Below, piece by piece: positions 1 through 64,000 of a stretch of DNA of 64,000 bases; position 1 is the first letter of the stretch; every line of letters starts with the position of its first letter. The DNA comes from an uncultured Clostridia bacterium (GTDB lineage: Bacteria; Bacillota; Clostridia; TANB77; CAG-508). The stretch is from NCBI GenBank assembly GCA_944392425.1, contig CALXWM010000001.1:23589-87588 (forward strand), given 5' to 3'. Under the pieces are notes generated by a model, which did not search any database, had not been told where the DNA came from, and saw only the letters and a list, made by a program, of their open reading frames with translations. Both the position numbers and the translations under genes were made by a program.

Positions 1-3000
1 AATATAGTTTGTAGCTCTACATCCACCACCTGTTTGTGACATTATTAATGCGGTTTTATTTAAGTCATATTTGCCTGATTCTAATGCTTCAATCATTTGA
101 CCTGTTGTAAGTATAGATGGATAGCAAGCATCATTATTTACGTATTTTAAACCTACTTCAACTGTGTGTGGAGTGCATTCTTTAAGCAAATGTACATGGT
201 ATCCACAAGCTTCAACTGCTGATTCTAATAATTCAAAATGAACAGGTGCCATTTGTGGAATTAATATTGTATAGTCTTTACGCATATCTTTTGTAAATAT
301 TTTCTTGTCAATTTCATAATTTCCATTATTAGAATTTTCAGATTTCTTTTTAGCAATTCTTTTATTCATACTAGCTAGTAGTGAACGAATACGAATTCTT
401 ACAGCTCCCAAGTTATTAACTTCATCTATTTTTATTAATGTGTACATTTTATCATAGCTTGATAATATTTCTTCAACTTGGTCAGTTGTTACTGCATCTA
501 CACCACAACCAAATGAGTTTAATTGTACTAATTCTAAATTATCATGTTTGCCAACAAAATCTGCTGCTGCATAAAGTCTTGCATGATATACCCATTGGTC
601 AACAACTCTAATTGGTCTTTTTACTTCTGTTTGATTACTTATACTATCTTCAGATAATACGCATAATCCTAAACTTGTAATAAGTGTATCTATACCGTGA
701 TTTATTTCAGGGTCTACGTGGTATGGTCTACCTGCTAAAACAATGCCATGAACATTATTTTTTTCCATATATTCTAAAGCTTCTTCACCTTTTTTGCGAA
801 CATCATCTTTGAAATGTTGATACTCTGTTTCAGCTTCTTTTGCAGCTTCTAATAATTCTTTTTTAGTGAAATTATATTCTTCAAATTCAGGTAAAGACAT
901 TATTGTTTCAGCCAACTTCTTTGGTTCAAAAGGCAAAAATGGATTTAAGAATTTTATACCTTTTTCTTTTAATTCAGGAATATTATTTTTTAATACTTCT
1001 GAGTAAGATATAACTATTGGGCAGTTATAATGGTTATCTGCTTTTGTGTATTCTTTTCTTGAAAATGGCATACAAGGGTAAAATATTGTTTTAATACCTT
1101 TATTAATTAAACTTATAATATGCCCATGTGAAAGTTTTGCAGGATAGCAAACTGATTCAGATGGCATTGATTCCATACCCTTTTCGTATGTTTTTCTATT
1201 ACTCTTTTCTGATACTACTACTCTAAAACCAAGTTTAGTTAAGAATGTAAACCAGAAAGGATAATCTTCATACATATTTAAAACTCTAGGAATGCCAATT
1301 GTTCCACGTTTTGCATCTTTTTCTTCTAGTGGAGTATAGTTAAATAATCTTTCAAATTTGTACTTGTAAAGGTTTGGTAATTCTTTTTTTCCTGTAACTA
1401 TTCCTTCTCCTTTTTCACATCTATTTCCGGAAATATGTCTTTGACCATTGCTAAATTTATTAATTGTAAGTAAACAATGATTTTCACATCCATTACAACG
1501 AACATGAGAAGTTTCAATTTTTAATTTATCTAAATCTTCTTCTTTAGATATTTTAGACATATATTCCATATCCATGTTTGCTTCAAATTGTTTTCTAGCG
1601 AGTATAGCTACACCATAAGCACCCATTAAACCTGCAATATCTGGTCTTATAACTTCTTTACCAACAATAAGTTCAAATGCACGTAAAACAGCATCATTAT
1701 AGAATGTACCACCTTGTACAACTATATGTTTACCAAGCGTATTTACATCTCTTACTTTCATAACTTTTTGAATAGCATTTTTTATAACTGAATATGAAAG
1801 TCCAGCTGAAATATCTCCTACTGTTGAGCCTTCTTTTTGAGCTTGTTTTATTTTAGAGTTCATAAATACTGTGCATCTTGAACCTAAATCAACAGGATTA
1901 CGTGATTCTAGAGCAGCTTTTACAAAATCTTCAATAGATAAATTTAAGCTTTTTGCAAAAGTTTCTATAAATGAACCACAACCTGATGAACAAGCTTCAT
2001 TAAGCATAATATTGTTGATTGTGCCATCTTTAATTTTGATATATTTCATATCCTGACCACCAATATCTACAATACTAGTAACATCAGGTAAAAATCTTTG
2101 TGCAGCTGTGTAGTGTGCAATTGTTTCTATTTCGTTCAAATCAACATTTAAAGCAGTTTGAATTAATTTTTCACCATAACCAGTTACACCACTATATCTT
2201 ATTTTTGCATCTTTAGGTAATACTTTGTATAAATCTCTTAGCATTTGCATAACGCTTTTTAGAGGATTACCTTCATTGCTACGATATAATGAATATAAAA
2301 GTTTATCATTGCTATCTGTAACAACTAATTTTGTAGTTGTTGAACCAGCATCTATACCAATAAAGCAATCACCTTTAAAGTTTTTTAAATTACCTTTTTC
2401 TACTTTGTCTTTGTCATGTCTTTCTTTAAATTCCTTATAGTCTTCATCTGTTACAAATAATGGTTCAAGTGGTGTTGATGTAGAATCATGAGATGCTTTT
2501 AACATTTGAATTTTAGCTTTTAGTTTTTCATTAGAAATAGGTTTATTTTCTATTGAATCTAAAGCTGCACCCTTTGCAACAAGTAAATGTGCATTTTCAG
2601 GAACTATTGTTTGTTCAGGTGTTAAATGTAAAGTCTCAATAAATCTTTGTCTTAATTCAGATAAATAATTTAAAGGACCTCCTAAAAATGCTATATTTCC
2701 TCTTATAGGTCTACCACAAGCTAATCCACTTATTGTTTGATTAACAACTGCTTGGAAAATTGAAGCAGCAATATCCTCTTTATCTGCACCTTCGTTTAAA
2801 AGTGGTTGTACGTCAGTTTTTGCAAAAACGCCACAACGAGAAGCTATTGGATAAATCATTTTATGCTTCTTAGCAAGTTCATTTAGACCTTGAGAATCAG
2901 TATTTAAAAGTGATGCCATTTGGTCTATAAATGCACCTGTACCACCTGCACAAGTACCATTCATTCTTTGCTCAATTGATTTACCAAAGTACACTATTTT

Positions 3001-3324
3001 AGCATCTTCTCCACCAAGCTCAATAACTACATCTGTTTGAGGTATGTATTTTTCAACAGCTCTTTTACAAGCAACAACCTCTTGTATAAAAGGTAGGTCT
3101 AAAAATCTTGCTGCTGACATAGCACCAGAACCTGTTAAAGCTATTGTATATGTATAATCTTTATAATCTTCGGCAAGTTTTTCTAAAACTTGGCATACTG
3201 TATTTTTAGTATCTGAAAAATGTCTTTGGTAATTTTCGTATATAATATTTAGGTCTTCGTCCATTACAACGATTTTAACTGTTGTTGAACCAACGTCAAG
3301 ACCAACATGTAATGTATTACTCAT
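1..3324 (-). CDS. CoA-substrate-specific enzyme activase family protein (fused BadF/BadG/BcrA/BcrD-type ATPase plus 2-hydroxyacyl-CoA dehydratase-like domains). Partial: the C-terminus lies beyond the window start.
   Basis: The reverse-strand frame is open from an ATG at 3324 to position 1. The RBS AAGGTG lies upstream. The N-terminus reads [24 protein letters not shown], an acetate/sugar-kinase-fold ATPase motif. A second DAGSTTTK ATPase repeat occurs later, followed by a Cys-rich HgdB-like region. Six-frame ORFs listed on the plus strand here are antisense noise. Confidence 0.7.
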
Positions 3325-3604
3325 ATAAAATTCACCTTATTTAAAAATTTAGGTTTTTAAGGTTACCTATAAACCTAAATTTTATATCCTTATTTATAAA
3401 AAAATAAGAACACAAAATCTCTACCATATTGTATATGCAAAAGACTTATTTGTCAATAACTAAAGATTGGCAAAATGCCTAATAATACTGTAATTCTCGC
3501 AAAAATGAGTTATATGTGTTTTTTACGAAAATATAAAAATTAAGTTATATTTAGATTATTTATTTCATAGTATTTGATAGAAAAATCTTTAAAGGAAGGA
3601 CAAA

Positions 3605-4135
3605 ATGTATATGAAAAAAATGTTTATTTTAAAGGTAGTTATAATTATTGCTATTATTTCTATATTGGCTATATTAATTGTTTTAAATTTTTCCACAGAA
3701 GTGGTAGAAAATGTGGAAAATGAAACTGTAATTGAGCCAGAAGAAGAGATTTCAGAAGAACAAATGAGGCAAACCGCAATCACATTATATTTTGAAGATA
3801 AAGAGAGTATGCAATTAGTAACAGAAGAGAAAAAAGTTGATGCCAAAGATTTGGTGGATAATCCATATTTATATATAGTAAATTTATTAATATTAGGACC
3901 AAATAGTGAGAATTTACAAAATCCTATACCTGAAGGAACAAAGGTTAATAAGGCAGAACTTAATGGAGATTGTGTTACTGTTGATTTATCCCAGGAATTT
4001 TTAAATAGTAGTGGAACAAATGCTATTTATGCTATAGTAAATTCTTTAACTGAATTAAAAGAAGTAAATAGCGTAAAGTTTTTAATTGATGGTGAAGAAC
4101 AAGATAATATGAAAGAGGCATTTGTGAGAAAGTAA
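3605..4135 (+). CDS. GerMN domain-containing membrane-anchored protein (sporulation/germination-associated)
   Basis: An N-terminal TM helix is followed by a GerMN-like region (TLYFEDKESMQL...VTVDLSQEF...VNSVKFLIDGEE). The RBS AAGGAAGGA lies upstream. Confidence 0.55.
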   Translation: MYMKKMFILKVVIIIAIISILAILIVLNFSTEVVENVENETVIEPEEEISEEQMRQTAITLYFEDKESMQLVTEEKKVDAKDLVDNPYLYIVNLLILGPNSENLQNPIPEGTKVNKAELNGDCVTVDLSQEFLNSSGTNAIYAIVNSLTELKEVNSVKFLIDGEEQDNMKEAFVRK

Positions 4136-4140
4136 AGTTT

Positions 4141-4329
4141 GTTACTATTCACAGCTATACATCTTAACTAAGTCTCCAATATACATTCTGCCGCATTTGC
4201 TTCGAGGTTTCGCTATTCGCGAAAACTCTCGCTCGCTGCCACTCCGCTCCTACGTCGTCTGCGTTCGCTGAAATGCTTTAGAACATATATTGGAGACTTT
4301 ATATAAATAATATAACTGAGAATAGTAAC
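4141..4329. repeat. Long imperfect palindromic element P1a (filled form) in the 3' UTR of the GerMN gene
   Basis: Outer inverted repeat GTTACTATTC (4141-4150) / GAATAGTAAC (4320-4329). Inner inverted repeat CTAAGTCTCCAATATACATTC (4168-4188) / GAACATATATTGGAGACTT (4281-4299). Core hairpin GAGGTTTCGC-TATTC-GCGAAAACTC. The core is shared with 27958-28103. Confidence 0.6.
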
Positions 4330-4340
4330 AAAATTTTAAT

Positions 4341-4379
4341 AAACCCTTAAATGTTATGATTTAAAGGGTTTATTTTTTA
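4341..4379 (+). terminator. Rho-independent terminator
   Basis: Hairpin AAACCCTTAAAT...TTAAAGGGTTT followed by a T-run. Confidence 0.55.
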
Positions 4380-4406
4380 CCAGAAATATGCTATACTAAA
4401 ACTATT

Positions 4407-5126
4407 ATGGAAAGAATAGATGATTTACAATATAAAGGTTTAAAAATAATTCAAAACACAGAAGGCTTTTGCTTTGGCATAGATAGTGTCTTACTTACAG
4501 AATTTGCAAAGGATATGAAAAAGCATAGTTCAATAGTAGATTTGGGAGCAGGCACAGGGATAATAGGAATATTACTTAGTAAAAAGGTAGAAGCTTCAAA
4601 AATAGTCGGTGTCGAAGTTCAAAATGATGTAGCCCAAATGGCTAAAAGAAGTGTTGAATTAAATAATCTACAAAATATAATGAGCATAGTTAATGAAGAT
4701 GTGCAAAATCTAAGTTTAGAAAAAAACTCTTTTGACTATGTAGTAACAAATCCACCATATAAGAAAAAAGGTACGGGAATTATAAATCAAAAAGATAAAC
4801 AAATAATTTCAAGGCATGAAACAACAGTAGATTTAGAGGGATGGATAAAGGTTGCAAGTAAATTATTAAAAGATAATGGTGCAATATATATGGTGCATAG
4901 ACCTGAAAGGCTTAATGAAATAATAGAAATATTAAGAAAATATAGGTTAGAACCAAAAAGAATAAGATTTGTATATCCTAAAATAGATAAAGATGCAAAT
5001 TTAGTATTAATAAAAGCTGTAAAATATGCAAATTCTTTCCTTAAAGTAGAGAAGCCATTAATAATATATAAAAATGACGGAAGTTATACAGATGAAATAT
5101 TAAAAATATATGAAGAGGGAAAATAA
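4407..5126 (+). CDS. Class I SAM-dependent methyltransferase, tRNA (adenine37-N6)-methyltransferase (TrmN6/YfiC)-like
   Basis: SAM motif I DLGAGTGIIGI. N6-adenine MTase motif IV NPPY (VTNPPYKKK). Confidence 0.6.
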   Translation: MERIDDLQYKGLKIIQNTEGFCFGIDSVLLTEFAKDMKKHSSIVDLGAGTGIIGILLSKKVEASKIVGVEVQNDVAQMAKRSVELNNLQNIMSIVNEDVQNLSLEKNSFDYVVTNPPYKKKGTGIINQKDKQIISRHETTVDLEGWIKVASKLLKDNGAIYMVHRPERLNEIIEILRKYRLEPKRIRFVYPKIDKDANLVLIKAVKYANSFLKVEKPLIIYKNDGSYTDEILKIYEEGK

Positions 5127-5954
5127 ATGGGAAAAGGAACTTTATATTTAGTTGCAACTCCAATTGGCAATTTAGAAGATATAACATTGAGAGCCATAAG
5201 AATTTTAAAAGAAGTAGATTTAATTGCAGCAGAAGATACAAGACAAACATTAAAATTATTAAATCATTTCGAAATATCAAAAAAATTAATTAGTTATCAT
5301 AGGCATAATGAAGATATAAAAAAAGATTTATTAATAGAAAAATTATTAGAGGGGCAAAATATAGCTATTGTTACAGATGCAGGAACTCCGGCTATTTCAG
5401 ACCCGGGAGAAGAAATCGTAAAAGAAGCAATAAAAAACAATATTAAAGTAATTCCAATACCGGGAGCTTGTGCTTTAATAAATGCACTTATTGCTTCTGG
5501 ACTAGATACAAAAGAATTTTCTTTTTATGCTTTTTTACCATTAAATAAAAAATTAAGAAAAAATAAATTTGAAGAAATAAAAAAAGACGGAAAAACTGCA
5601 ATAATATATGAGGCTCCACATAAATTAATAAATACTTTAAATGATGTATTAAATAGTTTAGGAGATAGGAATATTGTTTTAGCAAGAGAACTTACAAAAA
5701 TACATGAAGAATTTATTAGAGGTAAGGCAAGCGAAATAATAAATAAATATAAAGAAACTGAACCTAAGGGAGAATTTATTATATTGATTGAAGGAATTAA
5801 AATTAAAGAAGAAAATAATTTAAATAATTTAAGTTTAGAAGAACATTATAAATATTATGAGAATCAGGGTCTAGACAAAAAAGAAATAATTAAAAAAATA
5901 GCTAAAGATAGAAATGTAAATAAAAATGAAATTTATCAGAAATTTATAAAATAA
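5127..5954 (+). CDS. rsmI: 16S rRNA (cytidine1402-2'-O)-methyltransferase RsmI
   Basis: N-terminus GTLYLVATPIGNLEDITLRAI..AAEDTR is diagnostic of the RsmI/tetrapyrrole-methylase fold. Conserved synteny with abrB. Confidence 0.9.
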   Translation: MGKGTLYLVATPIGNLEDITLRAIRILKEVDLIAAEDTRQTLKLLNHFEISKKLISYHRHNEDIKKDLLIEKLLEGQNIAIVTDAGTPAISDPGEEIVKEAIKNNIKVIPIPGACALINALIASGLDTKEFSFYAFLPLNKKLRKNKFEEIKKDGKTAIIYEAPHKLINTLNDVLNSLGDRNIVLARELTKIHEEFIRGKASEIINKYKETEPKGEFIILIEGIKIKEENNLNNLSLEEHYKYYENQGLDKKEIIKKIAKDRNVNKNEIYQKFIK

Positions 5955-5996
5955 TAAAAAATTAAAATAATTAATAATCAATAGAAAAATAAATAA

Positions 5997-6025
5997 AAGT
6001 CTACCTCTGAAGTAGACTTTTTTAT
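5997..6025. terminator. Bidirectional rho-independent terminator between rsmI and abrB
   Basis: Hairpin AAGTCTACCTCTGAAGTAGACTT with a T-run on the plus strand and an A-run on the other. Confidence 0.55.
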
Positions 6026-6042
6026 GTATATATTGTTTTTCG

Positions 6043-6288
6043 TTAGTTAAGTTTTTTCATTTCACTTAAGCATTTTGCACAAACGTTTTTGCCTTTGTAA
6101 GGAGTGACATCTTTAGAACTTCCACAAAATATGCAATCAGGTTCGTATTTTCTAAGCATAATTGTTGTTCCTTCTACATATATTTCTAGTGGGTCGTTGC
6201 TAGAAATATCTAGTTTGTTTCTCATTTCCATTGGTATTACAAATCTTCCTAATTCATCAATTTTTCTAATTATTCCAGTTGATTTCAT
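6043..6288 (-). CDS. abrB: Transition-state regulator AbrB (AbrB/MazE/SpoVT swapped-hairpin family)
   Basis: MKSTGIIRKIDELGRFVIPMEMRNKLDI..LEIYVEG matches the AbrB N-domain. It lies downstream of rsmI as in Bacillus. A TGn extended -10 lies upstream. Confidence 0.85.
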   Translation of the reverse strand: MKSTGIIRKIDELGRFVIPMEMRNKLDISSNDPLEIYVEGTTIMLRKYEPDCIFCGSSKDVTPYKGKNVCAKCLSEMKKLN

Positions 6289-6417
6289 ATTTTTCCTCCC
6301 AATCTTTTAAAAATTCGTAAATATTATAACATAAATTTTGGAAAAAAGCTAGTATAATTCTAAAAATATTTGAATATATTTGGAAATAGTAGCATTATTT
6401 TTATGAGAGGATATAAA

Positions 6418-7002
6418 ATGTTAAATTATATTTGGCCTATTCTAATATTGGCTTCTTTTATATATGCAATTTTTAGTGGAAATGTACAAAATCTAAATAG
6501 TTCAATTTTTAAATCTCTTGAAGAAGTTATCACTCTTTCTATGACTCTAGTTGGTACGATGTGTTTATGGTGTGGTATGATGGAAATAGTAAAAAATACA
6601 TCAATAATGAAAAAAATAATAAGAATGCTAAGACCAGTACTAAATTGGCTTTTTCCAGAGAGCAAAAATAATGAAGAAGCAATGGAAAATATATCGATGA
6701 ACACAATTTCAAATATATTAGGATTAGGAAATGCATCAACTCCAGCAGGAATTAAGGCTATGGAGAGCCTACAAAAAGAAAATAAGAATAAACAAAAATT
6801 AAGTAATTCTATGTTAATGTTAATTGTTTTAAATACTACATCGATAGAGCTCATACCAACAACAGTAATTGCAATAAGAACATCTTTAAATGCACAAAAT
6901 CCTGCTGATATAATTATTCCAATATGGTTTGCAACAATAATAGGAACAGTAGTAGGGGTGATATCTACTAAAATTTTAATAAAAAGGAGTAAAAATAAAT
7001 GA
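6418..7002 (+). CDS. spmA: Spore maturation protein A (nucleoside-recognition/Gate domain)
   Basis: MLNYIWPILILASFIYAI... membrane protein paired with spmB. RBS AGAGGA 7 nt upstream. The track ORF starts 48 nt earlier. Confidence 0.75.
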   Translation: MLNYIWPILILASFIYAIFSGNVQNLNSSIFKSLEEVITLSMTLVGTMCLWCGMMEIVKNTSIMKKIIRMLRPVLNWLFPESKNNEEAMENISMNTISNILGLGNASTPAGIKAMESLQKENKNKQKLSNSMLMLIVLNTTSIELIPTTVIAIRTSLNAQNPADIIIPIWFATIIGTVVGVISTKILIKRSKNK

Positions 7003-7508
7003 CATATATTTCAGCAATGATTATTCCTACCATTATCTCAATAATATTAATTGTTGGGTTAAAAGAAAAAAAGAATGTATATGATTTATTTATTAATGGA
7101 GCGAAAGATGGTATAAAAGTCGTATTAAAATTATTCCCTACTTTAATAGGAATTTTTTTAGCTATATATATGCTAAGAAGTTCTGGATTAATTGATTTTA
7201 TATGTAATATAATTTCTAATGTAACAAAAATATTTAGTATACCTAGTGAAATATTGCCATTAGCAATTATTAAGCCTATTTCAGGTAGTGGTTCAATGGC
7301 AATTGCTACAGAAATAATGGCTCATTTTGGCGTAGATAGTAATATAGGAAGAATTGCTGCAACAATTATGGGATCATCTGAAACTACTTTTTATGTAATA
7401 GCTTTATATATGAGTAGCGTAAAAGTTAAAGATGGAAGAAAAGTTGTAATTCCTGCCTTGCTTGCAGATTTAGCTAGTACAATTTCTGCAATTCTATTTT
7501 TAAGTTAA
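6999..7508 (+). CDS. spmB: Spore maturation protein B
   Basis: Overlaps spmA by 4 nt (ATGA coupling). Membrane protein matching the SpmB family. Confidence 0.75.
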   Translation: MTYISAMIIPTIISIILIVGLKEKKNVYDLFINGAKDGIKVVLKLFPTLIGIFLAIYMLRSSGLIDFICNIISNVTKIFSIPSEILPLAIIKPISGSGSMAIATEIMAHFGVDSNIGRIAATIMGSSETTFYVIALYMSSVKVKDGRKVVIPALLADLASTISAILFLS

Positions 7509-9863
7509 AAATTATTTTTATTATATTAAACTAATTAAAAAAATTAAATAGAAATAAAAAAATAAATAAAAAATAATTAAATAAATAAAAAAATTAAATA
7601 AATAAAAAAATAAATAAATAAATAATTAATTAAATAAAAAAATAATTAAATAAAATAAATAATTAAAATAAAAATATAAAAAATAGAAAAACAATTAATA
7701 ATAAATTAAATAAAATATAAAAAAGAAATAAAAATTTTTATTAATGTTAATATAAAAATAAATATGTATATTAAAAAAATATATATAAGATAAAAAACAT
7801 AAAGTTATTTACAAATTGACAAAACTAAATTTAAAATTTAAAAAATAATTTAAAAAATCTTCTGAATAAAAACTCTTAATTACTAGATAAAAATTTAAAT
7901 AAAAATCTAAAATTTATTAAGGAATAAAAGATTTTAAGAATTAACTTGTCTAAAAATAGCAAAACTATAAAACATTTAAATTGTATACATAAAGTAAAAA
8001 ATATATAACTTAATGAACTAAATTATAAAAATAAAATAATATTATTGTCTTTTTGATAAAGTGAGAAGTGTCGAAAAAAAGCAAAAAATGTACAAAAAAA
8101 TGATAAAAAACTTAAAAAATAAATTATAATGGGCAAAATAATAATAAAAAATTAAAAAGAATGAGTGACAAAAAGACAAGATTTAATTTGAATTAATTAT
8201 ATTAATAAAGCATAATTTATTAAAAATTGTAAAAATAATATGAAAAAAGGTAGATAATAATTGGAAAAAATATATTCAAAAGCCTAAGGAATTAGCTAAA
8301 AACAGATTTTTTGAATTTCTTAACAAATTATTTTAATAAGGATAAAATAAATTAAAAATAAATAATTATTTTGAAAAGGTAAAAAATATTTTATTAATAA
8401 TTGTTAAAATGACAAAATTAAATTTACAGTAAATTTAACCTTTTTAGTGTAGAAATATAGTACCAGGTTTAAATATGGAATAAAACTAAAATATTTTATT
8501 AGAATTAATAATTTATATTTTATAAAAAATATAAATTAAACAAAAATATAAATTAAACAAAAATATAAATTAAAGAAAAAAATAAATTAAATAAAAAATA
8601 AATTAAACAAAAAACTAAAATAAATTAAATAAAAAATAAATTAAATAAAAAATAATTAAATAAAATAAATTAAATAAAAATAAATAAAATAAAATAAAAT
8701 AAATTAATAAAATTAAATAAATATTAAATTAAAAATAAATAAAATATTCAGAACTAATTAAACATACCCAAGATATATTTTATTATAATCAAAAAATTGA
8801 TATAGAAGTAAATATATTAAATTAAAAAATTAATATCTATATAAAAAGATAAATATATTATAATATTTTATAAGTTTTAATAAATTAAATGTAAATAAAT
8901 GAATTTGTTTTACAAATTGACAAATCTCGAATTGGTAAAAAAATGAATTCCAGTAAAAATACTTTAAATTGATTTCAACAATTTTGAGTATAAATGATAC
9001 TATGGACTTCTTCAAATACTGAGGAAATAAGACTTTTGAGAAGAAGGTTTAATCTTCTTAAAAGAATTCAAACTTCAAAAAATGGTATACATAAACATTG
9101 AAACGACAATACTGTACAGAAGATGTACTTTTATCAATTGTCTTTTTGAATAAACGAAAAATAAGAAATATAATAAAAAAAGCTTTTTAAAAACTTAAAA
9201 AGCGCAAAAAAATTGAAAAAATGAAATAAAAATTTAATAGATAAAAAAATAATTGATTGGCAAAAAAGCAAAAAATAAAATTGAGTTAATTACATAGAGA
9301 TTAACAAAAAATCGAAATGGCGTCAATAATATGATTTAAAACTAGAGTGTTTTCTGAAAAAATATTTTATTTTTTGCTAAGGGATAGGCAAAAAATTGAA
9401 TTTTTTGCTTTGATGAAAGATTTTGGAACTTTAATTAAATTTATGTAGAATTTTTTAAAGAAAGATTGGAGTGATACAAAAATAAAAAGGACAGTTGTTA
9501 AATTGACAAGATAATGCTAACAACTGAAAATGGTAGAGTATGGCAAAAAAGATAGCTATATATAACACCAGATGGACAATTTAAAAATATAAAATTAAAA
9601 CTGATAATAAATAATAAAAAAATAAAATAATTAAAAAATAAAATAATAAAAAAATAAAATAATTAAAAAATAAAATAATTAAAAAAATAAAATAATTAAA
9701 AAAATAAAATAATAAAAAAATAAAATAATAAAAAAATAAAATAATTAAAAAATAAAATAATTAAATAAAATAAATTAAATTATAATAAAATTAATTAATA
9801 ATAAAAAAATAAACTTAATAAAAATATTAAGCTTATTTTTTAAATAATATTAATTTAATAAAA
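7509..9863. repeat. 2.35-kb non-coding AT-rich (>85% AT) tract with three low-complexity tandem arrays (about 7545-7700, 8520-8720, 9596-9790)
   Basis: No ORF of 60 aa or more on either strand. 17-19 bp units such as AAAATAAAATAATTAAAAA occur about 10 times at 9596-9790. Normal-complexity islands at 8890-9140 and 9290-9560 carry TTGACAA -35-like boxes. Confidence 0.7.
9805..9841. terminator. Bidirectional terminator downstream of the MBL-fold gene
   Basis: Hairpin AACTTAATA...TATTAAGCTT flanked by A/T runs. Confidence 0.45.
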
Positions 9864-10649
9864 TCATAAATTAATTACATTACTTGGTTTTAATCTGCTA
9901 GCAACACATAAAGATAATTCTTTATTTATTTTATTATTAATTATTTCTTCCATTACTGTTTTATAAGCAAGCTCTGGAAAATTATTTTCTTTACTTAAAT
10001 GTCCTAACATTATATTATTTACACCACTTGAAATTAATTTAATTATTGTATCACTAGCTTCCTGATTAGATAAATGTCCATTTGGACCAGCTATTCTTTG
10101 TTTTAAATAATAAGGATATCTTGAATATTTTAATATAGAGGGCTCATAATTTGATTCTAATAATAAAAAATTACTTCCTTCTAATTTTTTTATAATATTA
10201 TTTTCCATATGACCTATATCTGTTGCAACGCTAAGTTTTTTATCATTATTATAAATATTATATCCACAAGGTTCTGCTGCATCATGTGGAATATGAAAAG
10301 GATGAATATCTAAATCTCCTATTTCAAAATGGTCATCAGTATTAAATACTCTTTTATTTTTTTCATCTATTAAATTAGTTTGGTCTGGCATATTATCAAA
10401 AGTTTTTTGATTTGCATATACTGGAATATTATATTTTTTAGAAATTGCGCCTAATGTTTTTACATGATCGCTATGTTCATGTGTAACTATTATTGCATCT
10501 ATTTGAGATAAGTCTTTTCCTATGCTTTCTAAGCCTGTATTTATTTTCTTTTGACTTTCTCCACAATCTATTAACACATTTACGCTGTCTGTTCCAACAA
10601 AAGAGCAGTTACCAGAACTGCCACTATATAAATTACAAAAATTAAACAT
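9864..10649 (-). CDS. MBL-fold metallo-hydrolase (YycJ/WalJ-like)
   Basis: Metallo-beta-lactamase motif VTHEHSDH with downstream Asp/His ligands. Confidence 0.75.
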   Translation of the reverse strand: MFNFCNLYSGSSGNCSFVGTDSVNVLIDCGESQKKINTGLESIGKDLSQIDAIIVTHEHSDHVKTLGAISKKYNIPVYANQKTFDNMPDQTNLIDEKNKRVFNTDDHFEIGDLDIHPFHIPHDAAEPCGYNIYNNDKKLSVATDIGHMENNIIKKLEGSNFLLLESNYEPSILKYSRYPYYLKQRIAGPNGHLSNQEASDTIIKLISSGVNNIMLGHLSKENNFPELAYKTVMEEIINNKINKELSLCVASRLKPSNVINL

Positions 10650-10659
10650 TTGTTATTCC

Positions 10660-11922
10660 TCATTCTTCTGTTATTCTTTGTATATTAGCACCTAAGCTTC
10701 TAAATTTATCTTCTATATGTTCATAACCTCTATCTATGTAATGAATATTATATAATTCTGTTGTGCCATTTGCTATAATTCCAGCAATTAATAGTGCGGC
10801 ACCTGCACGTAGGTCTGTTGCATATATAGGAGCACCTTTTAAGTTTTCTACTCCTTCAAAAATAGCAGTTTTGCCTTGAGCAGTTATTTTTGCCCCCATT
10901 TTGTTTAATTCATTAGTATATTGAAATCTTGATTCCCATATGCTTTCATTTATTATACTTGTTCCTGATGCAACAGATAAAGCAACACCCATCTGTGGTT
11001 GCAGGTCTGTTGGAAATCCTGGATATGGTAAAGTTTTTATATTTGCTGAACGAGATCTTTTGTTACAAGAAACTCTTAAACTATCGCCTAAATCTTCAAC
11101 CGTTGCTCCCATCTCAAGAATTTTTGCAGTCAATGAATCCATATGCTCAGGAATACAATTTTTTATTAATATATCTCCCTTAGAAGCTACTGCTGCAAGC
11201 ATAAAAGTACCTGTTTCTATTTGATCGGGAACTATTGAGTAATTACAATTTTCTCTAAGATTTTTTACACCGTTTATTTTTATAGTATCTGTTCCTGCAC
11301 CACGAATATCTGCACCTGCTGCATTTAAAAAGTTTGCAACGTCAACTATATGTGGTTCTTTTGCAACGTTGTCTAATATTGTAGTACCTTTTGCTAAAAC
11401 TGATGCTAAAATTAAATTAATTGTTGCTCCGACAGAAACAACATCAAAATATATTGAAGTACCTGTTAATTTTTTCGCTTTGGCAGTTATTTTTCCTTGA
11501 CTAACATCAACAACAGCACCTAGTGCCTCAAAGCCTTTTATATGTTGATCAATTGGTCTTGCTCCTAAATTACAACCTCCTGGAAGACCTACTTGAGCTC
11601 CACCACATCTACCAAGAAGAGAGCCTATTAAATAATAAGAGGCTCTAAATTTACTTGTTTTATCTAATGGAGCATTTGTGCAACTTAGATTTCTAGCATC
11701 AACAGTTAATGAATGTTCTCCTGTCCATGTAACTTTTGCACCAAGCTCATTTAATATATCACATATAATTTTTACATCACTTATATTTGGTACATTTTCT
11801 AAAGTTGTTATTCCATCTATTAGAAGTGTAGCTGGAAGTATTGCTACTGCAGCATTTTTTGCTCCGCTAATTTCTACTTCACCTTTAAGCTTTGTTTTTC
11901 CTTTTATTACAAATTTATCCAA
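10660..11922 (-). CDS. murA: UDP-N-acetylglucosamine 1-carboxyvinyltransferase
   Basis: MDKFVIKGKTKLKGEVEISGAKNAA... and the EPSP-synthase fold. 420 aa. Confidence 0.9.
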   Translation of the reverse strand: MDKFVIKGKTKLKGEVEISGAKNAAVAILPATLLIDGITTLENVPNISDVKIICDILNELGAKVTWTGEHSLTVDARNLSCTNAPLDKTSKFRASYYLIGSLLGRCGGAQVGLPGGCNLGARPIDQHIKGFEALGAVVDVSQGKITAKAKKLTGTSIYFDVVSVGATINLILASVLAKGTTILDNVAKEPHIVDVANFLNAAGADIRGAGTDTIKINGVKNLRENCNYSIVPDQIETGTFMLAAVASKGDILIKNCIPEHMDSLTAKILEMGATVEDLGDSLRVSCNKRSRSANIKTLPYPGFPTDLQPQMGVALSVASGTSIINESIWESRFQYTNELNKMGAKITAQGKTAIFEGVENLKGAPIYATDLRAGAALLIAGIIANGTTELYNIHYIDRGYEHIEDKFRSLGANIQRITEE

Positions 11923-11978
11923 AATTTAATTCCCCCAATGTTTTGTCTCTTTTAATCATATATTTTATAACACAATCT

Positions 11979-12620
11979 TTAATTATTTGCAAGCTTTGTT
12001 CCTATGTTTTCAAAAAATTCAATAATCTTAAATTTGATATTAGTAATTCCATTTTCATCAGTATCTGAAATTATACTATACTCTTCATCTCCTAAGTTTT
12101 CTTCCAAATTTTCTTTAGATTCTTCTGGAACAACTCCAGATGTAACATCTACAAAACATAGAGGAGGAAACATTACACACCACCAGTTTTGACCTTCTGC
12201 TTTACCGATTTTTACTCTTAAAGCATCATAAAAACCTGCAGGAAAGCTAATATCTCCATAAGTTTTTGTTGGGAATGAAAAGTTACCTATTTCTATATTA
12301 ACTTCATAATTATATCCATTTTCTTCTACAACATTTTGAGCAATGTTTTTGAAATCATCAATGTGTTCATGTGCAATTTCAATAACTTCATCTTTAGTAT
12401 TCAAATCATTTGTTAAAGTATTCATATAATTTATAAGGCAATCACGAACTTTGTATTTTAAATTTTGATCCTCTTCACTATCACTATTTGCAATTACGTG
12501 TAATCTAAACACGCTATCCGCTAAATTATTACTTACAGCATTAACATAAGAATAAGCAGAAAGTAATAAAAATGCAACTGACACAATTAATAAAAGTAGA
12601 TATTTTTTCATATAAATCAC
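11979..12620 (-). CDS. spoIIR: Stage II sporulation protein R
   Basis: Signal/TM N-terminus and the SpoIIR signature FRLHVIANSDSEEDQ. Adjacent to murA as in many Firmicutes. Confidence 0.75.
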   Translation of the reverse strand: MIYMKKYLLLLIVSVAFLLLSAYSYVNAVSNNLADSVFRLHVIANSDSEEDQNLKYKVRDCLINYMNTLTNDLNTKDEVIEIAHEHIDDFKNIAQNVVEENGYNYEVNIEIGNFSFPTKTYGDISFPAGFYDALRVKIGKAEGQNWWCVMFPPLCFVDVTSGVVPEESKENLEENLGDEEYSIISDTDENGITNIKFKIIEFFENIGTKLANN

Positions 12621-12792
12621 TATCCTTTCAAAATCAGGTAATTTATTTACTAGTAGAATTTAATAAATTTGTATTTGATAATTTCATAAATTAAAATTCA
12701 TTAGCAAAAAATTGGCTACCTTGATTTTCTATTTAATAAAATTATTACCTAATATTTTTAAAATATACATAAATGGAATAAATTAATTATTT

Positions 12793-12857
12793 TGTCGAAT
12801 TTTGACGAACGATTTTTTTGTAATAATCTTGACACATTTGTAACAAAATGGTAAAAT
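12793..12857 (+). promoter_or_regulatory. Tandem Spo0A-box-like motifs plus a sigma-A-like promoter upstream of ORF 12884
   Basis: TGTCGAA (12793-12799) and TGACGAA (12803-12809) have a 10-bp phase. TTGACA (12829-12834), 17-bp spacer, TGgTAAAAT (12849-12857). Confidence 0.4.
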
Positions 12858-12883
12858 CTACCACATAGAGAAGGGGGACATTT

Positions 12884-13315
12884 ATGAAGATAGAAAACGT
12901 ATGCAATTTTTATGCAAGTAAGTATCATCTAAGTGTTGTACTATATGAATACTTAAGAAAAAATTCTAGAAAGGAAATTATTACATTTTTTGAAGATGGA
13001 ATTAATGAAGAAATGAAAATGGTAGAATCAAGAGCAAAGCGTCATATTAAAAATAAAATTAATTTTAATGCAAATAATGATATACAAAATACATATATTA
13101 ACCAAAGCAAAAACTTAGTATTTATACTTATGGGAAGTAATTTATATTTGAAGGAGGCGAATAGTTATATTAAAGAAGAGCTTAAATTCATGAAAAATGT
13201 AAAAGCTAAAATTATTAATTGTTATGATTTTGATCAGCAAAGAAATTTTATGAAGGACATTATTAAAGGTAGTGATAAAATTTTGTACACTACTGGTGAA
13301 AAGGTGATTGAGTAG
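12884..13315 (+). CDS. Hypothetical protein (143 aa)
   Basis: Intact ORF with an upstream promoter module. No recognisable motif. Confidence 0.45.
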   Translation: MKIENVCNFYASKYHLSVVLYEYLRKNSRKEIITFFEDGINEEMKMVESRAKRHIKNKINFNANNDIQNTYINQSKNLVFILMGSNLYLKEANSYIKEELKFMKNVKAKIINCYDFDQQRNFMKDIIKGSDKILYTTGEKVIE

Positions 13316-13524
13316 AATGTGGAGCTATATTTATATAGCTCCATACTTTTTTAAAAAATATGGAAAAAGTAATTGACCATCAAAATTCCACAAAAAACTA
13401 ATTGACTAATTTACTTTAATGTTATATATTATATTGTATCTAAAAATTCACATTTTTAGTTGTAATGGCATGAAGTGTCTATCGTGGCCGAAGCCTAAAT
13501 AAAATATGGCAAAGGAGAATTAAA

Positions 13525-14772
13525 ATGGACGAAAAATTAAAGCAAATTGAACAAATACTTAAAAAGTATGGCCAGGAGCAACTATTACAAGGATATAATA
13601 GGCAACCAGGCGAAAAAGAAAAGGAAGAATTCTTAAATGATCTTCTTACAATTGACTTCGCACAAATTGAAAAATTATACGAAGCAAGCAAAAAAGCAAA
13701 AGACTTTTCAGAGTCAAAAATTGAACCAATTGATTTTGTAGACAAATCTAAATTATCTAAAGAAGAGTATGCAAAATATGAAAAAATCGGTTCAGAAAAA
13801 ATTAAAGAAGGTAAACTAGCTGTAGTTACAATGGCTGGTGGACAAGGAACTAGACTAGGACATACAGGGCCAAAAGGAACATATGACTTAGGATTAGACT
13901 CACACAAATCTATATTTGAAATTCTTACTGACACACTAAACGAAGCAAGAAAAAAATATGGTGTGGATATTCCTTGGTATATAATGACAAGTGAAGAAAA
14001 TAACGAAGCAACAGTTAATTTTTTCAAAGAACACAATTTCTTTGGATATCCAGAGAGCTCAGTAACATTCTTCAAACAAGGCAAATTACCTATGCTTAGC
14101 ACAGATGGAAAAGTGCTTTTAAATGAAGAAGGAAAAATAAAAGAAGCAGCAGATGGACATGGTGGAATATTCCAATCAATGCTAAAAGATGGTGTTATTT
14201 ATGACATGAAATCTAGAGGAATTGAATGGGTATTTATAGGCGGAGTTGACAATGTTTTAGTAAACATGGTTGACGCTGTTCTAATAGGTTTAGCAGAAGA
14301 TAAAAATGTGCTAGCAGCAGGAAAAAGTATTGTTAAAGCAGGACCAAAGGAAAAAGTTGGTGTATTTTGCAAAAAGAATGGTAAACCAAGTGTTATTGAA
14401 TATAGCGAAATTTCTGAGGAAATGGCAGCTGAAACAACACCAGATGGAGAGTTAAAATATGGAGAATCACATATTTTATGTAATTTATTTAATATAAAAG
14501 CTATTGAAAAAATTAGTAAAATGGATTTACCATACCACGTAGCTTTCAAAAAAGCTAAATATTTAGATAAAGATGGAAATATTGTTTCACCTGATAGCCC
14601 TAATGCATACAAATTCGAATCTTTCTTATTTGATGCTTTTGAAAGTTTAGATGATATGGCTATATTAAGAGTAAAAAGAGAAGACGAATTTGCACCTGTT
14701 AAGAATGCGGAAGGTGTAGATAGCCCAGAAACAGCTAGAAAATTATATACAGATTTTCATAGCAAAAAATAA
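13525..14772 (+). CDS. UDPGP-family UDP-sugar pyrophosphorylase (eukaryotic-type UDP-GlcNAc / UDP-glucose pyrophosphorylase-like)
   Basis: Nucleotidyltransferase motif VVTMAGGQGTRLG plus the UDPGP core. Followed by a phosphohexomutase gene. Confidence 0.7.
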   Translation: MDEKLKQIEQILKKYGQEQLLQGYNRQPGEKEKEEFLNDLLTIDFAQIEKLYEASKKAKDFSESKIEPIDFVDKSKLSKEEYAKYEKIGSEKIKEGKLAVVTMAGGQGTRLGHTGPKGTYDLGLDSHKSIFEILTDTLNEARKKYGVDIPWYIMTSEENNEATVNFFKEHNFFGYPESSVTFFKQGKLPMLSTDGKVLLNEEGKIKEAADGHGGIFQSMLKDGVIYDMKSRGIEWVFIGGVDNVLVNMVDAVLIGLAEDKNVLAAGKSIVKAGPKEKVGVFCKKNGKPSVIEYSEISEEMAAETTPDGELKYGESHILCNLFNIKAIEKISKMDLPYHVAFKKAKYLDKDGNIVSPDSPNAYKFESFLFDAFESLDDMAILRVKREDEFAPVKNAEGVDSPETARKLYTDFHSKK

Positions 14773-14780
14773 TTAGTAAT

Positions 14781-14905
14781 GGTTGAAAAATAATTGCGTT
14801 TTGGCGTCGTTTAACTGCGCTGCGAAGGTCCTCAATGTGCAAAAAAGCACACTTCCGGCCTTCTTGCTTGTTAGCCTAGCCAAAATCACAATTCTTTTCC
14901 AACCT
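14781..14905. repeat. Palindromic element P2a (about 125 bp) between the UDPGP and phosphomutase genes
   Basis: About 90% identical to 29679-29804. Arms GGTTGAAAAATAATTGCGTTTTGGC / GCCAAAATCACAATTCTTTTCCAACC. Centre GTGCAAAAAAGCAC. Confidence 0.6.
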
Positions 14906-14938
14906 ATTTTAAAATATAGGAAATGAAAGGAACTTAAA

Positions 14939-16666
14939 ATGGAAGAATATTTAGTTAAATATGAAAAATGGTTAAATGATCCATGCTTTGATGAAAATAC
15001 TAAAAAAGAACTAAAAGAAATAAAAGAAAATGAAAAAGAAATAGAGGATAGATTTTATAAAGACTTAGAATTTGGAACCGCAGGCTTAAGAGGTGTAATC
15101 GGAGCTGGAACAAATAGAATGAATAAATACACAGTAGGAAAAGCAACACAAGGCTTGGCCAACTTTATATTAAAAGAAGGCACACAAGATAAAGGTGTTG
15201 CAATAGCATATGATTCAAGACATATGTCAAAGGAATTTAGCGAAGAAACAGCTTTATGTTTAAATGCAAATGGAATAAAAACATATGTATTTGAATCTTT
15301 AAGACCAGTGCCAGAATTATCTTTTACAGTTAGAAAATTAGGTTGTACAGCAGGTGTTATGATAACAGCAAGCCATAACCCACCTGAATATAATGGATAT
15401 AAAGTTTATTGGGATGATGGAGCACAAATAGTTCCACCAAAAGATAAACAAATAATTGATGAAGTAAATGCTATTACAGATTTTTCTACTATTAAAACAA
15501 TGGATAAAAAAGAAGCGGTAGAAAAAGGTTTATATGTACAAATAGGAAAAGAAGTTGATGATGACTTCGTAAATACTTTAAAAAGTTTAGTACTAAATCC
15601 AGATATTATAAAGAAAGAACAAGAAAATGTTACAATAGTATATACACCTCTACATGGAGCTGGAAATGTACCAGTACAAAGAGTTCTTAAAGAATTAGGA
15701 TTTACTCACGTATATGTAGTACCTGAGCAAGAAAAGCCAGATGGAGATTTTCCAACAGTAAGTTATCCAAACCCAGAAGATAAAAAAGCATTTAAGTTAG
15801 CACTAGAACTTGCGGAAAAAGTAGATGCAGATGTGGTTTTAGCAACAGACCCTGATTCAGATAGACTAGGTGTATATTCAAAAGATGAAAACGGCGAATA
15901 TGTACCATATACAGGTAATATGTCAGCTATTCTTATTGCAGAGTATGAACTATCTCAAAAGAAGGAAAAGGGATTACTTCCAGATAACGGTGCTATTATA
16001 ACAACAATAGTTTCTTCAAATATGACAAAAGATTTAGCAAAAGAATATAATTTAACAATGTTTGAAACATTAACAGGTTTCAAATGGATAGGCGAAAAAA
16101 TAAGACAATTTGAAGAAAATAATAATAGCTATTCATATCAATTTGGATTTGAAGAAAGTTATGGATGCTTAATAAGTCCTCACGCAAGAGATAAAGACGG
16201 AATATCTGCAGTTATGGCACTATGTGAAGCAACAGCTTATTATAAAAGCAAAGGAATAACTTTATGGGAGCAAATGATTAACATTTATAAAAAATATGGT
16301 TTTTATAAAGAAGGACAAGTATCAATTACATTAAAAGGTGCTGATGGTGCTGAGCAAATTAAAGCTATGATGGAAAAAATGAGAAAAAATCCTCCTAAGA
16401 AATTAGGAAGCTATGATGTATTAGAAGTAAGAGATTACAAAGAACATACAATAGTTAAAGCTGATGGAACTAAACTTAAAACTGATTTACCAACATCAAA
16501 TGTATTATATTATGATTTGAATGATAACAGCTGGTGTTGCGTAAGACCATCAGGAACAGAGCCAAAAATTAAATTCTATATGGGTGTTAAAGGCGAATCT
16601 ATGGAAGAGGCAGAACAAAAATTAGAAGAATTAACTGAGGCAATGAAAGAATATTCAAATTCTTAA
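14939..16666 (+). CDS. Phospho-sugar mutase (phosphoglucomutase/phosphomannomutase family)
   Basis: Active-site TASHNPPEYNGYK, metal-binding DPDSDR, and sugar-binding GEESYG-like region. Confidence 0.85.
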   Translation: MEEYLVKYEKWLNDPCFDENTKKELKEIKENEKEIEDRFYKDLEFGTAGLRGVIGAGTNRMNKYTVGKATQGLANFILKEGTQDKGVAIAYDSRHMSKEFSEETALCLNANGIKTYVFESLRPVPELSFTVRKLGCTAGVMITASHNPPEYNGYKVYWDDGAQIVPPKDKQIIDEVNAITDFSTIKTMDKKEAVEKGLYVQIGKEVDDDFVNTLKSLVLNPDIIKKEQENVTIVYTPLHGAGNVPVQRVLKELGFTHVYVVPEQEKPDGDFPTVSYPNPEDKKAFKLALELAEKVDADVVLATDPDSDRLGVYSKDENGEYVPYTGNMSAILIAEYELSQKKEKGLLPDNGAIITTIVSSNMTKDLAKEYNLTMFETLTGFKWIGEKIRQFEENNNSYSYQFGFEESYGCLISPHARDKDGISAVMALCEATAYYKSKGITLWEQMINIYKKYGFYKEGQVSITLKGADGAEQIKAMMEKMRKNPPKKLGSYDVLEVRDYKEHTIVKADGTKLKTDLPTSNVLYYDLNDNSWCCVRPSGTEPKIKFYMGVKGESMEEAEQKLEELTEAMKEYSNS

Positions 16667-16680
16667 TAAATTTTAATAAA

Positions 16681-16734
16681 AATCTGACAATAATTATTAA
16701 TTTAAAGAATAATTGTTGCAGATTTTTATTTTAT
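16681..16734 (+). terminator. Rho-independent terminator after the phosphomutase gene
   Basis: Imperfect hairpin AATCTGACAATAATT...AATAATTGTTGCAGATT followed by TTTTATTTT. Confidence 0.45.
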
Positions 16735-16768
16735 ATTAAAAGTAATATAGAGAAAATATGTAGAAAAA

Positions 16769-16844
16769 TGTCGAAAAAAGTCGACGAAAAATAATGATTA
16801 TTTATATAAAATTAATTGACAAGAAACAGAAATTAACATATAAT
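16769..16844 (+). promoter_or_regulatory. Conserved module: tandem Spo0A-box-like TGTCGAAAAAAGTCGACGAAAAA plus sigma-A promoter for the Rpn gene
   Basis: TGTCGAA 16769-16775 and GTCGACG 16780-16786. TTGACA 16816-16821, 17 bp, TATAAT 16839-16844. The same 23-mer and geometry occur at 33021-33096. Confidence 0.5.
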
Positions 16845-17052
16845 GAGGACATAATTTAAAGCTTTAAATTAAAAATATTTTATCATGAAATTTTTTATAT
16901 AATTAAATTGATTCAAAATTTAAATCTTAAAAATTTCAATAAAAAATTTTATTAAATGTATAACCTATATTTGAGGTTTTTTTTATAATTCTTGTTAAAA
17001 ATAAGATTTAAATCACGAATTCTCACAGAAAATTATAATGGAGGATTATTAT

Positions 17053-17997
17053 ATGGCAGAAAAAGAAGAAAGTATAAAATTATTAAAACCAAAGATAGAC
17101 ATAGTTTTTCAAAGCTTATTTAGCAAGAAAAATGAAAAAATAACAAAAGCATTTGCAGAAGCAATGTTAGATGAAAAAGTAAAAAAAATAACAATAAACG
17201 ATGATAAAGAATTATTTAGAGAAAAACCAGAAGATAAACTTGGGATATTAGACCTAGAATTAGATATAAATGACAGAGAAAAGGTAGATATAGAAATACA
17301 ATTAGTGGATAGATCAAATATACAGGAAAGGTTATTGTTTTATTTTTCAAAATTGTATTATAACGAAGTAAAAAAAGGGGATGACTATAAAAAGGCTAAA
17401 AGAGTAGTAATGGTAGCGATACTAGATTACGATTTTAACCTAACAAAAGAAATTAAAAGAATGGAAACAAAATGGAAACTTAGAGAAGAAAATGCAAAAG
17501 ACCTCGTCTTGACAGACAAAATTGAAATAGATATAATAGAACTATCTAAAGTAAGGGCTGAATATGAAAAAAATAAGCAAAACAAAAAGGCACAATGGGC
17601 ATTGTTCATAAACGACCCTAATACTAAGGAGGTCAAAGAAATTATGAAGGAAAATGAAGATATAGAAGAAGCAGTAGTAACAGTACATAAAATGACAGAA
17701 GATGAAAAAATGAGAAGACTAGCAGATTTAAGAGAAAAAGCCATATTGGATGAAAAGGCAATTAGACGTAAAGGCTATGAAGATGGACATGAAGCTGGTT
17801 ACGAAGATGGCCGAACAGAAGGCCGAGCAGAAGGTCGAGCAGAAGGTCGCGCAGAAGGACTGGAAAAAGGAAGAACAGAAGGAAAAGCAGAAGAAAGAAA
17901 AGCAATATTAAATAATTTAAAGAAAATGAAATTATCAACAGAAGAAATTTGCAAAATTTTAAATATAACAACAGAAGAATTAGAAAAAATGGAATAG
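17053..17997 (+). CDS. Rpn-family recombination-promoting nuclease / putative transposase (YhgA-like PD-(D/E)XK) with C-terminal DUF4351-like tail
   Basis: N-terminal PD-(D/E)XK core (ILDLELD...DIEIQ). C-terminus carries EGRAEGRAEGRAEG repeats and a terminal STEEICKILNITTEELEKM helix typical of this family. RBS GGAGGA 7 nt upstream. Confidence 0.75.
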   Translation: MAEKEESIKLLKPKIDIVFQSLFSKKNEKITKAFAEAMLDEKVKKITINDDKELFREKPEDKLGILDLELDINDREKVDIEIQLVDRSNIQERLLFYFSKLYYNEVKKGDDYKKAKRVVMVAILDYDFNLTKEIKRMETKWKLREENAKDLVLTDKIEIDIIELSKVRAEYEKNKQNKKAQWALFINDPNTKEVKEIMKENEDIEEAVVTVHKMTEDEKMRRLADLREKAILDEKAIRRKGYEDGHEAGYEDGRTEGRAEGRAEGRAEGLEKGRTEGKAEERKAILNNLKKMKLSTEEICKILNITTEELEKME

Positions 17998-18154
17998 TCC
18001 TTATAAAATGGAATTAAAGGTAATGTTAATTTTAATATTACCTTTTTTAATGCGGTAATTTATAGAAGACCTCAATTATACTAATTTGCAATATTATGTA
18101 AAAAGTTGTATAATAAGCAAATAGTAAATATAAATAGTTAAAAAGGAAATGAAA

Positions 18155-18871
18155 ATGCAAAAAATACTTAGCAAATTAAGAAAAGCAATTGAAGACTATA
18201 ATATGATAGAAGAGGGCGATAAAATAGCAGTTGCTCTTTCTGGAGGTAAAGATTCTGTTACTTTACTGTATGCTTTGAAAAACTTACAAATATTCTATCC
18301 TAAAAAATTTGAATTGATTGCGATAACTGTAAATCCTGGATTTGATGGATTTGATACTAAAATCCTCAAAAACATTGCAAAAGATGTAGGGGTAGAATTA
18401 GTTATTGCACCGAGTGACATTAAAGCAATAGTTTTTGATGTTAGGAAAGAAAAAAATCCTTGTTCATTATGTGCAAATCTACGTAGAGGAATATTAAATT
18501 CAGTTGCAAAAGAATATGAATGCAATAAAATAGCACTAGGACATAATGAAGATGATGTATTAGAAACTTTTTTATTAAATTTGATATATGCAGGAAATTT
18601 ATCTACTTTTGCTCCAATGAGTTATATGGACAGGTCAGATATGACTTTAATAAGACCATTAATATATACTCCAGAAAAAATGACAAAAAGTTTTGTTAAA
18701 AAGAATAGTATAGAAATAATGCCAAAAGTTTGCCCTATGGACGGAGTATCTAAAAGAGAATATGCAACTGAACTGTTAAAAAGTTTTGAATTACAATATA
18801 AACATTCTCGTGCAAATTTAATTGGAGCCATTAAGAGAGCTAATATAAATGGTTGGAAAGAAATAAAATAG
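18155..18871 (+). CDS. PP-loop ATPase, tRNA 2-thiocytidine synthetase TtcA-like
   Basis: PP-loop SGGKDS plus CxxC (CSLCANLRRG) and CPMD motifs. Confidence 0.6.
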   Translation: MQKILSKLRKAIEDYNMIEEGDKIAVALSGGKDSVTLLYALKNLQIFYPKKFELIAITVNPGFDGFDTKILKNIAKDVGVELVIAPSDIKAIVFDVRKEKNPCSLCANLRRGILNSVAKEYECNKIALGHNEDDVLETFLLNLIYAGNLSTFAPMSYMDRSDMTLIRPLIYTPEKMTKSFVKKNSIEIMPKVCPMDGVSKREYATELLKSFELQYKHSRANLIGAIKRANINGWKEIK

Positions 18872-18923
18872 TTAAAAATATGTAGAAATAATTGAAAAAG
18901 TGTGCTATACTAATATAGTCAGA

Positions 18924-18998
18924 TGTTTCCGTAGCTCAGTTGGATAGAGCAATCGCCTCCTAAGCGAGAGATCGGCAGTTCGACTCTGCCCGGGAACA
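18924..18998 (+). tRNA. tRNA-Arg (anticodon CCT)
   Basis: Cloverleaf: acceptor GTTTCCG/CGGGAAC, D-arm GCTC..GAGC, anticodon loop CTCCTAA, T-arm GGCAGTTCGACTCTGCC. Genomic CCA follows. Confidence 0.85.
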
Positions 18999-19017
18999 CC
19001 ATCATAATATTTTATAA

Positions 19018-19050
19018 AAGTACAAAAATAAAATTGTACTTTTAATTTTT
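19018..19050 (+). terminator. Rho-independent terminator after tRNA-Arg
   Basis: AAAGTACAA-AAATAAAA-TTGTACTTT followed by TAATTTTT. Confidence 0.6.
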
Positions 19051-19466
19051 GGTCATAAAATGTCAAATTATGTAAAATTAAATATAAAAGATAAAATAAT
19101 CACGAGTGTAAAAATTATATAGAAAATCGCACAATAAGTTTACAATAATTTAATTATGTATCTTGAAAATATACCATATTTTAGAAAAAGTTTAATAAAT
19201 TTTCAATTATCACGATTTAACGTTGATGTAGTATGATTTATTGTGATAGTATTTATGCTGTGCTTACAGTACAGCTGAAAACACGACTTTTTATAAATAG
19301 CAAAACATCGCAACTAATGTACCAAAAAATGTAGAAAAATATATATAAATCATCCTGTAGCGTAATTGCCAACTTGTATATGTAGAAAGGGATAATGCTA
19401 TTTATTATAATTTCATTGTTGTACAGAGCAGGGGGTGATTTATAGGAGAGGAAAGAGAAAAAACAA

Positions 19467-20330
19467 ATGAGCTTTGGAGAAAACTTAACTAATTTAAGAA
19501 GACAAAAAGGTTGGTCACAAGATGATTTAGCAAACAATTTAGATTTATCAAGACAAGCAATTTCTAAATGGGAAAATGAAACTAGTAAACCTGATATTGA
19601 TAACATTAAAAAGATAAGTAAAATTTTCTCTATAAAAATTGATGACTTGATTAATAATGAGCTACCTGATGATAAAGCAGTTACATTGGATGTTAAAAAA
19701 GAAGAGAAGAGAGAGAAAACTATTACCATTATAAAATTAATGATTATCGCTGTGATAATTTTATATGTAATTAGCGTTATCTATAAGTTTGCTTCATTAT
19801 TAGTAATTGTTAATGGTGTGCAAAAGTATGCTAACTTAAATAATTATCATTATGTTATTACTACTTACGATGAAAACGGATTAGCTGAGAAAGAGGAATG
19901 CTGGTTTAAAGACGGAGTATCGAAAACAATAAATACAGCGGTGGAAGATGAAATATTATATGAAAAGCAAACGTATATTGATTATAATAATGCTCTAGGA
20001 TATACAATTATTGACAATAATAAACAGAGGATAAACTATGATGAATATATAAAATATAATCTGAATTTTGAATTAGGTGGGCAAATGTTTTCAAATTTTC
20101 CGGTTGTAATCCAAGAGAATAATGTTGTTTCAATTTTAGCAAAAGCTTTTAGAGTTAATAATAGTTCAATCAAAATTGAAAATAATTCAATTATTTTAAA
20201 CTTTGATAAAAGTTATGTTATTTTAGATAAATCAACATTGCTTCCAATAATGGGGATTTATGAGAGCAATAAAAATGATAATAATATTCAATCCTATTTT
20301 ATTGAGCTAAATAATGTTTCAAAATTATAA
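19467..20330 (+). CDS. XRE-family HTH transcriptional regulator with a central TM segment and C-terminal extracytoplasmic domain
   Basis: HTH_3 (LRRQKGWSQDDLANNLDLSRQAISKWE). TM helix IIKLMIIAVIILYVISVIY. Confidence 0.7.
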   Translation: MSFGENLTNLRRQKGWSQDDLANNLDLSRQAISKWENETSKPDIDNIKKISKIFSIKIDDLINNELPDDKAVTLDVKKEEKREKTITIIKLMIIAVIILYVISVIYKFASLLVIVNGVQKYANLNNYHYVITTYDENGLAEKEECWFKDGVSKTINTAVEDEILYEKQTYIDYNNALGYTIIDNNKQRINYDEYIKYNLNFELGGQMFSNFPVVIQENNVVSILAKAFRVNNSSIKIENNSIILNFDKSYVILDKSTLLPIMGIYESNKNDNNIQSYFIELNNVSKL

Positions 20331-20353
20331 AAAAACAGGTCTATTATAGACCT
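20329..20353 (-). terminator. Terminator hairpin for the minus-strand secreted-protein gene (bidirectional)
   Basis: AGGTCTA-TTA-TAGACCT with a T-run on the minus strand. Confidence 0.5.
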
Positions 20354-20372
20354 GAAATAGGAGAGAAAAGAA

Positions 20373-20858
20373 TTAATCATAAATAAAAGCAGCAACTTGG
20401 TAGGGTGTTGTGATTCCAGAGGAAAAATAGAAAGTATAGTTCCCTGCCGGAGCATAAGTTAATTCACGAGAATAGGTGGAACTACCGGTTCCAACCATAC
20501 TTCCCAAACTTATTGTTTGACCGTTGGGAGTAAGAACAGAGCATGTAACCACGCTATTCTGATCAGTGTATCCAATTTGGGCAACAATGTCGGCCCAAAA
20601 GTTGCCACTCGGAAGGGTTACTGTCAGAGTACCACTGCCACCATAAATGGTTGTAGCACCACCTGCAATCACATCGCCCAAGCTGGCCCGGGTGCTGACA
20701 TCTTCCGAAGCAGAAACAGAATCGACTTCTTCAGAGACCGAAGTCAGATTGATCGTTTCAGACTTGGCAGGCTCAGCGGCAAAAGCCGAAGTGGTAAAGC
20801 CGATAGCCAGAGCCAAAGTCATCAGAAGAGCAACAAACCGTTTCTTCATAGCATTCAT
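20373..20858 (-). CDS. Secreted Gly/Ser/Thr-rich small protein of unknown function, encoded by a compositionally foreign (GC-rich) gene
   Basis: Sec signal peptide (MKKRFVALLMTLALAIGFTTSAFA). The gene is roughly 45-50% GC against roughly 28-30% in neighbouring genes. GCC/CCG/GGC codons are absent elsewhere in the window. Confidence 0.65.
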   Translation of the reverse strand: MNAMKKRFVALLMTLALAIGFTTSAFAAEPAKSETINLTSVSEEVDSVSASEDVSTRASLGDVIAGGATTIYGGSGTLTVTLPSGNFWADIVAQIGYTDQNSVVTCSVLTPNGQTISLGSMVGTGSSTYSRELTYAPAGNYTFYFSSGITTPYQVAAFIYD

Positions 20859-21090
20859 CCTTTCTAATTTGTAATGAGTTGATAGTCGGACATTTCTACT
20901 CTCTCCTATTTTTTATATTACCATACACTCTGGAAAGATTCAGAATGTAATAGTAATCAAATTATGCTAAATGCATACATCAAGATATTTACCACCTACG
21001 AGACCAAACTTCTGTATAAAAAGATGAATTGTGAATTACTGGGAAACTTTTGGAATTGACCAAAGGTCCATAATAATTAGGCACATATAA

Positions 21091-21453
21091 ATGCGAGTCG
21101 AAGATAGAAAAATTATTGATGCAATTATGGTGGAACTAAATCACTTCAAATTTAGTCGTTCATCAATATCGTACCAATATTTAATCGACGCTATCCACAT
21201 AGTTGTGAAGAGCCCAATTTCTATCAAGAATTTTAATAAAAGTATTTATGGGCCAATTGCAAAAAAATATGAGACAAAACCTGAAAATGTACAATGGTCA
21301 TTAAGTAAATTAATTGATTTAATGTATTCAAATACTCCATCAGATGTAATTTATGATTATTTCAGATTTTTTATGGATGAAAAACCTACGCTCAAATTTT
21401 TTATTATAACGGTAGCGAGAAATGTATATGATAACCAAGTTGGTTACGGTTAA
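21091..21453 (+). CDS. Orphan Spo0A C-terminal (Spo0A_C) DNA-binding domain protein lacking a receiver domain
   Basis: Aligns to the Spo0A effector domain: SYQYLIDAIHIVV matches GYQYLREAI, IYGPIAKKYETKPENVQWSLSKLIDLMY matches [28 protein letters not shown], and KPTLKFFIITVARNV matches KPTNSEFIAMVADKL. Confidence 0.6.
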   Translation: MRVEDRKIIDAIMVELNHFKFSRSSISYQYLIDAIHIVVKSPISIKNFNKSIYGPIAKKYETKPENVQWSLSKLIDLMYSNTPSDVIYDYFRFFMDEKPTLKFFIITVARNVYDNQVGYG

Positions 21454-21509
21454 TTATTATATACGTGCTTTGTATAACAAAATATTTAAAAGAAAGAAGG
21501 ATTAGAACT

Positions 21510-21776
21510 ATGGACAAAAAGTTATTTGCAACATTAAGTGTTGCAAAAGGGGATACTACAGACGAGATTAAAATCTACAAAATTAAAGGAGAAAAATTCG
21601 GCATTCAAATCGAATCAACTGTTGATTCTAAAACTATGGTTAATACTGCCGAAAATATAACAAGTAGTGAGGAGAAAATAAATAAGCTTCTTGATACTCT
21701 TGTTATGAACTCAGAAAATTTTACATTATTAGAAGATTTTGCGTATGATTTCGCAGACATTGCTCTATCTGTTTAA
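21510..21776 (+). CDS. Hypothetical small protein (88 aa)
   Basis: ORF starting MDKKLFATLSVAKGD. Followed by a perfect 10-bp palindrome hairpin AAGCATATTA/TAATATGCTT (terminator). Confidence 0.4.
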   Translation: MDKKLFATLSVAKGDTTDEIKIYKIKGEKFGIQIESTVDSKTMVNTAENITSSEEKINKLLDTLVMNSENFTLLEDFAYDFADIALSV

Positions 21777-22151
21777 ATGAATAAGCATATTATTTAATAT
21801 GCTTTGTTATTAGGCAAGTAGGGCATTTTTTAGAATTTTATTGTAAAGTATTTTTTGTAATTGAGCGTAGCAGAGGGTATAAATACTTTACAATTAGTTG
21901 GGAATTTATTTGGAACGCTTCGTGTAAATTTATTCAAAATACGGAGGACGATAAGCTTGAACCTTAGAGTAAATAAGCTTTATAGAAGTTTATGTGCATA
22001 AACTGCATAATTACGCACATAAATCTTTGTTAATTTTATAAGTTGCGTAAACTTGCAACAATATTAAATATATGTTATTATAAATTATGTCTTTTATAGG
22101 TTTAATAAAACGCCTTAAGATAATATATTTTCTTTAGAAAGGGTTTGCATA

Positions 22152-22616
22152 GTGAATAAAGAAGATTATATGAAGTTAGCATTAGAAGAGGCAAAAAAGG
22201 CATATGATGAATTAGAGATTCCAGTAGGTGCCATCATTGTTAAAGATGGTAAGGTAATAGCCAAAGCATATAATGAGAAAGAGAAAAAACAAGATAGTAC
22301 AAAGCATGCAGAAATATTGGCAATCCAAAAAGCTACTAAAAAGTTAAAATCATGGAGATTATATGATTGTGATATGTATGTAACTTTAGAGCCATGTAGT
22401 ATGTGTGCTGGAGCACTAATCCAGTCAAGAATTCGTAAAGTATATATTGGAACTATGGACGAGAAGACTGGTGCCTGTGGATCTGTTTTAAACCTATTAG
22501 AAGATTATAAATTTAATCATAAAGTTGATGTAGAATATGGTATTTGCCAGGTAGAATGTGAGAAAATCTTAAAAGATTTTTTTAAATATCTTCGAAAGCT
22601 TAAAGGTAATAAATAG
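22152..22616 (+). CDS. tadA: tRNA-specific adenosine deaminase
   Basis: CDA zinc motifs HAEILAI and PCSMCAGAL. GTG start. Synteny tadA-scr-dnaX as in Bacillus. Confidence 0.85.
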   Translation: MNKEDYMKLALEEAKKAYDELEIPVGAIIVKDGKVIAKAYNEKEKKQDSTKHAEILAIQKATKKLKSWRLYDCDMYVTLEPCSMCAGALIQSRIRKVYIGTMDEKTGACGSVLNLLEDYKFNHKVDVEYGICQVECEKILKDFFKYLRKLKGNK

Positions 22617-22666
22617 TCTACATTCATATGATTTATATAATAACATGTTTTTTTATGCCATAATCT

Positions 22667-22758
22667 GAAGAGATACCGAAGTGGTCATAACGGAACTGCC
22701 TCGAAAGCAGGTGGTCACATTTAGTGGCTCGTGGGTTCGAATCCCACTCTCTTCGCCA
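22667..22758 (+). tRNA. tRNA-Ser (anticodon CGA), long variable arm
   Basis: Acceptor GAAGAGA/TCTCTTC, 3-bp D stem, anticodon loop CTCGAAA, long extra arm, T-arm GTGGGTTCGAATCCCAC. Genomic CCA follows. Confidence 0.8.
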
Positions 22759-22850
22759 CTTATAAAGGATGTTTGAATTTTACAGCTTTTTATGTATAAT
22801 ATTTGTGATATAATGTTAATTAGCATATAAAAAGCGAAAGGATGAAAATA

Positions 22851-23597
22851 ATGGAAAAAGATAAAAAAGAAAAGCTGAAACTGGCTATAACACTTGCAAT
22901 AATAGTTATTGCATTTGGAGTAGCAATAACTATTATGCTAAAGTATAGTCAAGAAGGCGAAAACAACATGCCTTTTAATTTATCTGAAATAATTGTTGTA
23001 AGTAGTGCAGAAGGTGTTACTAAATCTGAAAATCCTGAGAATTATAAATGGAATTTGGATATAATGCAATATAATGATATTTATTTAAATATTTCTAAAA
23101 ATGAAAATTATGATAAGAATGCATATATAGAAAGTGTTAGCATAGAAAATTTTTCATTTACAACTCCAAAAGTGGGAAATACTAGAGTATATATGCCAAA
23201 TAGTACAGAGGGTGCTTTGTTTACCTTTGATGATGAATATTTAATAAATAGAACTCTTAAATATAGTGGAGGAAAGAGTAATAATACTAGAACCTTAGAA
23301 ATATCTAGTCAAGGGGGAAATGTACTTTTTAGAGCTGCTAATACACAAGTTGGTGAATATGTTTCTAATGATGATGCTGAAATTGCACATAATGGAACTT
23401 TAATAACTAAAACAGGTGTGTCTATAGAAGATTTAAAATACAGTATTTCTTTTGATGTGGTTATAGACACAAATATTGCAACTTATAGGGGAAATGTAAA
23501 CTTAGATTTACCTGTCGGAGATATCTTAACAGAAGGCACGTCACAACTTGATGAAAAAGACTGCTCAAATATTGTATTTAAAAGAGAAACAATGTGA
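22851..23597 (+). CDS. Hypothetical membrane-anchored protein
   Basis: N-terminal TM (LAITLAIIVIAFGVAITIML) then an extracytoplasmic domain. RBS AAAGGA is correctly spaced for the ATG at 22851. Confidence 0.5.
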   Translation: MEKDKKEKLKLAITLAIIVIAFGVAITIMLKYSQEGENNMPFNLSEIIVVSSAEGVTKSENPENYKWNLDIMQYNDIYLNISKNENYDKNAYIESVSIENFSFTTPKVGNTRVYMPNSTEGALFTFDDEYLINRTLKYSGGKSNNTRTLEISSQGGNVLFRAANTQVGEYVSNDDAEIAHNGTLITKTGVSIEDLKYSISFDVVIDTNIATYRGNVNLDLPVGDILTEGTSQLDEKDCSNIVFKRETM

Positions 23598-23616
23598 AAA
23601 ATTTCACTCAATATAC

Positions 23617-23645
23617 TTGATATTATCTTTAAAATAATATATAAT
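23617..23645 (+). promoter_or_regulatory. Sigma-A promoter of the SRP RNA
   Basis: TTGATA (23617-23622), 17 bp, TATAAT (23640-23645). Confidence 0.6.
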
Positions 23646-23650
23646 GCGTA

Positions 23651-23790
23651 AGGGTATGAGAATGTTTCTTTATAGAGGATATTCTCAATAAAAGGCTATG
23701 AATCTTGTCAGGACCGGAAGGTAGCAGCAATAAGTAGATTCTTTTATGTGGGGATATCCTCTATGGAGAAAGGTTTTTGTACCTTTATTT
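23651..23790 (+). ncRNA. ffs: Signal recognition particle RNA (scr/ffs)
   Basis: Conserved domain-IV motif GTCAGGACCGGAAGGTAGCAGC at 23708-23729. Flanking helix TATAGAGGATAT/ATATCCTCTATGG. Terminal hairpin AAAGGT-TTTTGT-ACCTTT followed by a T-run. Conserved position upstream of dnaX. The ends are approximate. Confidence 0.75.
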
Positions 23791-23876
23791 AAAATTAAGA
23801 TGCTTTATGTGGGCAAGCAGCTTTGTTTACATTAGGTAGATTTAAAGCCTTTTAGCTTAGGCGGAAAGGACAAAAA

Positions 23877-25541
23877 ATGGAGTATACAGCTTTATATAGA
23901 AGATTTAGACCTACAACTTTTAAAGATATTGTTGGCCAAGAACATATAACTACTACTTTAAGAAATCAAGTAATAGCAGATAGAGTTGGACACGCATATT
24001 TGTTTACTGGTTGTAGAGGCTGTGGTAAAACATCTTCAGCAAAGGTTTTGGCAAGAGCGGTAAATTGCTTAAACCCTCAAAATGGAGAGCCTTGTAATGA
24101 ATGTAGCATTTGCAAGTCGGCATTGGATGGGTCTCTTACAGATATTGTTGAAATGGACGCGGCTTCTAACAATAGTGTTGACGATATTAGAGCTATTCGC
24201 GATGAAGTTAATTTTTTACCAACTGTTGCTAAATATAGAGTATATATTATTGATGAGGTTCATATGCTTTCACCAGGAGCTTTTAATGCATTGTTAAAAA
24301 CATTAGAAGAACCACCAAAACATGTTAAGTTTATACTTGCAACAACAGAACCACAAAAACTACCTGCTACTATACTTTCAAGATGTCAAAGGTTTGACTT
24401 TAAAAAGATTTCTGAACCAGATATTACGCAGAATTTAGAAAAAATTTGTAAAGAATGTAATATACAATATTCTGTAGATGCATTAAACCTTATAGCAGAA
24501 CTTTCAGAAGGAGCCATGAGAGATGCTTTATCTATTCTTGAAAGATGTTCTCAAGGAGAAGATAATAATATCACAGAACAAAAGGTTAAAGAGTTGGTAG
24601 GAATACCAAAACTTGAGTATATTTCAGGAATTACTAAGGCTATTTTAGAATATGATGTAAATAGTAGCTTAGAAATATCTAATAAAATTATTCTTGAAGG
24701 CAAAGATCTAATAAACTTTTTGTGGGAAATTATAAAATACATTAGAGACATTATGATTTTAAAGACAACGGGAAATGGTTCTAATATTTATTCAGAAGAT
24801 GATAAAAATCTAATGCAAGATTTAACTAAAAATGTTAGTAAAGACAGACTACTTCAAATTATATACACATTATCTAACTTGGAAAATGAAATAAAATGGT
24901 CATCACAGAAAAATATAATATTCCAAGTAGGTATAATGAGGCTTTGTAGTAAAGAAAACAGGTCACTTTCTGAAAGAGTTGACGCCTTAGAGGAAAAAAT
25001 AGCTACAGGAAATTTTAATATAAATGGAAGCGAAACTTCTGCAAAAATGGGAAATGGATCAACGCAAAATAGAGATGCAGTATCCACAAGTTCTGCACAA
25101 AATGTGAATAACTTGGCTCAAAATTCAGGCAAAATTGCAAATAATTTTTCATCAAATAGTAATTCAAATGCGGATGCAAATTTGCAAAGTAGAGCAGATG
25201 CAAAAGGAAAGGGTACATCAGGTGGTAATACAAATTTTTGGCCAAATGTAATAAATAGGTTAAAAGAAGAAAGAAAAGCAATGCTATTTTCTAATTTAAA
25301 TAATACAAATGCAGTAATGTTAGATGACATGACAGTTGGAATACAATTTACAAATGGATTAAATAGCTTTGGTAGAGCCGTTATAGAAAGGCCGGAAAAC
25401 ATGAACGAGCTTAAAAGATTGGTATCAATGGAATGCGGAAAAGACATGAGAATAAAAATTTTAGATAAACAAGAAAACAAAAAAGAAGAAAATACGGCAA
25501 ATAAAATTGATTTAGGAATAAATATTAATTATATTGATTAA
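23877..25541 (+). CDS. dnaX: DNA polymerase III subunit gamma/tau
   Basis: AAA+ Walker A GCRGCGKTS, box VII, and zinc module CNECSIC. Confidence 0.9.
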   Translation: MEYTALYRRFRPTTFKDIVGQEHITTTLRNQVIADRVGHAYLFTGCRGCGKTSSAKVLARAVNCLNPQNGEPCNECSICKSALDGSLTDIVEMDAASNNSVDDIRAIRDEVNFLPTVAKYRVYIIDEVHMLSPGAFNALLKTLEEPPKHVKFILATTEPQKLPATILSRCQRFDFKKISEPDITQNLEKICKECNIQYSVDALNLIAELSEGAMRDALSILERCSQGEDNNITEQKVKELVGIPKLEYISGITKAILEYDVNSSLEISNKIILEGKDLINFLWEIIKYIRDIMILKTTGNGSNIYSEDDKNLMQDLTKNVSKDRLLQIIYTLSNLENEIKWSSQKNIIFQVGIMRLCSKENRSLSERVDALEEKIATGNFNINGSETSAKMGNGSTQNRDAVSTSSAQNVNNLAQNSGKIANNFSSNSNSNADANLQSRADAKGKGTSGGNTNFWPNVINRLKEERKAMLFSNLNNTNAVMLDDMTVGIQFTNGLNSFGRAVIERPENMNELKRLVSMECGKDMRIKILDKQENKKEENTANKIDLGININYID

Positions 25542-25561
25542 ATTTAAAGGAGGATTTAGAT

Positions 25562-25894
25562 ATGGCAAGAGGAGGATTTCCAGGTGGATTTGGTGGTATA
25601 AACATGAACCAAATTATGAAACAAGCGAAAAAAATGCAAGAGGAAATGGAAAAATCACAAGAAAATTTAGCAAGTCAAACATTTGAGAGTACAACAGGTG
25701 GAGGAGCTGTTTATGCTAAAGTAAATGGTAGTAAAGAACTAATGGAGATAAAAATCCAGAAAGATGTTGTTGACCCAGATGATGTTGAAATGCTACAAGA
25801 TTTAATTTTAACCTGTGTTAATGATGCTCTTAAAAAAGTGGATGATGCTCAAGCTAAAGAACTTGGCAAATATAACATTCCGGGACTAAAATAG
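25562..25894 (+). CDS. ebfC: Nucleoid-associated protein YbaB/EbfC
   Basis: 110-aa YbaB family with [17 protein letters not shown]. Conserved dnaX-ybaB-recR order. Confidence 0.85.
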
Positions 25895-25895
25895 T

Positions 25896-26498
25896 ATGTC
25901 ATCATATTATTCACCATCAATAGAAAAACTAATAGAAGCATTTCAAAAACTACCAAGTATAGGAGAAAAATCAGCTGTAAGACTTGCATTTTATATTTTA
26001 AATTCTAGTGAAGAAGAAACGAATAAATTTATACAAAGCATACAAGACGCAAAGAAAAATTTGAAGTTTTGTTCAAAATGCTTTAATATATCTGATACTG
26101 ACCCATGTCCAATATGCTCAGACCCAAAACGTGACCAAAGTAAAATTTGTGTTGTTGAAGATGTTAAAGATGTGGTAGCAATGGAAAAAACTCATGAATT
26201 TAAAGGGCTTTACCATGTACTTCATGGGTCTATTTCGCCAATGGATGGAATAGGGCCGGATGATATTAAAATTAAAGAATTGCTAGCTAGGCTTATGGAT
26301 GGAACAGTAAAAGAAGTAATTTTAGCAACAAACCCAAGAGTTGAAGGAGAAGCAACTTCGATGTATATTGCAAAACTTATTAAGCCAATGGGAATAAAAG
26401 TTACAAGAATAGCTCACGGTATTCCAGTTGGAGGAGATATTGAGTATACAGATGAATTTACTTTAGGAAGAGCTCTTGAAGGAAGAGTGGATTTATAA
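25896..26498 (+). CDS. recR: Recombination protein RecR
   Basis: HhH motif, C4 zinc finger [16 protein letters not shown], Toprim domain. Confidence 0.9.
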
Positions 26499-26509
26499 AA
26501 TTAAAATAG

Positions 26510-26612
26510 CTACAGTTCAGTAATTGTTATTTAACTAAAAAAGTTTCAATATACATTCCAGAACATATATTGAAACTTTTATATTAGATTATATATCTTT
26601 ACTGAACTGTAT
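26510..26612. repeat. Nested palindromic element P1c (empty form of the P1 hairpin) between convergent recR and the glycosyltransferase gene
   Basis: Inner palindrome AAAAGTTTCAATATACATTCC/AGAACATATATTGAAACTTTT at 26538-26580 matches the inner arms of P1a (4168-4188 / 4281-4299) but without the ~95-bp core. Outer inverted repeat CTACAGTTCAGTAA / TTACTGAACTGTAT. Confidence 0.55.
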
Positions 26613-26617
26613 TTATT

Positions 26618-27742
26618 TTAAGTTTTGTCATTCATTATAATTCTACAAATATCCCTTGTAGAATTCTTTTTTGCCATTAATTTAGAGCGTATTTTCATAT
26701 GCTTTATTTGCTCAGGATTTTCTAAAAGTTCTTTAATTGCTTCGTTTGGATTTTCAGTTTTCCTTATCCAAACGGCAACACCTTTTTTCTCTAAAAATTC
26801 TGCATTTTCTATTTCTTGACCAGGTATTGGGTTAATAACCACAATAGGTAGTCCAGAAGCTAAAGACTCTGTTATTGTTAAGCCACCTGGCTTAGTAACA
26901 ACTAAATCAGAAATGCTCATTAATTCAGGAACTTCATTTGTATAGCCATAAACTTGAACATTTGGATTTTCTCCAACTAGTTCTTCAAATCTAATCTGCA
27001 TTTTTTCATTTTTACCAGAAATAGCAATTATTTGATATTCATCGTGAATATTATCTATAAAGGCTTTTAATATTTTTAGTGTTTTTTCTTTGCCTAAACC
27101 AAATTCACCACCACCAAAAAATAAAATAGTTTTTTTGTTATAATCTAAATCAAAAGAAGCTTTAATTTCTTTTCTATTAAAATGCTCTAAGAACCTGTTT
27201 GAAAGAGGAATACCAGTTGCATGTATTTTGCTAGCAGGTATACCTTTTGCAATTATATCTTTTTTCATACCTTCATGAGAAACAAAAATATGGTCTATAT
27301 ATTTACTACCAACTAGCCATTGGTCATGTGACGCAAAATCTGTCATAACACTAGCTAAAACACAATTTGTTTTACCTTTTTCTTTTAAATAAGCAGTCAT
27401 TTGACTTGCAAAAGGATGGGTGGAAATAACAATGTCTGGTTTAAATTCCTCAAACAATTTGTTTAATTTAATAGACATGAATTTATTAGCACCACTACTT
27501 ATATGTGACATTGCACCTTTTTGAGAATGATCATAAATTTCTCCCCAAGCCCAAGGTGCTTTTTTTGCCATTTCTTTATATGCAAAAGTTGTAAGTGTAT
27601 TTAATCCTTTATTTATATATTCTACACAATCAATCATTTTTGTTTTAACATTTGGATAATTTTCATCTAAATATTGTTTTATAGATTTGGCAGCAGATAA
27701 ATGACCACCACCATAAGATGCATAAAAAATTAAAATCTTCAT
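26618..27742 (-). CDS. Diacylglycerol glycosyltransferase (MGDG-synthase / UgtP-like, GT28 family)
   Basis: N-terminal MGDG_synth region (ILIFYASYGGGH) and a C-terminal GT28 domain (GGLTITESLASGLPIV). Confidence 0.7.
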   Translation of the reverse strand: MKILIFYASYGGGHLSAAKSIKQYLDENYPNVKTKMIDCVEYINKGLNTLTTFAYKEMAKKAPWAWGEIYDHSQKGAMSHISSGANKFMSIKLNKLFEEFKPDIVISTHPFASQMTAYLKEKGKTNCVLASVMTDFASHDQWLVGSKYIDHIFVSHEGMKKDIIAKGIPASKIHATGIPLSNRFLEHFNRKEIKASFDLDYNKKTILFFGGGEFGLGKEKTLKILKAFIDNIHDEYQIIAISGKNEKMQIRFEELVGENPNVQVYGYTNEVPELMSISDLVVTKPGGLTITESLASGLPIVVINPIPGQEIENAEFLEKKGVAVWIRKTENPNEAIKELLENPEQIKHMKIRSKLMAKKNSTRDICRIIMNDKT

Positions 27743-27957
27743 TATGTTTGAACCTTTCAATAAAATCTTTATGACAGTTCAGTAAAGTAAATTCTACAAA
27801 AACAAAACTGTAATGAATTTCAATAAGATTTGTGAATTATTTACTGATAAAATCTTTATACCACAATATATGAAATAAATCAATTGAATATTTTATAAAA
27901 TTTTGGAAAAAATACAATAAAAAGTTACAATTCATAGTCACATTTTTTTAATACAGG

Positions 27958-28103
27958 TTGCATTATATATTTTTCCGCTTTTGCTTCGAGGTTTCACTAT
28001 TCGTGAAAACTCTCGCATGCTCACTTCGGCAGGCATACTTCACTAAAATTAAAAAAGTTTTCTATGCCTCAGGTCGCTAAAAGCTCCAAATATATATTGC
28101 AAT
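27958..28103. repeat. Palindromic element P1b (filled form) in the divergent region upstream of ypeB
   Basis: Core TTTGCTTCGAGGTTTCACTATTCGTGAAAACTCTCGC, same as P1a with CGC/GCG changed to CAC/GTG on both hairpin arms (compensatory). Terminal inverted repeat TTGCATTATATAT / ATATATATTGCAA. Confidence 0.6.
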
Positions 28104-28154
28104 TTTATAATAAATTTAAATTGCTATGAATTTTAACAATATGTGAGGTATTGT

Positions 28155-29543
28155 ATGAGTAAAATTAAAGATAAAATTTATGATTTTAAAGATAGGTTAA
28201 GAGATAGGAAGATGCTTACTTTGGTTGTTACTTTAGTTGCAATCATAGTTGTGCTTGGAGTTGTTATTTTTAAAAAGCAATTAGAGTATAGGGGATTAGC
28301 AGAAAACAGTTACAATAACGCATTTTATCAATTGGTTGAATATGTTAATCAAACAGAAGTATTGCTAGCAAAATCAACGATTACAAATAGCAGTAAACAT
28401 GGTGCAGAAACCTTAACAAATATTTGGAGAAATTCTGGTTTAGCAGAAACTTATTTAGCAAGACTTCCAATAGGAACACAGGAACTTGAGCAAGCACAAA
28501 AATTTTTGAATCAAGTTTCAGATTATAGTTATACATTGGCAAATAAAACAATTGGAGGAGAAGACTTAAGCCAAGAAGATTTAGATAATTTAACAAGTTT
28601 GCATCAATACTGTGGATCACTAAAGGACACTTTAAATCAACTAGAAATTGATTTGTATTCCGGTAACATTAAATGGGGAGAACTAGAAAAAGCCGGAGGA
28701 GAAGCTTTAACTCAAGAAGCAAGTAATTTATCTCAAAGTAGCTTTGGAAGTATGGTAGAAAATTTACATGAATATGCTGGTTTAATTTATGATGGAGCTT
28801 TTTCAAACCATATGACAAATCCTGAAAGAGTTGGACTTACAGGAGATGAAATAGATGAAACAAAAGCAATGGAAATAGCAAAAGATTTTATAGGAAATAA
28901 TAGAATTACAGAAATGACTTCTAATGGTCAAAGTCAAAATGGAAATATTGAATGTTATAGTTTTACGGCAAAAGTAGGAGAAAAAGAAATATTTACAATA
29001 GCCATTTCTAAAAAAGGTGGACATGTAGTATTTATGAATTCAAACAGAGATATAGCAAATGAATCTATTTCACCAGAAGATACTGTTGCAAAAGGCAAAG
29101 AATTCCTTGAAAGCAAAGAATTTAAAAATATGAAATCAACATATTACATGAACAATGGTGGCGTATTAACTGTGAACTATGCGTATGAACAAGATGGAAT
29201 TACTATGTATCCAGATTTAGTTAAAGTAAAAATAGCATTAGATAATTGTGAGGTATTAGGAATTGAGTCTACAGGATATTTAAATTGCCATAGAGATACT
29301 AGAGAAGTATCAGAAACAAAAATTACTTTAGAAGAGGCTAGAAGTAAAGTTAACCAAAACTTGAATGTTAGTTCATCAGGATTAGCAGTTATACCAACAG
29401 AGTGGGGCACAGAGGTACTTTGCTATGAATTTAAAGGAAATACTGCGGACAATGATTTTATAGTGTATATAAATGCTGAAACAGGTGAAGAAGAAGATAT
29501 TTTGATGATAATAAATACACCAGAGGGAACATTGACGGAGTAA
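28155..29543 (+). CDS. ypeB: Germination protein YpeB (PepSY-domain protein)
   Basis: N-terminal TM, YpeB-like N-region (YNNAFYQLVEYVNQ), C-terminal PepSY repeats. RBS GAGGT before the ATG at 28155. Confidence 0.75.
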   Translation: MSKIKDKIYDFKDRLRDRKMLTLVVTLVAIIVVLGVVIFKKQLEYRGLAENSYNNAFYQLVEYVNQTEVLLAKSTITNSSKHGAETLTNIWRNSGLAETYLARLPIGTQELEQAQKFLNQVSDYSYTLANKTIGGEDLSQEDLDNLTSLHQYCGSLKDTLNQLEIDLYSGNIKWGELEKAGGEALTQEASNLSQSSFGSMVENLHEYAGLIYDGAFSNHMTNPERVGLTGDEIDETKAMEIAKDFIGNNRITEMTSNGQSQNGNIECYSFTAKVGEKEIFTIAISKKGGHVVFMNSNRDIANESISPEDTVAKGKEFLESKEFKNMKSTYYMNNGGVLTVNYAYEQDGITMYPDLVKVKIALDNCEVLGIESTGYLNCHRDTREVSETKITLEEARSKVNQNLNVSSSGLAVIPTEWGTEVLCYEFKGNTADNDFIVYINAETGEEEDILMIINTPEGTLTE

Positions 29544-29574
29544 TGTGTCAGTAGGGACGCTCCTGTTTGACACA
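29544..29574. repeat. GGGACG-loop hairpin H1
   Basis: TGTGTCA-GTAGGGACGCTCCTGTT-TGACACA. 24/28 identical to 50471-50497. Confidence 0.6.
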
Positions 29575-29678
29575 GTTTATTAGTGAAAAATTCCTACTTG
29601 TAAATTTCATCTTATTGTCATATAATTAACGCAAATTTAATAATAATTTATTAAGTTGGTAAAATTATTTTAAGGATG

Positions 29679-29804
29679 TAAAGTTTAAAAATAATTGCGT
29701 TTTGGCGTCGTTGAACTACGCTACGAAAATCCTCAATGTGCCTAAAAGCACACCTCCGGTTTTCTTGCTTGTTCGCCTAGCCAAAAGCACAATTCTTTTT
29801 AAAC
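29679..29804. repeat. Palindromic element P2b between ypeB and murF
   Basis: Copy of 14781-14905 with paired substitutions: GGTTG/CAACC becomes GTTTA/TAAAC, and GAAGG/CCTTC becomes GAAAA/TTTTC. Confidence 0.6.
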
Positions 29805-29837
29805 TAGATATAGACCTTAAAAAGAAATGAGACAAAA

Positions 29838-31262
29838 ATGAAAGTTAAAGATATAGTAAAAATAACAAATGGAAAAATTTTATGCGGAGATGAAAAAATA
29901 CCTTGTAATCACTTTGTTAGAGATTCAAGAGAAGTCAAAGAAGGGGATGTATATGTTGCACTAAAAGGAGAAAGATTCGACGGAAACGATTTTTGTCAAT
30001 CTGCAATAGATAATGGAGCGAAAGTATGCATTGTTAGTAAAGATGTTAGAGAAAAAGAAAACGATACAAAATTAGTTAATACTGAAGCGGATAAAATAAA
30101 TAATTCGATTAAAGAAAATGAAGTAACAATTATCAAAGTAGAAGATACTCTAAAGGCATTACAAGAAATAGCAACATACAAGAGAATGCAATACAATATA
30201 CCAGTAGTAGCAGTTACTGGAAGTGTAGGCAAAACAAGTACAAAAGATTTAATTGCAAGTGTTGTATCTCAAAAATATAATACTTTAAAAACAAAAGGGA
30301 ACTATAACAATGAAATAGGACTTCCTCTTACAATACTTGGGTTAACAAATGAAGAAGCAATGGTTGTTGAAATGGGAATGAACCATTTGGGAGAAATAAG
30401 AAAATTAACCAATATAGCTAAGCCAACTGTTGCTGTTATAACAAATATAGGAACTGCACATATAGGAAATTTGGGTTCAAGAGAAAATATTTTAAAAGCT
30501 AAGTTAGAAATATTAGAGGGCTTGCAAGGAAATACTGTAGTTATAAATAACGACAATGATTTGTTACATAAATGGGTAAATGAAAACAAAGAAAAATATA
30601 ACATTATAACTTATGGAATAAAAAATAAAAGCAAATACATGGCAACAGATATTAAATCTTTTGAAGATAAAAGTGAATTTAAGGTTGTATGTGAAAAAGA
30701 TGAAAGCATAAATAACAAAATGGTTACTGTACCAGTAGGTGGAGAGCATTTTATACTAAATAGTCTTTGTGCAATTGCAGTAGGAGAGTACTTAAACGTT
30801 CCAACTGAAAAAATAATAAATGGAATTGCAAACTTAGAACTAACTAAAAAAAGAATGGAAGTTTTAACTAGTAAATCTGGAGCTACTGTTATAAATGACA
30901 CATATAATGCAAACTATGACTCTATGAAGGCTGCAATTACATATTTAAAAGAAATAAAAGATAAAAGAAAAATAGCAGTTTTAGGGGATATGCTTGAGCT
31001 AGGAGATTATTCAAAAGAGTTACACGAAAAAGTTGGGGAAGAAGTTGACGAAAGCATAGATATTTTAATAACAATTGGAAAAGAAGCAAAATATATTGCT
31101 GAAAAAGCTAAAGCTAAGCAAATTATAGAATGTAAAGATAATGAAGAAGCTGTTCGTAAATTGAAAGAATTAGAAACAAAAGATGATGCAATTTTACTCA
31201 AAGCATCAAATGGAATGAAATTTTTTGAAATTGCAACCGCACTTTGTGAGGAGGTTTTATGA
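29838..31262 (+). CDS. murF: UDP-N-acetylmuramoyl-tripeptide--D-alanyl-D-alanine ligase
   Basis: Mur ligase P-loop VAVTGSVGKTSTKD plus middle and C-terminal domains. Confidence 0.9.
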   Translation: MKVKDIVKITNGKILCGDEKIPCNHFVRDSREVKEGDVYVALKGERFDGNDFCQSAIDNGAKVCIVSKDVREKENDTKLVNTEADKINNSIKENEVTIIKVEDTLKALQEIATYKRMQYNIPVVAVTGSVGKTSTKDLIASVVSQKYNTLKTKGNYNNEIGLPLTILGLTNEEAMVVEMGMNHLGEIRKLTNIAKPTVAVITNIGTAHIGNLGSRENILKAKLEILEGLQGNTVVINNDNDLLHKWVNENKEKYNIITYGIKNKSKYMATDIKSFEDKSEFKVVCEKDESINNKMVTVPVGGEHFILNSLCAIAVGEYLNVPTEKIINGIANLELTKKRMEVLTSKSGATVINDTYNANYDSMKAAITYLKEIKDKRKIAVLGDMLELGDYSKELHEKVGEEVDESIDILITIGKEAKYIAEKAKAKQIIECKDNEEAVRKLKELETKDDAILLKASNGMKFFEIATALCEEVL

Positions 31263-32248
31263 TTAAAATAGCTGTTATTTATGGTGGAATGTCAACAGAA
31301 CATGACGTTTCTGTTGTTTCTGCAAAAAATGTTATAGATAATTTAAACATAGGAAAATATGAAATACATAAAATAGAAATTGCTAAAAATGGTGAATGGT
31401 TATCAGGTGGAAAGAGGATAAAAAACATTGTAGAAGAATTACAAAAAGTAGACGTTGTTTTTCCAGTATTACATGGTCTTTATGGAGAAGATGGAACAAT
31501 ACAAGGAATGCTAGAACTTTTAGGAGTACCTTATGTGGGTTGTAAAGTTCTTGCATCAAGCGTGTGTATGGATAAAGTATATACAAAATATATACTTAAA
31601 AATGCCAAAATAACTCAAGCTAAGTTTGTATATATAAAAAATGAAAATACATATGTAGATGATGATTTAGAAGAGATAGAACTTCAAAATGATGAAATAA
31701 TAGATGTGGTTGAGAAAAAGCTAGGATTTCCAGTGTTTGTAAAGCCATCAAATTCAGGTTCATCAGTTGGCGTAACAAAAGCAAATAATGGTGCAGAACT
31801 TATTAAAGCGTTGCAAACTGCAAGCCAATATGATAAAAAAGTTTTAATAGAAGAAGCAATTGTAGGCAAAGAAGTAGAATGTGCTGTGTTAGGAAATGAT
31901 AAAGTGCTAGCATCTACTGTAGGAGAAATATTATCTGCAGAAGATTTTTATACCTATGATGCAAAATACAATAATAGTGAGTCAAAAACAGTAATACCAG
32001 CATCTATACCAGAAGAAACAATAGAAGAGATAAAAAGACTTGCTGTTAAGGCGTTTAAAGCTGTTGATGGAAGCGGACTCGCTAGAGTAGATTTCTTCGT
32101 AGAAAAAGACACAAACAAAATATATTTGAATGAAATAAATACAATGCCGGGATTTACATCAATTAGTATGTATCCTAAATTGTGGGAACATGAAGGGTTG
32201 GAATATTCGGAATTATTAGATCAGTTGGTTAAACTAGCATTGGAATAA
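31259..32248 (+). CDS. ddl: D-alanine--D-alanine ligase
   Basis: ATP-grasp fold (EVECAVLG, LNEINTMPGFT). 4-nt overlap with murF. Confidence 0.9.
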   Translation: MIKIAVIYGGMSTEHDVSVVSAKNVIDNLNIGKYEIHKIEIAKNGEWLSGGKRIKNIVEELQKVDVVFPVLHGLYGEDGTIQGMLELLGVPYVGCKVLASSVCMDKVYTKYILKNAKITQAKFVYIKNENTYVDDDLEEIELQNDEIIDVVEKKLGFPVFVKPSNSGSSVGVTKANNGAELIKALQTASQYDKKVLIEEAIVGKEVECAVLGNDKVLASTVGEILSAEDFYTYDAKYNNSESKTVIPASIPEETIEEIKRLAVKAFKAVDGSGLARVDFFVEKDTNKIYLNEINTMPGFTSISMYPKLWEHEGLEYSELLDQLVKLALE

Positions 32249-32315
32249 TAAATTTAATATAATGTTTCAATATATATTCTCTCTCATTTAATTATTATGT
32301 AAGAAAGGCTTATTT

Positions 32316-32885
32316 ATGGTAGAAGATCTTGAATTATTAAAAGAAGAAATTAAAGAAAAATTAACAGAAAAAAGATATGCACACAGCATTGGAGTAATGG
32401 ATATGTGTGAAAAACTTGCGAATCATTATGGCGGAGATGTAAAAAGAGCAAAATTAGTAGGCTTAGTACATGACATGGCAAAAGAAATGACAGATGAAGA
32501 AATGCTTAATTATGTTAAGAAAAATAAAATAAAAATTACAGAAACAGAAAAAGCTATACCGCAAATATTGCACGGAAAAATAGCAGCAGATTTAGCGAAG
32601 AAAAAATATGATTTTGATGATGAAATGTGCAAAGCCATAGCTTGTCATACAACTGGAAAAGAAAATATGACATTACTTCAAAAAATACTATTTGTTGCTG
32701 ACAAGACTGATGAGACTAGAAAGTATGAAGGTGCAGAAGAATTAAGAAGTCTAGCATTTGAAAGCTTAGATAAAGCTGTTATAAAAAACATAGATGATAC
32801 TTTAAAAATAAATATAGATAAAGGAAAAGTTATTATTGAAGAAAGCATTAAAACGAGGAATTATTTGCTGATGAATAATAATTAG
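32316..32885 (+). CDS. yqeK: HD-domain bis(5'-nucleosyl)-tetraphosphatase YqeK
   Basis: HD motifs HSIGV...VHDMAK...DKTDE. Confidence 0.75.
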   Translation: MVEDLELLKEEIKEKLTEKRYAHSIGVMDMCEKLANHYGGDVKRAKLVGLVHDMAKEMTDEEMLNYVKKNKIKITETEKAIPQILHGKIAADLAKKKYDFDDEMCKAIACHTTGKENMTLLQKILFVADKTDETRKYEGAEELRSLAFESLDKAVIKNIDDTLKINIDKGKVIIEESIKTRNYLLMNNN

Positions 32886-32908
32886 AACTAATTAAACAAG
32901 TTTGAAGT

Positions 32909-32940
32909 AGCTGTTTTGTGGCACCTATCCCAAAACAGCT
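32909..32940. terminator. Inverted-repeat hairpin downstream of yqeK
   Basis: AGCTGTTTTG-TGGCACCTATCC-CAAAACAGCT. No T-run, so it may be structural rather than a canonical terminator. Confidence 0.35.
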
Positions 32941-32970
32941 AAAATGTAATTGCAAAAATAAAATAAAAAA

Positions 32971-32997
32971 ATATATAATTAAGGAGTAAATTCTAAT
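32971..32997. repeat. Left copy of a ~30-bp direct repeat bracketing the second Rpn gene
   Basis: ATATATAATTAAGGAGTAAATTCTAAT, repeated at 34333-34369 with an 8-bp insertion. Confidence 0.6.
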
Positions 32998-33020
32998 ATT
33001 TGTCATTTTTTGTCATATCT

Positions 33021-33096
33021 TGTCGAAAAAAGTCGACGAAAAAGTGAAATAAATTTGTCAAAATATATTGACATAAAAAATTAAAAAATGTAAAAT
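33021..33096 (+). promoter_or_regulatory. Second copy of the Spo0A-box-like tandem motif plus sigma-A promoter module
   Basis: TGTCGAAAAAAGTCGACGAAAAA at 33021-33043. TTGACA 33068-33073, 17 bp, TGTAAAAT 33089-33096. Confidence 0.5.
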
Positions 33097-33409
33097 ATAA
33101 CCATAAATTTTAATCAAGAAATTAATTTCAAAGTTAATTTATTCTATATTTTTTCAATAAGACAAAAATCATTTTAAAAGGAGGTGAACTTTTAAGCGAA
33201 GGACAAAAAATTAATTGTAAAAGATAAAATTTATAATATACTAAAATTTGTATCAAATAATTTCGGTCGACAAGTTTATTTATTTTAATTCAATATATTT
33301 TATATCTATGTTATATCAAATATGTAGAAACAAGAAAAATAAAAATAAACAAAAATAAAAAGTAGTTGAAAAATCGTAATATATTTGATACAATAGAAAC
33401 GGAGAACAT

Positions 33410-34225
33410 ATGTCAAATATTAAAGTAAACAAAGTTGACGCACCACTTTTAGATGATTATGTCTTTAAGCGTACATTTACAAGAGATGATCCAAATGGAA
33501 TACTTAAAGATTTTTTAGAAGCAGTATTAAAAATAAAAATACATAATGTACAAGTATTGAATGCAGAAATACCAAAGGACTTGTTAGATGAAAGAGGAAG
33601 CGTTTTAGATGTTAGAGCGGAGTTAGACAATAATAGAATTGTAGATATCGAGATGCAAGTAAATGATGAAGGCAACATAGATAAACGCAGTTCAGTGTAT
33701 ATGAGTAAAAATATTTCGACTCAAATAAAAGTTAGAGAAGATTATAAAGGCTTAAAACCATCAATAGTGATAAACATTTTAAATTTTAATAGATATAAGA
33801 GAAATAGCTACCACTCAGTGGCACATATGAAATTTGAAAAAACAAGTCAAGAAGAATATGTAGACTTAGGATACAAAAAGGAAGAAGAAAATGCAACAGA
33901 TGTGCTAGAAATGCACTTTATAGAATTGCCAAAATTTTTAAAGAAAAATCCTGAAGCAAAGACTAGCCTAGAGCAATGGCTATGGCTGATAGCAGGAAGG
34001 GAGGACAAAGTAAAAATGTCAAAGTTAGATAATCCAGAAGTAAAAAAAGCGATGAAGTTGGTAGATGAAATAATGTCAGACCCAAAAGAAAGAGAAATAA
34101 TCGAAGCAAGAGCAATGGCAAAGTTTAACTATGACACAGGAGTAGCATATGCCAAAGAAACTGGCAAAAAAGAGCGGAATTCAAGAAAACAAAAAAGAAA
34201 TGGCCAAAAGGATGAAACAACTTAA
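33410..34225 (+). CDS. Rpn-family PD-(D/E)XK nuclease paralog. Its C-terminal helix continues in the +1 frame to 34298 (frameshifted).
   Basis: N-region matches the 17053 paralog (DYVFKRTF...IVDIEMQ). After the stop at 34223-34225, the alternate frame reads AKRMKQLKMADDQICQILNISTEELKKLIND, matching the conserved family C-terminus. A poly-A run at 34156-34162 is the likely slip site. Confidence 0.65.
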   Translation: MSNIKVNKVDAPLLDDYVFKRTFTRDDPNGILKDFLEAVLKIKIHNVQVLNAEIPKDLLDERGSVLDVRAELDNNRIVDIEMQVNDEGNIDKRSSVYMSKNISTQIKVREDYKGLKPSIVINILNFNRYKRNSYHSVAHMKFEKTSQEEYVDLGYKKEEENATDVLEMHFIELPKFLKKNPEAKTSLEQWLWLIAGREDKVKMSKLDNPEVKKAMKLVDEIMSDPKEREIIEARAMAKFNYDTGVAYAKETGKKERNSRKQKRNGQKDETT

Positions 34226-34332
34226 AATGGCAGATGATCAAATATGCCAGATATTAAATATATCAACAGAAGAATTAAAAAAGCTGATTAATGACTAAAG
34301 GTGTTTTTGAATTGCAATTTAGATAAAAAGAA

Positions 34333-34369
34333 TATATAATTAAGAAAAATTTAAGGAGTAAATTCTAAT
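34333..34369. repeat. Right copy of the direct repeat, followed by a (TA)8-9 microsatellite at 34399-34415
   Basis: ATATATAATTAAG-AAAAATTT-AAGGAGTAAATTCTAAT. AAGGAG plus ATG opens a 19-codon ORF that runs through the TA tract. Confidence 0.55.
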
Positions 34370-34553
34370 GACAAAAATCGCTGAAAGCCTTGGGGCTGTA
34401 TATATATATATATATCGTAGGATTTAACAAAGTAAATTTATGTGAACATAGAGAAAAAACTATGCTTTTTAGACGTACTAAAATTGTCTAATCGGCATAA
34501 TTTTTTTTGTGAAAAATAAGAATTTTAAGAAAACAGGAGGAAATTTTAAGTCT

Positions 34554-35879
34554 ATGAAAAAATTAAGTAATAAGCAAAAATTAGTGAGTGGAATAGCAAT
34601 AATTTTGGTAGCTATTATAATAGCAATAATAGTTACAACAAATGTAATAAATAACAATGTTGGAACTGAAAGCTATTTAGTTACAACTGCAAATGCAAAC
34701 TCAAATTTAGTTGCTAGTTACATAAAATGGGGAATAACCATAGGTGGCATAACAGGCACTCTAGAAAGCCTAAACACATTTGATGCTACAGCTACTGCAG
34801 AAGATATAATTTGGGGAGAAACAGCATATGTAAAAGGTGAAAAAATTACAGGAACAAAAGTAGTAACAGTGGCACAAGCACAAGAATCACAAAAAGTATT
34901 TGAAGAAAATACAGTTCTAATAGATGATTATGGAAATAGTGTAAAGGTACCTGAAGGTTTTAAAATAGCAGAAGATTCAGCAACAGCAGTTACAGAAGGA
35001 GTAGTAATAGAAGACTTTTCTGCAGAAGGAGCAACAGAATACACAAAAGGAAGTCAGTTTGTCTGGGTGCCCATAGGAGATATAAAAACAAATGATAATG
35101 GAGACATATCGTCTATCGAATTAGGAAGATACTCATTTTCAAGTGATGGAAAAGAAACATTAATACAAGAAGGATTGAATTGGAGTGATACATCTAACTC
35201 AGTAGTAATAGAAGAAACAACAGGAGAATCTATGAAAGAGTTGTCAAGTAGTACTTATGGTAATGCAACATCAAAAGACTTAGGAGAATTTGTAACAAAA
35301 GCTTTGAATAGTAGAGGCTACTATATTGGCAGATATGAAGCGGGAGATGCATATGCGACAAATTCTCCAAGAACAGGTTCTCCAAATGTATCAAATTACA
35401 ATAATCCTATTACATGCAAAAAAGAAGTATATCCATATAATTATATAAATCAATCAGATGCATCAAAATTGTGCCAAGGTATGTATAACAATGATGATTT
35501 CAAAAGTGATTTAGTAAACAGTTATGCATGGGATACAGCGATAGTATTTATACAAACATTTAGTAATGACAAAAATTATTCTGTGCAGTCAGGAATAAAT
35601 ACAGCAAAAAAAATTCAAAAATGTGGTGAAAGTATATTAGAAAATTTAGACACAGGAGATGATGTGAATGATAGAAGATGTAATATATATGATATGGCGG
35701 GAAATATGTATGAGCTTTCAACTGAATGTTGCTTTACAGGTAATAATCATTGTGTAAGAAGAGGAGGGTGTTTTGATACTCCTGAAGGTTATTATGGTAT
35801 GTTAGTAAATGATCGTGCTAGTTGCAATCAACTGTCTGCCATTGATTTTTATTCATTTAGACCAATTCTATATTTATAA
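34554..35879 (+). CDS. Membrane-anchored surface protein with C-terminal FGE-sulfatase/SUMF1-like domain
   Basis: N-terminal TM (IAIILVAIIIAIIV). C-terminal motifs NIYDMAGNMYELS and HCVRRGGCF resemble the formylglycine-generating-enzyme fold. Confidence 0.55.
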   Translation: MKKLSNKQKLVSGIAIILVAIIIAIIVTTNVINNNVGTESYLVTTANANSNLVASYIKWGITIGGITGTLESLNTFDATATAEDIIWGETAYVKGEKITGTKVVTVAQAQESQKVFEENTVLIDDYGNSVKVPEGFKIAEDSATAVTEGVVIEDFSAEGATEYTKGSQFVWVPIGDIKTNDNGDISSIELGRYSFSSDGKETLIQEGLNWSDTSNSVVIEETTGESMKELSSSTYGNATSKDLGEFVTKALNSRGYYIGRYEAGDAYATNSPRTGSPNVSNYNNPITCKKEVYPYNYINQSDASKLCQGMYNNDDFKSDLVNSYAWDTAIVFIQTFSNDKNYSVQSGINTAKKIQKCGESILENLDTGDDVNDRRCNIYDMAGNMYELSTECCFTGNNHCVRRGGCFDTPEGYYGMLVNDRASCNQLSAIDFYSFRPILYL

Positions 35880-35904
35880 AATAAATACATTTGCACATAA
35901 AAAA

Positions 35905-35941
35905 GCGGAATATGGTCATTGCTTTATTGCCGTTTTTTTTA
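35905..35941 (+). terminator. Rho-independent terminator
   Basis: GCGGAAT...ATTGCCG followed by TTTTTTTT. Confidence 0.55.
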
Positions 35942-36116
35942 TACATAAGAATGTTTATGAAAAATAACTAACTTTGTCAAATTTTATCGAAATAACTAGG
36001 CTAATTAATTGTACTCAAAATCTTGACGAAACATCATTAAAATAGTATTATAAAGGAGTGACGATGATTTAATAAAAAGAGAAGGAACAGTATCAAAAGT
36101 AATAGTATTAGACAGA

Positions 36117-36476
36117 TTGAACAAAAGAAAAATAATATATAATATAAATGAAATAATATTAGAAATATATAAAACATTAAAAAATACAGAAGAAAAAGAA
36201 ATAATAGAAAATTACATAAGATCTTCATTAACAGAACTTATAAATAATGCACAACTAGATGAAGTTATAAAGAAAATAAATAAAAATGAAGGAGGAGAGA
36301 ATAGTATGTTAAGACAAACTATAATAGAAATGATTGAAGATGGAAAAGAATCTGGCATAAGCCAAGTAGCAATTAATATGTTGAAACAAAAACATAAAAA
36401 AGAAGAAATACAAAAATGTACGGGCTTAAGTTATGCTAAAATAACAAAGTTAGAAAAATCATTACAAAATGCATAA
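36117..36476 (+). CDS. Stand-alone Rpn-family C-terminal (DUF4351-like) domain protein: candidate RpnS-like small protein or gene remnant
   Basis: The C-terminus GKESGISQVAINMLKQKHKKEEIQKCTGLSYAKITKLEKSL matches the terminal helix of the two Rpn paralogs. Internal Met at 36306. Upstream: TGTCAAATTTTATCGAAA motifs, TTGACG, 17 bp, TATTAT. Confidence 0.5.
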   Translation: MNKRKIIYNINEIILEIYKTLKNTEEKEIIENYIRSSLTELINNAQLDEVIKKINKNEGGENSMLRQTIIEMIEDGKESGISQVAINMLKQKHKKEEIQKCTGLSYAKITKLEKSLQNA

Positions 36477-36696
36477 AAATCTTTCTATAAAATTTCCCTA
36501 AAACTAATGAAATTTGAAAATATATATGATATAATAAAAATGCCATTTATTTTAAACTGCATTAATCACAATGCAAAATTAAACAAAATGGCATTTGCTA
36601 CTTTTTAAAACATAGAAAAATATTTAATTTTAGCTATATTTTAAAAGTTTCCATTAAAATATGTTTATGCATATTTAACAGAGTGGAGGATGTTAA

Positions 36697-37578
36697 ATGA
36701 GTTTTAAGGATTACTATAATGTACTTGGACTAAATTCGAATAAAGTAACGCTAGATGAAATAAAATTTGCATATAGGGAACAAGCAAAAAAGTACCATCC
36801 AGATATGCATGCAGGAGATAGCGTACTTGAAGAAAAATTCAAAGAAATAAATGAAGCATATAGAATTTTATCAGACCCTAAGTCAAGAAAAAGATATGAT
36901 AGAAATTGGTTTATATACACAGAAAGAAAAAAGAGACTACAAAATAAAGATAGAGAAGTAAAAAAATCTTTTAAAGAAAAAATGATTGATATATTATTTG
37001 GAATGACTATACCAAAAGATCAAACTTCAAAAAAAGTTAAAGAACCTATAAATGGTGAAAACATAGAGACAGAAGTTGATGTTAATGTTGTGGAAGCTTT
37101 TAATGGTGTTTCAAAAAAACTAAAATTATTAGCTGTAGACGGAAAAACAAAAACCTTTAACTTAAATATTCCAGAAGGAGTACAAGATGGAGATAAAATT
37201 AGATTTATTGGTCAAGGAAAGCCTGGAAAAAATAATGGTGATAGAGGGGATTTGCTAGTTAAAGTAAAAATCACCAATACAAAAGAGTTTAAATTAGTTG
37301 GGGCAGATATTTATACCGAAATTTCAATATCTCCATGGCAAGCAGCATTAGGAACAAAATTAAATTTGCAGTCCATAGATGGTGAAATTTCATTAGTGGT
37401 TCCAAAAGGAACAGAAAGTGGAGAAAAATTTACTATAAAAGGAAAAGGATATAAATTTGGTAGAGGAAATAGAGGCAATTTTTATATTATTACTAAAATA
37501 GTAGTTCCTAAAAAATTAACAGAAAAGCAGTTGGAACTTTATAATGAATTAAAAGAAATTGATGAAAAAATATCTTAA
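36697..37578 (+). CDS. DnaJ-domain protein (CbpA-like: J-domain plus DnaJ C-terminal domains, no zinc finger)
   Basis: J-domain with HPD (YHPDMH). Two DnaJ_C beta-domains (GDKIRFIGQG..GDRGDLLVKVKI). Confidence 0.75.
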   Translation: MSFKDYYNVLGLNSNKVTLDEIKFAYREQAKKYHPDMHAGDSVLEEKFKEINEAYRILSDPKSRKRYDRNWFIYTERKKRLQNKDREVKKSFKEKMIDILFGMTIPKDQTSKKVKEPINGENIETEVDVNVVEAFNGVSKKLKLLAVDGKTKTFNLNIPEGVQDGDKIRFIGQGKPGKNNGDRGDLLVKVKITNTKEFKLVGADIYTEISISPWQAALGTKLNLQSIDGEISLVVPKGTESGEKFTIKGKGYKFGRGNRGNFYIITKIVVPKKLTEKQLELYNELKEIDEKIS

Positions 37579-37682
37579 AAACTTGAAATATGCATGTTTC
37601 ACAATTTTAGTTGACATATTATACATAATGTAGTATAATAAAATTGTTGAACTAATGAGAAATAGAGAAAAGAGGTGCTAAG

Positions 37683-38195
37683 ATGACTGATGAATTTCAA
37701 GGTAAAAGTTTTAGTATAACTGATCCACAAGGGGTAAATACAGTTATATATAGAATTAACAGAACAGCCAAGGAATTACAAAAGCAGTATCCAAAATATA
37801 CTGTTGAAAGATTAGTGTACTCTGAAGAAATGAATGGCAATATGAAAAAGAAAACCTTTTATGTTGATTATCCAGAGCCAGAAGGAGAAGACTTAGTAAT
37901 ATTATCTTTTGGACAAGAAAAAGTAGTTGTCAATATGGGATTACTTAAAGATAATAAATTAAAAATATCTAAAAGACCTATTCCAGTCAAATTTGACACT
38001 GTTTATTCAGAAACCCCAATGGAAATGAAAGACTTTAATTATACGCCAAACTTACAAAGAGCGTTTACAATTATCGACCCCGAAACAACAGAAGAGGTTA
38101 AGCCAAAATTATACATAGATAGTCAAACAAATGAAGTCAAAGGAAAATGTAAATTACAACCATACAAATCTTATTTCACTTTTGAAATAAAATAA
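37683..38195 (+). CDS. Hypothetical protein (170 aa)
   Basis: Intact ORF with RBS AGAGGTG. No recognisable motif. Confidence 0.45.
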   Translation: MTDEFQGKSFSITDPQGVNTVIYRINRTAKELQKQYPKYTVERLVYSEEMNGNMKKKTFYVDYPEPEGEDLVILSFGQEKVVVNMGLLKDNKLKISKRPIPVKFDTVYSETPMEMKDFNYTPNLQRAFTIIDPETTEEVKPKLYIDSQTNEVKGKCKLQPYKSYFTFEIK

Positions 38196-38209
38196 AGGAG
38201 GATTATTTA

Positions 38210-38581
38210 GTGGAAGGAACAAATAATGAGAGACCAACAGTAAGAGCTTCAGCATTATATTTTGTACCTGAAAGAACTACAGAAAAAGTTGGTAGTGCTG
38301 TTCAAGGAAATGCTGATGTAAAAGAAAGCCCAGAAGAAATAGTTAACTTGGGTGGACTTGAAATAGATGTTAGAGATCTTGAACTAAATATTTTATCTCA
38401 AGATAAACAAGAACAAATAAAAGACAATATGAAGAAAAGAATAACAGACTACTTCTTAGATCTAAATGTAAAAGAAAAATTGTCTAAACCAGTAAATAAA
38501 GAAGCAGTTGTGCAAAGCAATAAAAACTTATATACACCTAATGAAGCAATTAGACCAAATAGCGATTCTATAGAAAAATAA
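38210..38581 (+). CDS. Hypothetical acidic protein (123 aa, GTG start)
   Basis: RBS AAAGGAGGA 6 nt before the GTG. Tightly linked to the preceding ORF. Confidence 0.4.
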   Translation: MEGTNNERPTVRASALYFVPERTTEKVGSAVQGNADVKESPEEIVNLGGLEIDVRDLELNILSQDKQEQIKDNMKKRITDYFLDLNVKEKLSKPVNKEAVVQSNKNLYTPNEAIRPNSDSIEK

Positions 38582-38640
38582 TTTCTAAGGTTTTTATTAA
38601 GAAAAGGTATAAAAAATCATAACCAATGAGAAGGTAGATT

Positions 38641-40755
38641 ATGGGAAGTTCGTTTAGTGAATTTATGAAAAAGAATTTAAAATATATAATATTTGCGTTA
38701 GTATTATGGGCAATAGGCGAAATCTTTTTAGTTGCGCCTATTGCTTTAAGCATTAGCCAGAGCTATGTTGATGGATTATTCGATATAGCTCTTTTTATCG
38801 AAGCTTTAGTTGAAAATATAGTATCATTCTCATCAATTGGTAAAGTATTCACAAGTGAGGCAATTGGAGCATTTGGTAGCTCAACTTTGTGGTATACATT
38901 AATTGTTGCTTTGGCAGTAGGTATAGGAGCGTTTAAAAATAGAAAAAAGACAAAATATCAAAATATAGAACATGGATCAAGCGATTGGTGCCAAGGTGGA
39001 GAACAATATAGGGTTTTGAGTAGAAATTCTGGGTTACTTTTAGCTCAAAATCATTATTTACCACTAAATAAATTAGGAAATATAAACGTATTAATTGTCG
39101 GTGGTTCTGGTTCTGGTAAATCTTCAAGTTACACTATTCCAAATGCACATCAAATGCTTGGTTCATATGTATTTACAGACCCTAAGGGTGAAATATATGA
39201 TACAACAGCAGGCTTTTTACAGAAAAATGGATATGAAATAAAAATATTAAATTTAGTTAATCCAACAAGTAGTGATAGTTACAACCCATTACAGCACATT
39301 CAAAATGAAATAGATGTAGACGTTATAGCAAATACAATAGTAAAAGGACAGAAGGCAGAAGGAACGGCAACAGACCCATATTGGGACAATATGGCTGAAA
39401 TTTTGCTTAAAGCTCTTATTTATTATATTATTGCTACAAGACCACCAGAAGAACAAAACTTAGCAAGCTGTGCAGAACTAGTTAGAGCTGCAAATAATAA
39501 TGGTGGAAGCAACTTACTTACAGAACTCATGAGCCAGTTACCTTATGACCATCCAGCAAGAATGAACTACAAATCTGTTGAAATAGCATCAGAAAAAACA
39601 TATAGCTCAATTTTAAGTACATTGCAATCAAAACTTGGTAAATTTGACTCAAAGGAAATAGCAGATGTAACTTCAACAAATACAATAGATTTTGTTGACA
39701 TAGCAACTAAGAAAACAGCTTTATATGTTGTATCATCAGATACACATAGTGCATATGACTTTTTACTTACAATATTCTTCTCACAAATGATACAACAGTT
39801 ATATGATTTTGCAGATAAAAATGGTGGTAAATTACCAATTCGAACGTTCTTTATACTTGATGAGTTTGCAAACATAGGTCAAGTACCAGACTTCGATAAA
39901 AAGATATCAACAAGTAGAAGTAGAGGAATTTCATTTAGTGTTATATTACAGAACTTAGATCAATTAAAAGCAATATATGAAAAGTCTTATGAAACAATTA
40001 TAGGTAACTGTGATACTCACGTATTTTTGGGAAGTAACTCGTATGCAACAGTTGAATATTTTTCAAAGGAATTGGGAGAGAAAACAATTACTCATAATAG
40101 CAAATCGGTTAATAGAAATAATGTAGATGTAAGAACAGGATTTAGTGAATCAGATCAAATTATGGCAAGAGCTTTAATGACACCTGATGAACTTAGAAGA
40201 ATGGATAATAATGATTGTATTATCTTTGAAAAAGGATTAAAACCAATAAAAGCTAAGAAGTTTTGGTATTTTAAAACTCCAATGCTTAAAGATTTTAATG
40301 CAAATAGAATTGACCATAATGATTATGAATGTCAAGAAAGAGGAAACTGGAGAAAATACAATCCATATAATCCTTATACGGGTAATGAGAATGTAAATGA
40401 GCAAAGCAAAGATGTTAAGATTGAATCTTTGGATGACCTGTTTGAAGATGCTAAACCAGTAGAGCCAGTAAGTGATGTTCAGCAAAATTCTGGAATTCAA
40501 GGATTGCAAGGCACATCAGCAGTTTCAAATAACGGGTTTAATGCAGATGTAATTCCAAATGCAGGACCAAGTTTTGCATCAGTACCAAATAATCAGCCTT
40601 TGAATAATGGTTCAAGTGTTGAGAATCAGCCAACTAACATTCTTCCGGGATTTGAAGATGAAGCTACAAAACAAATGCAAGATACATCAGATGATGAAAT
40701 AGATATTCAAAAAGAATTAGAAGCAAAATTTGACGAATTGTTTGGAAGTGATTAA
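38641..40755 (+). CDS. Type IV secretion coupling protein (VirD4/TraG/TraD family)
   Basis: Two N-terminal TM helices, Walker A GGSGSGKSS, and the family signature FILDEFANIG...SFSVILQNLDQL. Acidic disordered C-tail. Confidence 0.8.
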   Translation: MGSSFSEFMKKNLKYIIFALVLWAIGEIFLVAPIALSISQSYVDGLFDIALFIEALVENIVSFSSIGKVFTSEAIGAFGSSTLWYTLIVALAVGIGAFKNRKKTKYQNIEHGSSDWCQGGEQYRVLSRNSGLLLAQNHYLPLNKLGNINVLIVGGSGSGKSSSYTIPNAHQMLGSYVFTDPKGEIYDTTAGFLQKNGYEIKILNLVNPTSSDSYNPLQHIQNEIDVDVIANTIVKGQKAEGTATDPYWDNMAEILLKALIYYIIATRPPEEQNLASCAELVRAANNNGGSNLLTELMSQLPYDHPARMNYKSVEIASEKTYSSILSTLQSKLGKFDSKEIADVTSTNTIDFVDIATKKTALYVVSSDTHSAYDFLLTIFFSQMIQQLYDFADKNGGKLPIRTFFILDEFANIGQVPDFDKKISTSRSRGISFSVILQNLDQLKAIYEKSYETIIGNCDTHVFLGSNSYATVEYFSKELGEKTITHNSKSVNRNNVDVRTGFSESDQIMARALMTPDELRRMDNNDCIIFEKGLKPIKAKKFWYFKTPMLKDFNANRIDHNDYECQERGNWRKYNPYNPYTGNENVNEQSKDVKIESLDDLFEDAKPVEPVSDVQQNSGIQGLQGTSAVSNNGFNADVIPNAGPSFASVPNNQPLNNGSSVENQPTNILPGFEDEATKQMQDTSDDEIDIQKELEAKFDELFGSD

Positions 40756-40757
40756 AA

Positions 40758-40788
40758 AAATCAACCTAATATGGTTGATTTTTTTTCT
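40758..40788 (+). terminator. Rho-independent terminator after the coupling-protein gene
   Basis: AAATCAACC-TAATAT-GGTTGATTT followed by TTTTTTT. Confidence 0.7.
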
Positions 40789-40854
40789 TTTATACTACTC
40801 GGTCATATACTTGCATGATTTTTTTCTTTTTTATAAAATATATATGTGAAAAAT

Positions 40855-41385
40855 ATGGATGAAATAAACAAAATTAAATACTATGATGAATTGCCATCAA
40901 CGCATTTATATATTAAGGAAAATCAAGATAAATTAGAAAGCGGAACAGTAATTATTGCTAATAAACAAACTGCAGGAATAGGAACACATGGCAGAAGTTG
41001 GTATACAGGTAGCGGTGATAATATTGCAATGAGTATGTTATTTAAACCTAAATGTGATTTATCTAGTTTAAATAATATAACGGTTGATGTAGCACAAAGT
41101 GTTAAAAATGTAATAAAAGATTTATATGATATTGATTTAAGCTTAAAGTACCCAAATGATTTATTATTAAATGATAAAAAAATATGTGGTATTCTTACAG
41201 AAATAAATACTATGTCAGGAAAAATAAATTATTTAATAATAAGCTTAGGGTTTAATGTAAATGAAATGGGTTTTGATGATGAAACAATAAAAATTGCAAC
41301 ATCATTGAAAAAAGAATATAATAAAAATTTTGATAGAAAAGAAATTATACTAAAAATAATTGAAAGTATAACGGAGCATATATGA
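40855..41385 (+). CDS. Biotin--protein ligase catalytic-domain protein (BirA-like, no HTH domain), first gene of the fab operon
   Basis: BPL signature QTAGIGTHGRSWYTGSGDNIAMS (GRGRRGRxW-type). Overlaps fabH by ATGA. Start alternatives are GTG 40846 or ATG 40855. Promoter TTGCAT, 18 bp, TAAAAT at about 40815-40843. Confidence 0.6.
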   Translation: MDEINKIKYYDELPSTHLYIKENQDKLESGTVIIANKQTAGIGTHGRSWYTGSGDNIAMSMLFKPKCDLSSLNNITVDVAQSVKNVIKDLYDIDLSLKYPNDLLLNDKKICGILTEINTMSGKINYLIISLGFNVNEMGFDDETIKIATSLKKEYNKNFDRKEIILKIIESITEHI

Positions 41386-42302
41386 GTGGAATAAAAATTA
41401 TAGGTAGAGGAAAGTATTTGCCAAAGAAAGAAGTAACATCTGCAGATTTAAGCAAAAAGTTTAATGTAACAGAAGAATACATATGCAAAGTTTGCGGAAT
41501 TAAAAGCAGATGGTATGGTAGTGCTGAAGATAGCTTAGAGAGTATGGCATATAAAGCAAGCTTAGATGCTATAAAAAATGGAAATATAAATTGCAATGAT
41601 ATAGACTTAATAATCGTGGCAACAACATCTTCAAACATGATGATGCCGGGAATTTCATACTTAGTGCAATCTCTTTTAAATATAAAAGATTGTATGTGTT
41701 TAGATATTTTGGCAGGTTGCAATGGATTTGTAAATGCATTTGATATAGCACAGAATTATATAGAAATTGGAAAAATCAACACAGCTTTAGTTATAGGTGT
41801 AGAAAAATTATCATCAGTGGTAAACGCAGACGATATGTCTACAGCTATTCTTTTTGGGGATGGAGCAGGGGCTACCATTATTACAAAAAGTGAAAATAAT
41901 AAAAAATATTATTCTAAATTTAAAAGCCAAGGGCAAAATGCAGAGTGTTTAACTTATGAAATTGGAAAAAAACTAGCTATGGATGGAACAAAAATATATA
42001 AATATGCAGTTGCAGAAGTTCCAAGATTGGTTAATGAAACATTGAATGAGGCAAATTTAGATATTGAAAAGATAGACCATATAGTATTACACCAATCAAA
42101 TACTAGAATAATGAGTTCAATAGCGAAAAAACTAAAAATAAGAGATAATAGATTGTTTTCAGATATAGAGAATGTAGGAAATACATTTTGTGCAAGCATA
42201 CCAATAGCTTTAACGGAAATAGAATTACAAGAAGGACAGTATTTACTAATGTGTGGTTATGGTGGAGGATTAAACACAGGGTGTATTTTACTAGGATTAT
42301 AG
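41382..42302 (+). CDS. fabH: 3-oxoacyl-ACP synthase III
   Basis: KAS III fold with active-site Cys in LAGCNGF and C-terminal His/Asn. Confidence 0.85.
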   Translation: MSGIKIIGRGKYLPKKEVTSADLSKKFNVTEEYICKVCGIKSRWYGSAEDSLESMAYKASLDAIKNGNINCNDIDLIIVATTSSNMMMPGISYLVQSLLNIKDCMCLDILAGCNGFVNAFDIAQNYIEIGKINTALVIGVEKLSSVVNADDMSTAILFGDGAGATIITKSENNKKYYSKFKSQGQNAECLTYEIGKKLAMDGTKIYKYAVAEVPRLVNETLNEANLDIEKIDHIVLHQSNTRIMSSIAKKLKIRDNRLFSDIENVGNTFCASIPIALTEIELQEGQYLLMCGYGGGLNTGCILLGL

Positions 42303-42431
42303 TTCTAATAAATTTTTAAAAGTTACAATTCACAGTTAGATTTTTTATAAATATAATATGAACCGTGAATTGCAATATGCAGGAGCTTTTATAAAGAAAT
42401 AATTATAAAATTAATTGAAAGGATGAACCAA

Positions 42432-43355
42432 ATGAAAACAGCATTTTTATTTCCCGGTCAAGGAAGTCAATTTACAGGAATGGGAAAAGATTTTTATGAT
42501 AAATTTAGAGAGGCAAAAGAAGTATATGATTTAGCAAATAAAGTAACAGAAATATCAGTTAAAGAATTATGTTTTGATGGGAGCGAAGATGAGCTAAAAG
42601 AAACAAAAAATGCTCAACTTGCAATTGCCACAACCTCACTCGCAATACTAGCAGTTATAGATAAATTGAACATTAAAGCAGAATTTGCAGCAGGATTAAG
42701 CCTTGGAGAATACGTTGCATTAGTATATGGAGGCTTTCTAAAATTAGAAGATTGTTTTAAACTTCTAAAACAAAGAAGTTATTATATGCAAAATTTAGTA
42801 CCAAATAAAGAATATGCAATGTCTGCTGTTATTGGCTTAGATTCTAGTAAAATTGAAGAAATTTGCACAAAACATGAAGCAAATGGAGAATTTGTAGTAC
42901 CAGCAAATTATAACTACAGTATGCAAACAGTAATATCAGGAGAAGCTAAGGCAATAGAAAGTGTTTCTCAAGAATTAAAAGACGCCGGTGCTAAAAGAGT
43001 AATACCACTTAAAACATCAGGACCATTCCATACAAAAGCACTAGAAAAGGCTAGCAAAGAATTTTATAAAGATTTACAAAAAGTAGAGTTCAAAACAGGA
43101 AATGGCGTAAATGTAATAAAAAACTTAGATGGAAACATATATAAAGCAGGAGATAATTTTGCAGAAATATTATCTAAACATATTATAAGTCCTGTAAGAT
43201 TTGATAAAGCTTTAAACATATTAAAAAATGAAAAAGCAGATACATTTATAGAAATTGGACCGGGCAAATCAATGACAGGATTTATAAACAAAGAAAAATT
43301 AGAAGGTTTAGCTTTGAATGTACAAAAAGTAGAGGATTTAGAAAAATTAAAATAA
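42432..43355 (+). CDS. fabD: Malonyl CoA-ACP transacylase
   Basis: FLFPGQGSQ and active-site GLSLGEY. Confidence 0.9.
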   Translation: MKTAFLFPGQGSQFTGMGKDFYDKFREAKEVYDLANKVTEISVKELCFDGSEDELKETKNAQLAIATTSLAILAVIDKLNIKAEFAAGLSLGEYVALVYGGFLKLEDCFKLLKQRSYYMQNLVPNKEYAMSAVIGLDSSKIEEICTKHEANGEFVVPANYNYSMQTVISGEAKAIESVSQELKDAGAKRVIPLKTSGPFHTKALEKASKEFYKDLQKVEFKTGNGVNVIKNLDGNIYKAGDNFAEILSKHIISPVRFDKALNILKNEKADTFIEIGPGKSMTGFINKEKLEGLALNVQKVEDLEKLK

Positions 43356-43418
43356 TTTTACGTTTGGGACGGTTCTTTTTGTAAAATATTTTACGATGGG
43401 GACGGACCAAAACGAAAA
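43356..43418. repeat. GGGACGG-loop hairpins H2 and H3 in the fabG leader
   Basis: TTTTAC-GTTTGGGACGGTTCTTTTT-GTAAAA (43356-43386) and TTTTAC-GATGGGGACGGACCAAAAC-GAAAA (43389-43418). Confidence 0.6.
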
Positions 43419-43437
43419 AAAAGAAAGGAATTATAAA

Positions 43438-44175
43438 ATGGAAGAAAATAAAGTTGCGTTAATTACAGGTGGAACAAGAGGAATAGGTAAGGCTATAGCT
43501 AAAAAGTTTGCTGAAAATGGTTATAATTTAGTTATAAATTATGTTTCAGAGAATACGGATTTAGGAAAATTAAAAAATGATATAAATAGTAAAAATGAGA
43601 TATTATTTGTAAGAGCAAATGTTGGAGATTTTGCATCTTGCGAAGAATTAGTAAAACAAGCAATAGATAAGTTTGGAAAAATAGATGTATTAATTAACAA
43701 TGCAGGAATTACAAGAGATAATCTGATTATGAGAATGAAAGAAGAAGATTTTGACAATGTAATTAATACAAATTTAAAAGGAACATTTAATGTTACAAAA
43801 AATGTAGTTCCATATATGATGAAAAAAAGAAGCGGGAAAATAGTTAATGTATCATCAGTTGTTGGATTAAGCGGAAATGCTGGTCAATGCAATTATGCAG
43901 CTTCAAAAGCAGGTATAATAGGATTTACAAAAAGCATAGCTAAGGAATTAGCAAGTAGAAACATATTAGCAAACTGCGTAGCACCAGGCTTTATAGATAC
44001 AGACATGACAGAAGTTTTAAATGATAGTGTAAAAGAAAATATAAACAATCAAATACCATTAAAAAGAATGGGAACTGCTGAAGAAATAGCAAAAGCTGTT
44101 TACTTTTTAGCAGGAGAAGATAATACATACATAACAGGTCAAGTTTTAAATATAGATGGCGGAATGTTAATGTAA
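43438..44175 (+). CDS. fabG: 3-oxoacyl-ACP reductase
   Basis: SDR motifs TGGTRGIGKA and YAASKAG. Start at the ATG with RBS AAAGGAA. The track ORF begins upstream, within the repeat. Confidence 0.9.
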   Translation: MEENKVALITGGTRGIGKAIAKKFAENGYNLVINYVSENTDLGKLKNDINSKNEILFVRANVGDFASCEELVKQAIDKFGKIDVLINNAGITRDNLIMRMKEEDFDNVINTNLKGTFNVTKNVVPYMMKKRSGKIVNVSSVVGLSGNAGQCNYAASKAGIIGFTKSIAKELASRNILANCVAPGFIDTDMTEVLNDSVKENINNQIPLKRMGTAEEIAKAVYFLAGEDNTYITGQVLNIDGGMLM

Positions 44176-44176
44176 A

Positions 44177-44290
44177 TTTTACGTTGGGGACGGTCCTTTT
44201 TGTAAAATATTTTACGATGGGGACGGACCAAAATGTAAAATAATACTAAAAATTTGATTTTTAAGAAAAAGGACCGTCCCAAACGTAAAA
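44177..44290. repeat. GGGACGG-loop hairpins H4 and H5 plus inverted partial copy H6 in the fabF leader
   Basis: H4 44177-44207, H5 44210-44240, and reverse copy AAAAAGGACCGTCCCAAACGTAAAA 44266-44290. 44181-44201 and 44266-44290 form a 21-bp inverted repeat with 1 mismatch. Confidence 0.6.
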
Positions 44291-44306
44291 AGAAAGGAAA
44301 ATTAAA

Positions 44307-45545
44307 ATGGACAGAAGAGTTGTAGTTACAGGAATGGGAGCAATTACTCCTATAGGAAACAATGTAGAGGAATATTGGAAAGGATTGCAAGAAGGTAAAT
44401 GTGGTATTGATACTATTACTACATTTGATACTTCTGACTTTAAAGTAAAATTAGCAGGAGAAGTTAAAAATTATAATCCTGAAGAATATTTTGATAAAAG
44501 GTCAGCTAGAAGATTAGACAAATTTGCTCAATTTGCAATGATAGCAGCAAGAGAAGCTATGAAAGATAGCAAAATGACAAAAGAAAATACTGATTTTGAA
44601 AGAGTTGGTGTTTTTATAGGTTCTGGTATGGGTGGATTAGATACAATTGAAAAAGAATTAAATGTATGCTTTGAAAAAGGATATGATAAAATTTCACCTA
44701 TGTTTATACCTATGGTTATTTCAAATATGGCTACTGGAAATGTTGCAATTGATTTAGGATTAAAAGGAGAATCTTTTTCTATAGCTACTGCTTGTGCAAG
44801 TGCAACTCATTCAATTGGAGAAGCTTATAGAGCTATAAAACATGGTTACCAAGATGCTGTATTTACGGGAGGAACAGAAGCTTCAATAACTAAATCTGGT
44901 CTAGCAGGATTTACAAATATTAAGGCTTTAACTCAAACTACAGATAAAAATAGAGCAAGTATTCCTTTTGATAAAGAAAGAAGCGGATTTGTAATGGGAG
45001 AAGGAGCTGGCGTTCTAGTATTAGAAGAATTAGAACATGCTAAGAAAAGAGGAGCAAAAATATATGCTGAAATAGTTGGATATGGTGCTTCTTCAGATGC
45101 ATACCATATTACATCTCCTGCACCTGGTGGAGAAGGTGGAGCCAGAGCAATGGTTAATGCAATTAAAGATGCAGGAATTGAACCTAAGGATATTACATAT
45201 ATAAATGCTCACGGAACATCAACACATCTAAATGATTCTTGCGAGACTTCTGCTATAAAAACAGCTTTGGGCGAGAGTAGTAAAAATGTAATGGTAAGCT
45301 CAACAAAAGGAAATACAGGACATTTACTTGGAGCAGCAGGAGCTGTTGAAGCAATTGCTTGTGTAAAAGCAGTTGAAGATGATTTTGTACCACCTACAAT
45401 TAATTACAAAGTTTCTGATGAAGAATGTGATTTAGATATAGTACCTAATAAAGGAAGAAATACAAAAGTTGAATATGCTATGTCAAATTCTTTAGGATTT
45501 GGTGGACATAACAGTTCAATAATTTTTAAAAAATTTGAAGACTAA
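44307..45545 (+). CDS. fabF: 3-oxoacyl-ACP synthase II
   Basis: KAS I/II fold with active Cys (ATACAS), HGTST and GHLLGAAG motifs. Confidence 0.9.
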   Translation: MDRRVVVTGMGAITPIGNNVEEYWKGLQEGKCGIDTITTFDTSDFKVKLAGEVKNYNPEEYFDKRSARRLDKFAQFAMIAAREAMKDSKMTKENTDFERVGVFIGSGMGGLDTIEKELNVCFEKGYDKISPMFIPMVISNMATGNVAIDLGLKGESFSIATACASATHSIGEAYRAIKHGYQDAVFTGGTEASITKSGLAGFTNIKALTQTTDKNRASIPFDKERSGFVMGEGAGVLVLEELEHAKKRGAKIYAEIVGYGASSDAYHITSPAPGGEGGARAMVNAIKDAGIEPKDITYINAHGTSTHLNDSCETSAIKTALGESSKNVMVSSTKGNTGHLLGAAGAVEAIACVKAVEDDFVPPTINYKVSDEECDLDIVPNKGRNTKVEYAMSNSLGFGGHNSSIIFKKFED

Positions 45546-45646
45546 TAATGTTCAAGAACATATATTAAAGCAAAAATAAAAATCAAAGCTGTAAATTGCA
45601 TTAATAAAGCGGTTAAATTTATAAAAAAGAAAGGATGTTAAATTTA

Positions 45647-46102
45647 ATGGAATACAAAGATATTAAAGAAATAGTTAAAGATATGGGAGAGTCTAAAATT
45701 GATGAATTAAAAATAGAATTTCCTGATGGAACTAAAATAAGTATGAAAAAAAATGACCAAAAAGTTGTGTATAAGGCTGAACCAGAAGTACATGAGGTGG
45801 TAATTCCACAAACTTCAACAGTAAGTACTATTGTGAATGCTAACTCTGAAAATAAAGTAGAAGAAAACTACAAAGAAATAAAGGCTCCTATGGTAGGAAC
45901 ATTTTACAGCAAATCATCTCCAACAGCAAAACCTTTTGTAAGTGTTGGCGACAAAGTAAAAAAAGGAGATGTTGTTTGTATAATTGAGGCTATGAAGCTT
46001 ATGAATGAAATAGAAAGTGAATTTGATGGCGAAATAGTTGAAATTTGTAAAAAAGACGAAGATATGTGCGAATATGGAGAATGTTTATTTAAGATTAAAT
46101 AA
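45647..46102 (+). CDS. accB: Biotin carboxyl carrier protein of acetyl-CoA carboxylase
   Basis: Biotinyl-lysine motif IEAMKLMNEI. Alternative start at 45635. Confidence 0.85.
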   Translation: MEYKDIKEIVKDMGESKIDELKIEFPDGTKISMKKNDQKVVYKAEPEVHEVVIPQTSTVSTIVNANSENKVEENYKEIKAPMVGTFYSKSSPTAKPFVSVGDKVKKGDVVCIIEAMKLMNEIESEFDGEIVEICKKDEDMCEYGECLFKIK

Positions 46103-46173
46103 TTTTATTTCACAATATATATTCTTCCAAATAATATTGTGAAACTTAATCTAAAATTAGAAAGGGTAAAGAA

Positions 46174-46596
46174 ATGTTAGATATTAATGGAATTATGGAA
46201 ATAATACCACAAAGAGCACCATTTTTGATGATTGATAAAGTTGAAGAATATGTACCCGGAGAAAGTGCAGTTGCATATAAAAATGTATGTATAAATGAAC
46301 CTCACTTTGCAGGTCATTTTCCAGGAAACCCTATTATGCCGGGGGTATTGATAGTTGAAGCATTGGCTCAAACTGGAGCAGTTGCCATTCTATCTAAAGA
46401 AGAAAATAAAGGTAAAAATGCTCTTTTTGGTGGAATAGATAAGCTAAGATTTAAAAAGCAAGTTGTTCCTGGAGATACTTTAAAGTTAGAAGTAAAAATA
46501 ATTAAACAAAAAGGACCAATAGGAATAGGTGAAGCTATAGCAACAGTTGACGGAAAAGTTGCATGTAAGGGAGAACTTACTTTTGCAATTGTTTAA
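46174..46596 (+). CDS. fabZ: 3-hydroxyacyl-ACP dehydratase
   Basis: Hotdog fold with [12 protein letters not shown]. Confidence 0.9.
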
Positions 46597-46646
46597 GCTG
46601 TGAATTGCAACTAAAATTGAATTAAATTTTAAAAGAAGGAGTTTAA

Positions 46647-47975
46647 ATGATACGTAAAATATTAATTGCTAATAGAGGAGAAATTGCAGTAAGAATAATC
46701 AGAGCTTGTAGAGAAATGGGAATTGCAACAGTTGCTGTTTATTCTGAAGCAGACAAAAATGCTTTGCATGTGAAATTAGCTGACCAAGCTGTATGTATTG
46801 GTCCAGCTCCATCACAAAAAAGTTATTTAAATGTAAAAGCTATATTAGAGGCTTGTTGCCTTACAGGTGCAGATAGTATTCATCCTGGATATGGCTTTTT
46901 ATCTGAAAATGTTTCATTTGCAAAAATGTGTAGTGAGATGGGCATTAATTATATAGGACCTTCATATGAGTTAATTGAGCTAATGGGAAACAAATCTAAA
47001 GCAAAAGAAACAATGAAGAAAGCTGGTGTTCCAGTTGTTGAAGGCTCAGAAGGAAATGTAGAATCACTTCAAGGAGCAAAAGATATTGCCAATAAAATTG
47101 GCTACCCAGTAATAATGAAAGCCGTAAGTGGTGGTGGCGGAAAAGGTATAAGAATAGCAAATAGTGAAGAAGAACTTATTAGATATTATGATGTAATAAG
47201 AGCCGAAGCCAAATCAGCATTTAATGATGACAGTATCTATATAGAAAAATACATAAAAAATCCTAGACACATAGAAATTCAAGTAATTGCAGATAAACAC
47301 GGAAATGTAGCACATTTAGGTGATAGAGACTGTACAGTACAAAGAAAAAATCAAAAAATGCTTGAAGAGAGTCCATCAGATTACATAGATGAAAAATTAA
47401 GGCAAAAGATGGAAAAAGTTTCAGTAAAAGCAATAGAAAAAATAGGATACACAAATGCTGGAACAATAGAATATTTGGTAGACAAAGAAGGCAATTTTTA
47501 CTTCATGGAAATGAATACTAGACTACAAGTCGAGCATCCTGTAACAGAGTTGGTTACTGGTGTTGACTTAGTTAAAGAACAAATAAATATAGCATCAGGA
47601 AAAAAACTTTCAAAAGAAGTAATGAATTTACACATAAAAGGTCATAGTATTGAATGTAGAATAAATGCTGAAAATCCAGATAAAAACTTTATGCCTTGTC
47701 CAGGAAAAATAACAGGACTTCATATACCAGGAGGAAATGGCATAAGAGTGGATTCAGCAATTTATCAAGACTATATAATACCACCAAATTATGACTCAAT
47801 GATAGCAAAACTAATTGTTCATGGTAAAGACCGTGAAGAATGTATTAATAAAATGAAGAGTGCATTAGGTGAATTTGTAATAGAAGGTATAACAACAAAT
47901 ATTGATTTCTTGTACAAAATACTAGAGAATCCTGAGTTTATAAAGAATGATTATGATACATCTTTTATAAAATAA
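46647..47975 (+). CDS. accC: Acetyl-CoA carboxylase biotin carboxylase subunit
   Basis: ATP-grasp biotin carboxylase (KILIANRGEIAVRIIRA, EMNTRLQVEHPVTE). Confidence 0.9.
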   Translation: MIRKILIANRGEIAVRIIRACREMGIATVAVYSEADKNALHVKLADQAVCIGPAPSQKSYLNVKAILEACCLTGADSIHPGYGFLSENVSFAKMCSEMGINYIGPSYELIELMGNKSKAKETMKKAGVPVVEGSEGNVESLQGAKDIANKIGYPVIMKAVSGGGGKGIRIANSEEELIRYYDVIRAEAKSAFNDDSIYIEKYIKNPRHIEIQVIADKHGNVAHLGDRDCTVQRKNQKMLEESPSDYIDEKLRQKMEKVSVKAIEKIGYTNAGTIEYLVDKEGNFYFMEMNTRLQVEHPVTELVTGVDLVKEQINIASGKKLSKEVMNLHIKGHSIECRINAENPDKNFMPCPGKITGLHIPGGNGIRVDSAIYQDYIIPPNYDSMIAKLIVHGKDREECINKMKSALGEFVIEGITTNIDFLYKILENPEFIKNDYDTSFIK

Positions 47976-48046
47976 AGTTATTTTCTACTTAAGCTTCAAT
48001 ATATGTTCTGAAGCTTTTAAAAACTATTATAATGAGAGGAAAAACG

Positions 48047-48889
48047 ATGGTTATTGATAAAATTAAAAAGGTTACAGTTACTGACACAAAAGCCAACACA
48101 AAAGCATCAGATATGATGGTTGGAAAATGGATAAAATGTGATAATTGCAAAGAAATTTTATATAAAGAAGATGTAAGAAAAAATTATAGCGTATGTCCTA
48201 ATTGTGGTAAGCATTTTAGATTATCTTCAAGAAGAAGAATAGTGCAAATAATTGATGAAGGCACATTTGAAGAGCTAAATGCAGATTTACACACAACAGA
48301 CCCAATTAAATTTGAAGGATATTTACAAAAAATAAAATCACTTGAAGAAAAGACTAAAATAAAAGAGGCTGTTAAGACTGGAATTGGAAAAATAAATGGT
48401 ATAAATGTTGCAATAGGAGTAATGGACGCTAACTTTATGATGGGAAGTATGGGAGAAGTTGTAGGTGAAAAAATAACAAGACTTATAGAAACAGCCATAG
48501 AAAAACATTTACCAGTTATATTGTTTTGTGCTTCAGGCGGAGCAAGAATGCAAGAAGGTATGGTATCTTTAATGCAAATGGCAAAAACATCAGCAGTTCT
48601 TTCAAAATTAAATAAAGCAGGTTTGCTTTACATAAGTGTATTTACAGATCCAACAACAGGAGGAGTTACTGCAAGTTTTGCTAGTTTAGGTGATATTATT
48701 TTAGCAGAACCTGGGGCATTAATAGGATTTGCAGGTCCAAGAGTTATTGAACAAACTATAAATCAAAAATTGCCTGAAGGATTTCAAAGAGCAGAATTCT
48801 TATTAGAGCATGGATTTGTAGATAGAATTGTTGAAAGAAAAAATATGAAAAACGAGTTATACAAAATATTAAAGATACATAATTATTAA
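48047..48889 (+). CDS. accD: Acetyl-CoA carboxylase carboxyltransferase beta subunit
   Basis: N-terminal zinc ribbon CDNC...CPNC plus the carboxyltransferase domain. Confidence 0.9.
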
Positions 48890-48904
48890 AGAAAGGAAAA
48901 TAAA

Positions 48905-49699
48905 ATGGCAAACAAAATAGAAGAATGGGATAGAGTTCTAGAAGCAAGAAAGCCAGAAAGACCTAAAGCATTAGATTACATTAACTACATATTTACCGAC
49001 TTTATGGAAATGCATGGTGATAGATATTTTGGAGATGACAAAGCAATAATTGGAGGAATAGGCTTTTTAAATAATATTCCAGTAACAGTTATTGGTGAAC
49101 AAAAAGGAAAATCTACAAAAGAAAATATGGAAAGAAATTTCGGAATGCCTAATCCAGAAGGATATAGAAAAGCATTAAGACTTATGAAACAAGCAGAAAA
49201 GTTTAATAGACCTATAATTACTTTTATAGATACGCCTGGTGCATATCCTGGACTTGGTGCAGAAGAAAGAGGTCAAGGTGAGGCAATTGCAAAAAATCTT
49301 TTAGAAATGTCTAAACTAGAAGTACCAATAATTTGTGTTGTAATAGGAGAAGGCTCAAGTGGAGGAGCACTCGCAATTGGTGTTGGAGATAAAATATTAA
49401 TGCTAGAAAATTCAATTTATTCAGTATTGTCGCCAGAAGGTTTCGCAAGTATTTTGTATAAAGATTCAAGCCTATACAAAAAAGCTGCAAAAGAAATGAA
49501 AATTACAGCAAAAGATTTGAAGAAGCTAGGTATAGTTGATGAAATAATAAAAGAAGATGATATTTTAGAAAATACTAAAAAAGCAATTGCTAAAGATTTA
49601 AAAGAGCTATTAAGCTTAGATAAAAATAAGCTAGTAGAAAATAGATATCAAAAATATAGAAATATAGGAAAGGGTGAAGAAAATGATATTGAAGGATAA
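48905..49699 (+). CDS. accA: Acetyl-CoA carboxylase carboxyltransferase alpha subunit
   Basis: [10 protein letters not shown] and [10 protein letters not shown] motifs. Confidence 0.9.
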
Positions 49700-50450
49700 G
49701 GTTATTTTAGTAATGGGATTAAGAAATAAGTGGAGTATTTCTTGGGGTGTAATAAGAAAAGCTTATGAAAATGGAGCAAAAGTATTATATACATATAATG
49801 ATGGTGACCAAGAAAAAATGGATAAACTTACAGAAGAATTAAAAGGTGCTAAAGGTTACAAATGTGATGTTTCAAACGATGAAGAAATAGAAAAATGTTT
49901 TTCACAAATTAAGAAAGATTTTGGAAAATTAGATGGAATATTACATAGTATTGCTCATGCATATACAGATGATTTAAGAAATGATTTCATATTAACTTCA
50001 AGAGATGGATATTCACATGCAATGGATGTAAGTAGTTATTCATTAGTAGCAATTTGTAGATATGCAATGCAATTAGATATGTTAAATGAGAATGCAAGTA
50101 TAGTAGCTCTTACATACTATGGTTCAGAAAAATCAATAGAAGGATATAATGTTATGGGAGCTGCAAAAGCAGCATTAGAGGCTTCTGTAAGATATTTAGC
50201 AAAAGACTTAGGTAAAAAAGGTATGAGAATAAATACTATATCTGCAGGACCTATCAAAACTTTATCAGCAAAAGGTATAAAAGACTTTAATTCAATACTA
50301 GATGTTGTTGAAGATAGAGCACCATTACATAGAAATGTAACAATAGATGATGTTGGTAATGTTGCAACATTCTTATTTAGTGATATGGCATCAGCTATAA
50401 CTGGTGAAATAATACATGTTGATTCAGGATTCTCATCAGTAGGTGTGTAA
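49683..50450 (+). CDS. fabI: Enoyl-ACP reductase (NADH), FabI type
   Basis: [22 protein letters not shown] matches the FabI N-terminus. Tyr/Lys catalytic region present. RBS AAGGGTG before 49683. Confidence 0.85.
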
Positions 50451-50470
50451 TATCAATAGTGTGTCAATAG

Positions 50471-50532
50471 TGTCAATAGGGACGCTCATTTTTGACATAA
50501 AAATTGTCAATGGGGACGGTTCTATTTGACAA
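50471..50532. repeat. GGGACG-loop hairpins H7 and H8 just past fabI, preceded by TCAATAGTG direct repeats
   Basis: TGTCAA-TAGGGACGCTCATTT-TTGACA (50471-50497) and TTGTCAA-TGGGGACGGTTCTAT-TTGACAA (50504-50532). TCAATAGTG occurs 2.5 times at 50452-50478. Confidence 0.6.
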
Positions 50533-50558
50533 TATTAATAAAAATTAATAACTAAAAA

Positions 50559-50620
50559 AGCATCTGAATGAACTCAATTGGAAAAAGTAGAGTTCAAATA
50601 GGTGCTTTTTATTTTTTTTA
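50559..50620 (+). terminator. Terminator of the fab/acc operon
   Basis: Imperfect hairpin AGCATCTGAATGAACTC...GAGTTCAAATAGGTGCT followed by TTTTTATTTTTTTT. Confidence 0.5.
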
Positions 50621-51575
50621 TTTAATAGAAAAAAATAATTAAATAAAAATAATTAAATAAAAATAATTAAATAAATAATTAATTAAAAACAATAAAAAAA
50701 TTAAAATAATAAAAAAATAAATAAAAAAAATAAAAAATAAAATAATTAAAAATAAATAATTAATAAAAATAAATAATTAATAAAAATAAATAATTAATAA
50801 TAAATAAATTAAATTATTAAATATAAAAATTAAATAAGAAAATTAAAGAATCTTACTAATTAAAATAATAATTAATAAATAGAAAATATTTAAAATAAAA
50901 AATTAAAAATTAATAATTAATTTTTTAATCTATAAAAAAGAAATTGTCAAATAGTCTAATTACTTTTTAAAAAATACATTAATTTAAATTAATAATTAAA
51001 AGGAAAAATAAATTAATTACAAAATAAAACAAATAATTGTGTACAACAAAAAAATTAGAAAAATCAAAAATACTTAAGGAATTAACCATTTGAAAGGATT
51101 TTTTTTATAAAAAACTCACAAAAGTATAAACAAAAATTGTAAACATAATATTGAAAAATGGAATAAAAATATATAAAAACCATTAGTAAAAATAATAAGA
51201 AAAATCAATAAAAAAGAATAAAATATCAGATGTGACTAAAAGACAAAATTTAAAATTAATGTTTATAATAAAAAATAATATTAATTTTATATAATAAAGC
51301 TCTTGCGAAAATCTGTTTGATATGATATAAATATATATAATTAGTTAATTAAATAATAAAGATAAATTAATTTATAAAAAATAATAAATTAAAAGATAAA
51401 TAATAAAAAATAAATAAATTAAAAATAAATAAATTAAAAATAAATAAATTAAGAATAAATAAATTATAATAAATAAATAATAATTAAATTAGTTAATAAA
51501 ATAATAAATTATTAATTTTAAAAAGCTAAAATAAATTAATTATTAATAAAAAAATAATTAAAGAAAGGATAAATA
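50621..51575. repeat. ~1-kb non-coding AT-rich tract with tandem arrays (for example 50621-50830, 51340-51540)
   Basis: No ORFs. 14-17 bp units AAAAATAATTAAAT and AAATAAATAAATTAAAA repeated 3-4 times. Same motif family as 7509-9863 and 52617-52730. Confidence 0.7.
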
Positions 51576-52616
51576 ATGAAATTTGTACATATAGCCGATG
51601 TTCATTTAGATACTCCATTTAAAACAATTAGTGATAGAGCAGATATAGGAGTAGAGAGAAGATTAGAGCAAAGAAATGCTTTAAAAAAAGTTATAGATTA
51701 TATTAAAGAAAATAATATTGAATATTTATTTATTAGTGGAGACTTATACGATCAAGAATATGTTAGAGAAAGCAGTATAAGATTTTTAAATGATTTATTT
51801 AGTGAAATACCAAATACAAAAATATTTATTGCACCAGGAAATCATGATCCTTATATAAAAAATTCTTTTTACTTTACTTTTTTATGGAACAGCAATGTAA
51901 AGATATTCACAAATATTGTAGAAAAAGTGGAAAACAATGATGTAAATATTTATGGATTTGGGTTTAATAATTTTGAAATGAATGAAAATCAAATAAAAGA
52001 TATTATTTTAGACGAACCAGAAAAAATAAATATATTAATTACACATGGAGATTTAGGTGAATCTAAATATAATCATATGAATTTAAATGAAATAAAATCA
52101 AAAGGTTTTGATTATGTTGCACTTGGTCATATTCACAAAAGAGATGATAGTACAAATATTGTTTATCCTGGCTCATTAATTTCTTTAGGTTTTGATGAAT
52201 TAGGTGAACATGGTATGATTGTTGGAGAAATTATTGATAAAAAATTAAATAAAGAATTTGTCAAAGTTGATGACAGAGAATTTGTTGAATTTGAATTAGA
52301 TGTTAGCAATATTATATCTGAAGAAGAATTAATAGAAAAAATAAATAACATTAATGAAGAAAATAAATTATATAAAATTATTTTAATAGGTTATAGAAAT
52401 TTCCCAATAAATATTGATATTAAATTAATAAATAAAAATATTATTAAAATAAAAGATAATACAAAATTAAAAATTGATTTTAAAGAAAATAATAATACAT
52501 TAAAAGGATTATTTATTAAAAAATTAAATGAAAGAAAAAATAATAATTTAATTGATGAAAAAACTTTTGAGAATATTTTAGAAATTGCTGAGCAGGCTTT
52601 GGGAAAAAATAAATAA
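51576..52616 (+). CDS. SbcD/Mre11-family metallophosphoesterase nuclease (YhaO-like)
   Basis: Calcineurin-like motifs HIADVHLD, GDLYD, GNHD, HGD, GHIH. Confidence 0.75.
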   Translation: MKFVHIADVHLDTPFKTISDRADIGVERRLEQRNALKKVIDYIKENNIEYLFISGDLYDQEYVRESSIRFLNDLFSEIPNTKIFIAPGNHDPYIKNSFYFTFLWNSNVKIFTNIVEKVENNDVNIYGFGFNNFEMNENQIKDIILDEPEKINILITHGDLGESKYNHMNLNEIKSKGFDYVALGHIHKRDDSTNIVYPGSLISLGFDELGEHGMIVGEIIDKKLNKEFVKVDDREFVEFELDVSNIISEEELIEKINNINEENKLYKIILIGYRNFPINIDIKLINKNIIKIKDNTKLKIDFKENNNTLKGLFIKKLNERKNNNLIDEKTFENILEIAEQALGKNK

Positions 52617-52730
52617 TTAATTAAATAAAAAAATAAATTAAAAATATGTAAAAAAATTAAAATAATAATAAAATAAATAAATTTAAAATAATTAATTTAA
52701 ATAATTAAAAATTAAAAGGAGAAAATTATT

Positions 52731-54665
52731 TTGAAAATAGAAAATATAAAAATTAATTCATATGGTAATTTAAAAAATAAAGAAATTAATTTAAAAAAAT
52801 TAAATATTATTTATGGAAAAAATGAAAGTGGAAAATCTACACTATTAAATTATATAAAAAATATTTTTTATGGAATATCAAAAAATAAAAATGGAAGAGA
52901 TATTTCAGATTATGATAAATATTTGCCATGGGGTGAAAATGATTTTTCTGGAAAAATAAAATATTCATTGGATAATAATTTTAATTATGAAATATATAGA
53001 GATTTTAATAAAAAAAATCCAGTAATATATAATGGTCAAATGGAGGATATTTCTAATAATTTTAAAATTGACAAAAAGACAGGAAATCAATTTTTTATTG
53101 AACAAACAAATGTCGATGAAAGCACTTTTATGTCAACAGCATTTTCAATGCAAAAGGAAGTGGTTGTAGATAGTGGTACGCAAGGTATTTTACTACAAAA
53201 GGTTGCAAACCTTGCGGAAAGTGGTTCAGAAGATGTGTCATATAAGAAGGCATTGAGCAACATTAATACTATGTTACTTAATGAGGTGGGTACATCAAAT
53301 AGTAAGGAAAGACCTATTAATATAGCAGAAAGTAATATCAAAAAGTATACAATTGACCTAATGACAATAAATGATGTAAAAAATAATAGGTATGAAATTG
53401 AGGAAAAAATTAATAATTATAAGCAAGAAATAAATATAGAAAATAAAAAAGATAAATTATTAAATTCTGTAAAAGAAATAATTGATAAAAATAAAATAGA
53501 AAAAGAAAAAATAAAATTAAAAAATAATATTTTAGAAGAAAATAATAATAAAATTAAAAATTTAGATAATGAAAAAGATAATTTATTAAATAAAATAAAA
53601 AATACAGAAAATATTTTTGAAAATAATTTAAAAAATAAAAAAATAAATAATAAAAATAAAATTATTAATTTTGTTATTTTAATTTTTTTAATAACAATTA
53701 ATATTTTAAATTTTATTTTTATAAAAAATATAATAATTAATATTTTATTATTTTTATTAATTCCAATTTATTTAATTTATTTTTTTATTAAATTAAATAA
53801 AAATAAAAAAATAAAAATAGAGGAAGAAAATAAATTAAATAAAATTAATTCGGAAAATGAAGAAATAAAAAAACAAATGAATATTTTAGATGGGCAAATA
53901 GAATTATTAGAAAAAAATTCAGAAGATACGAAAAATGAAATTGAAAAAATAGAAAATAATTTAAATAATAAATTATTAGAAGAAAAAAATGATATTATAG
54001 AAAATAATAAAAATAATTTTTCAGAAGATTATATTAATGATTTATTTAATTCAAATATTGATTTGTTAATTAATACAAATCAAAGAAAAATTAATGAACT
54101 AAATTTACAAATACATAAATTAGAAATAGATAGAGATAATATTGACCCAAAATTAGAAAAATTAATACATACAGAAGAATTATTAGAAATAGAGCAAGAA
54201 AATTTAAACAAATTGCAAAATAGAGCAGAAGAACTTAATTTAGCTAAAGTTATTTTGGATGAAGCTTATACTGAGATGAAGAAAAATATTACACCAAAAT
54301 TTAATCAAAGCTTATCTAAAAATGTAGAAAAAATATCTGATGGAAAATACAAAAATATTATAATTAATGATAAAATAACCGTAGAATTAGATGATGGTAG
54401 ATATGTTCCGGCGGAAAGTTTAAGTATAGGAACAATTGAGCAAATTTATTTATCTCTTAGACTTGCTATAATGAATGAAATAAGCAAAGAAAAATTACCG
54501 GTTATGCTTGACGAAGCATTTGCATATTATGATGATCAAAGGTTAGAGGCAGCCCTAGACTTTTTAAATAAAATTGATAATCAAGTTATATTATTTACCT
54601 GTACAAATAGAGAAAAAGAAATTCTTGAAAAAAATAATATTGATTTTAATTTTGTAACTTTATAA
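52731..54665 (+). CDS. SbcC/SMC-like AAA ATPase with central TM hairpin (YhaN-like), TTG start
   Basis: Walker A GKNESGKST, coiled coils, two TM helices (FVILIFLITINILNFIF / ILLFLLIPIYLIYFFI), ABC signature LSIGTIEQ, Walker B VMLDEAF. RBS AAAGGAG before the TTG. Confidence 0.7.
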   Translation: MKIENIKINSYGNLKNKEINLKKLNIIYGKNESGKSTLLNYIKNIFYGISKNKNGRDISDYDKYLPWGENDFSGKIKYSLDNNFNYEIYRDFNKKNPVIYNGQMEDISNNFKIDKKTGNQFFIEQTNVDESTFMSTAFSMQKEVVVDSGTQGILLQKVANLAESGSEDVSYKKALSNINTMLLNEVGTSNSKERPINIAESNIKKYTIDLMTINDVKNNRYEIEEKINNYKQEINIENKKDKLLNSVKEIIDKNKIEKEKIKLKNNILEENNNKIKNLDNEKDNLLNKIKNTENIFENNLKNKKINNKNKIINFVILIFLITINILNFIFIKNIIINILLFLLIPIYLIYFFIKLNKNKKIKIEEENKLNKINSENEEIKKQMNILDGQIELLEKNSEDTKNEIEKIENNLNNKLLEEKNDIIENNKNNFSEDYINDLFNSNIDLLINTNQRKINELNLQIHKLEIDRDNIDPKLEKLIHTEELLEIEQENLNKLQNRAEELNLAKVILDEAYTEMKKNITPKFNQSLSKNVEKISDGKYKNIIINDKITVELDDGRYVPAESLSIGTIEQIYLSLRLAIMNEISKEKLPVMLDEAFAYYDDQRLEAALDFLNKIDNQVILFTCTNREKEILEKNNIDFNFVTL

Positions 54666-54695
54666 CAAATATTTATTAATTAATAAGTAAAAATT

Positions 54696-54733
54696 AACCC
54701 TAAATTATATAAAAAATAATTAGGGTTTTTTTG
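54696..54733. terminator. Bidirectional terminator between the ATPase gene and the CDF transporter gene
   Basis: AACCCTAAATTA...TAATTAGGGTT followed by TTTTTT. Confidence 0.6.
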
Positions 54734-54758
54734 CACAAAAATTAATTTTATTATTTAA

Positions 54759-55637
54759 TTATATATTTTCTTTTTCCATTTCCATAGGATTAACATGTAT
54801 AATTGCTAAATATATAAAAGGTAAACCATTTAATTCTTTTTCTAATTTATCAGCAATACTGTGACTTTCAAATGTTGTTAAAGTTCCATCAACAAATATT
54901 GTTATTGAAACTAAATATTTATATCCCACAGGTGTAGTATTTAAATGATTATATTTTTTTATTTCAGGATATTTATTAATTATTTCAATTATTTTATTTT
55001 TATCTCCATCATTTAAAGATTTATCCATTAATACATTGAAACTTTCTATAAATATTTGCAATCCTGAATAAAAAATCCAAATAGAAATACCAATACCAAC
55101 CACACTATCAAACCAGTAAATATTGATTAAGCTTAGCATAATTGAAATTAAAGTAAAACTTGTTATTATGCAGTCATTTCTATGGTCTTTTTTATTTGCT
55201 TCTAATAATAAATTTTCGAAATTTTTAGACAATTTATTTGTGTATAGAAATAGAGACAATTTTACAATAATTGTGATAATACAAACTATTACTAAAAACC
55301 AAGAAAATTCGAAAGTATCTCCATTTATTAATGACATTATAGAATCATACAATAATTTTAGTGATATTGCCATCATTGATATACTTATAAACATTGAAAA
55401 TATGTATTCTGCTTTTCCATGACCCATATTGTGTGTATCATCTTTAGGTTCACTTGCAATTTTATTTCCTATAAAAGTCATTAAAGAAGCAAAAATGTCT
55501 GCTGCACTATTTACACTATCTGCTATCATTGCTTGGCTATTTGTAATTAGTCCGATTATTCCTTTAATTATTAATAAAAATATATTGCCTACAATTCCTA
55601 ATATTCCGGCTATTTTAGTTTGCTTATATCGGTCCAT
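54759..55637 (-). CDS. Cation diffusion facilitator (CDF) family metal efflux transporter
   Basis: Six TM helices with HD/DxxxD-type motifs (IADSVNSAADI, DTHNMGHGKAE) and a C-terminal cytoplasmic domain. Confidence 0.8.
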   Translation of the reverse strand: MDRYKQTKIAGILGIVGNIFLLIIKGIIGLITNSQAMIADSVNSAADIFASLMTFIGNKIASEPKDDTHNMGHGKAEYIFSMFISISMMAISLKLLYDSIMSLINGDTFEFSWFLVIVCIITIIVKLSLFLYTNKLSKNFENLLLEANKKDHRNDCIITSFTLISIMLSLINIYWFDSVVGIGISIWIFYSGLQIFIESFNVLMDKSLNDGDKNKIIEIINKYPEIKKYNHLNTTPVGYKYLVSITIFVDGTLTTFESHSIADKLEKELNGLPFIYLAIIHVNPMEMEKENI

Positions 55638-55777
55638 AAATAATCTCCTAATAAATGTTATTATTAAAAATAATAAATTAGAATAATATAAATAAAATTA
55701 TATAATTTTTTTATAAAAAAGTCCATAAAATATAAAAATTATTATGTAACTATTCATGATAAAATAATTTAGTCACC

Positions 55778-57155
55778 CAGGATAAAGACATGAAAAATTT
55801 TTTCATCGTCTGTATCCATTACAATTACTTGATTAAGAGATAATTGTTGTCTTGAAATTACGTAGTATTTTAAAGATTTCAATTGTCTCTTTTTCTACAT
55901 TTCTTGATATATCTTTTCTTATTCTTTTTAGGCTTTTATTTTTTATCTTTTTTACTTCATTTAATATTGTTAAACAGAACTTTTTTATTATTTGCAAATT
56001 ATATAATGCCTTCTTATTTACCGTCGTATTACTGTCACATTTAAAGGTAAAGTCCATTTGCCAATGTAATTTATTCTCCACATTCCAATGTTTTCTTATT
56101 GCATTTGAAAATTCTGCTGTATTTAACAATAAGCTTGAAATGTAATATCTTTTTTCTTCTACTTTACTTCCATCTGCTTTTTCTATGGTCTTTTTTACTA
56201 AGCCTATACTTTTTAATCCTTCCCATTCCTTATATTCTGCATACCATTTTACATCCTCTGTTTGATAATATTCATATGTTATTATTCCACTATGACTTTT
56301 TTCTCTGGTTAGTAAATATCCTCCTTCATAGCCTGATTGTATTAGTAGCAGTTTATCTTCATCAAAGTAATCTTCTACATCTTGATAAAAATTACCATGG
56401 TTTCTTTTTAAAGCTACACAATAGTCTCCTTTTTTAGAGATTACTGCTTTTATATTCTCCTTTTGCGTATTCAATGCATCCCATGTGCATATTGCTCCTT
56501 TTAAATCTAACCTTTTTATTATTTCTGGTATTCCTGTTATTTCATTTGTTTTTTCTTCTATTAGTTCTTGCCCTATGCACATATTTAATTTGTCTGAATA
56601 TACATTTAAAACATTTAATGGCTTTACTTCTTCTGTTATATTTGCTTTCTTTCTTGCACTTCCTTGGTCAACTTTTCCATCAAATGAAAATATGTCTTTA
56701 AATGTTTTATCTTCCATAAATTGTATTTCTTTTATGAAGTCGACAAATATTTTATTTAATTCTTGGCTATCTATTATGCTTATTACTCTTTCGTAAGTTT
56801 TAGCAGATGGAATTCCTCCAGTTAGTTTTAAAAATGTTTTTAAAAATTCTTTTTCATCTTTAGCATAATCTTCTATTTCTTCCCATTCATTACAATCTGC
56901 TAAAACTGCTAGAATTACTACAACAACTATATCCCAAATTTTATATGTGATTTTGCCTTTTTGTCTCTCATCTTTTAACATCATCGATTTTTCCTTCAAT
57001 TCTTTTAATTTACTTATTTCTATTTCTTTTATATTCATTATCTTTTGCTCCGTTTCGATGATATTATACCGTATTTTTTGATATTTGACTACTACTTTTT
57101 ATTGACTTTTAAACATTTATTAGACTTTCTAAAATTTTTTCATGTCTTTATCCTG
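55778..57155 (-). mobile_element. ISAs1-family insertion sequence (about 1.38 kb) with ~25-bp terminal inverted repeats
   Basis: Left inverted repeat CAGGATAAAGACATGAAAAATTTT (55778-55802). Right inverted repeat AAAATTTTTTCATGTCTTTATCCTG (57131-57155), the reverse complement of the left. A single transposase ORF lies inside. Confidence 0.8.
55833..57038 (-). CDS. ISAs1-family DDE transposase
   Basis: C-terminal HWNVENKLHWQMDFTFKCD matches the ISAs1/IS4-like HWxIEN..HW..DVxFxED signature. Plus-strand ORFs 55852-56796 are antisense low-complexity noise. Confidence 0.8.
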   Translation of the reverse strand: MNIKEIEISKLKELKEKSMMLKDERQKGKITYKIWDIVVVVILAVLADCNEWEEIEDYAKDEKEFLKTFLKLTGGIPSAKTYERVISIIDSQELNKIFVDFIKEIQFMEDKTFKDIFSFDGKVDQGSARKKANITEEVKPLNVLNVYSDKLNMCIGQELIEEKTNEITGIPEIIKRLDLKGAICTWDALNTQKENIKAVISKKGDYCVALKRNHGNFYQDVEDYFDEDKLLLIQSGYEGGYLLTREKSHSGIITYEYYQTEDVKWYAEYKEWEGLKSIGLVKKTIEKADGSKVEEKRYYISSLLLNTAEFSNAIRKHWNVENKLHWQMDFTFKCDSNTTVNKKALYNLQIIKKFCLTILNEVKKIKNKSLKRIRKDISRNVEKETIEIFKILRNFKTTIIS

Positions 57156-57304
57156 AAAAATTTTTATTTGATATTGAAAAAAAAAAATATTTAATATATA
57201 ATAAAAAAAATCTTTAATATTATTAAAACGCTAACAATTAAAACAAAATTGGAAGGTAAAATAATATTATTACTTAAATTATGTAAATAATAAAGGGGTA
57301 ATAA

Positions 57305-57733
57305 ATGGGAACTTGGGAAGATTATGAAAGGGAAAGAAGAAGAAGAGAAGATGAAGCAAGAAAAGCGGCTAGAAGAAATGAGTTAAATAACAAAATTAAT
57401 TCTTTAAATAAAGAGATTAATAACTTAAATAAGGAAAAAAATCAATATATACAAATGAAAAATAAAATAAATCAAGCCTTACCTAAATTAAATGAGGGTA
57501 AAGCTACCGTAAACCAAGGTAGCAATGAACTTCAAAATGCATACACGAGTCAAACAGCAAAAAATAAAGTTAAAGAATTTCAAGAAACAATAACTAACAT
57601 AGGAAATATAATAAAAAACTTAAATAATATAATATTACCAGCAATAGATTCAAAAATAAATGAATTAAATAGTCGAATTCAATCAAAAAATAATGAAGTA
57701 AACGAGTTAAGAAATGAATTGTCAAGCATATAA
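57305..57733 (+). CDS. Coiled-coil helical protein (142 aa)
   Basis: Charged N-terminus (ERERRRREDEARKAARR) then heptad-rich NxLNxxI repeats. Directly precedes the large toxin-like gene. Confidence 0.45.
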   Translation: MGTWEDYERERRRREDEARKAARRNELNNKINSLNKEINNLNKEKNQYIQMKNKINQALPKLNEGKATVNQGSNELQNAYTSQTAKNKVKEFQETITNIGNIIKNLNNIILPAIDSKINELNSRIQSKNNEVNELRNELSSI

Positions 57734-57776
57734 AAAGAAAAAATAATATGAAAAATTAAATATAGAAAGGAATAAA

Positions 57777-64000: not shown

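Follow-up and report, generated by a model that had tools for sequence, protein, structure and literature searches.

A probable REP/REPIN- or MITE-like hairpin repeat in the intergenic DNA of an uncultured clade of low-GC Clostridia

The stretch of DNA analysed here, called the window in the following, comprises 64 kb of an uncultured Clostridia genome and contains a fab operon whose spacers are populated by short hairpins with a GGGACGG-type core. The earlier note had described eight such hairpins, and all eight are real and lie at the positions it had given. GGGACGS matches the window eight times against 0.43 expected occurrences, and none of 100 shuffled sequences reached eight. A covariance model, suggested along with the hairpins, was built from 110 copies (33-column alignment), mostly from relatives plus the window copies, and was run with filters off. 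It scores the eight sites at 33-50 bits and the runner-up at no more than 18 bits, from which we conclude that the 64 kb holds no additional copies.

One class-B unit (TGTGTCA...GGGACGC...TGACACA) stands by itself at 29542..29574 on the + strand (38.6 bits), where it overlaps the final 2 nt, within the stop codon, of a ypeB-like gene that ends at 29543 and matches Pfam YpeB. The other seven lie within the fab operon or right after it. Directly 3' of the fabD stop codon is H1 (43354..43386, +, 45.2 bits), a class-A T-variant (GGGACGGTTC), and in tandem with it, at a 33-bp period, H2 (43387..43419, +, 37.7 bits, also placed by the leader alignment), a class-A A-variant (GGGACGGACCAAAAC) that abuts the fabG Shine-Dalgarno sequence. 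Directly 3' of the fabG stop codon, the class-A T-variant H4 (44175..44207, +, 50.4 bits) and the class-A A-variant H5 (44208..44240, +, 40.2 bits) are the leading and trailing units of a tandem doublet of approximately 63-64 nt. An inverted class-A unit, H6 (44260..44292, -, 39.2 bits), abuts the fabF Shine-Dalgarno sequence, and the composite + + - cluster (44175..44292, no strand assigned) folds as a single long hairpin. The long H4/H6 helix enclosing H5 that had been predicted is borne out by the RNA fold (-45.2 kcal/mol, z = -5.8) and stops 1-3 nt ahead of the fabF Shine-Dalgarno sequence. Finally, the class-B unit H7 (50467..50499, +, 33.0 bits; GTGTCAATAGGGACGCTCA...TGACAT) lies 3' of the fabI stop codon, with its left arm partly duplicated ahead of it (about 50459-50467), and is in tandem with H8 (50501..50533, +, 40.1 bits; class B, TTGTCAATGGGGACGGTTCTATTTGACAA), which is located upstream of the operon's intrinsic terminator. 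Three of the four occupied spacers in the window belong to the fab operon, which has 9 of the window's 45 spacers (nominal p about 0.02, calculated post hoc).

The unit is an imperfect palindrome of 31-33 nt with an A/T-rich outer stem of 7-8 bp, a wobble-rich or mismatched middle and a conserved tip core, GGGAC-G-GTCC. The GGGACG apical block is the sole invariant block, the alignment columns on either side of the stem show variable A/T, and the class-B loop reads ACGC or ACGT. The loop had been described as 15-19 nt long; its core is indeed conserved, but it is not fully unpaired, since part of it forms an inner stem (GGGGA/UCCUU, including G.U pairs) topped by a CGG tip. Likewise, the stems covary, as had been claimed, but are not always self-complementary, because the outer arms of H6 and H2 in the window are imperfect; folded alone, H6 reaches only -1.9 kcal/mol. 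In the alignment, 81.2% of cells pair, a share that none of 500 shuffled controls attains (75.1%); pairing drops to 41-57% when the stem partners are slid against each other, and switches occur at pairs 6-30 and 7-29 (U-A/G-C and A-U/U-A). This covariation consists of a few stem sub-families (TTTTACG/CGTAAAA, TGTCAA/TTGACA and TTTTCAG/CGAAAA, each complementary) rather than of many independent events. A G.U pair occupies position 13-23 in 98 of 110 copies, and the G strand, with a mean minimum free energy of -7.7 kcal/mol, out-folds its complement in 104 of 110. Stem covariation, G.U asymmetry and the better fold of the G strand point to selection on the folded single strand. The 110-copy alignment shows neither a conserved GTAG nor a conserved CGTC at the hairpin's 5' foot, CGTC occurring only within the opposite strand of the core, and Rfam contains no family matching the unit.

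The same units are found throughout a group of related genomes. Scanning a genome collection with the class-A left half gave 62 exact matches at 49 loci from seven related MAG species, and only two of these loci (L019, L054) are fab loci. A further 22 loci, single matches in unrelated taxa, were judged to be chance because their flanks lack the unit and have no complementary right arm. The 461 kb of seven-species loci contain 139 GGGACG cores, nearly all inside units, and 134 of these are intergenic although non-coding bases make up only 15.4% of the sequence (p about 1e-101). In all, at least 130 unit copies are present in the approximately 0.46 Mb sampled from the seven species, and across 380 kb of the relatives the covariance model identifies 122 copies. 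Counted within 8-kb pieces around matches, each MAG has 17-42 units; extrapolation, including from the 8 units per 64 kb of the window, gives a genome-wide load of roughly 100 or more sites. Sense and antisense orientations relative to transcription stand at 53:44 by unit and 17:13 by site. None of 20 flanking genes sampled by Pfam is a lipid gene. The sampled neighbours include RNase HII, KsgA, FtsW, FtsH, FtsZ and Tgt as well as an RNA-polymerase Rpb1 domain 5 protein, GyrA, PolC, MutS2, a penicillin-binding protein and RadA. Because copies are scattered between genes of all kinds in this manner, the unit is not a regulatory element specific to the fatty-acid operon.

The arrangement of units within sites follows a strict polarity. 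Among 76 sites, 30 carry a single unit, 23 a '+-' doublet and 10 a '++' doublet; 8 are '++-' or '+--' (the fab cluster at 44175..44292 included), 2 are '+++', 1 is '++++', 2 are '+-+', and none is '-+'. Metagenome contigs provide nine additional '+...-' clusters. Wherever the orientation is clearly mixed, the + copy precedes the - copy (31 of 31), such that the G-strand copy comes first; the two '+-+' sites, both in L062, were left out of this count because a palindromic GGGACGTCCC core that reads alike on either strand is taken to have produced them. The '+-' doublets span 62-250 bp, and units form the terminal inverted repeats of MITEs of 215-250 bp, each of which folds into one hairpin (-99 kcal/mol, z = -12). 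Tandem units repeat at a 33-bp period. Partial 'stutter' arrays with a period of 22-24 nt were also seen. On inspection, the flanks of 24 '+-' doublets showed no consistent target-site duplication, and the insertion boundaries are ambiguous because the ends are A/T-rich.

Comparison of the fab spacers between relatives reveals turnover. Between fabG and fabF, loci L001-L003 have no unit, L123 and L125 have one '+' class-C unit, and L004, L019, L054 and L122 have one '-' class-A unit, the H6 orthologue, and nothing else. These last four encode a FabF that is 97-99% identical to that of the window yet lack H4-H5, and the '++-' arrangement is unique to the window strain. The H4-H5 insertion is the sole one that can be dated: comparison of filled and empty sites shows that it is flanked by AATGTAAA, in which the sequence around the fabG stop codon is directly repeated and which overlaps the unit's own arm in that it coincides with the 3' arm of H5 (AATGTAAAA). 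The spacer is occupied across lineages of 86-99% FabF identity, with the core on opposite strands in different lineages, and the unit always abuts the fabF Shine-Dalgarno sequence. The fabD-fabG spacer holds zero, one or two units across relatives, as does the region 3' of fabI (one H8 orthologue in L001, none in L002, L004 and L054). A relative of approximately 81% DNA identity has no unit in its fab spacers, and the same operon in a relative without the element has short spacers of 24 nt and 44 nt. Three fab spacers have been colonised in the window strain, and the H4-H5 block arrived very recently.

These comparisons also recast two features of the operon to which the earlier note had drawn attention. 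The fabG and fabF leaders are similar, as it had observed, but what they share is a 64-nt tandem doublet, and it is because both carry it that they look like duplicates. The same 64-nt '++' doublet recurs at 94-96% identity in another genome, at an unrelated site (L020) where it adjoins a fragment of an RNA-polymerase subunit gene (Pfam RNA_pol_Rpb1_5). In the window indeed no acpP motif was found, but element-free relatives also have fabG and fabF adjacent without acpP.

We consider it probable, at roughly four chances in five, that the hairpins are a lineage-specific, non-autonomous repeat of REP/REPIN or MITE type that resides in the intergenic DNA of this uncultured low-GC Clostridia clade. 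The mobile REP/PATE-like family that had been offered as one of two possibilities is thus supported in kind, the units being extragenic, palindromic, multi-copy and strain-polymorphic and forming inverted doublets and MITE ends. The other possibility, protein-binding RNA or single-stranded DNA hairpins that control or process the fab/acc transcript, finds no support in copies that are scattered, lie in either orientation and have no lipid gene among 20 neighbours. Two observations named beforehand as speaking against such regulation, scatter without lipid bias and a short-leader relative without the element, were both made; a third, a lack of stem covariation, was not.

The closest parallels are the REP, BIME and REPIN elements of E. 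coli, Pseudomonas and Stenotrophomonas, which are linked to RAYT/TnpA-REP tyrosine HUH transposases. Both they and the Clostridia units are imperfect palindromes of approximately 30-35 nt that are almost all extragenic, with many copies per genome, lineage-specific variants and variation between strains. In both, units stand alone, cluster in tandem or pair up as inverted doublets able to form longer hairpins, they are located between cistrons and after stop codons, and in neither is a target-site duplication evident. However, REPs have a conserved GTAG or CGTC at the 5' foot, whereas the Clostridia unit has its conserved block, GGGACG, at the tip; REPs have a RAYT, whereas none was found in the sequence searched; and RAYT-mobilised REPs are elements of Proteobacteria, whereas the present hosts are low-GC uncultured Clostridia. 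A full-text literature search found no description of REPs in Clostridia, and two REP surveys do not mention this class, which in itself does not prove novelty.

Bacterial MITEs, such as the Correia elements of Neisseria, pneumococcal RUP, BOX and SPRITE, ERIC/IRU and bcr1 of the Bacillus cereus group, are likewise short (62-250 bp in the present case), non-coding and strain-polymorphic, have inverted ends of fixed polarity, form a long hairpin, and integrate both intergenically and within operons, at times beside ribosome-binding sites. Unlike theirs, the ends of the Clostridia elements are self-contained palindromes that occur alone at 30 of 76 sites and also in head-to-tail tandems, no consistent target duplication is seen, and a parent insertion sequence with unit ends was not found. 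A connection to PATEs and other IS200/IS605 derivatives may be taken as a lead from background knowledge: hairpin-forming ends, the lack of target duplication and a strand-asymmetric fold are shared, and the sole datable insertion adjoins sequence resembling the element's own arm. In IS200/IS605 elements, however, the two ends differ from each other, whereas the unit ends are inverted copies of one palindrome, and neither a TnpA nor a TnpB gene was seen in the sequence searched.

Mobility is inferred here from polymorphism and architecture, because no transposase, be it of the HUH/Y1 type or otherwise a unit-flanked gene, was found in approximately 1 Mb of sequence. There, no ORF had an HUH/Y motif, and tblastn with IS200 and IS608 TnpA, run against part of each genome, was empty. 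No multi-copy transposase was present among 606 ORFs of the loci, the window's own transposases (PDDEXK_2 and an ISAs1-like DDE enzyme) have no unit within kilobases, and plasmid, phage and viral collections gave no match. Units would be spread in trans by an enzyme recognising their folded single-stranded form, with the conserved tip as its sequence determinant and a stem that would need only to pair, and new units might tend to settle beside sequences resembling a unit arm.

That no transposase was found in this sequence is also what one would expect if the units were static sites for an abundant host DNA-binding protein (nucleoid-associated, gyrase- or IHF-like) or insulators, maintained by selection and copied through recombination and slippage, not transposition. 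E. coli REP/BIME elements are bound by gyrase, IHF and Pol I, and a palindromic site in duplex DNA whose conserved core is asymmetric, a regular tandem spacing of 33 bp (approximately three helical turns), tightly filled intergenic spaces and the stutter arrays, which suggest slippage, are all in keeping with such sites. We nevertheless regard this explanation as unlikely: orthologous sites differ in presence and copy number between very close strains, units end long-hairpin MITEs with the strict + before - polarity typical of element ends, and the G.U asymmetry argues for selection on a single strand, not on duplex DNA.

Even less probable is a dedicated cis-regulator of fab/acc, in which a protein or small ligand acting on the GGGACGG loop of the mRNA would set fabG and fabF translation or message processing. 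The clustering of seven of the eight window copies in or just after the operon, the contact of units with the fabG and fabF Shine-Dalgarno sequences, the filled fabG-fabF spacer in several lineages and the fact that neither fapR nor fabT is found among annotated genes around the operon (about half of the window ORFs are annotated) would all fit. But across seven genomes the units are found beside unrelated housekeeping genes and lie in both orientations relative to the mRNA, the fabG-fabF core switches strand between lineages, a relative with the same operon has no unit, and one with a 99%-identical FabF does without H4-H5. A FapR- or FabT-type operator was rejected as well, given that fab loci are only 2 of 49 and that the same operon in L001-L003 lacks the sites. 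A guanidine-II (mini-ykkC)-like riboswitch, in which paired ACGR-tetraloop stem-loops dimerise on ligand and open the downstream Shine-Dalgarno sequence, is refuted by model search and genomic context: class A does allow a GGG-ACGG-UCC drawing in which ACGG is the tetraloop, and adjacent pairs do lie just upstream of Shine-Dalgarno sequences, but mini-ykkC (RF01068) has no match on the fab leaders at E values up to 10, the class-B loop deviates, units are also found alone, in inverted orientation, downstream of stop codons and on the antisense strand of genes, and no guanidine carboxylase or SMR/EmrE-type transporter is among the 20 flanking genes (Pfam).

If the hairpins are, as we favour, a repeat of REP/REPIN or MITE type, any effect on fab expression would be a by-product and not a dedicated regulatory circuit. 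Such by-products could include an intercistronic barrier to mRNA exonucleases, a site for a double-strand RNase, or structure beside a Shine-Dalgarno sequence. The REP hairpins between malE and malF of E. coli, which stabilise the mRNA upstream of them, likewise place a stable hairpin between two cistrons of one operon, and by this analogy the fab hairpin, given its predicted fold, could shield the mRNA upstream of it against 3'-5' exonucleases or be a target for a double-strand-specific RNase. At the fabG-fabF position, occupied in several lineages and always next to the fabF Shine-Dalgarno sequence, the unit may have acquired a locally useful, exapted role.

The GGGACGG hairpin had been described as a large loop on a short stem, but it is instead an imperfect palindrome of 31-33 nt. 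The class A consensus (the classes are versions of the arms, i.e., of the outer stem) reads TTTTACG-(A/T)T(G/T)G-GGAC-G-GTCC-TTTT-CGTAAAA, and perfectly palindromic forms are known, e.g., TTTTACGTTGGGGACGGTCCCCAACGTAAAA in L076 and L046, two of the sequence loci from relatives. In class B, a GGGACG(C/T/G) core lies between the arms TGTGTCAA...TTGACACA, and other arm versions are TTTTCAG...CGAAAA, ACCCAA...TTGGGT and TTTCA...TGAAA. The proposal of covarying stems around a fixed loop was correct, though the covariation arises from a handful of sub-families. In an alignment of 110 copies, 81.2% of the cells are paired, as compared to 75.1% in shuffled alignments (none of 500 reached the observed value) and 41-57% when the partners were slid, and outer-stem pairs alternate between U-A and G-C or between A-U and U-A. 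A search with the arms only returned the exact core in 88 of 112 matches, and by our own count about 11 more were one-mismatch variants. Furthermore, 98 of the 110 copies have a G.U at pair 13-23, and the G strand is predicted by folding to be more stable than its complement in 104 of them. Together, these two features point to selection that would act on a single folded strand of the unit.

All eight hairpin sites listed for the window in the earlier note are present. GGGACG(G/C) occurs eight times in the window (G+C 27.5%), as compared to 0.43 expected occurrences. A covariance model trained on the 110 copies recovers all eight sites with scores of 33-50 bits, and since the next-best score is only 18 bits, this total is complete. 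Beyond the window, we scanned one genome per species with the left half of class A and obtained 71 loci, 49 of which, with 62 exact matches, belong to seven related MAG species labelled as uncultured Clostridia, Clostridium sp. or Bacillota. The other loci are single matches in unrelated taxa and were judged to be chance, because their flanks carry no complementary right arm and hence no unit. Low-GC loci totalling 461 kb contain 139 GGGACG cores, nearly all of them within units, and 134 of the 139 are intergenic, even though non-coding bases make up only 15.4%. Scans with class A and class B patterns gave no matches in viral contigs.

This distribution shows no preference for gene function or transcription direction. 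Relative to co-directional flanking genes, 53 units are in sense and 44 in antisense orientation (17 and 13 for homogeneous sites). The suspected enrichment at fab or lipid genes was not found: only two of the scanned loci were fab loci, and 20 sampled neighbour genes were housekeeping genes with none linked to lipids. They include those for RNase HII, KsgA, FtsW, FtsH, Fe-ADH, aldolase, FtsZ, PPIase, Tgt, an RNA-polymerase Rpb1-domain-5 protein, U32 peptidase, a UvrD-like helicase, MutS2, a penicillin-binding protein, GyrA, RadA and PolC.

The units are arranged in an ordered manner. When those with the G-strand core are denoted '+' and those with the C-strand core '-', a census of 76 sites gave 30 single units, 23 '+-', 10 '++', eight '++-' or '+--', two '+++', one '++++' and two '+-+', the latter being due to a perfectly palindromic GGGACGTCCC core that scores on both strands. 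The order '-+' did not occur at any of the 76 sites, and nine additional mixed clusters from metagenome contigs also kept + before -. Doublets span 62-250 bp, and the forms of 215-250 bp are composite, MITE-type long hairpins whose outer ends are GGGACGG units and whose inner inverted repeat (CACAATATA...) surrounds a GC-rich core. Such an element is predicted to fold into one hairpin (-99 kcal/mol, z = -12). Composite elements are found in L018 (5205-5457), L051 (559-807), L066 (2521-2774), L074 (1280-1533), L072 (3298-3516), L039 (173-398), L049 (13-257) and L010 (3134-3377), and a short form with the same ends in L077 (5666-5803) has only CACAATAT-TTAT-ATATTGTG between them. Inspection of 24 doublets revealed no consistent target-site duplication. 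We also observed class B "stutter" arrays, in which the left arm and core (TGTCAAYGGGGACGCTCCTTTT) are repeated two to four times with a period of 22-24 nt before a single right arm (L010 1185-1263; L013 7319-7401; L072 625-700; window 50456-50470), which suggests slippage or nested insertion.

Rfam, searched with the whole window at gathering threshold and with the leaders, the 29.5-kb unit and the composite element at E up to 10, gave no family that matches the unit. Weak, spurious matches of plant miRNA-precursor models to the long hairpin are explained by its long inverted repeat, and Ricks_sRNA10, a Rickettsia sRNA model, matched the composite element below threshold (18 bits versus a gathering score of 97). 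BLAST comparisons of the composite element with plasmids and of the fabF leader with phages gave no match.

The units thus have the features of REP/REPIN or MITE-type repeats: they are short palindromes, almost exclusively extragenic, present in many copies and unlinked to transcription direction or gene function; they cluster in tandem and inverted arrays whose end polarity is fixed, and they form the termini of larger long-hairpin elements; and they show lineage-specific arm versions as well as gain and loss between 97-99% identical strains. A mobile REP/PATE-like hairpin family, already named as an alternative, is thus supported as far as the kind of element goes. The closest known systems include the proteobacterial REP/BIME/REPIN sequences, bacterial MITEs (Correia, RUP, BOX, ERIC) and hairpin-ended IS200/IS605 derivatives. 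However, canonical REPs have a GTAG or CGTC foot, which the Clostridia unit lacks, and since neither a regular target duplication nor a transposase was found, we assign the family to the REP/MITE kind in general, and neither to REPs in the strict sense nor to DDE-type MITEs. A full-text literature search gave no description of REPs in Clostridia, and the REP surveys that we checked do not mention Clostridia.

A competing explanation was that the hairpins regulate the fab/acc transcript. The genes in this region, all on the plus strand, have the order birA-like, fabH, fabD, fabG, fabF, accB, fabZ, accC, accD, a putative accA and fabI. An exact look-up of the window FabF protein returned no entry on record, while relatives are numerous and allow the spacers of the operon to be compared. 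Between fabD and fabG, the genes overlap without a spacer in L125 (FabF 86% identical to that of the window), the spacer of L001 (91% in protein, ~81% in DNA) has 24 nt and no unit, L123 (95%) has two class C units, L004 (97%) and L054 have one unit, and L019, L122 (99%) and the window have two. Between fabG and fabF, L001-L003 have no units, L125 and L123 carry one '+' class C unit, L004, L019, L054 and L122 carry one '-' class A unit, and the window carries this '-' class A unit plus a 63-nt '++' doublet, making up one of the eight '++-' type clusters (44175-44207, 44208-44240 and 44260-44292). After fabI, there are two units in the window, one in L001 and none in L002, L004 and L054. Hence L001 keeps the operon with both spacers free of the element, which, together with the indifference of the units to transcription direction and gene function, speaks against a regulatory role, and we conclude that the units in the fab operon are passengers.

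The fabG and fabF leaders are indeed alike, but this is because they share a 64-nt doublet that is a recurring element; it is also found at 94-96% identity in another genome, at an unrelated site next to part of a gene for an RNA-polymerase subunit (Pfam RNA_pol_Rpb1_5). The extra doublet of the window lies directly 3' of the fabG stop codon between direct repeats of AATGTAAA, the downstream copy of which is also the 3' arm of a unit. A motif search found no acpP in the window, and this is unrelated to the units, since the element-free relative, too, has no acpP between its fabG and fabF. The long helix proposed before fabF does fold as RNA (-45.2 kcal/mol, z = -5.8) and ends 1-3 nt before the Shine-Dalgarno sequence.

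In several lineages, a unit occupies the fabG-fabF spacer beside the Shine-Dalgarno sequence, though the strand that bears its core is not the same in all of them. This is compatible with an old insertion and loss in one lineage, with several insertions at a preferred position, or with a local benefit, and the predicted fab hairpins could stabilise or process the transcript locally. As a separate observation, units abut a Shine-Dalgarno sequence (...CGTAAAA-AGAAAGGA-N8-ATG) at L004, L017, L018, L019, L024, L033, L050, L054, L061, L066, L072 and other loci as well as in the window (44260-44306), and the mRNA then mostly carries the C-strand version (~20 versus ~5 in our reading of flagged rows; 26 versus 7 in raw motif counts). 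This bias probably follows from the + before - polarity of doublets. That the unit itself brings the Shine-Dalgarno sequence (AGAAAGG beside the arm) was rejected: the motif is one-sided and always at a real gene start, and that of fabF is also present in the element-free relative. A FapR/FabT-type operator fails on distribution, and a guanidine-II riboswitch, which the tandem ACGG-tipped hairpins resemble, fails in both model search and context.

As to how the family moves, the most likely mechanism is that an enzyme acting in trans would recognise the folded G strand and so spread the units. Sequence specificity would come from the conserved tip, and the arms would need only to pair, which would explain their covariation. 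Insertion may prefer sequences resembling unit arms, which would explain the tandems and the junction of the '++' doublet before fabF. All-against-all clustering of 606 ORFs of the loci yielded only orthologues and no multi-copy gene. Units lie on both sides of fabG, scpA, a DUF2651 protein gene and the gene of a 366-aa protein, and no transposase was found among them. The 366-aa protein has no Pfam domain, and its C-terminus is a coiled coil. Two assemblies have its gene enclosed by one '+' and one '-' unit (L011 2975-4075, minus strand; L096 1035-2135, plus strand), and it bears no sign of a transposase. In L045, L069 and L076, a unit lies at the stop codon of the gene for a 567-aa protein or no more than ~30 nt from it, and in L010 there are units up to ~200 nt downstream, but this protein was discarded because it is an AMP-binding, acyl-CoA-synthetase-like enzyme. 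An HUH/Y motif scan of the sequence examined (~1 Mb) was negative, as were tblastn searches with approximate IS200 and IS608 TnpA query sequences. The 5' arms (TTAC, TCAA) resemble what we take to be the IS608 cleavage tetranucleotides, but the positions do not correspond and we give this no weight.

A more far-reaching possibility, which we consider rather unlikely, is a REPIN-like Gram-positive system in which the GGGACG hairpin tip would be recognised in place of a GTAG foot, such that it would work unlike the proteobacterial system. It would be driven by a single-strand DNA enzyme, possibly new or domesticated, and within each lineage all copies would be held to one stem version, including those in orthologous spacers; in fact, the window lineage has class A in an orthologous spacer where the 95% and 86% relatives have class C. 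Some units may then have been exapted as intercistronic structures, e.g., the one that adjoins the fabF ribosome-binding site in most lineages.

The window contains further repeats. A second family is a GC-rich, long imperfect palindrome of ~125 nt (AATTGCGTTTTGGCGTCGTT...GCCTAGCCAAAA.CACAATT) without an Rfam match, located directly upstream of a plus-strand gene start in each case (window 14793-14925 and 29693-29822; L013 ~1060-1190, minus strand); the two window copies differ by GG to AA on one arm and by a matching CC to TT on the other. The CACAAT-ended element also occurs in fab spacers, as a short palindrome of 35 nt (TTCACAATATATATTCTTCCAAATAATATTGTGAA) in the window (46102-46174, accB-fabZ spacer) and L122, and as GC-rich versions of 126-206 nt at that position as well as between accC and accD in L004 (11706-11833, 13669-13864) and L123 (4706-4913). 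A third short repeat, CTGTGAATTG(C/T)AA, is present in the fabH-fabD spacer as two inverted copies separated by 27 nt (42323-42335, minus; 42363-42375, plus) and recurs in the fabZ-accC spacer (46598-46610, plus) and, with two mismatches, in the fabF-accB spacer (45589-45601, plus). The three window copies with at most one mismatch all lie in fab spacers, yet relatives have the repeat at the non-fab loci L021, L049, L059 and L062 as well, so that another dispersed element is the probable explanation.

Downstream of the fab operon, the class B tandem after fabI is followed by a strong intrinsic terminator (50553-50617) and, before the next gene, by ~1 kb of extremely A/T-rich, low-complexity spacer with AAATAAATAATTAA-type units (50620-51570); relatives have similar tracts of other lengths. 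Just upstream, between small ORFs of no assigned function and the birA-like gene, lies a TraG/VirD4-type type-IV coupling protein gene (38641-40755), whose position is conserved in L001 and L004. In these two relatives, an HD-domain gene adjoins dnaJ where the window has a 3.8-kb insertion (32885-36697), which carries a PD-(D/E)XK "transposase" (33410-34225), a 456-aa ORF without Pfam match (34509-35879; DNA pieces 71-76% identical at four further loci) along with a weak Trp-repressor-like ORF. An ISAs1-like DDE transposase gene (55833-57038, minus strand; DDE_Tnp_1_assoc and DDE_Tnp_1) has no GGGACGG unit near it.

These results remove a false lead, namely that an operon without acpP or known repressor would be controlled by a "fab riboswitch" or a loop-binding regulator, and replace it with a documented repeat family. 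This family can be used for masking and modelling in the annotation of gut Clostridia MAGs, and it accounts for contig breaks and apparently "duplicated leaders". Since relatives with 95-99% identical FabF differ in how one and the same spacer is occupied, spacer occupancy is a strain-level marker. For the REPIN/MITE field, the family adds a low-GC Gram-positive case in which doublets keep a strict polarity and units combine a conserved tip with a covarying stem.
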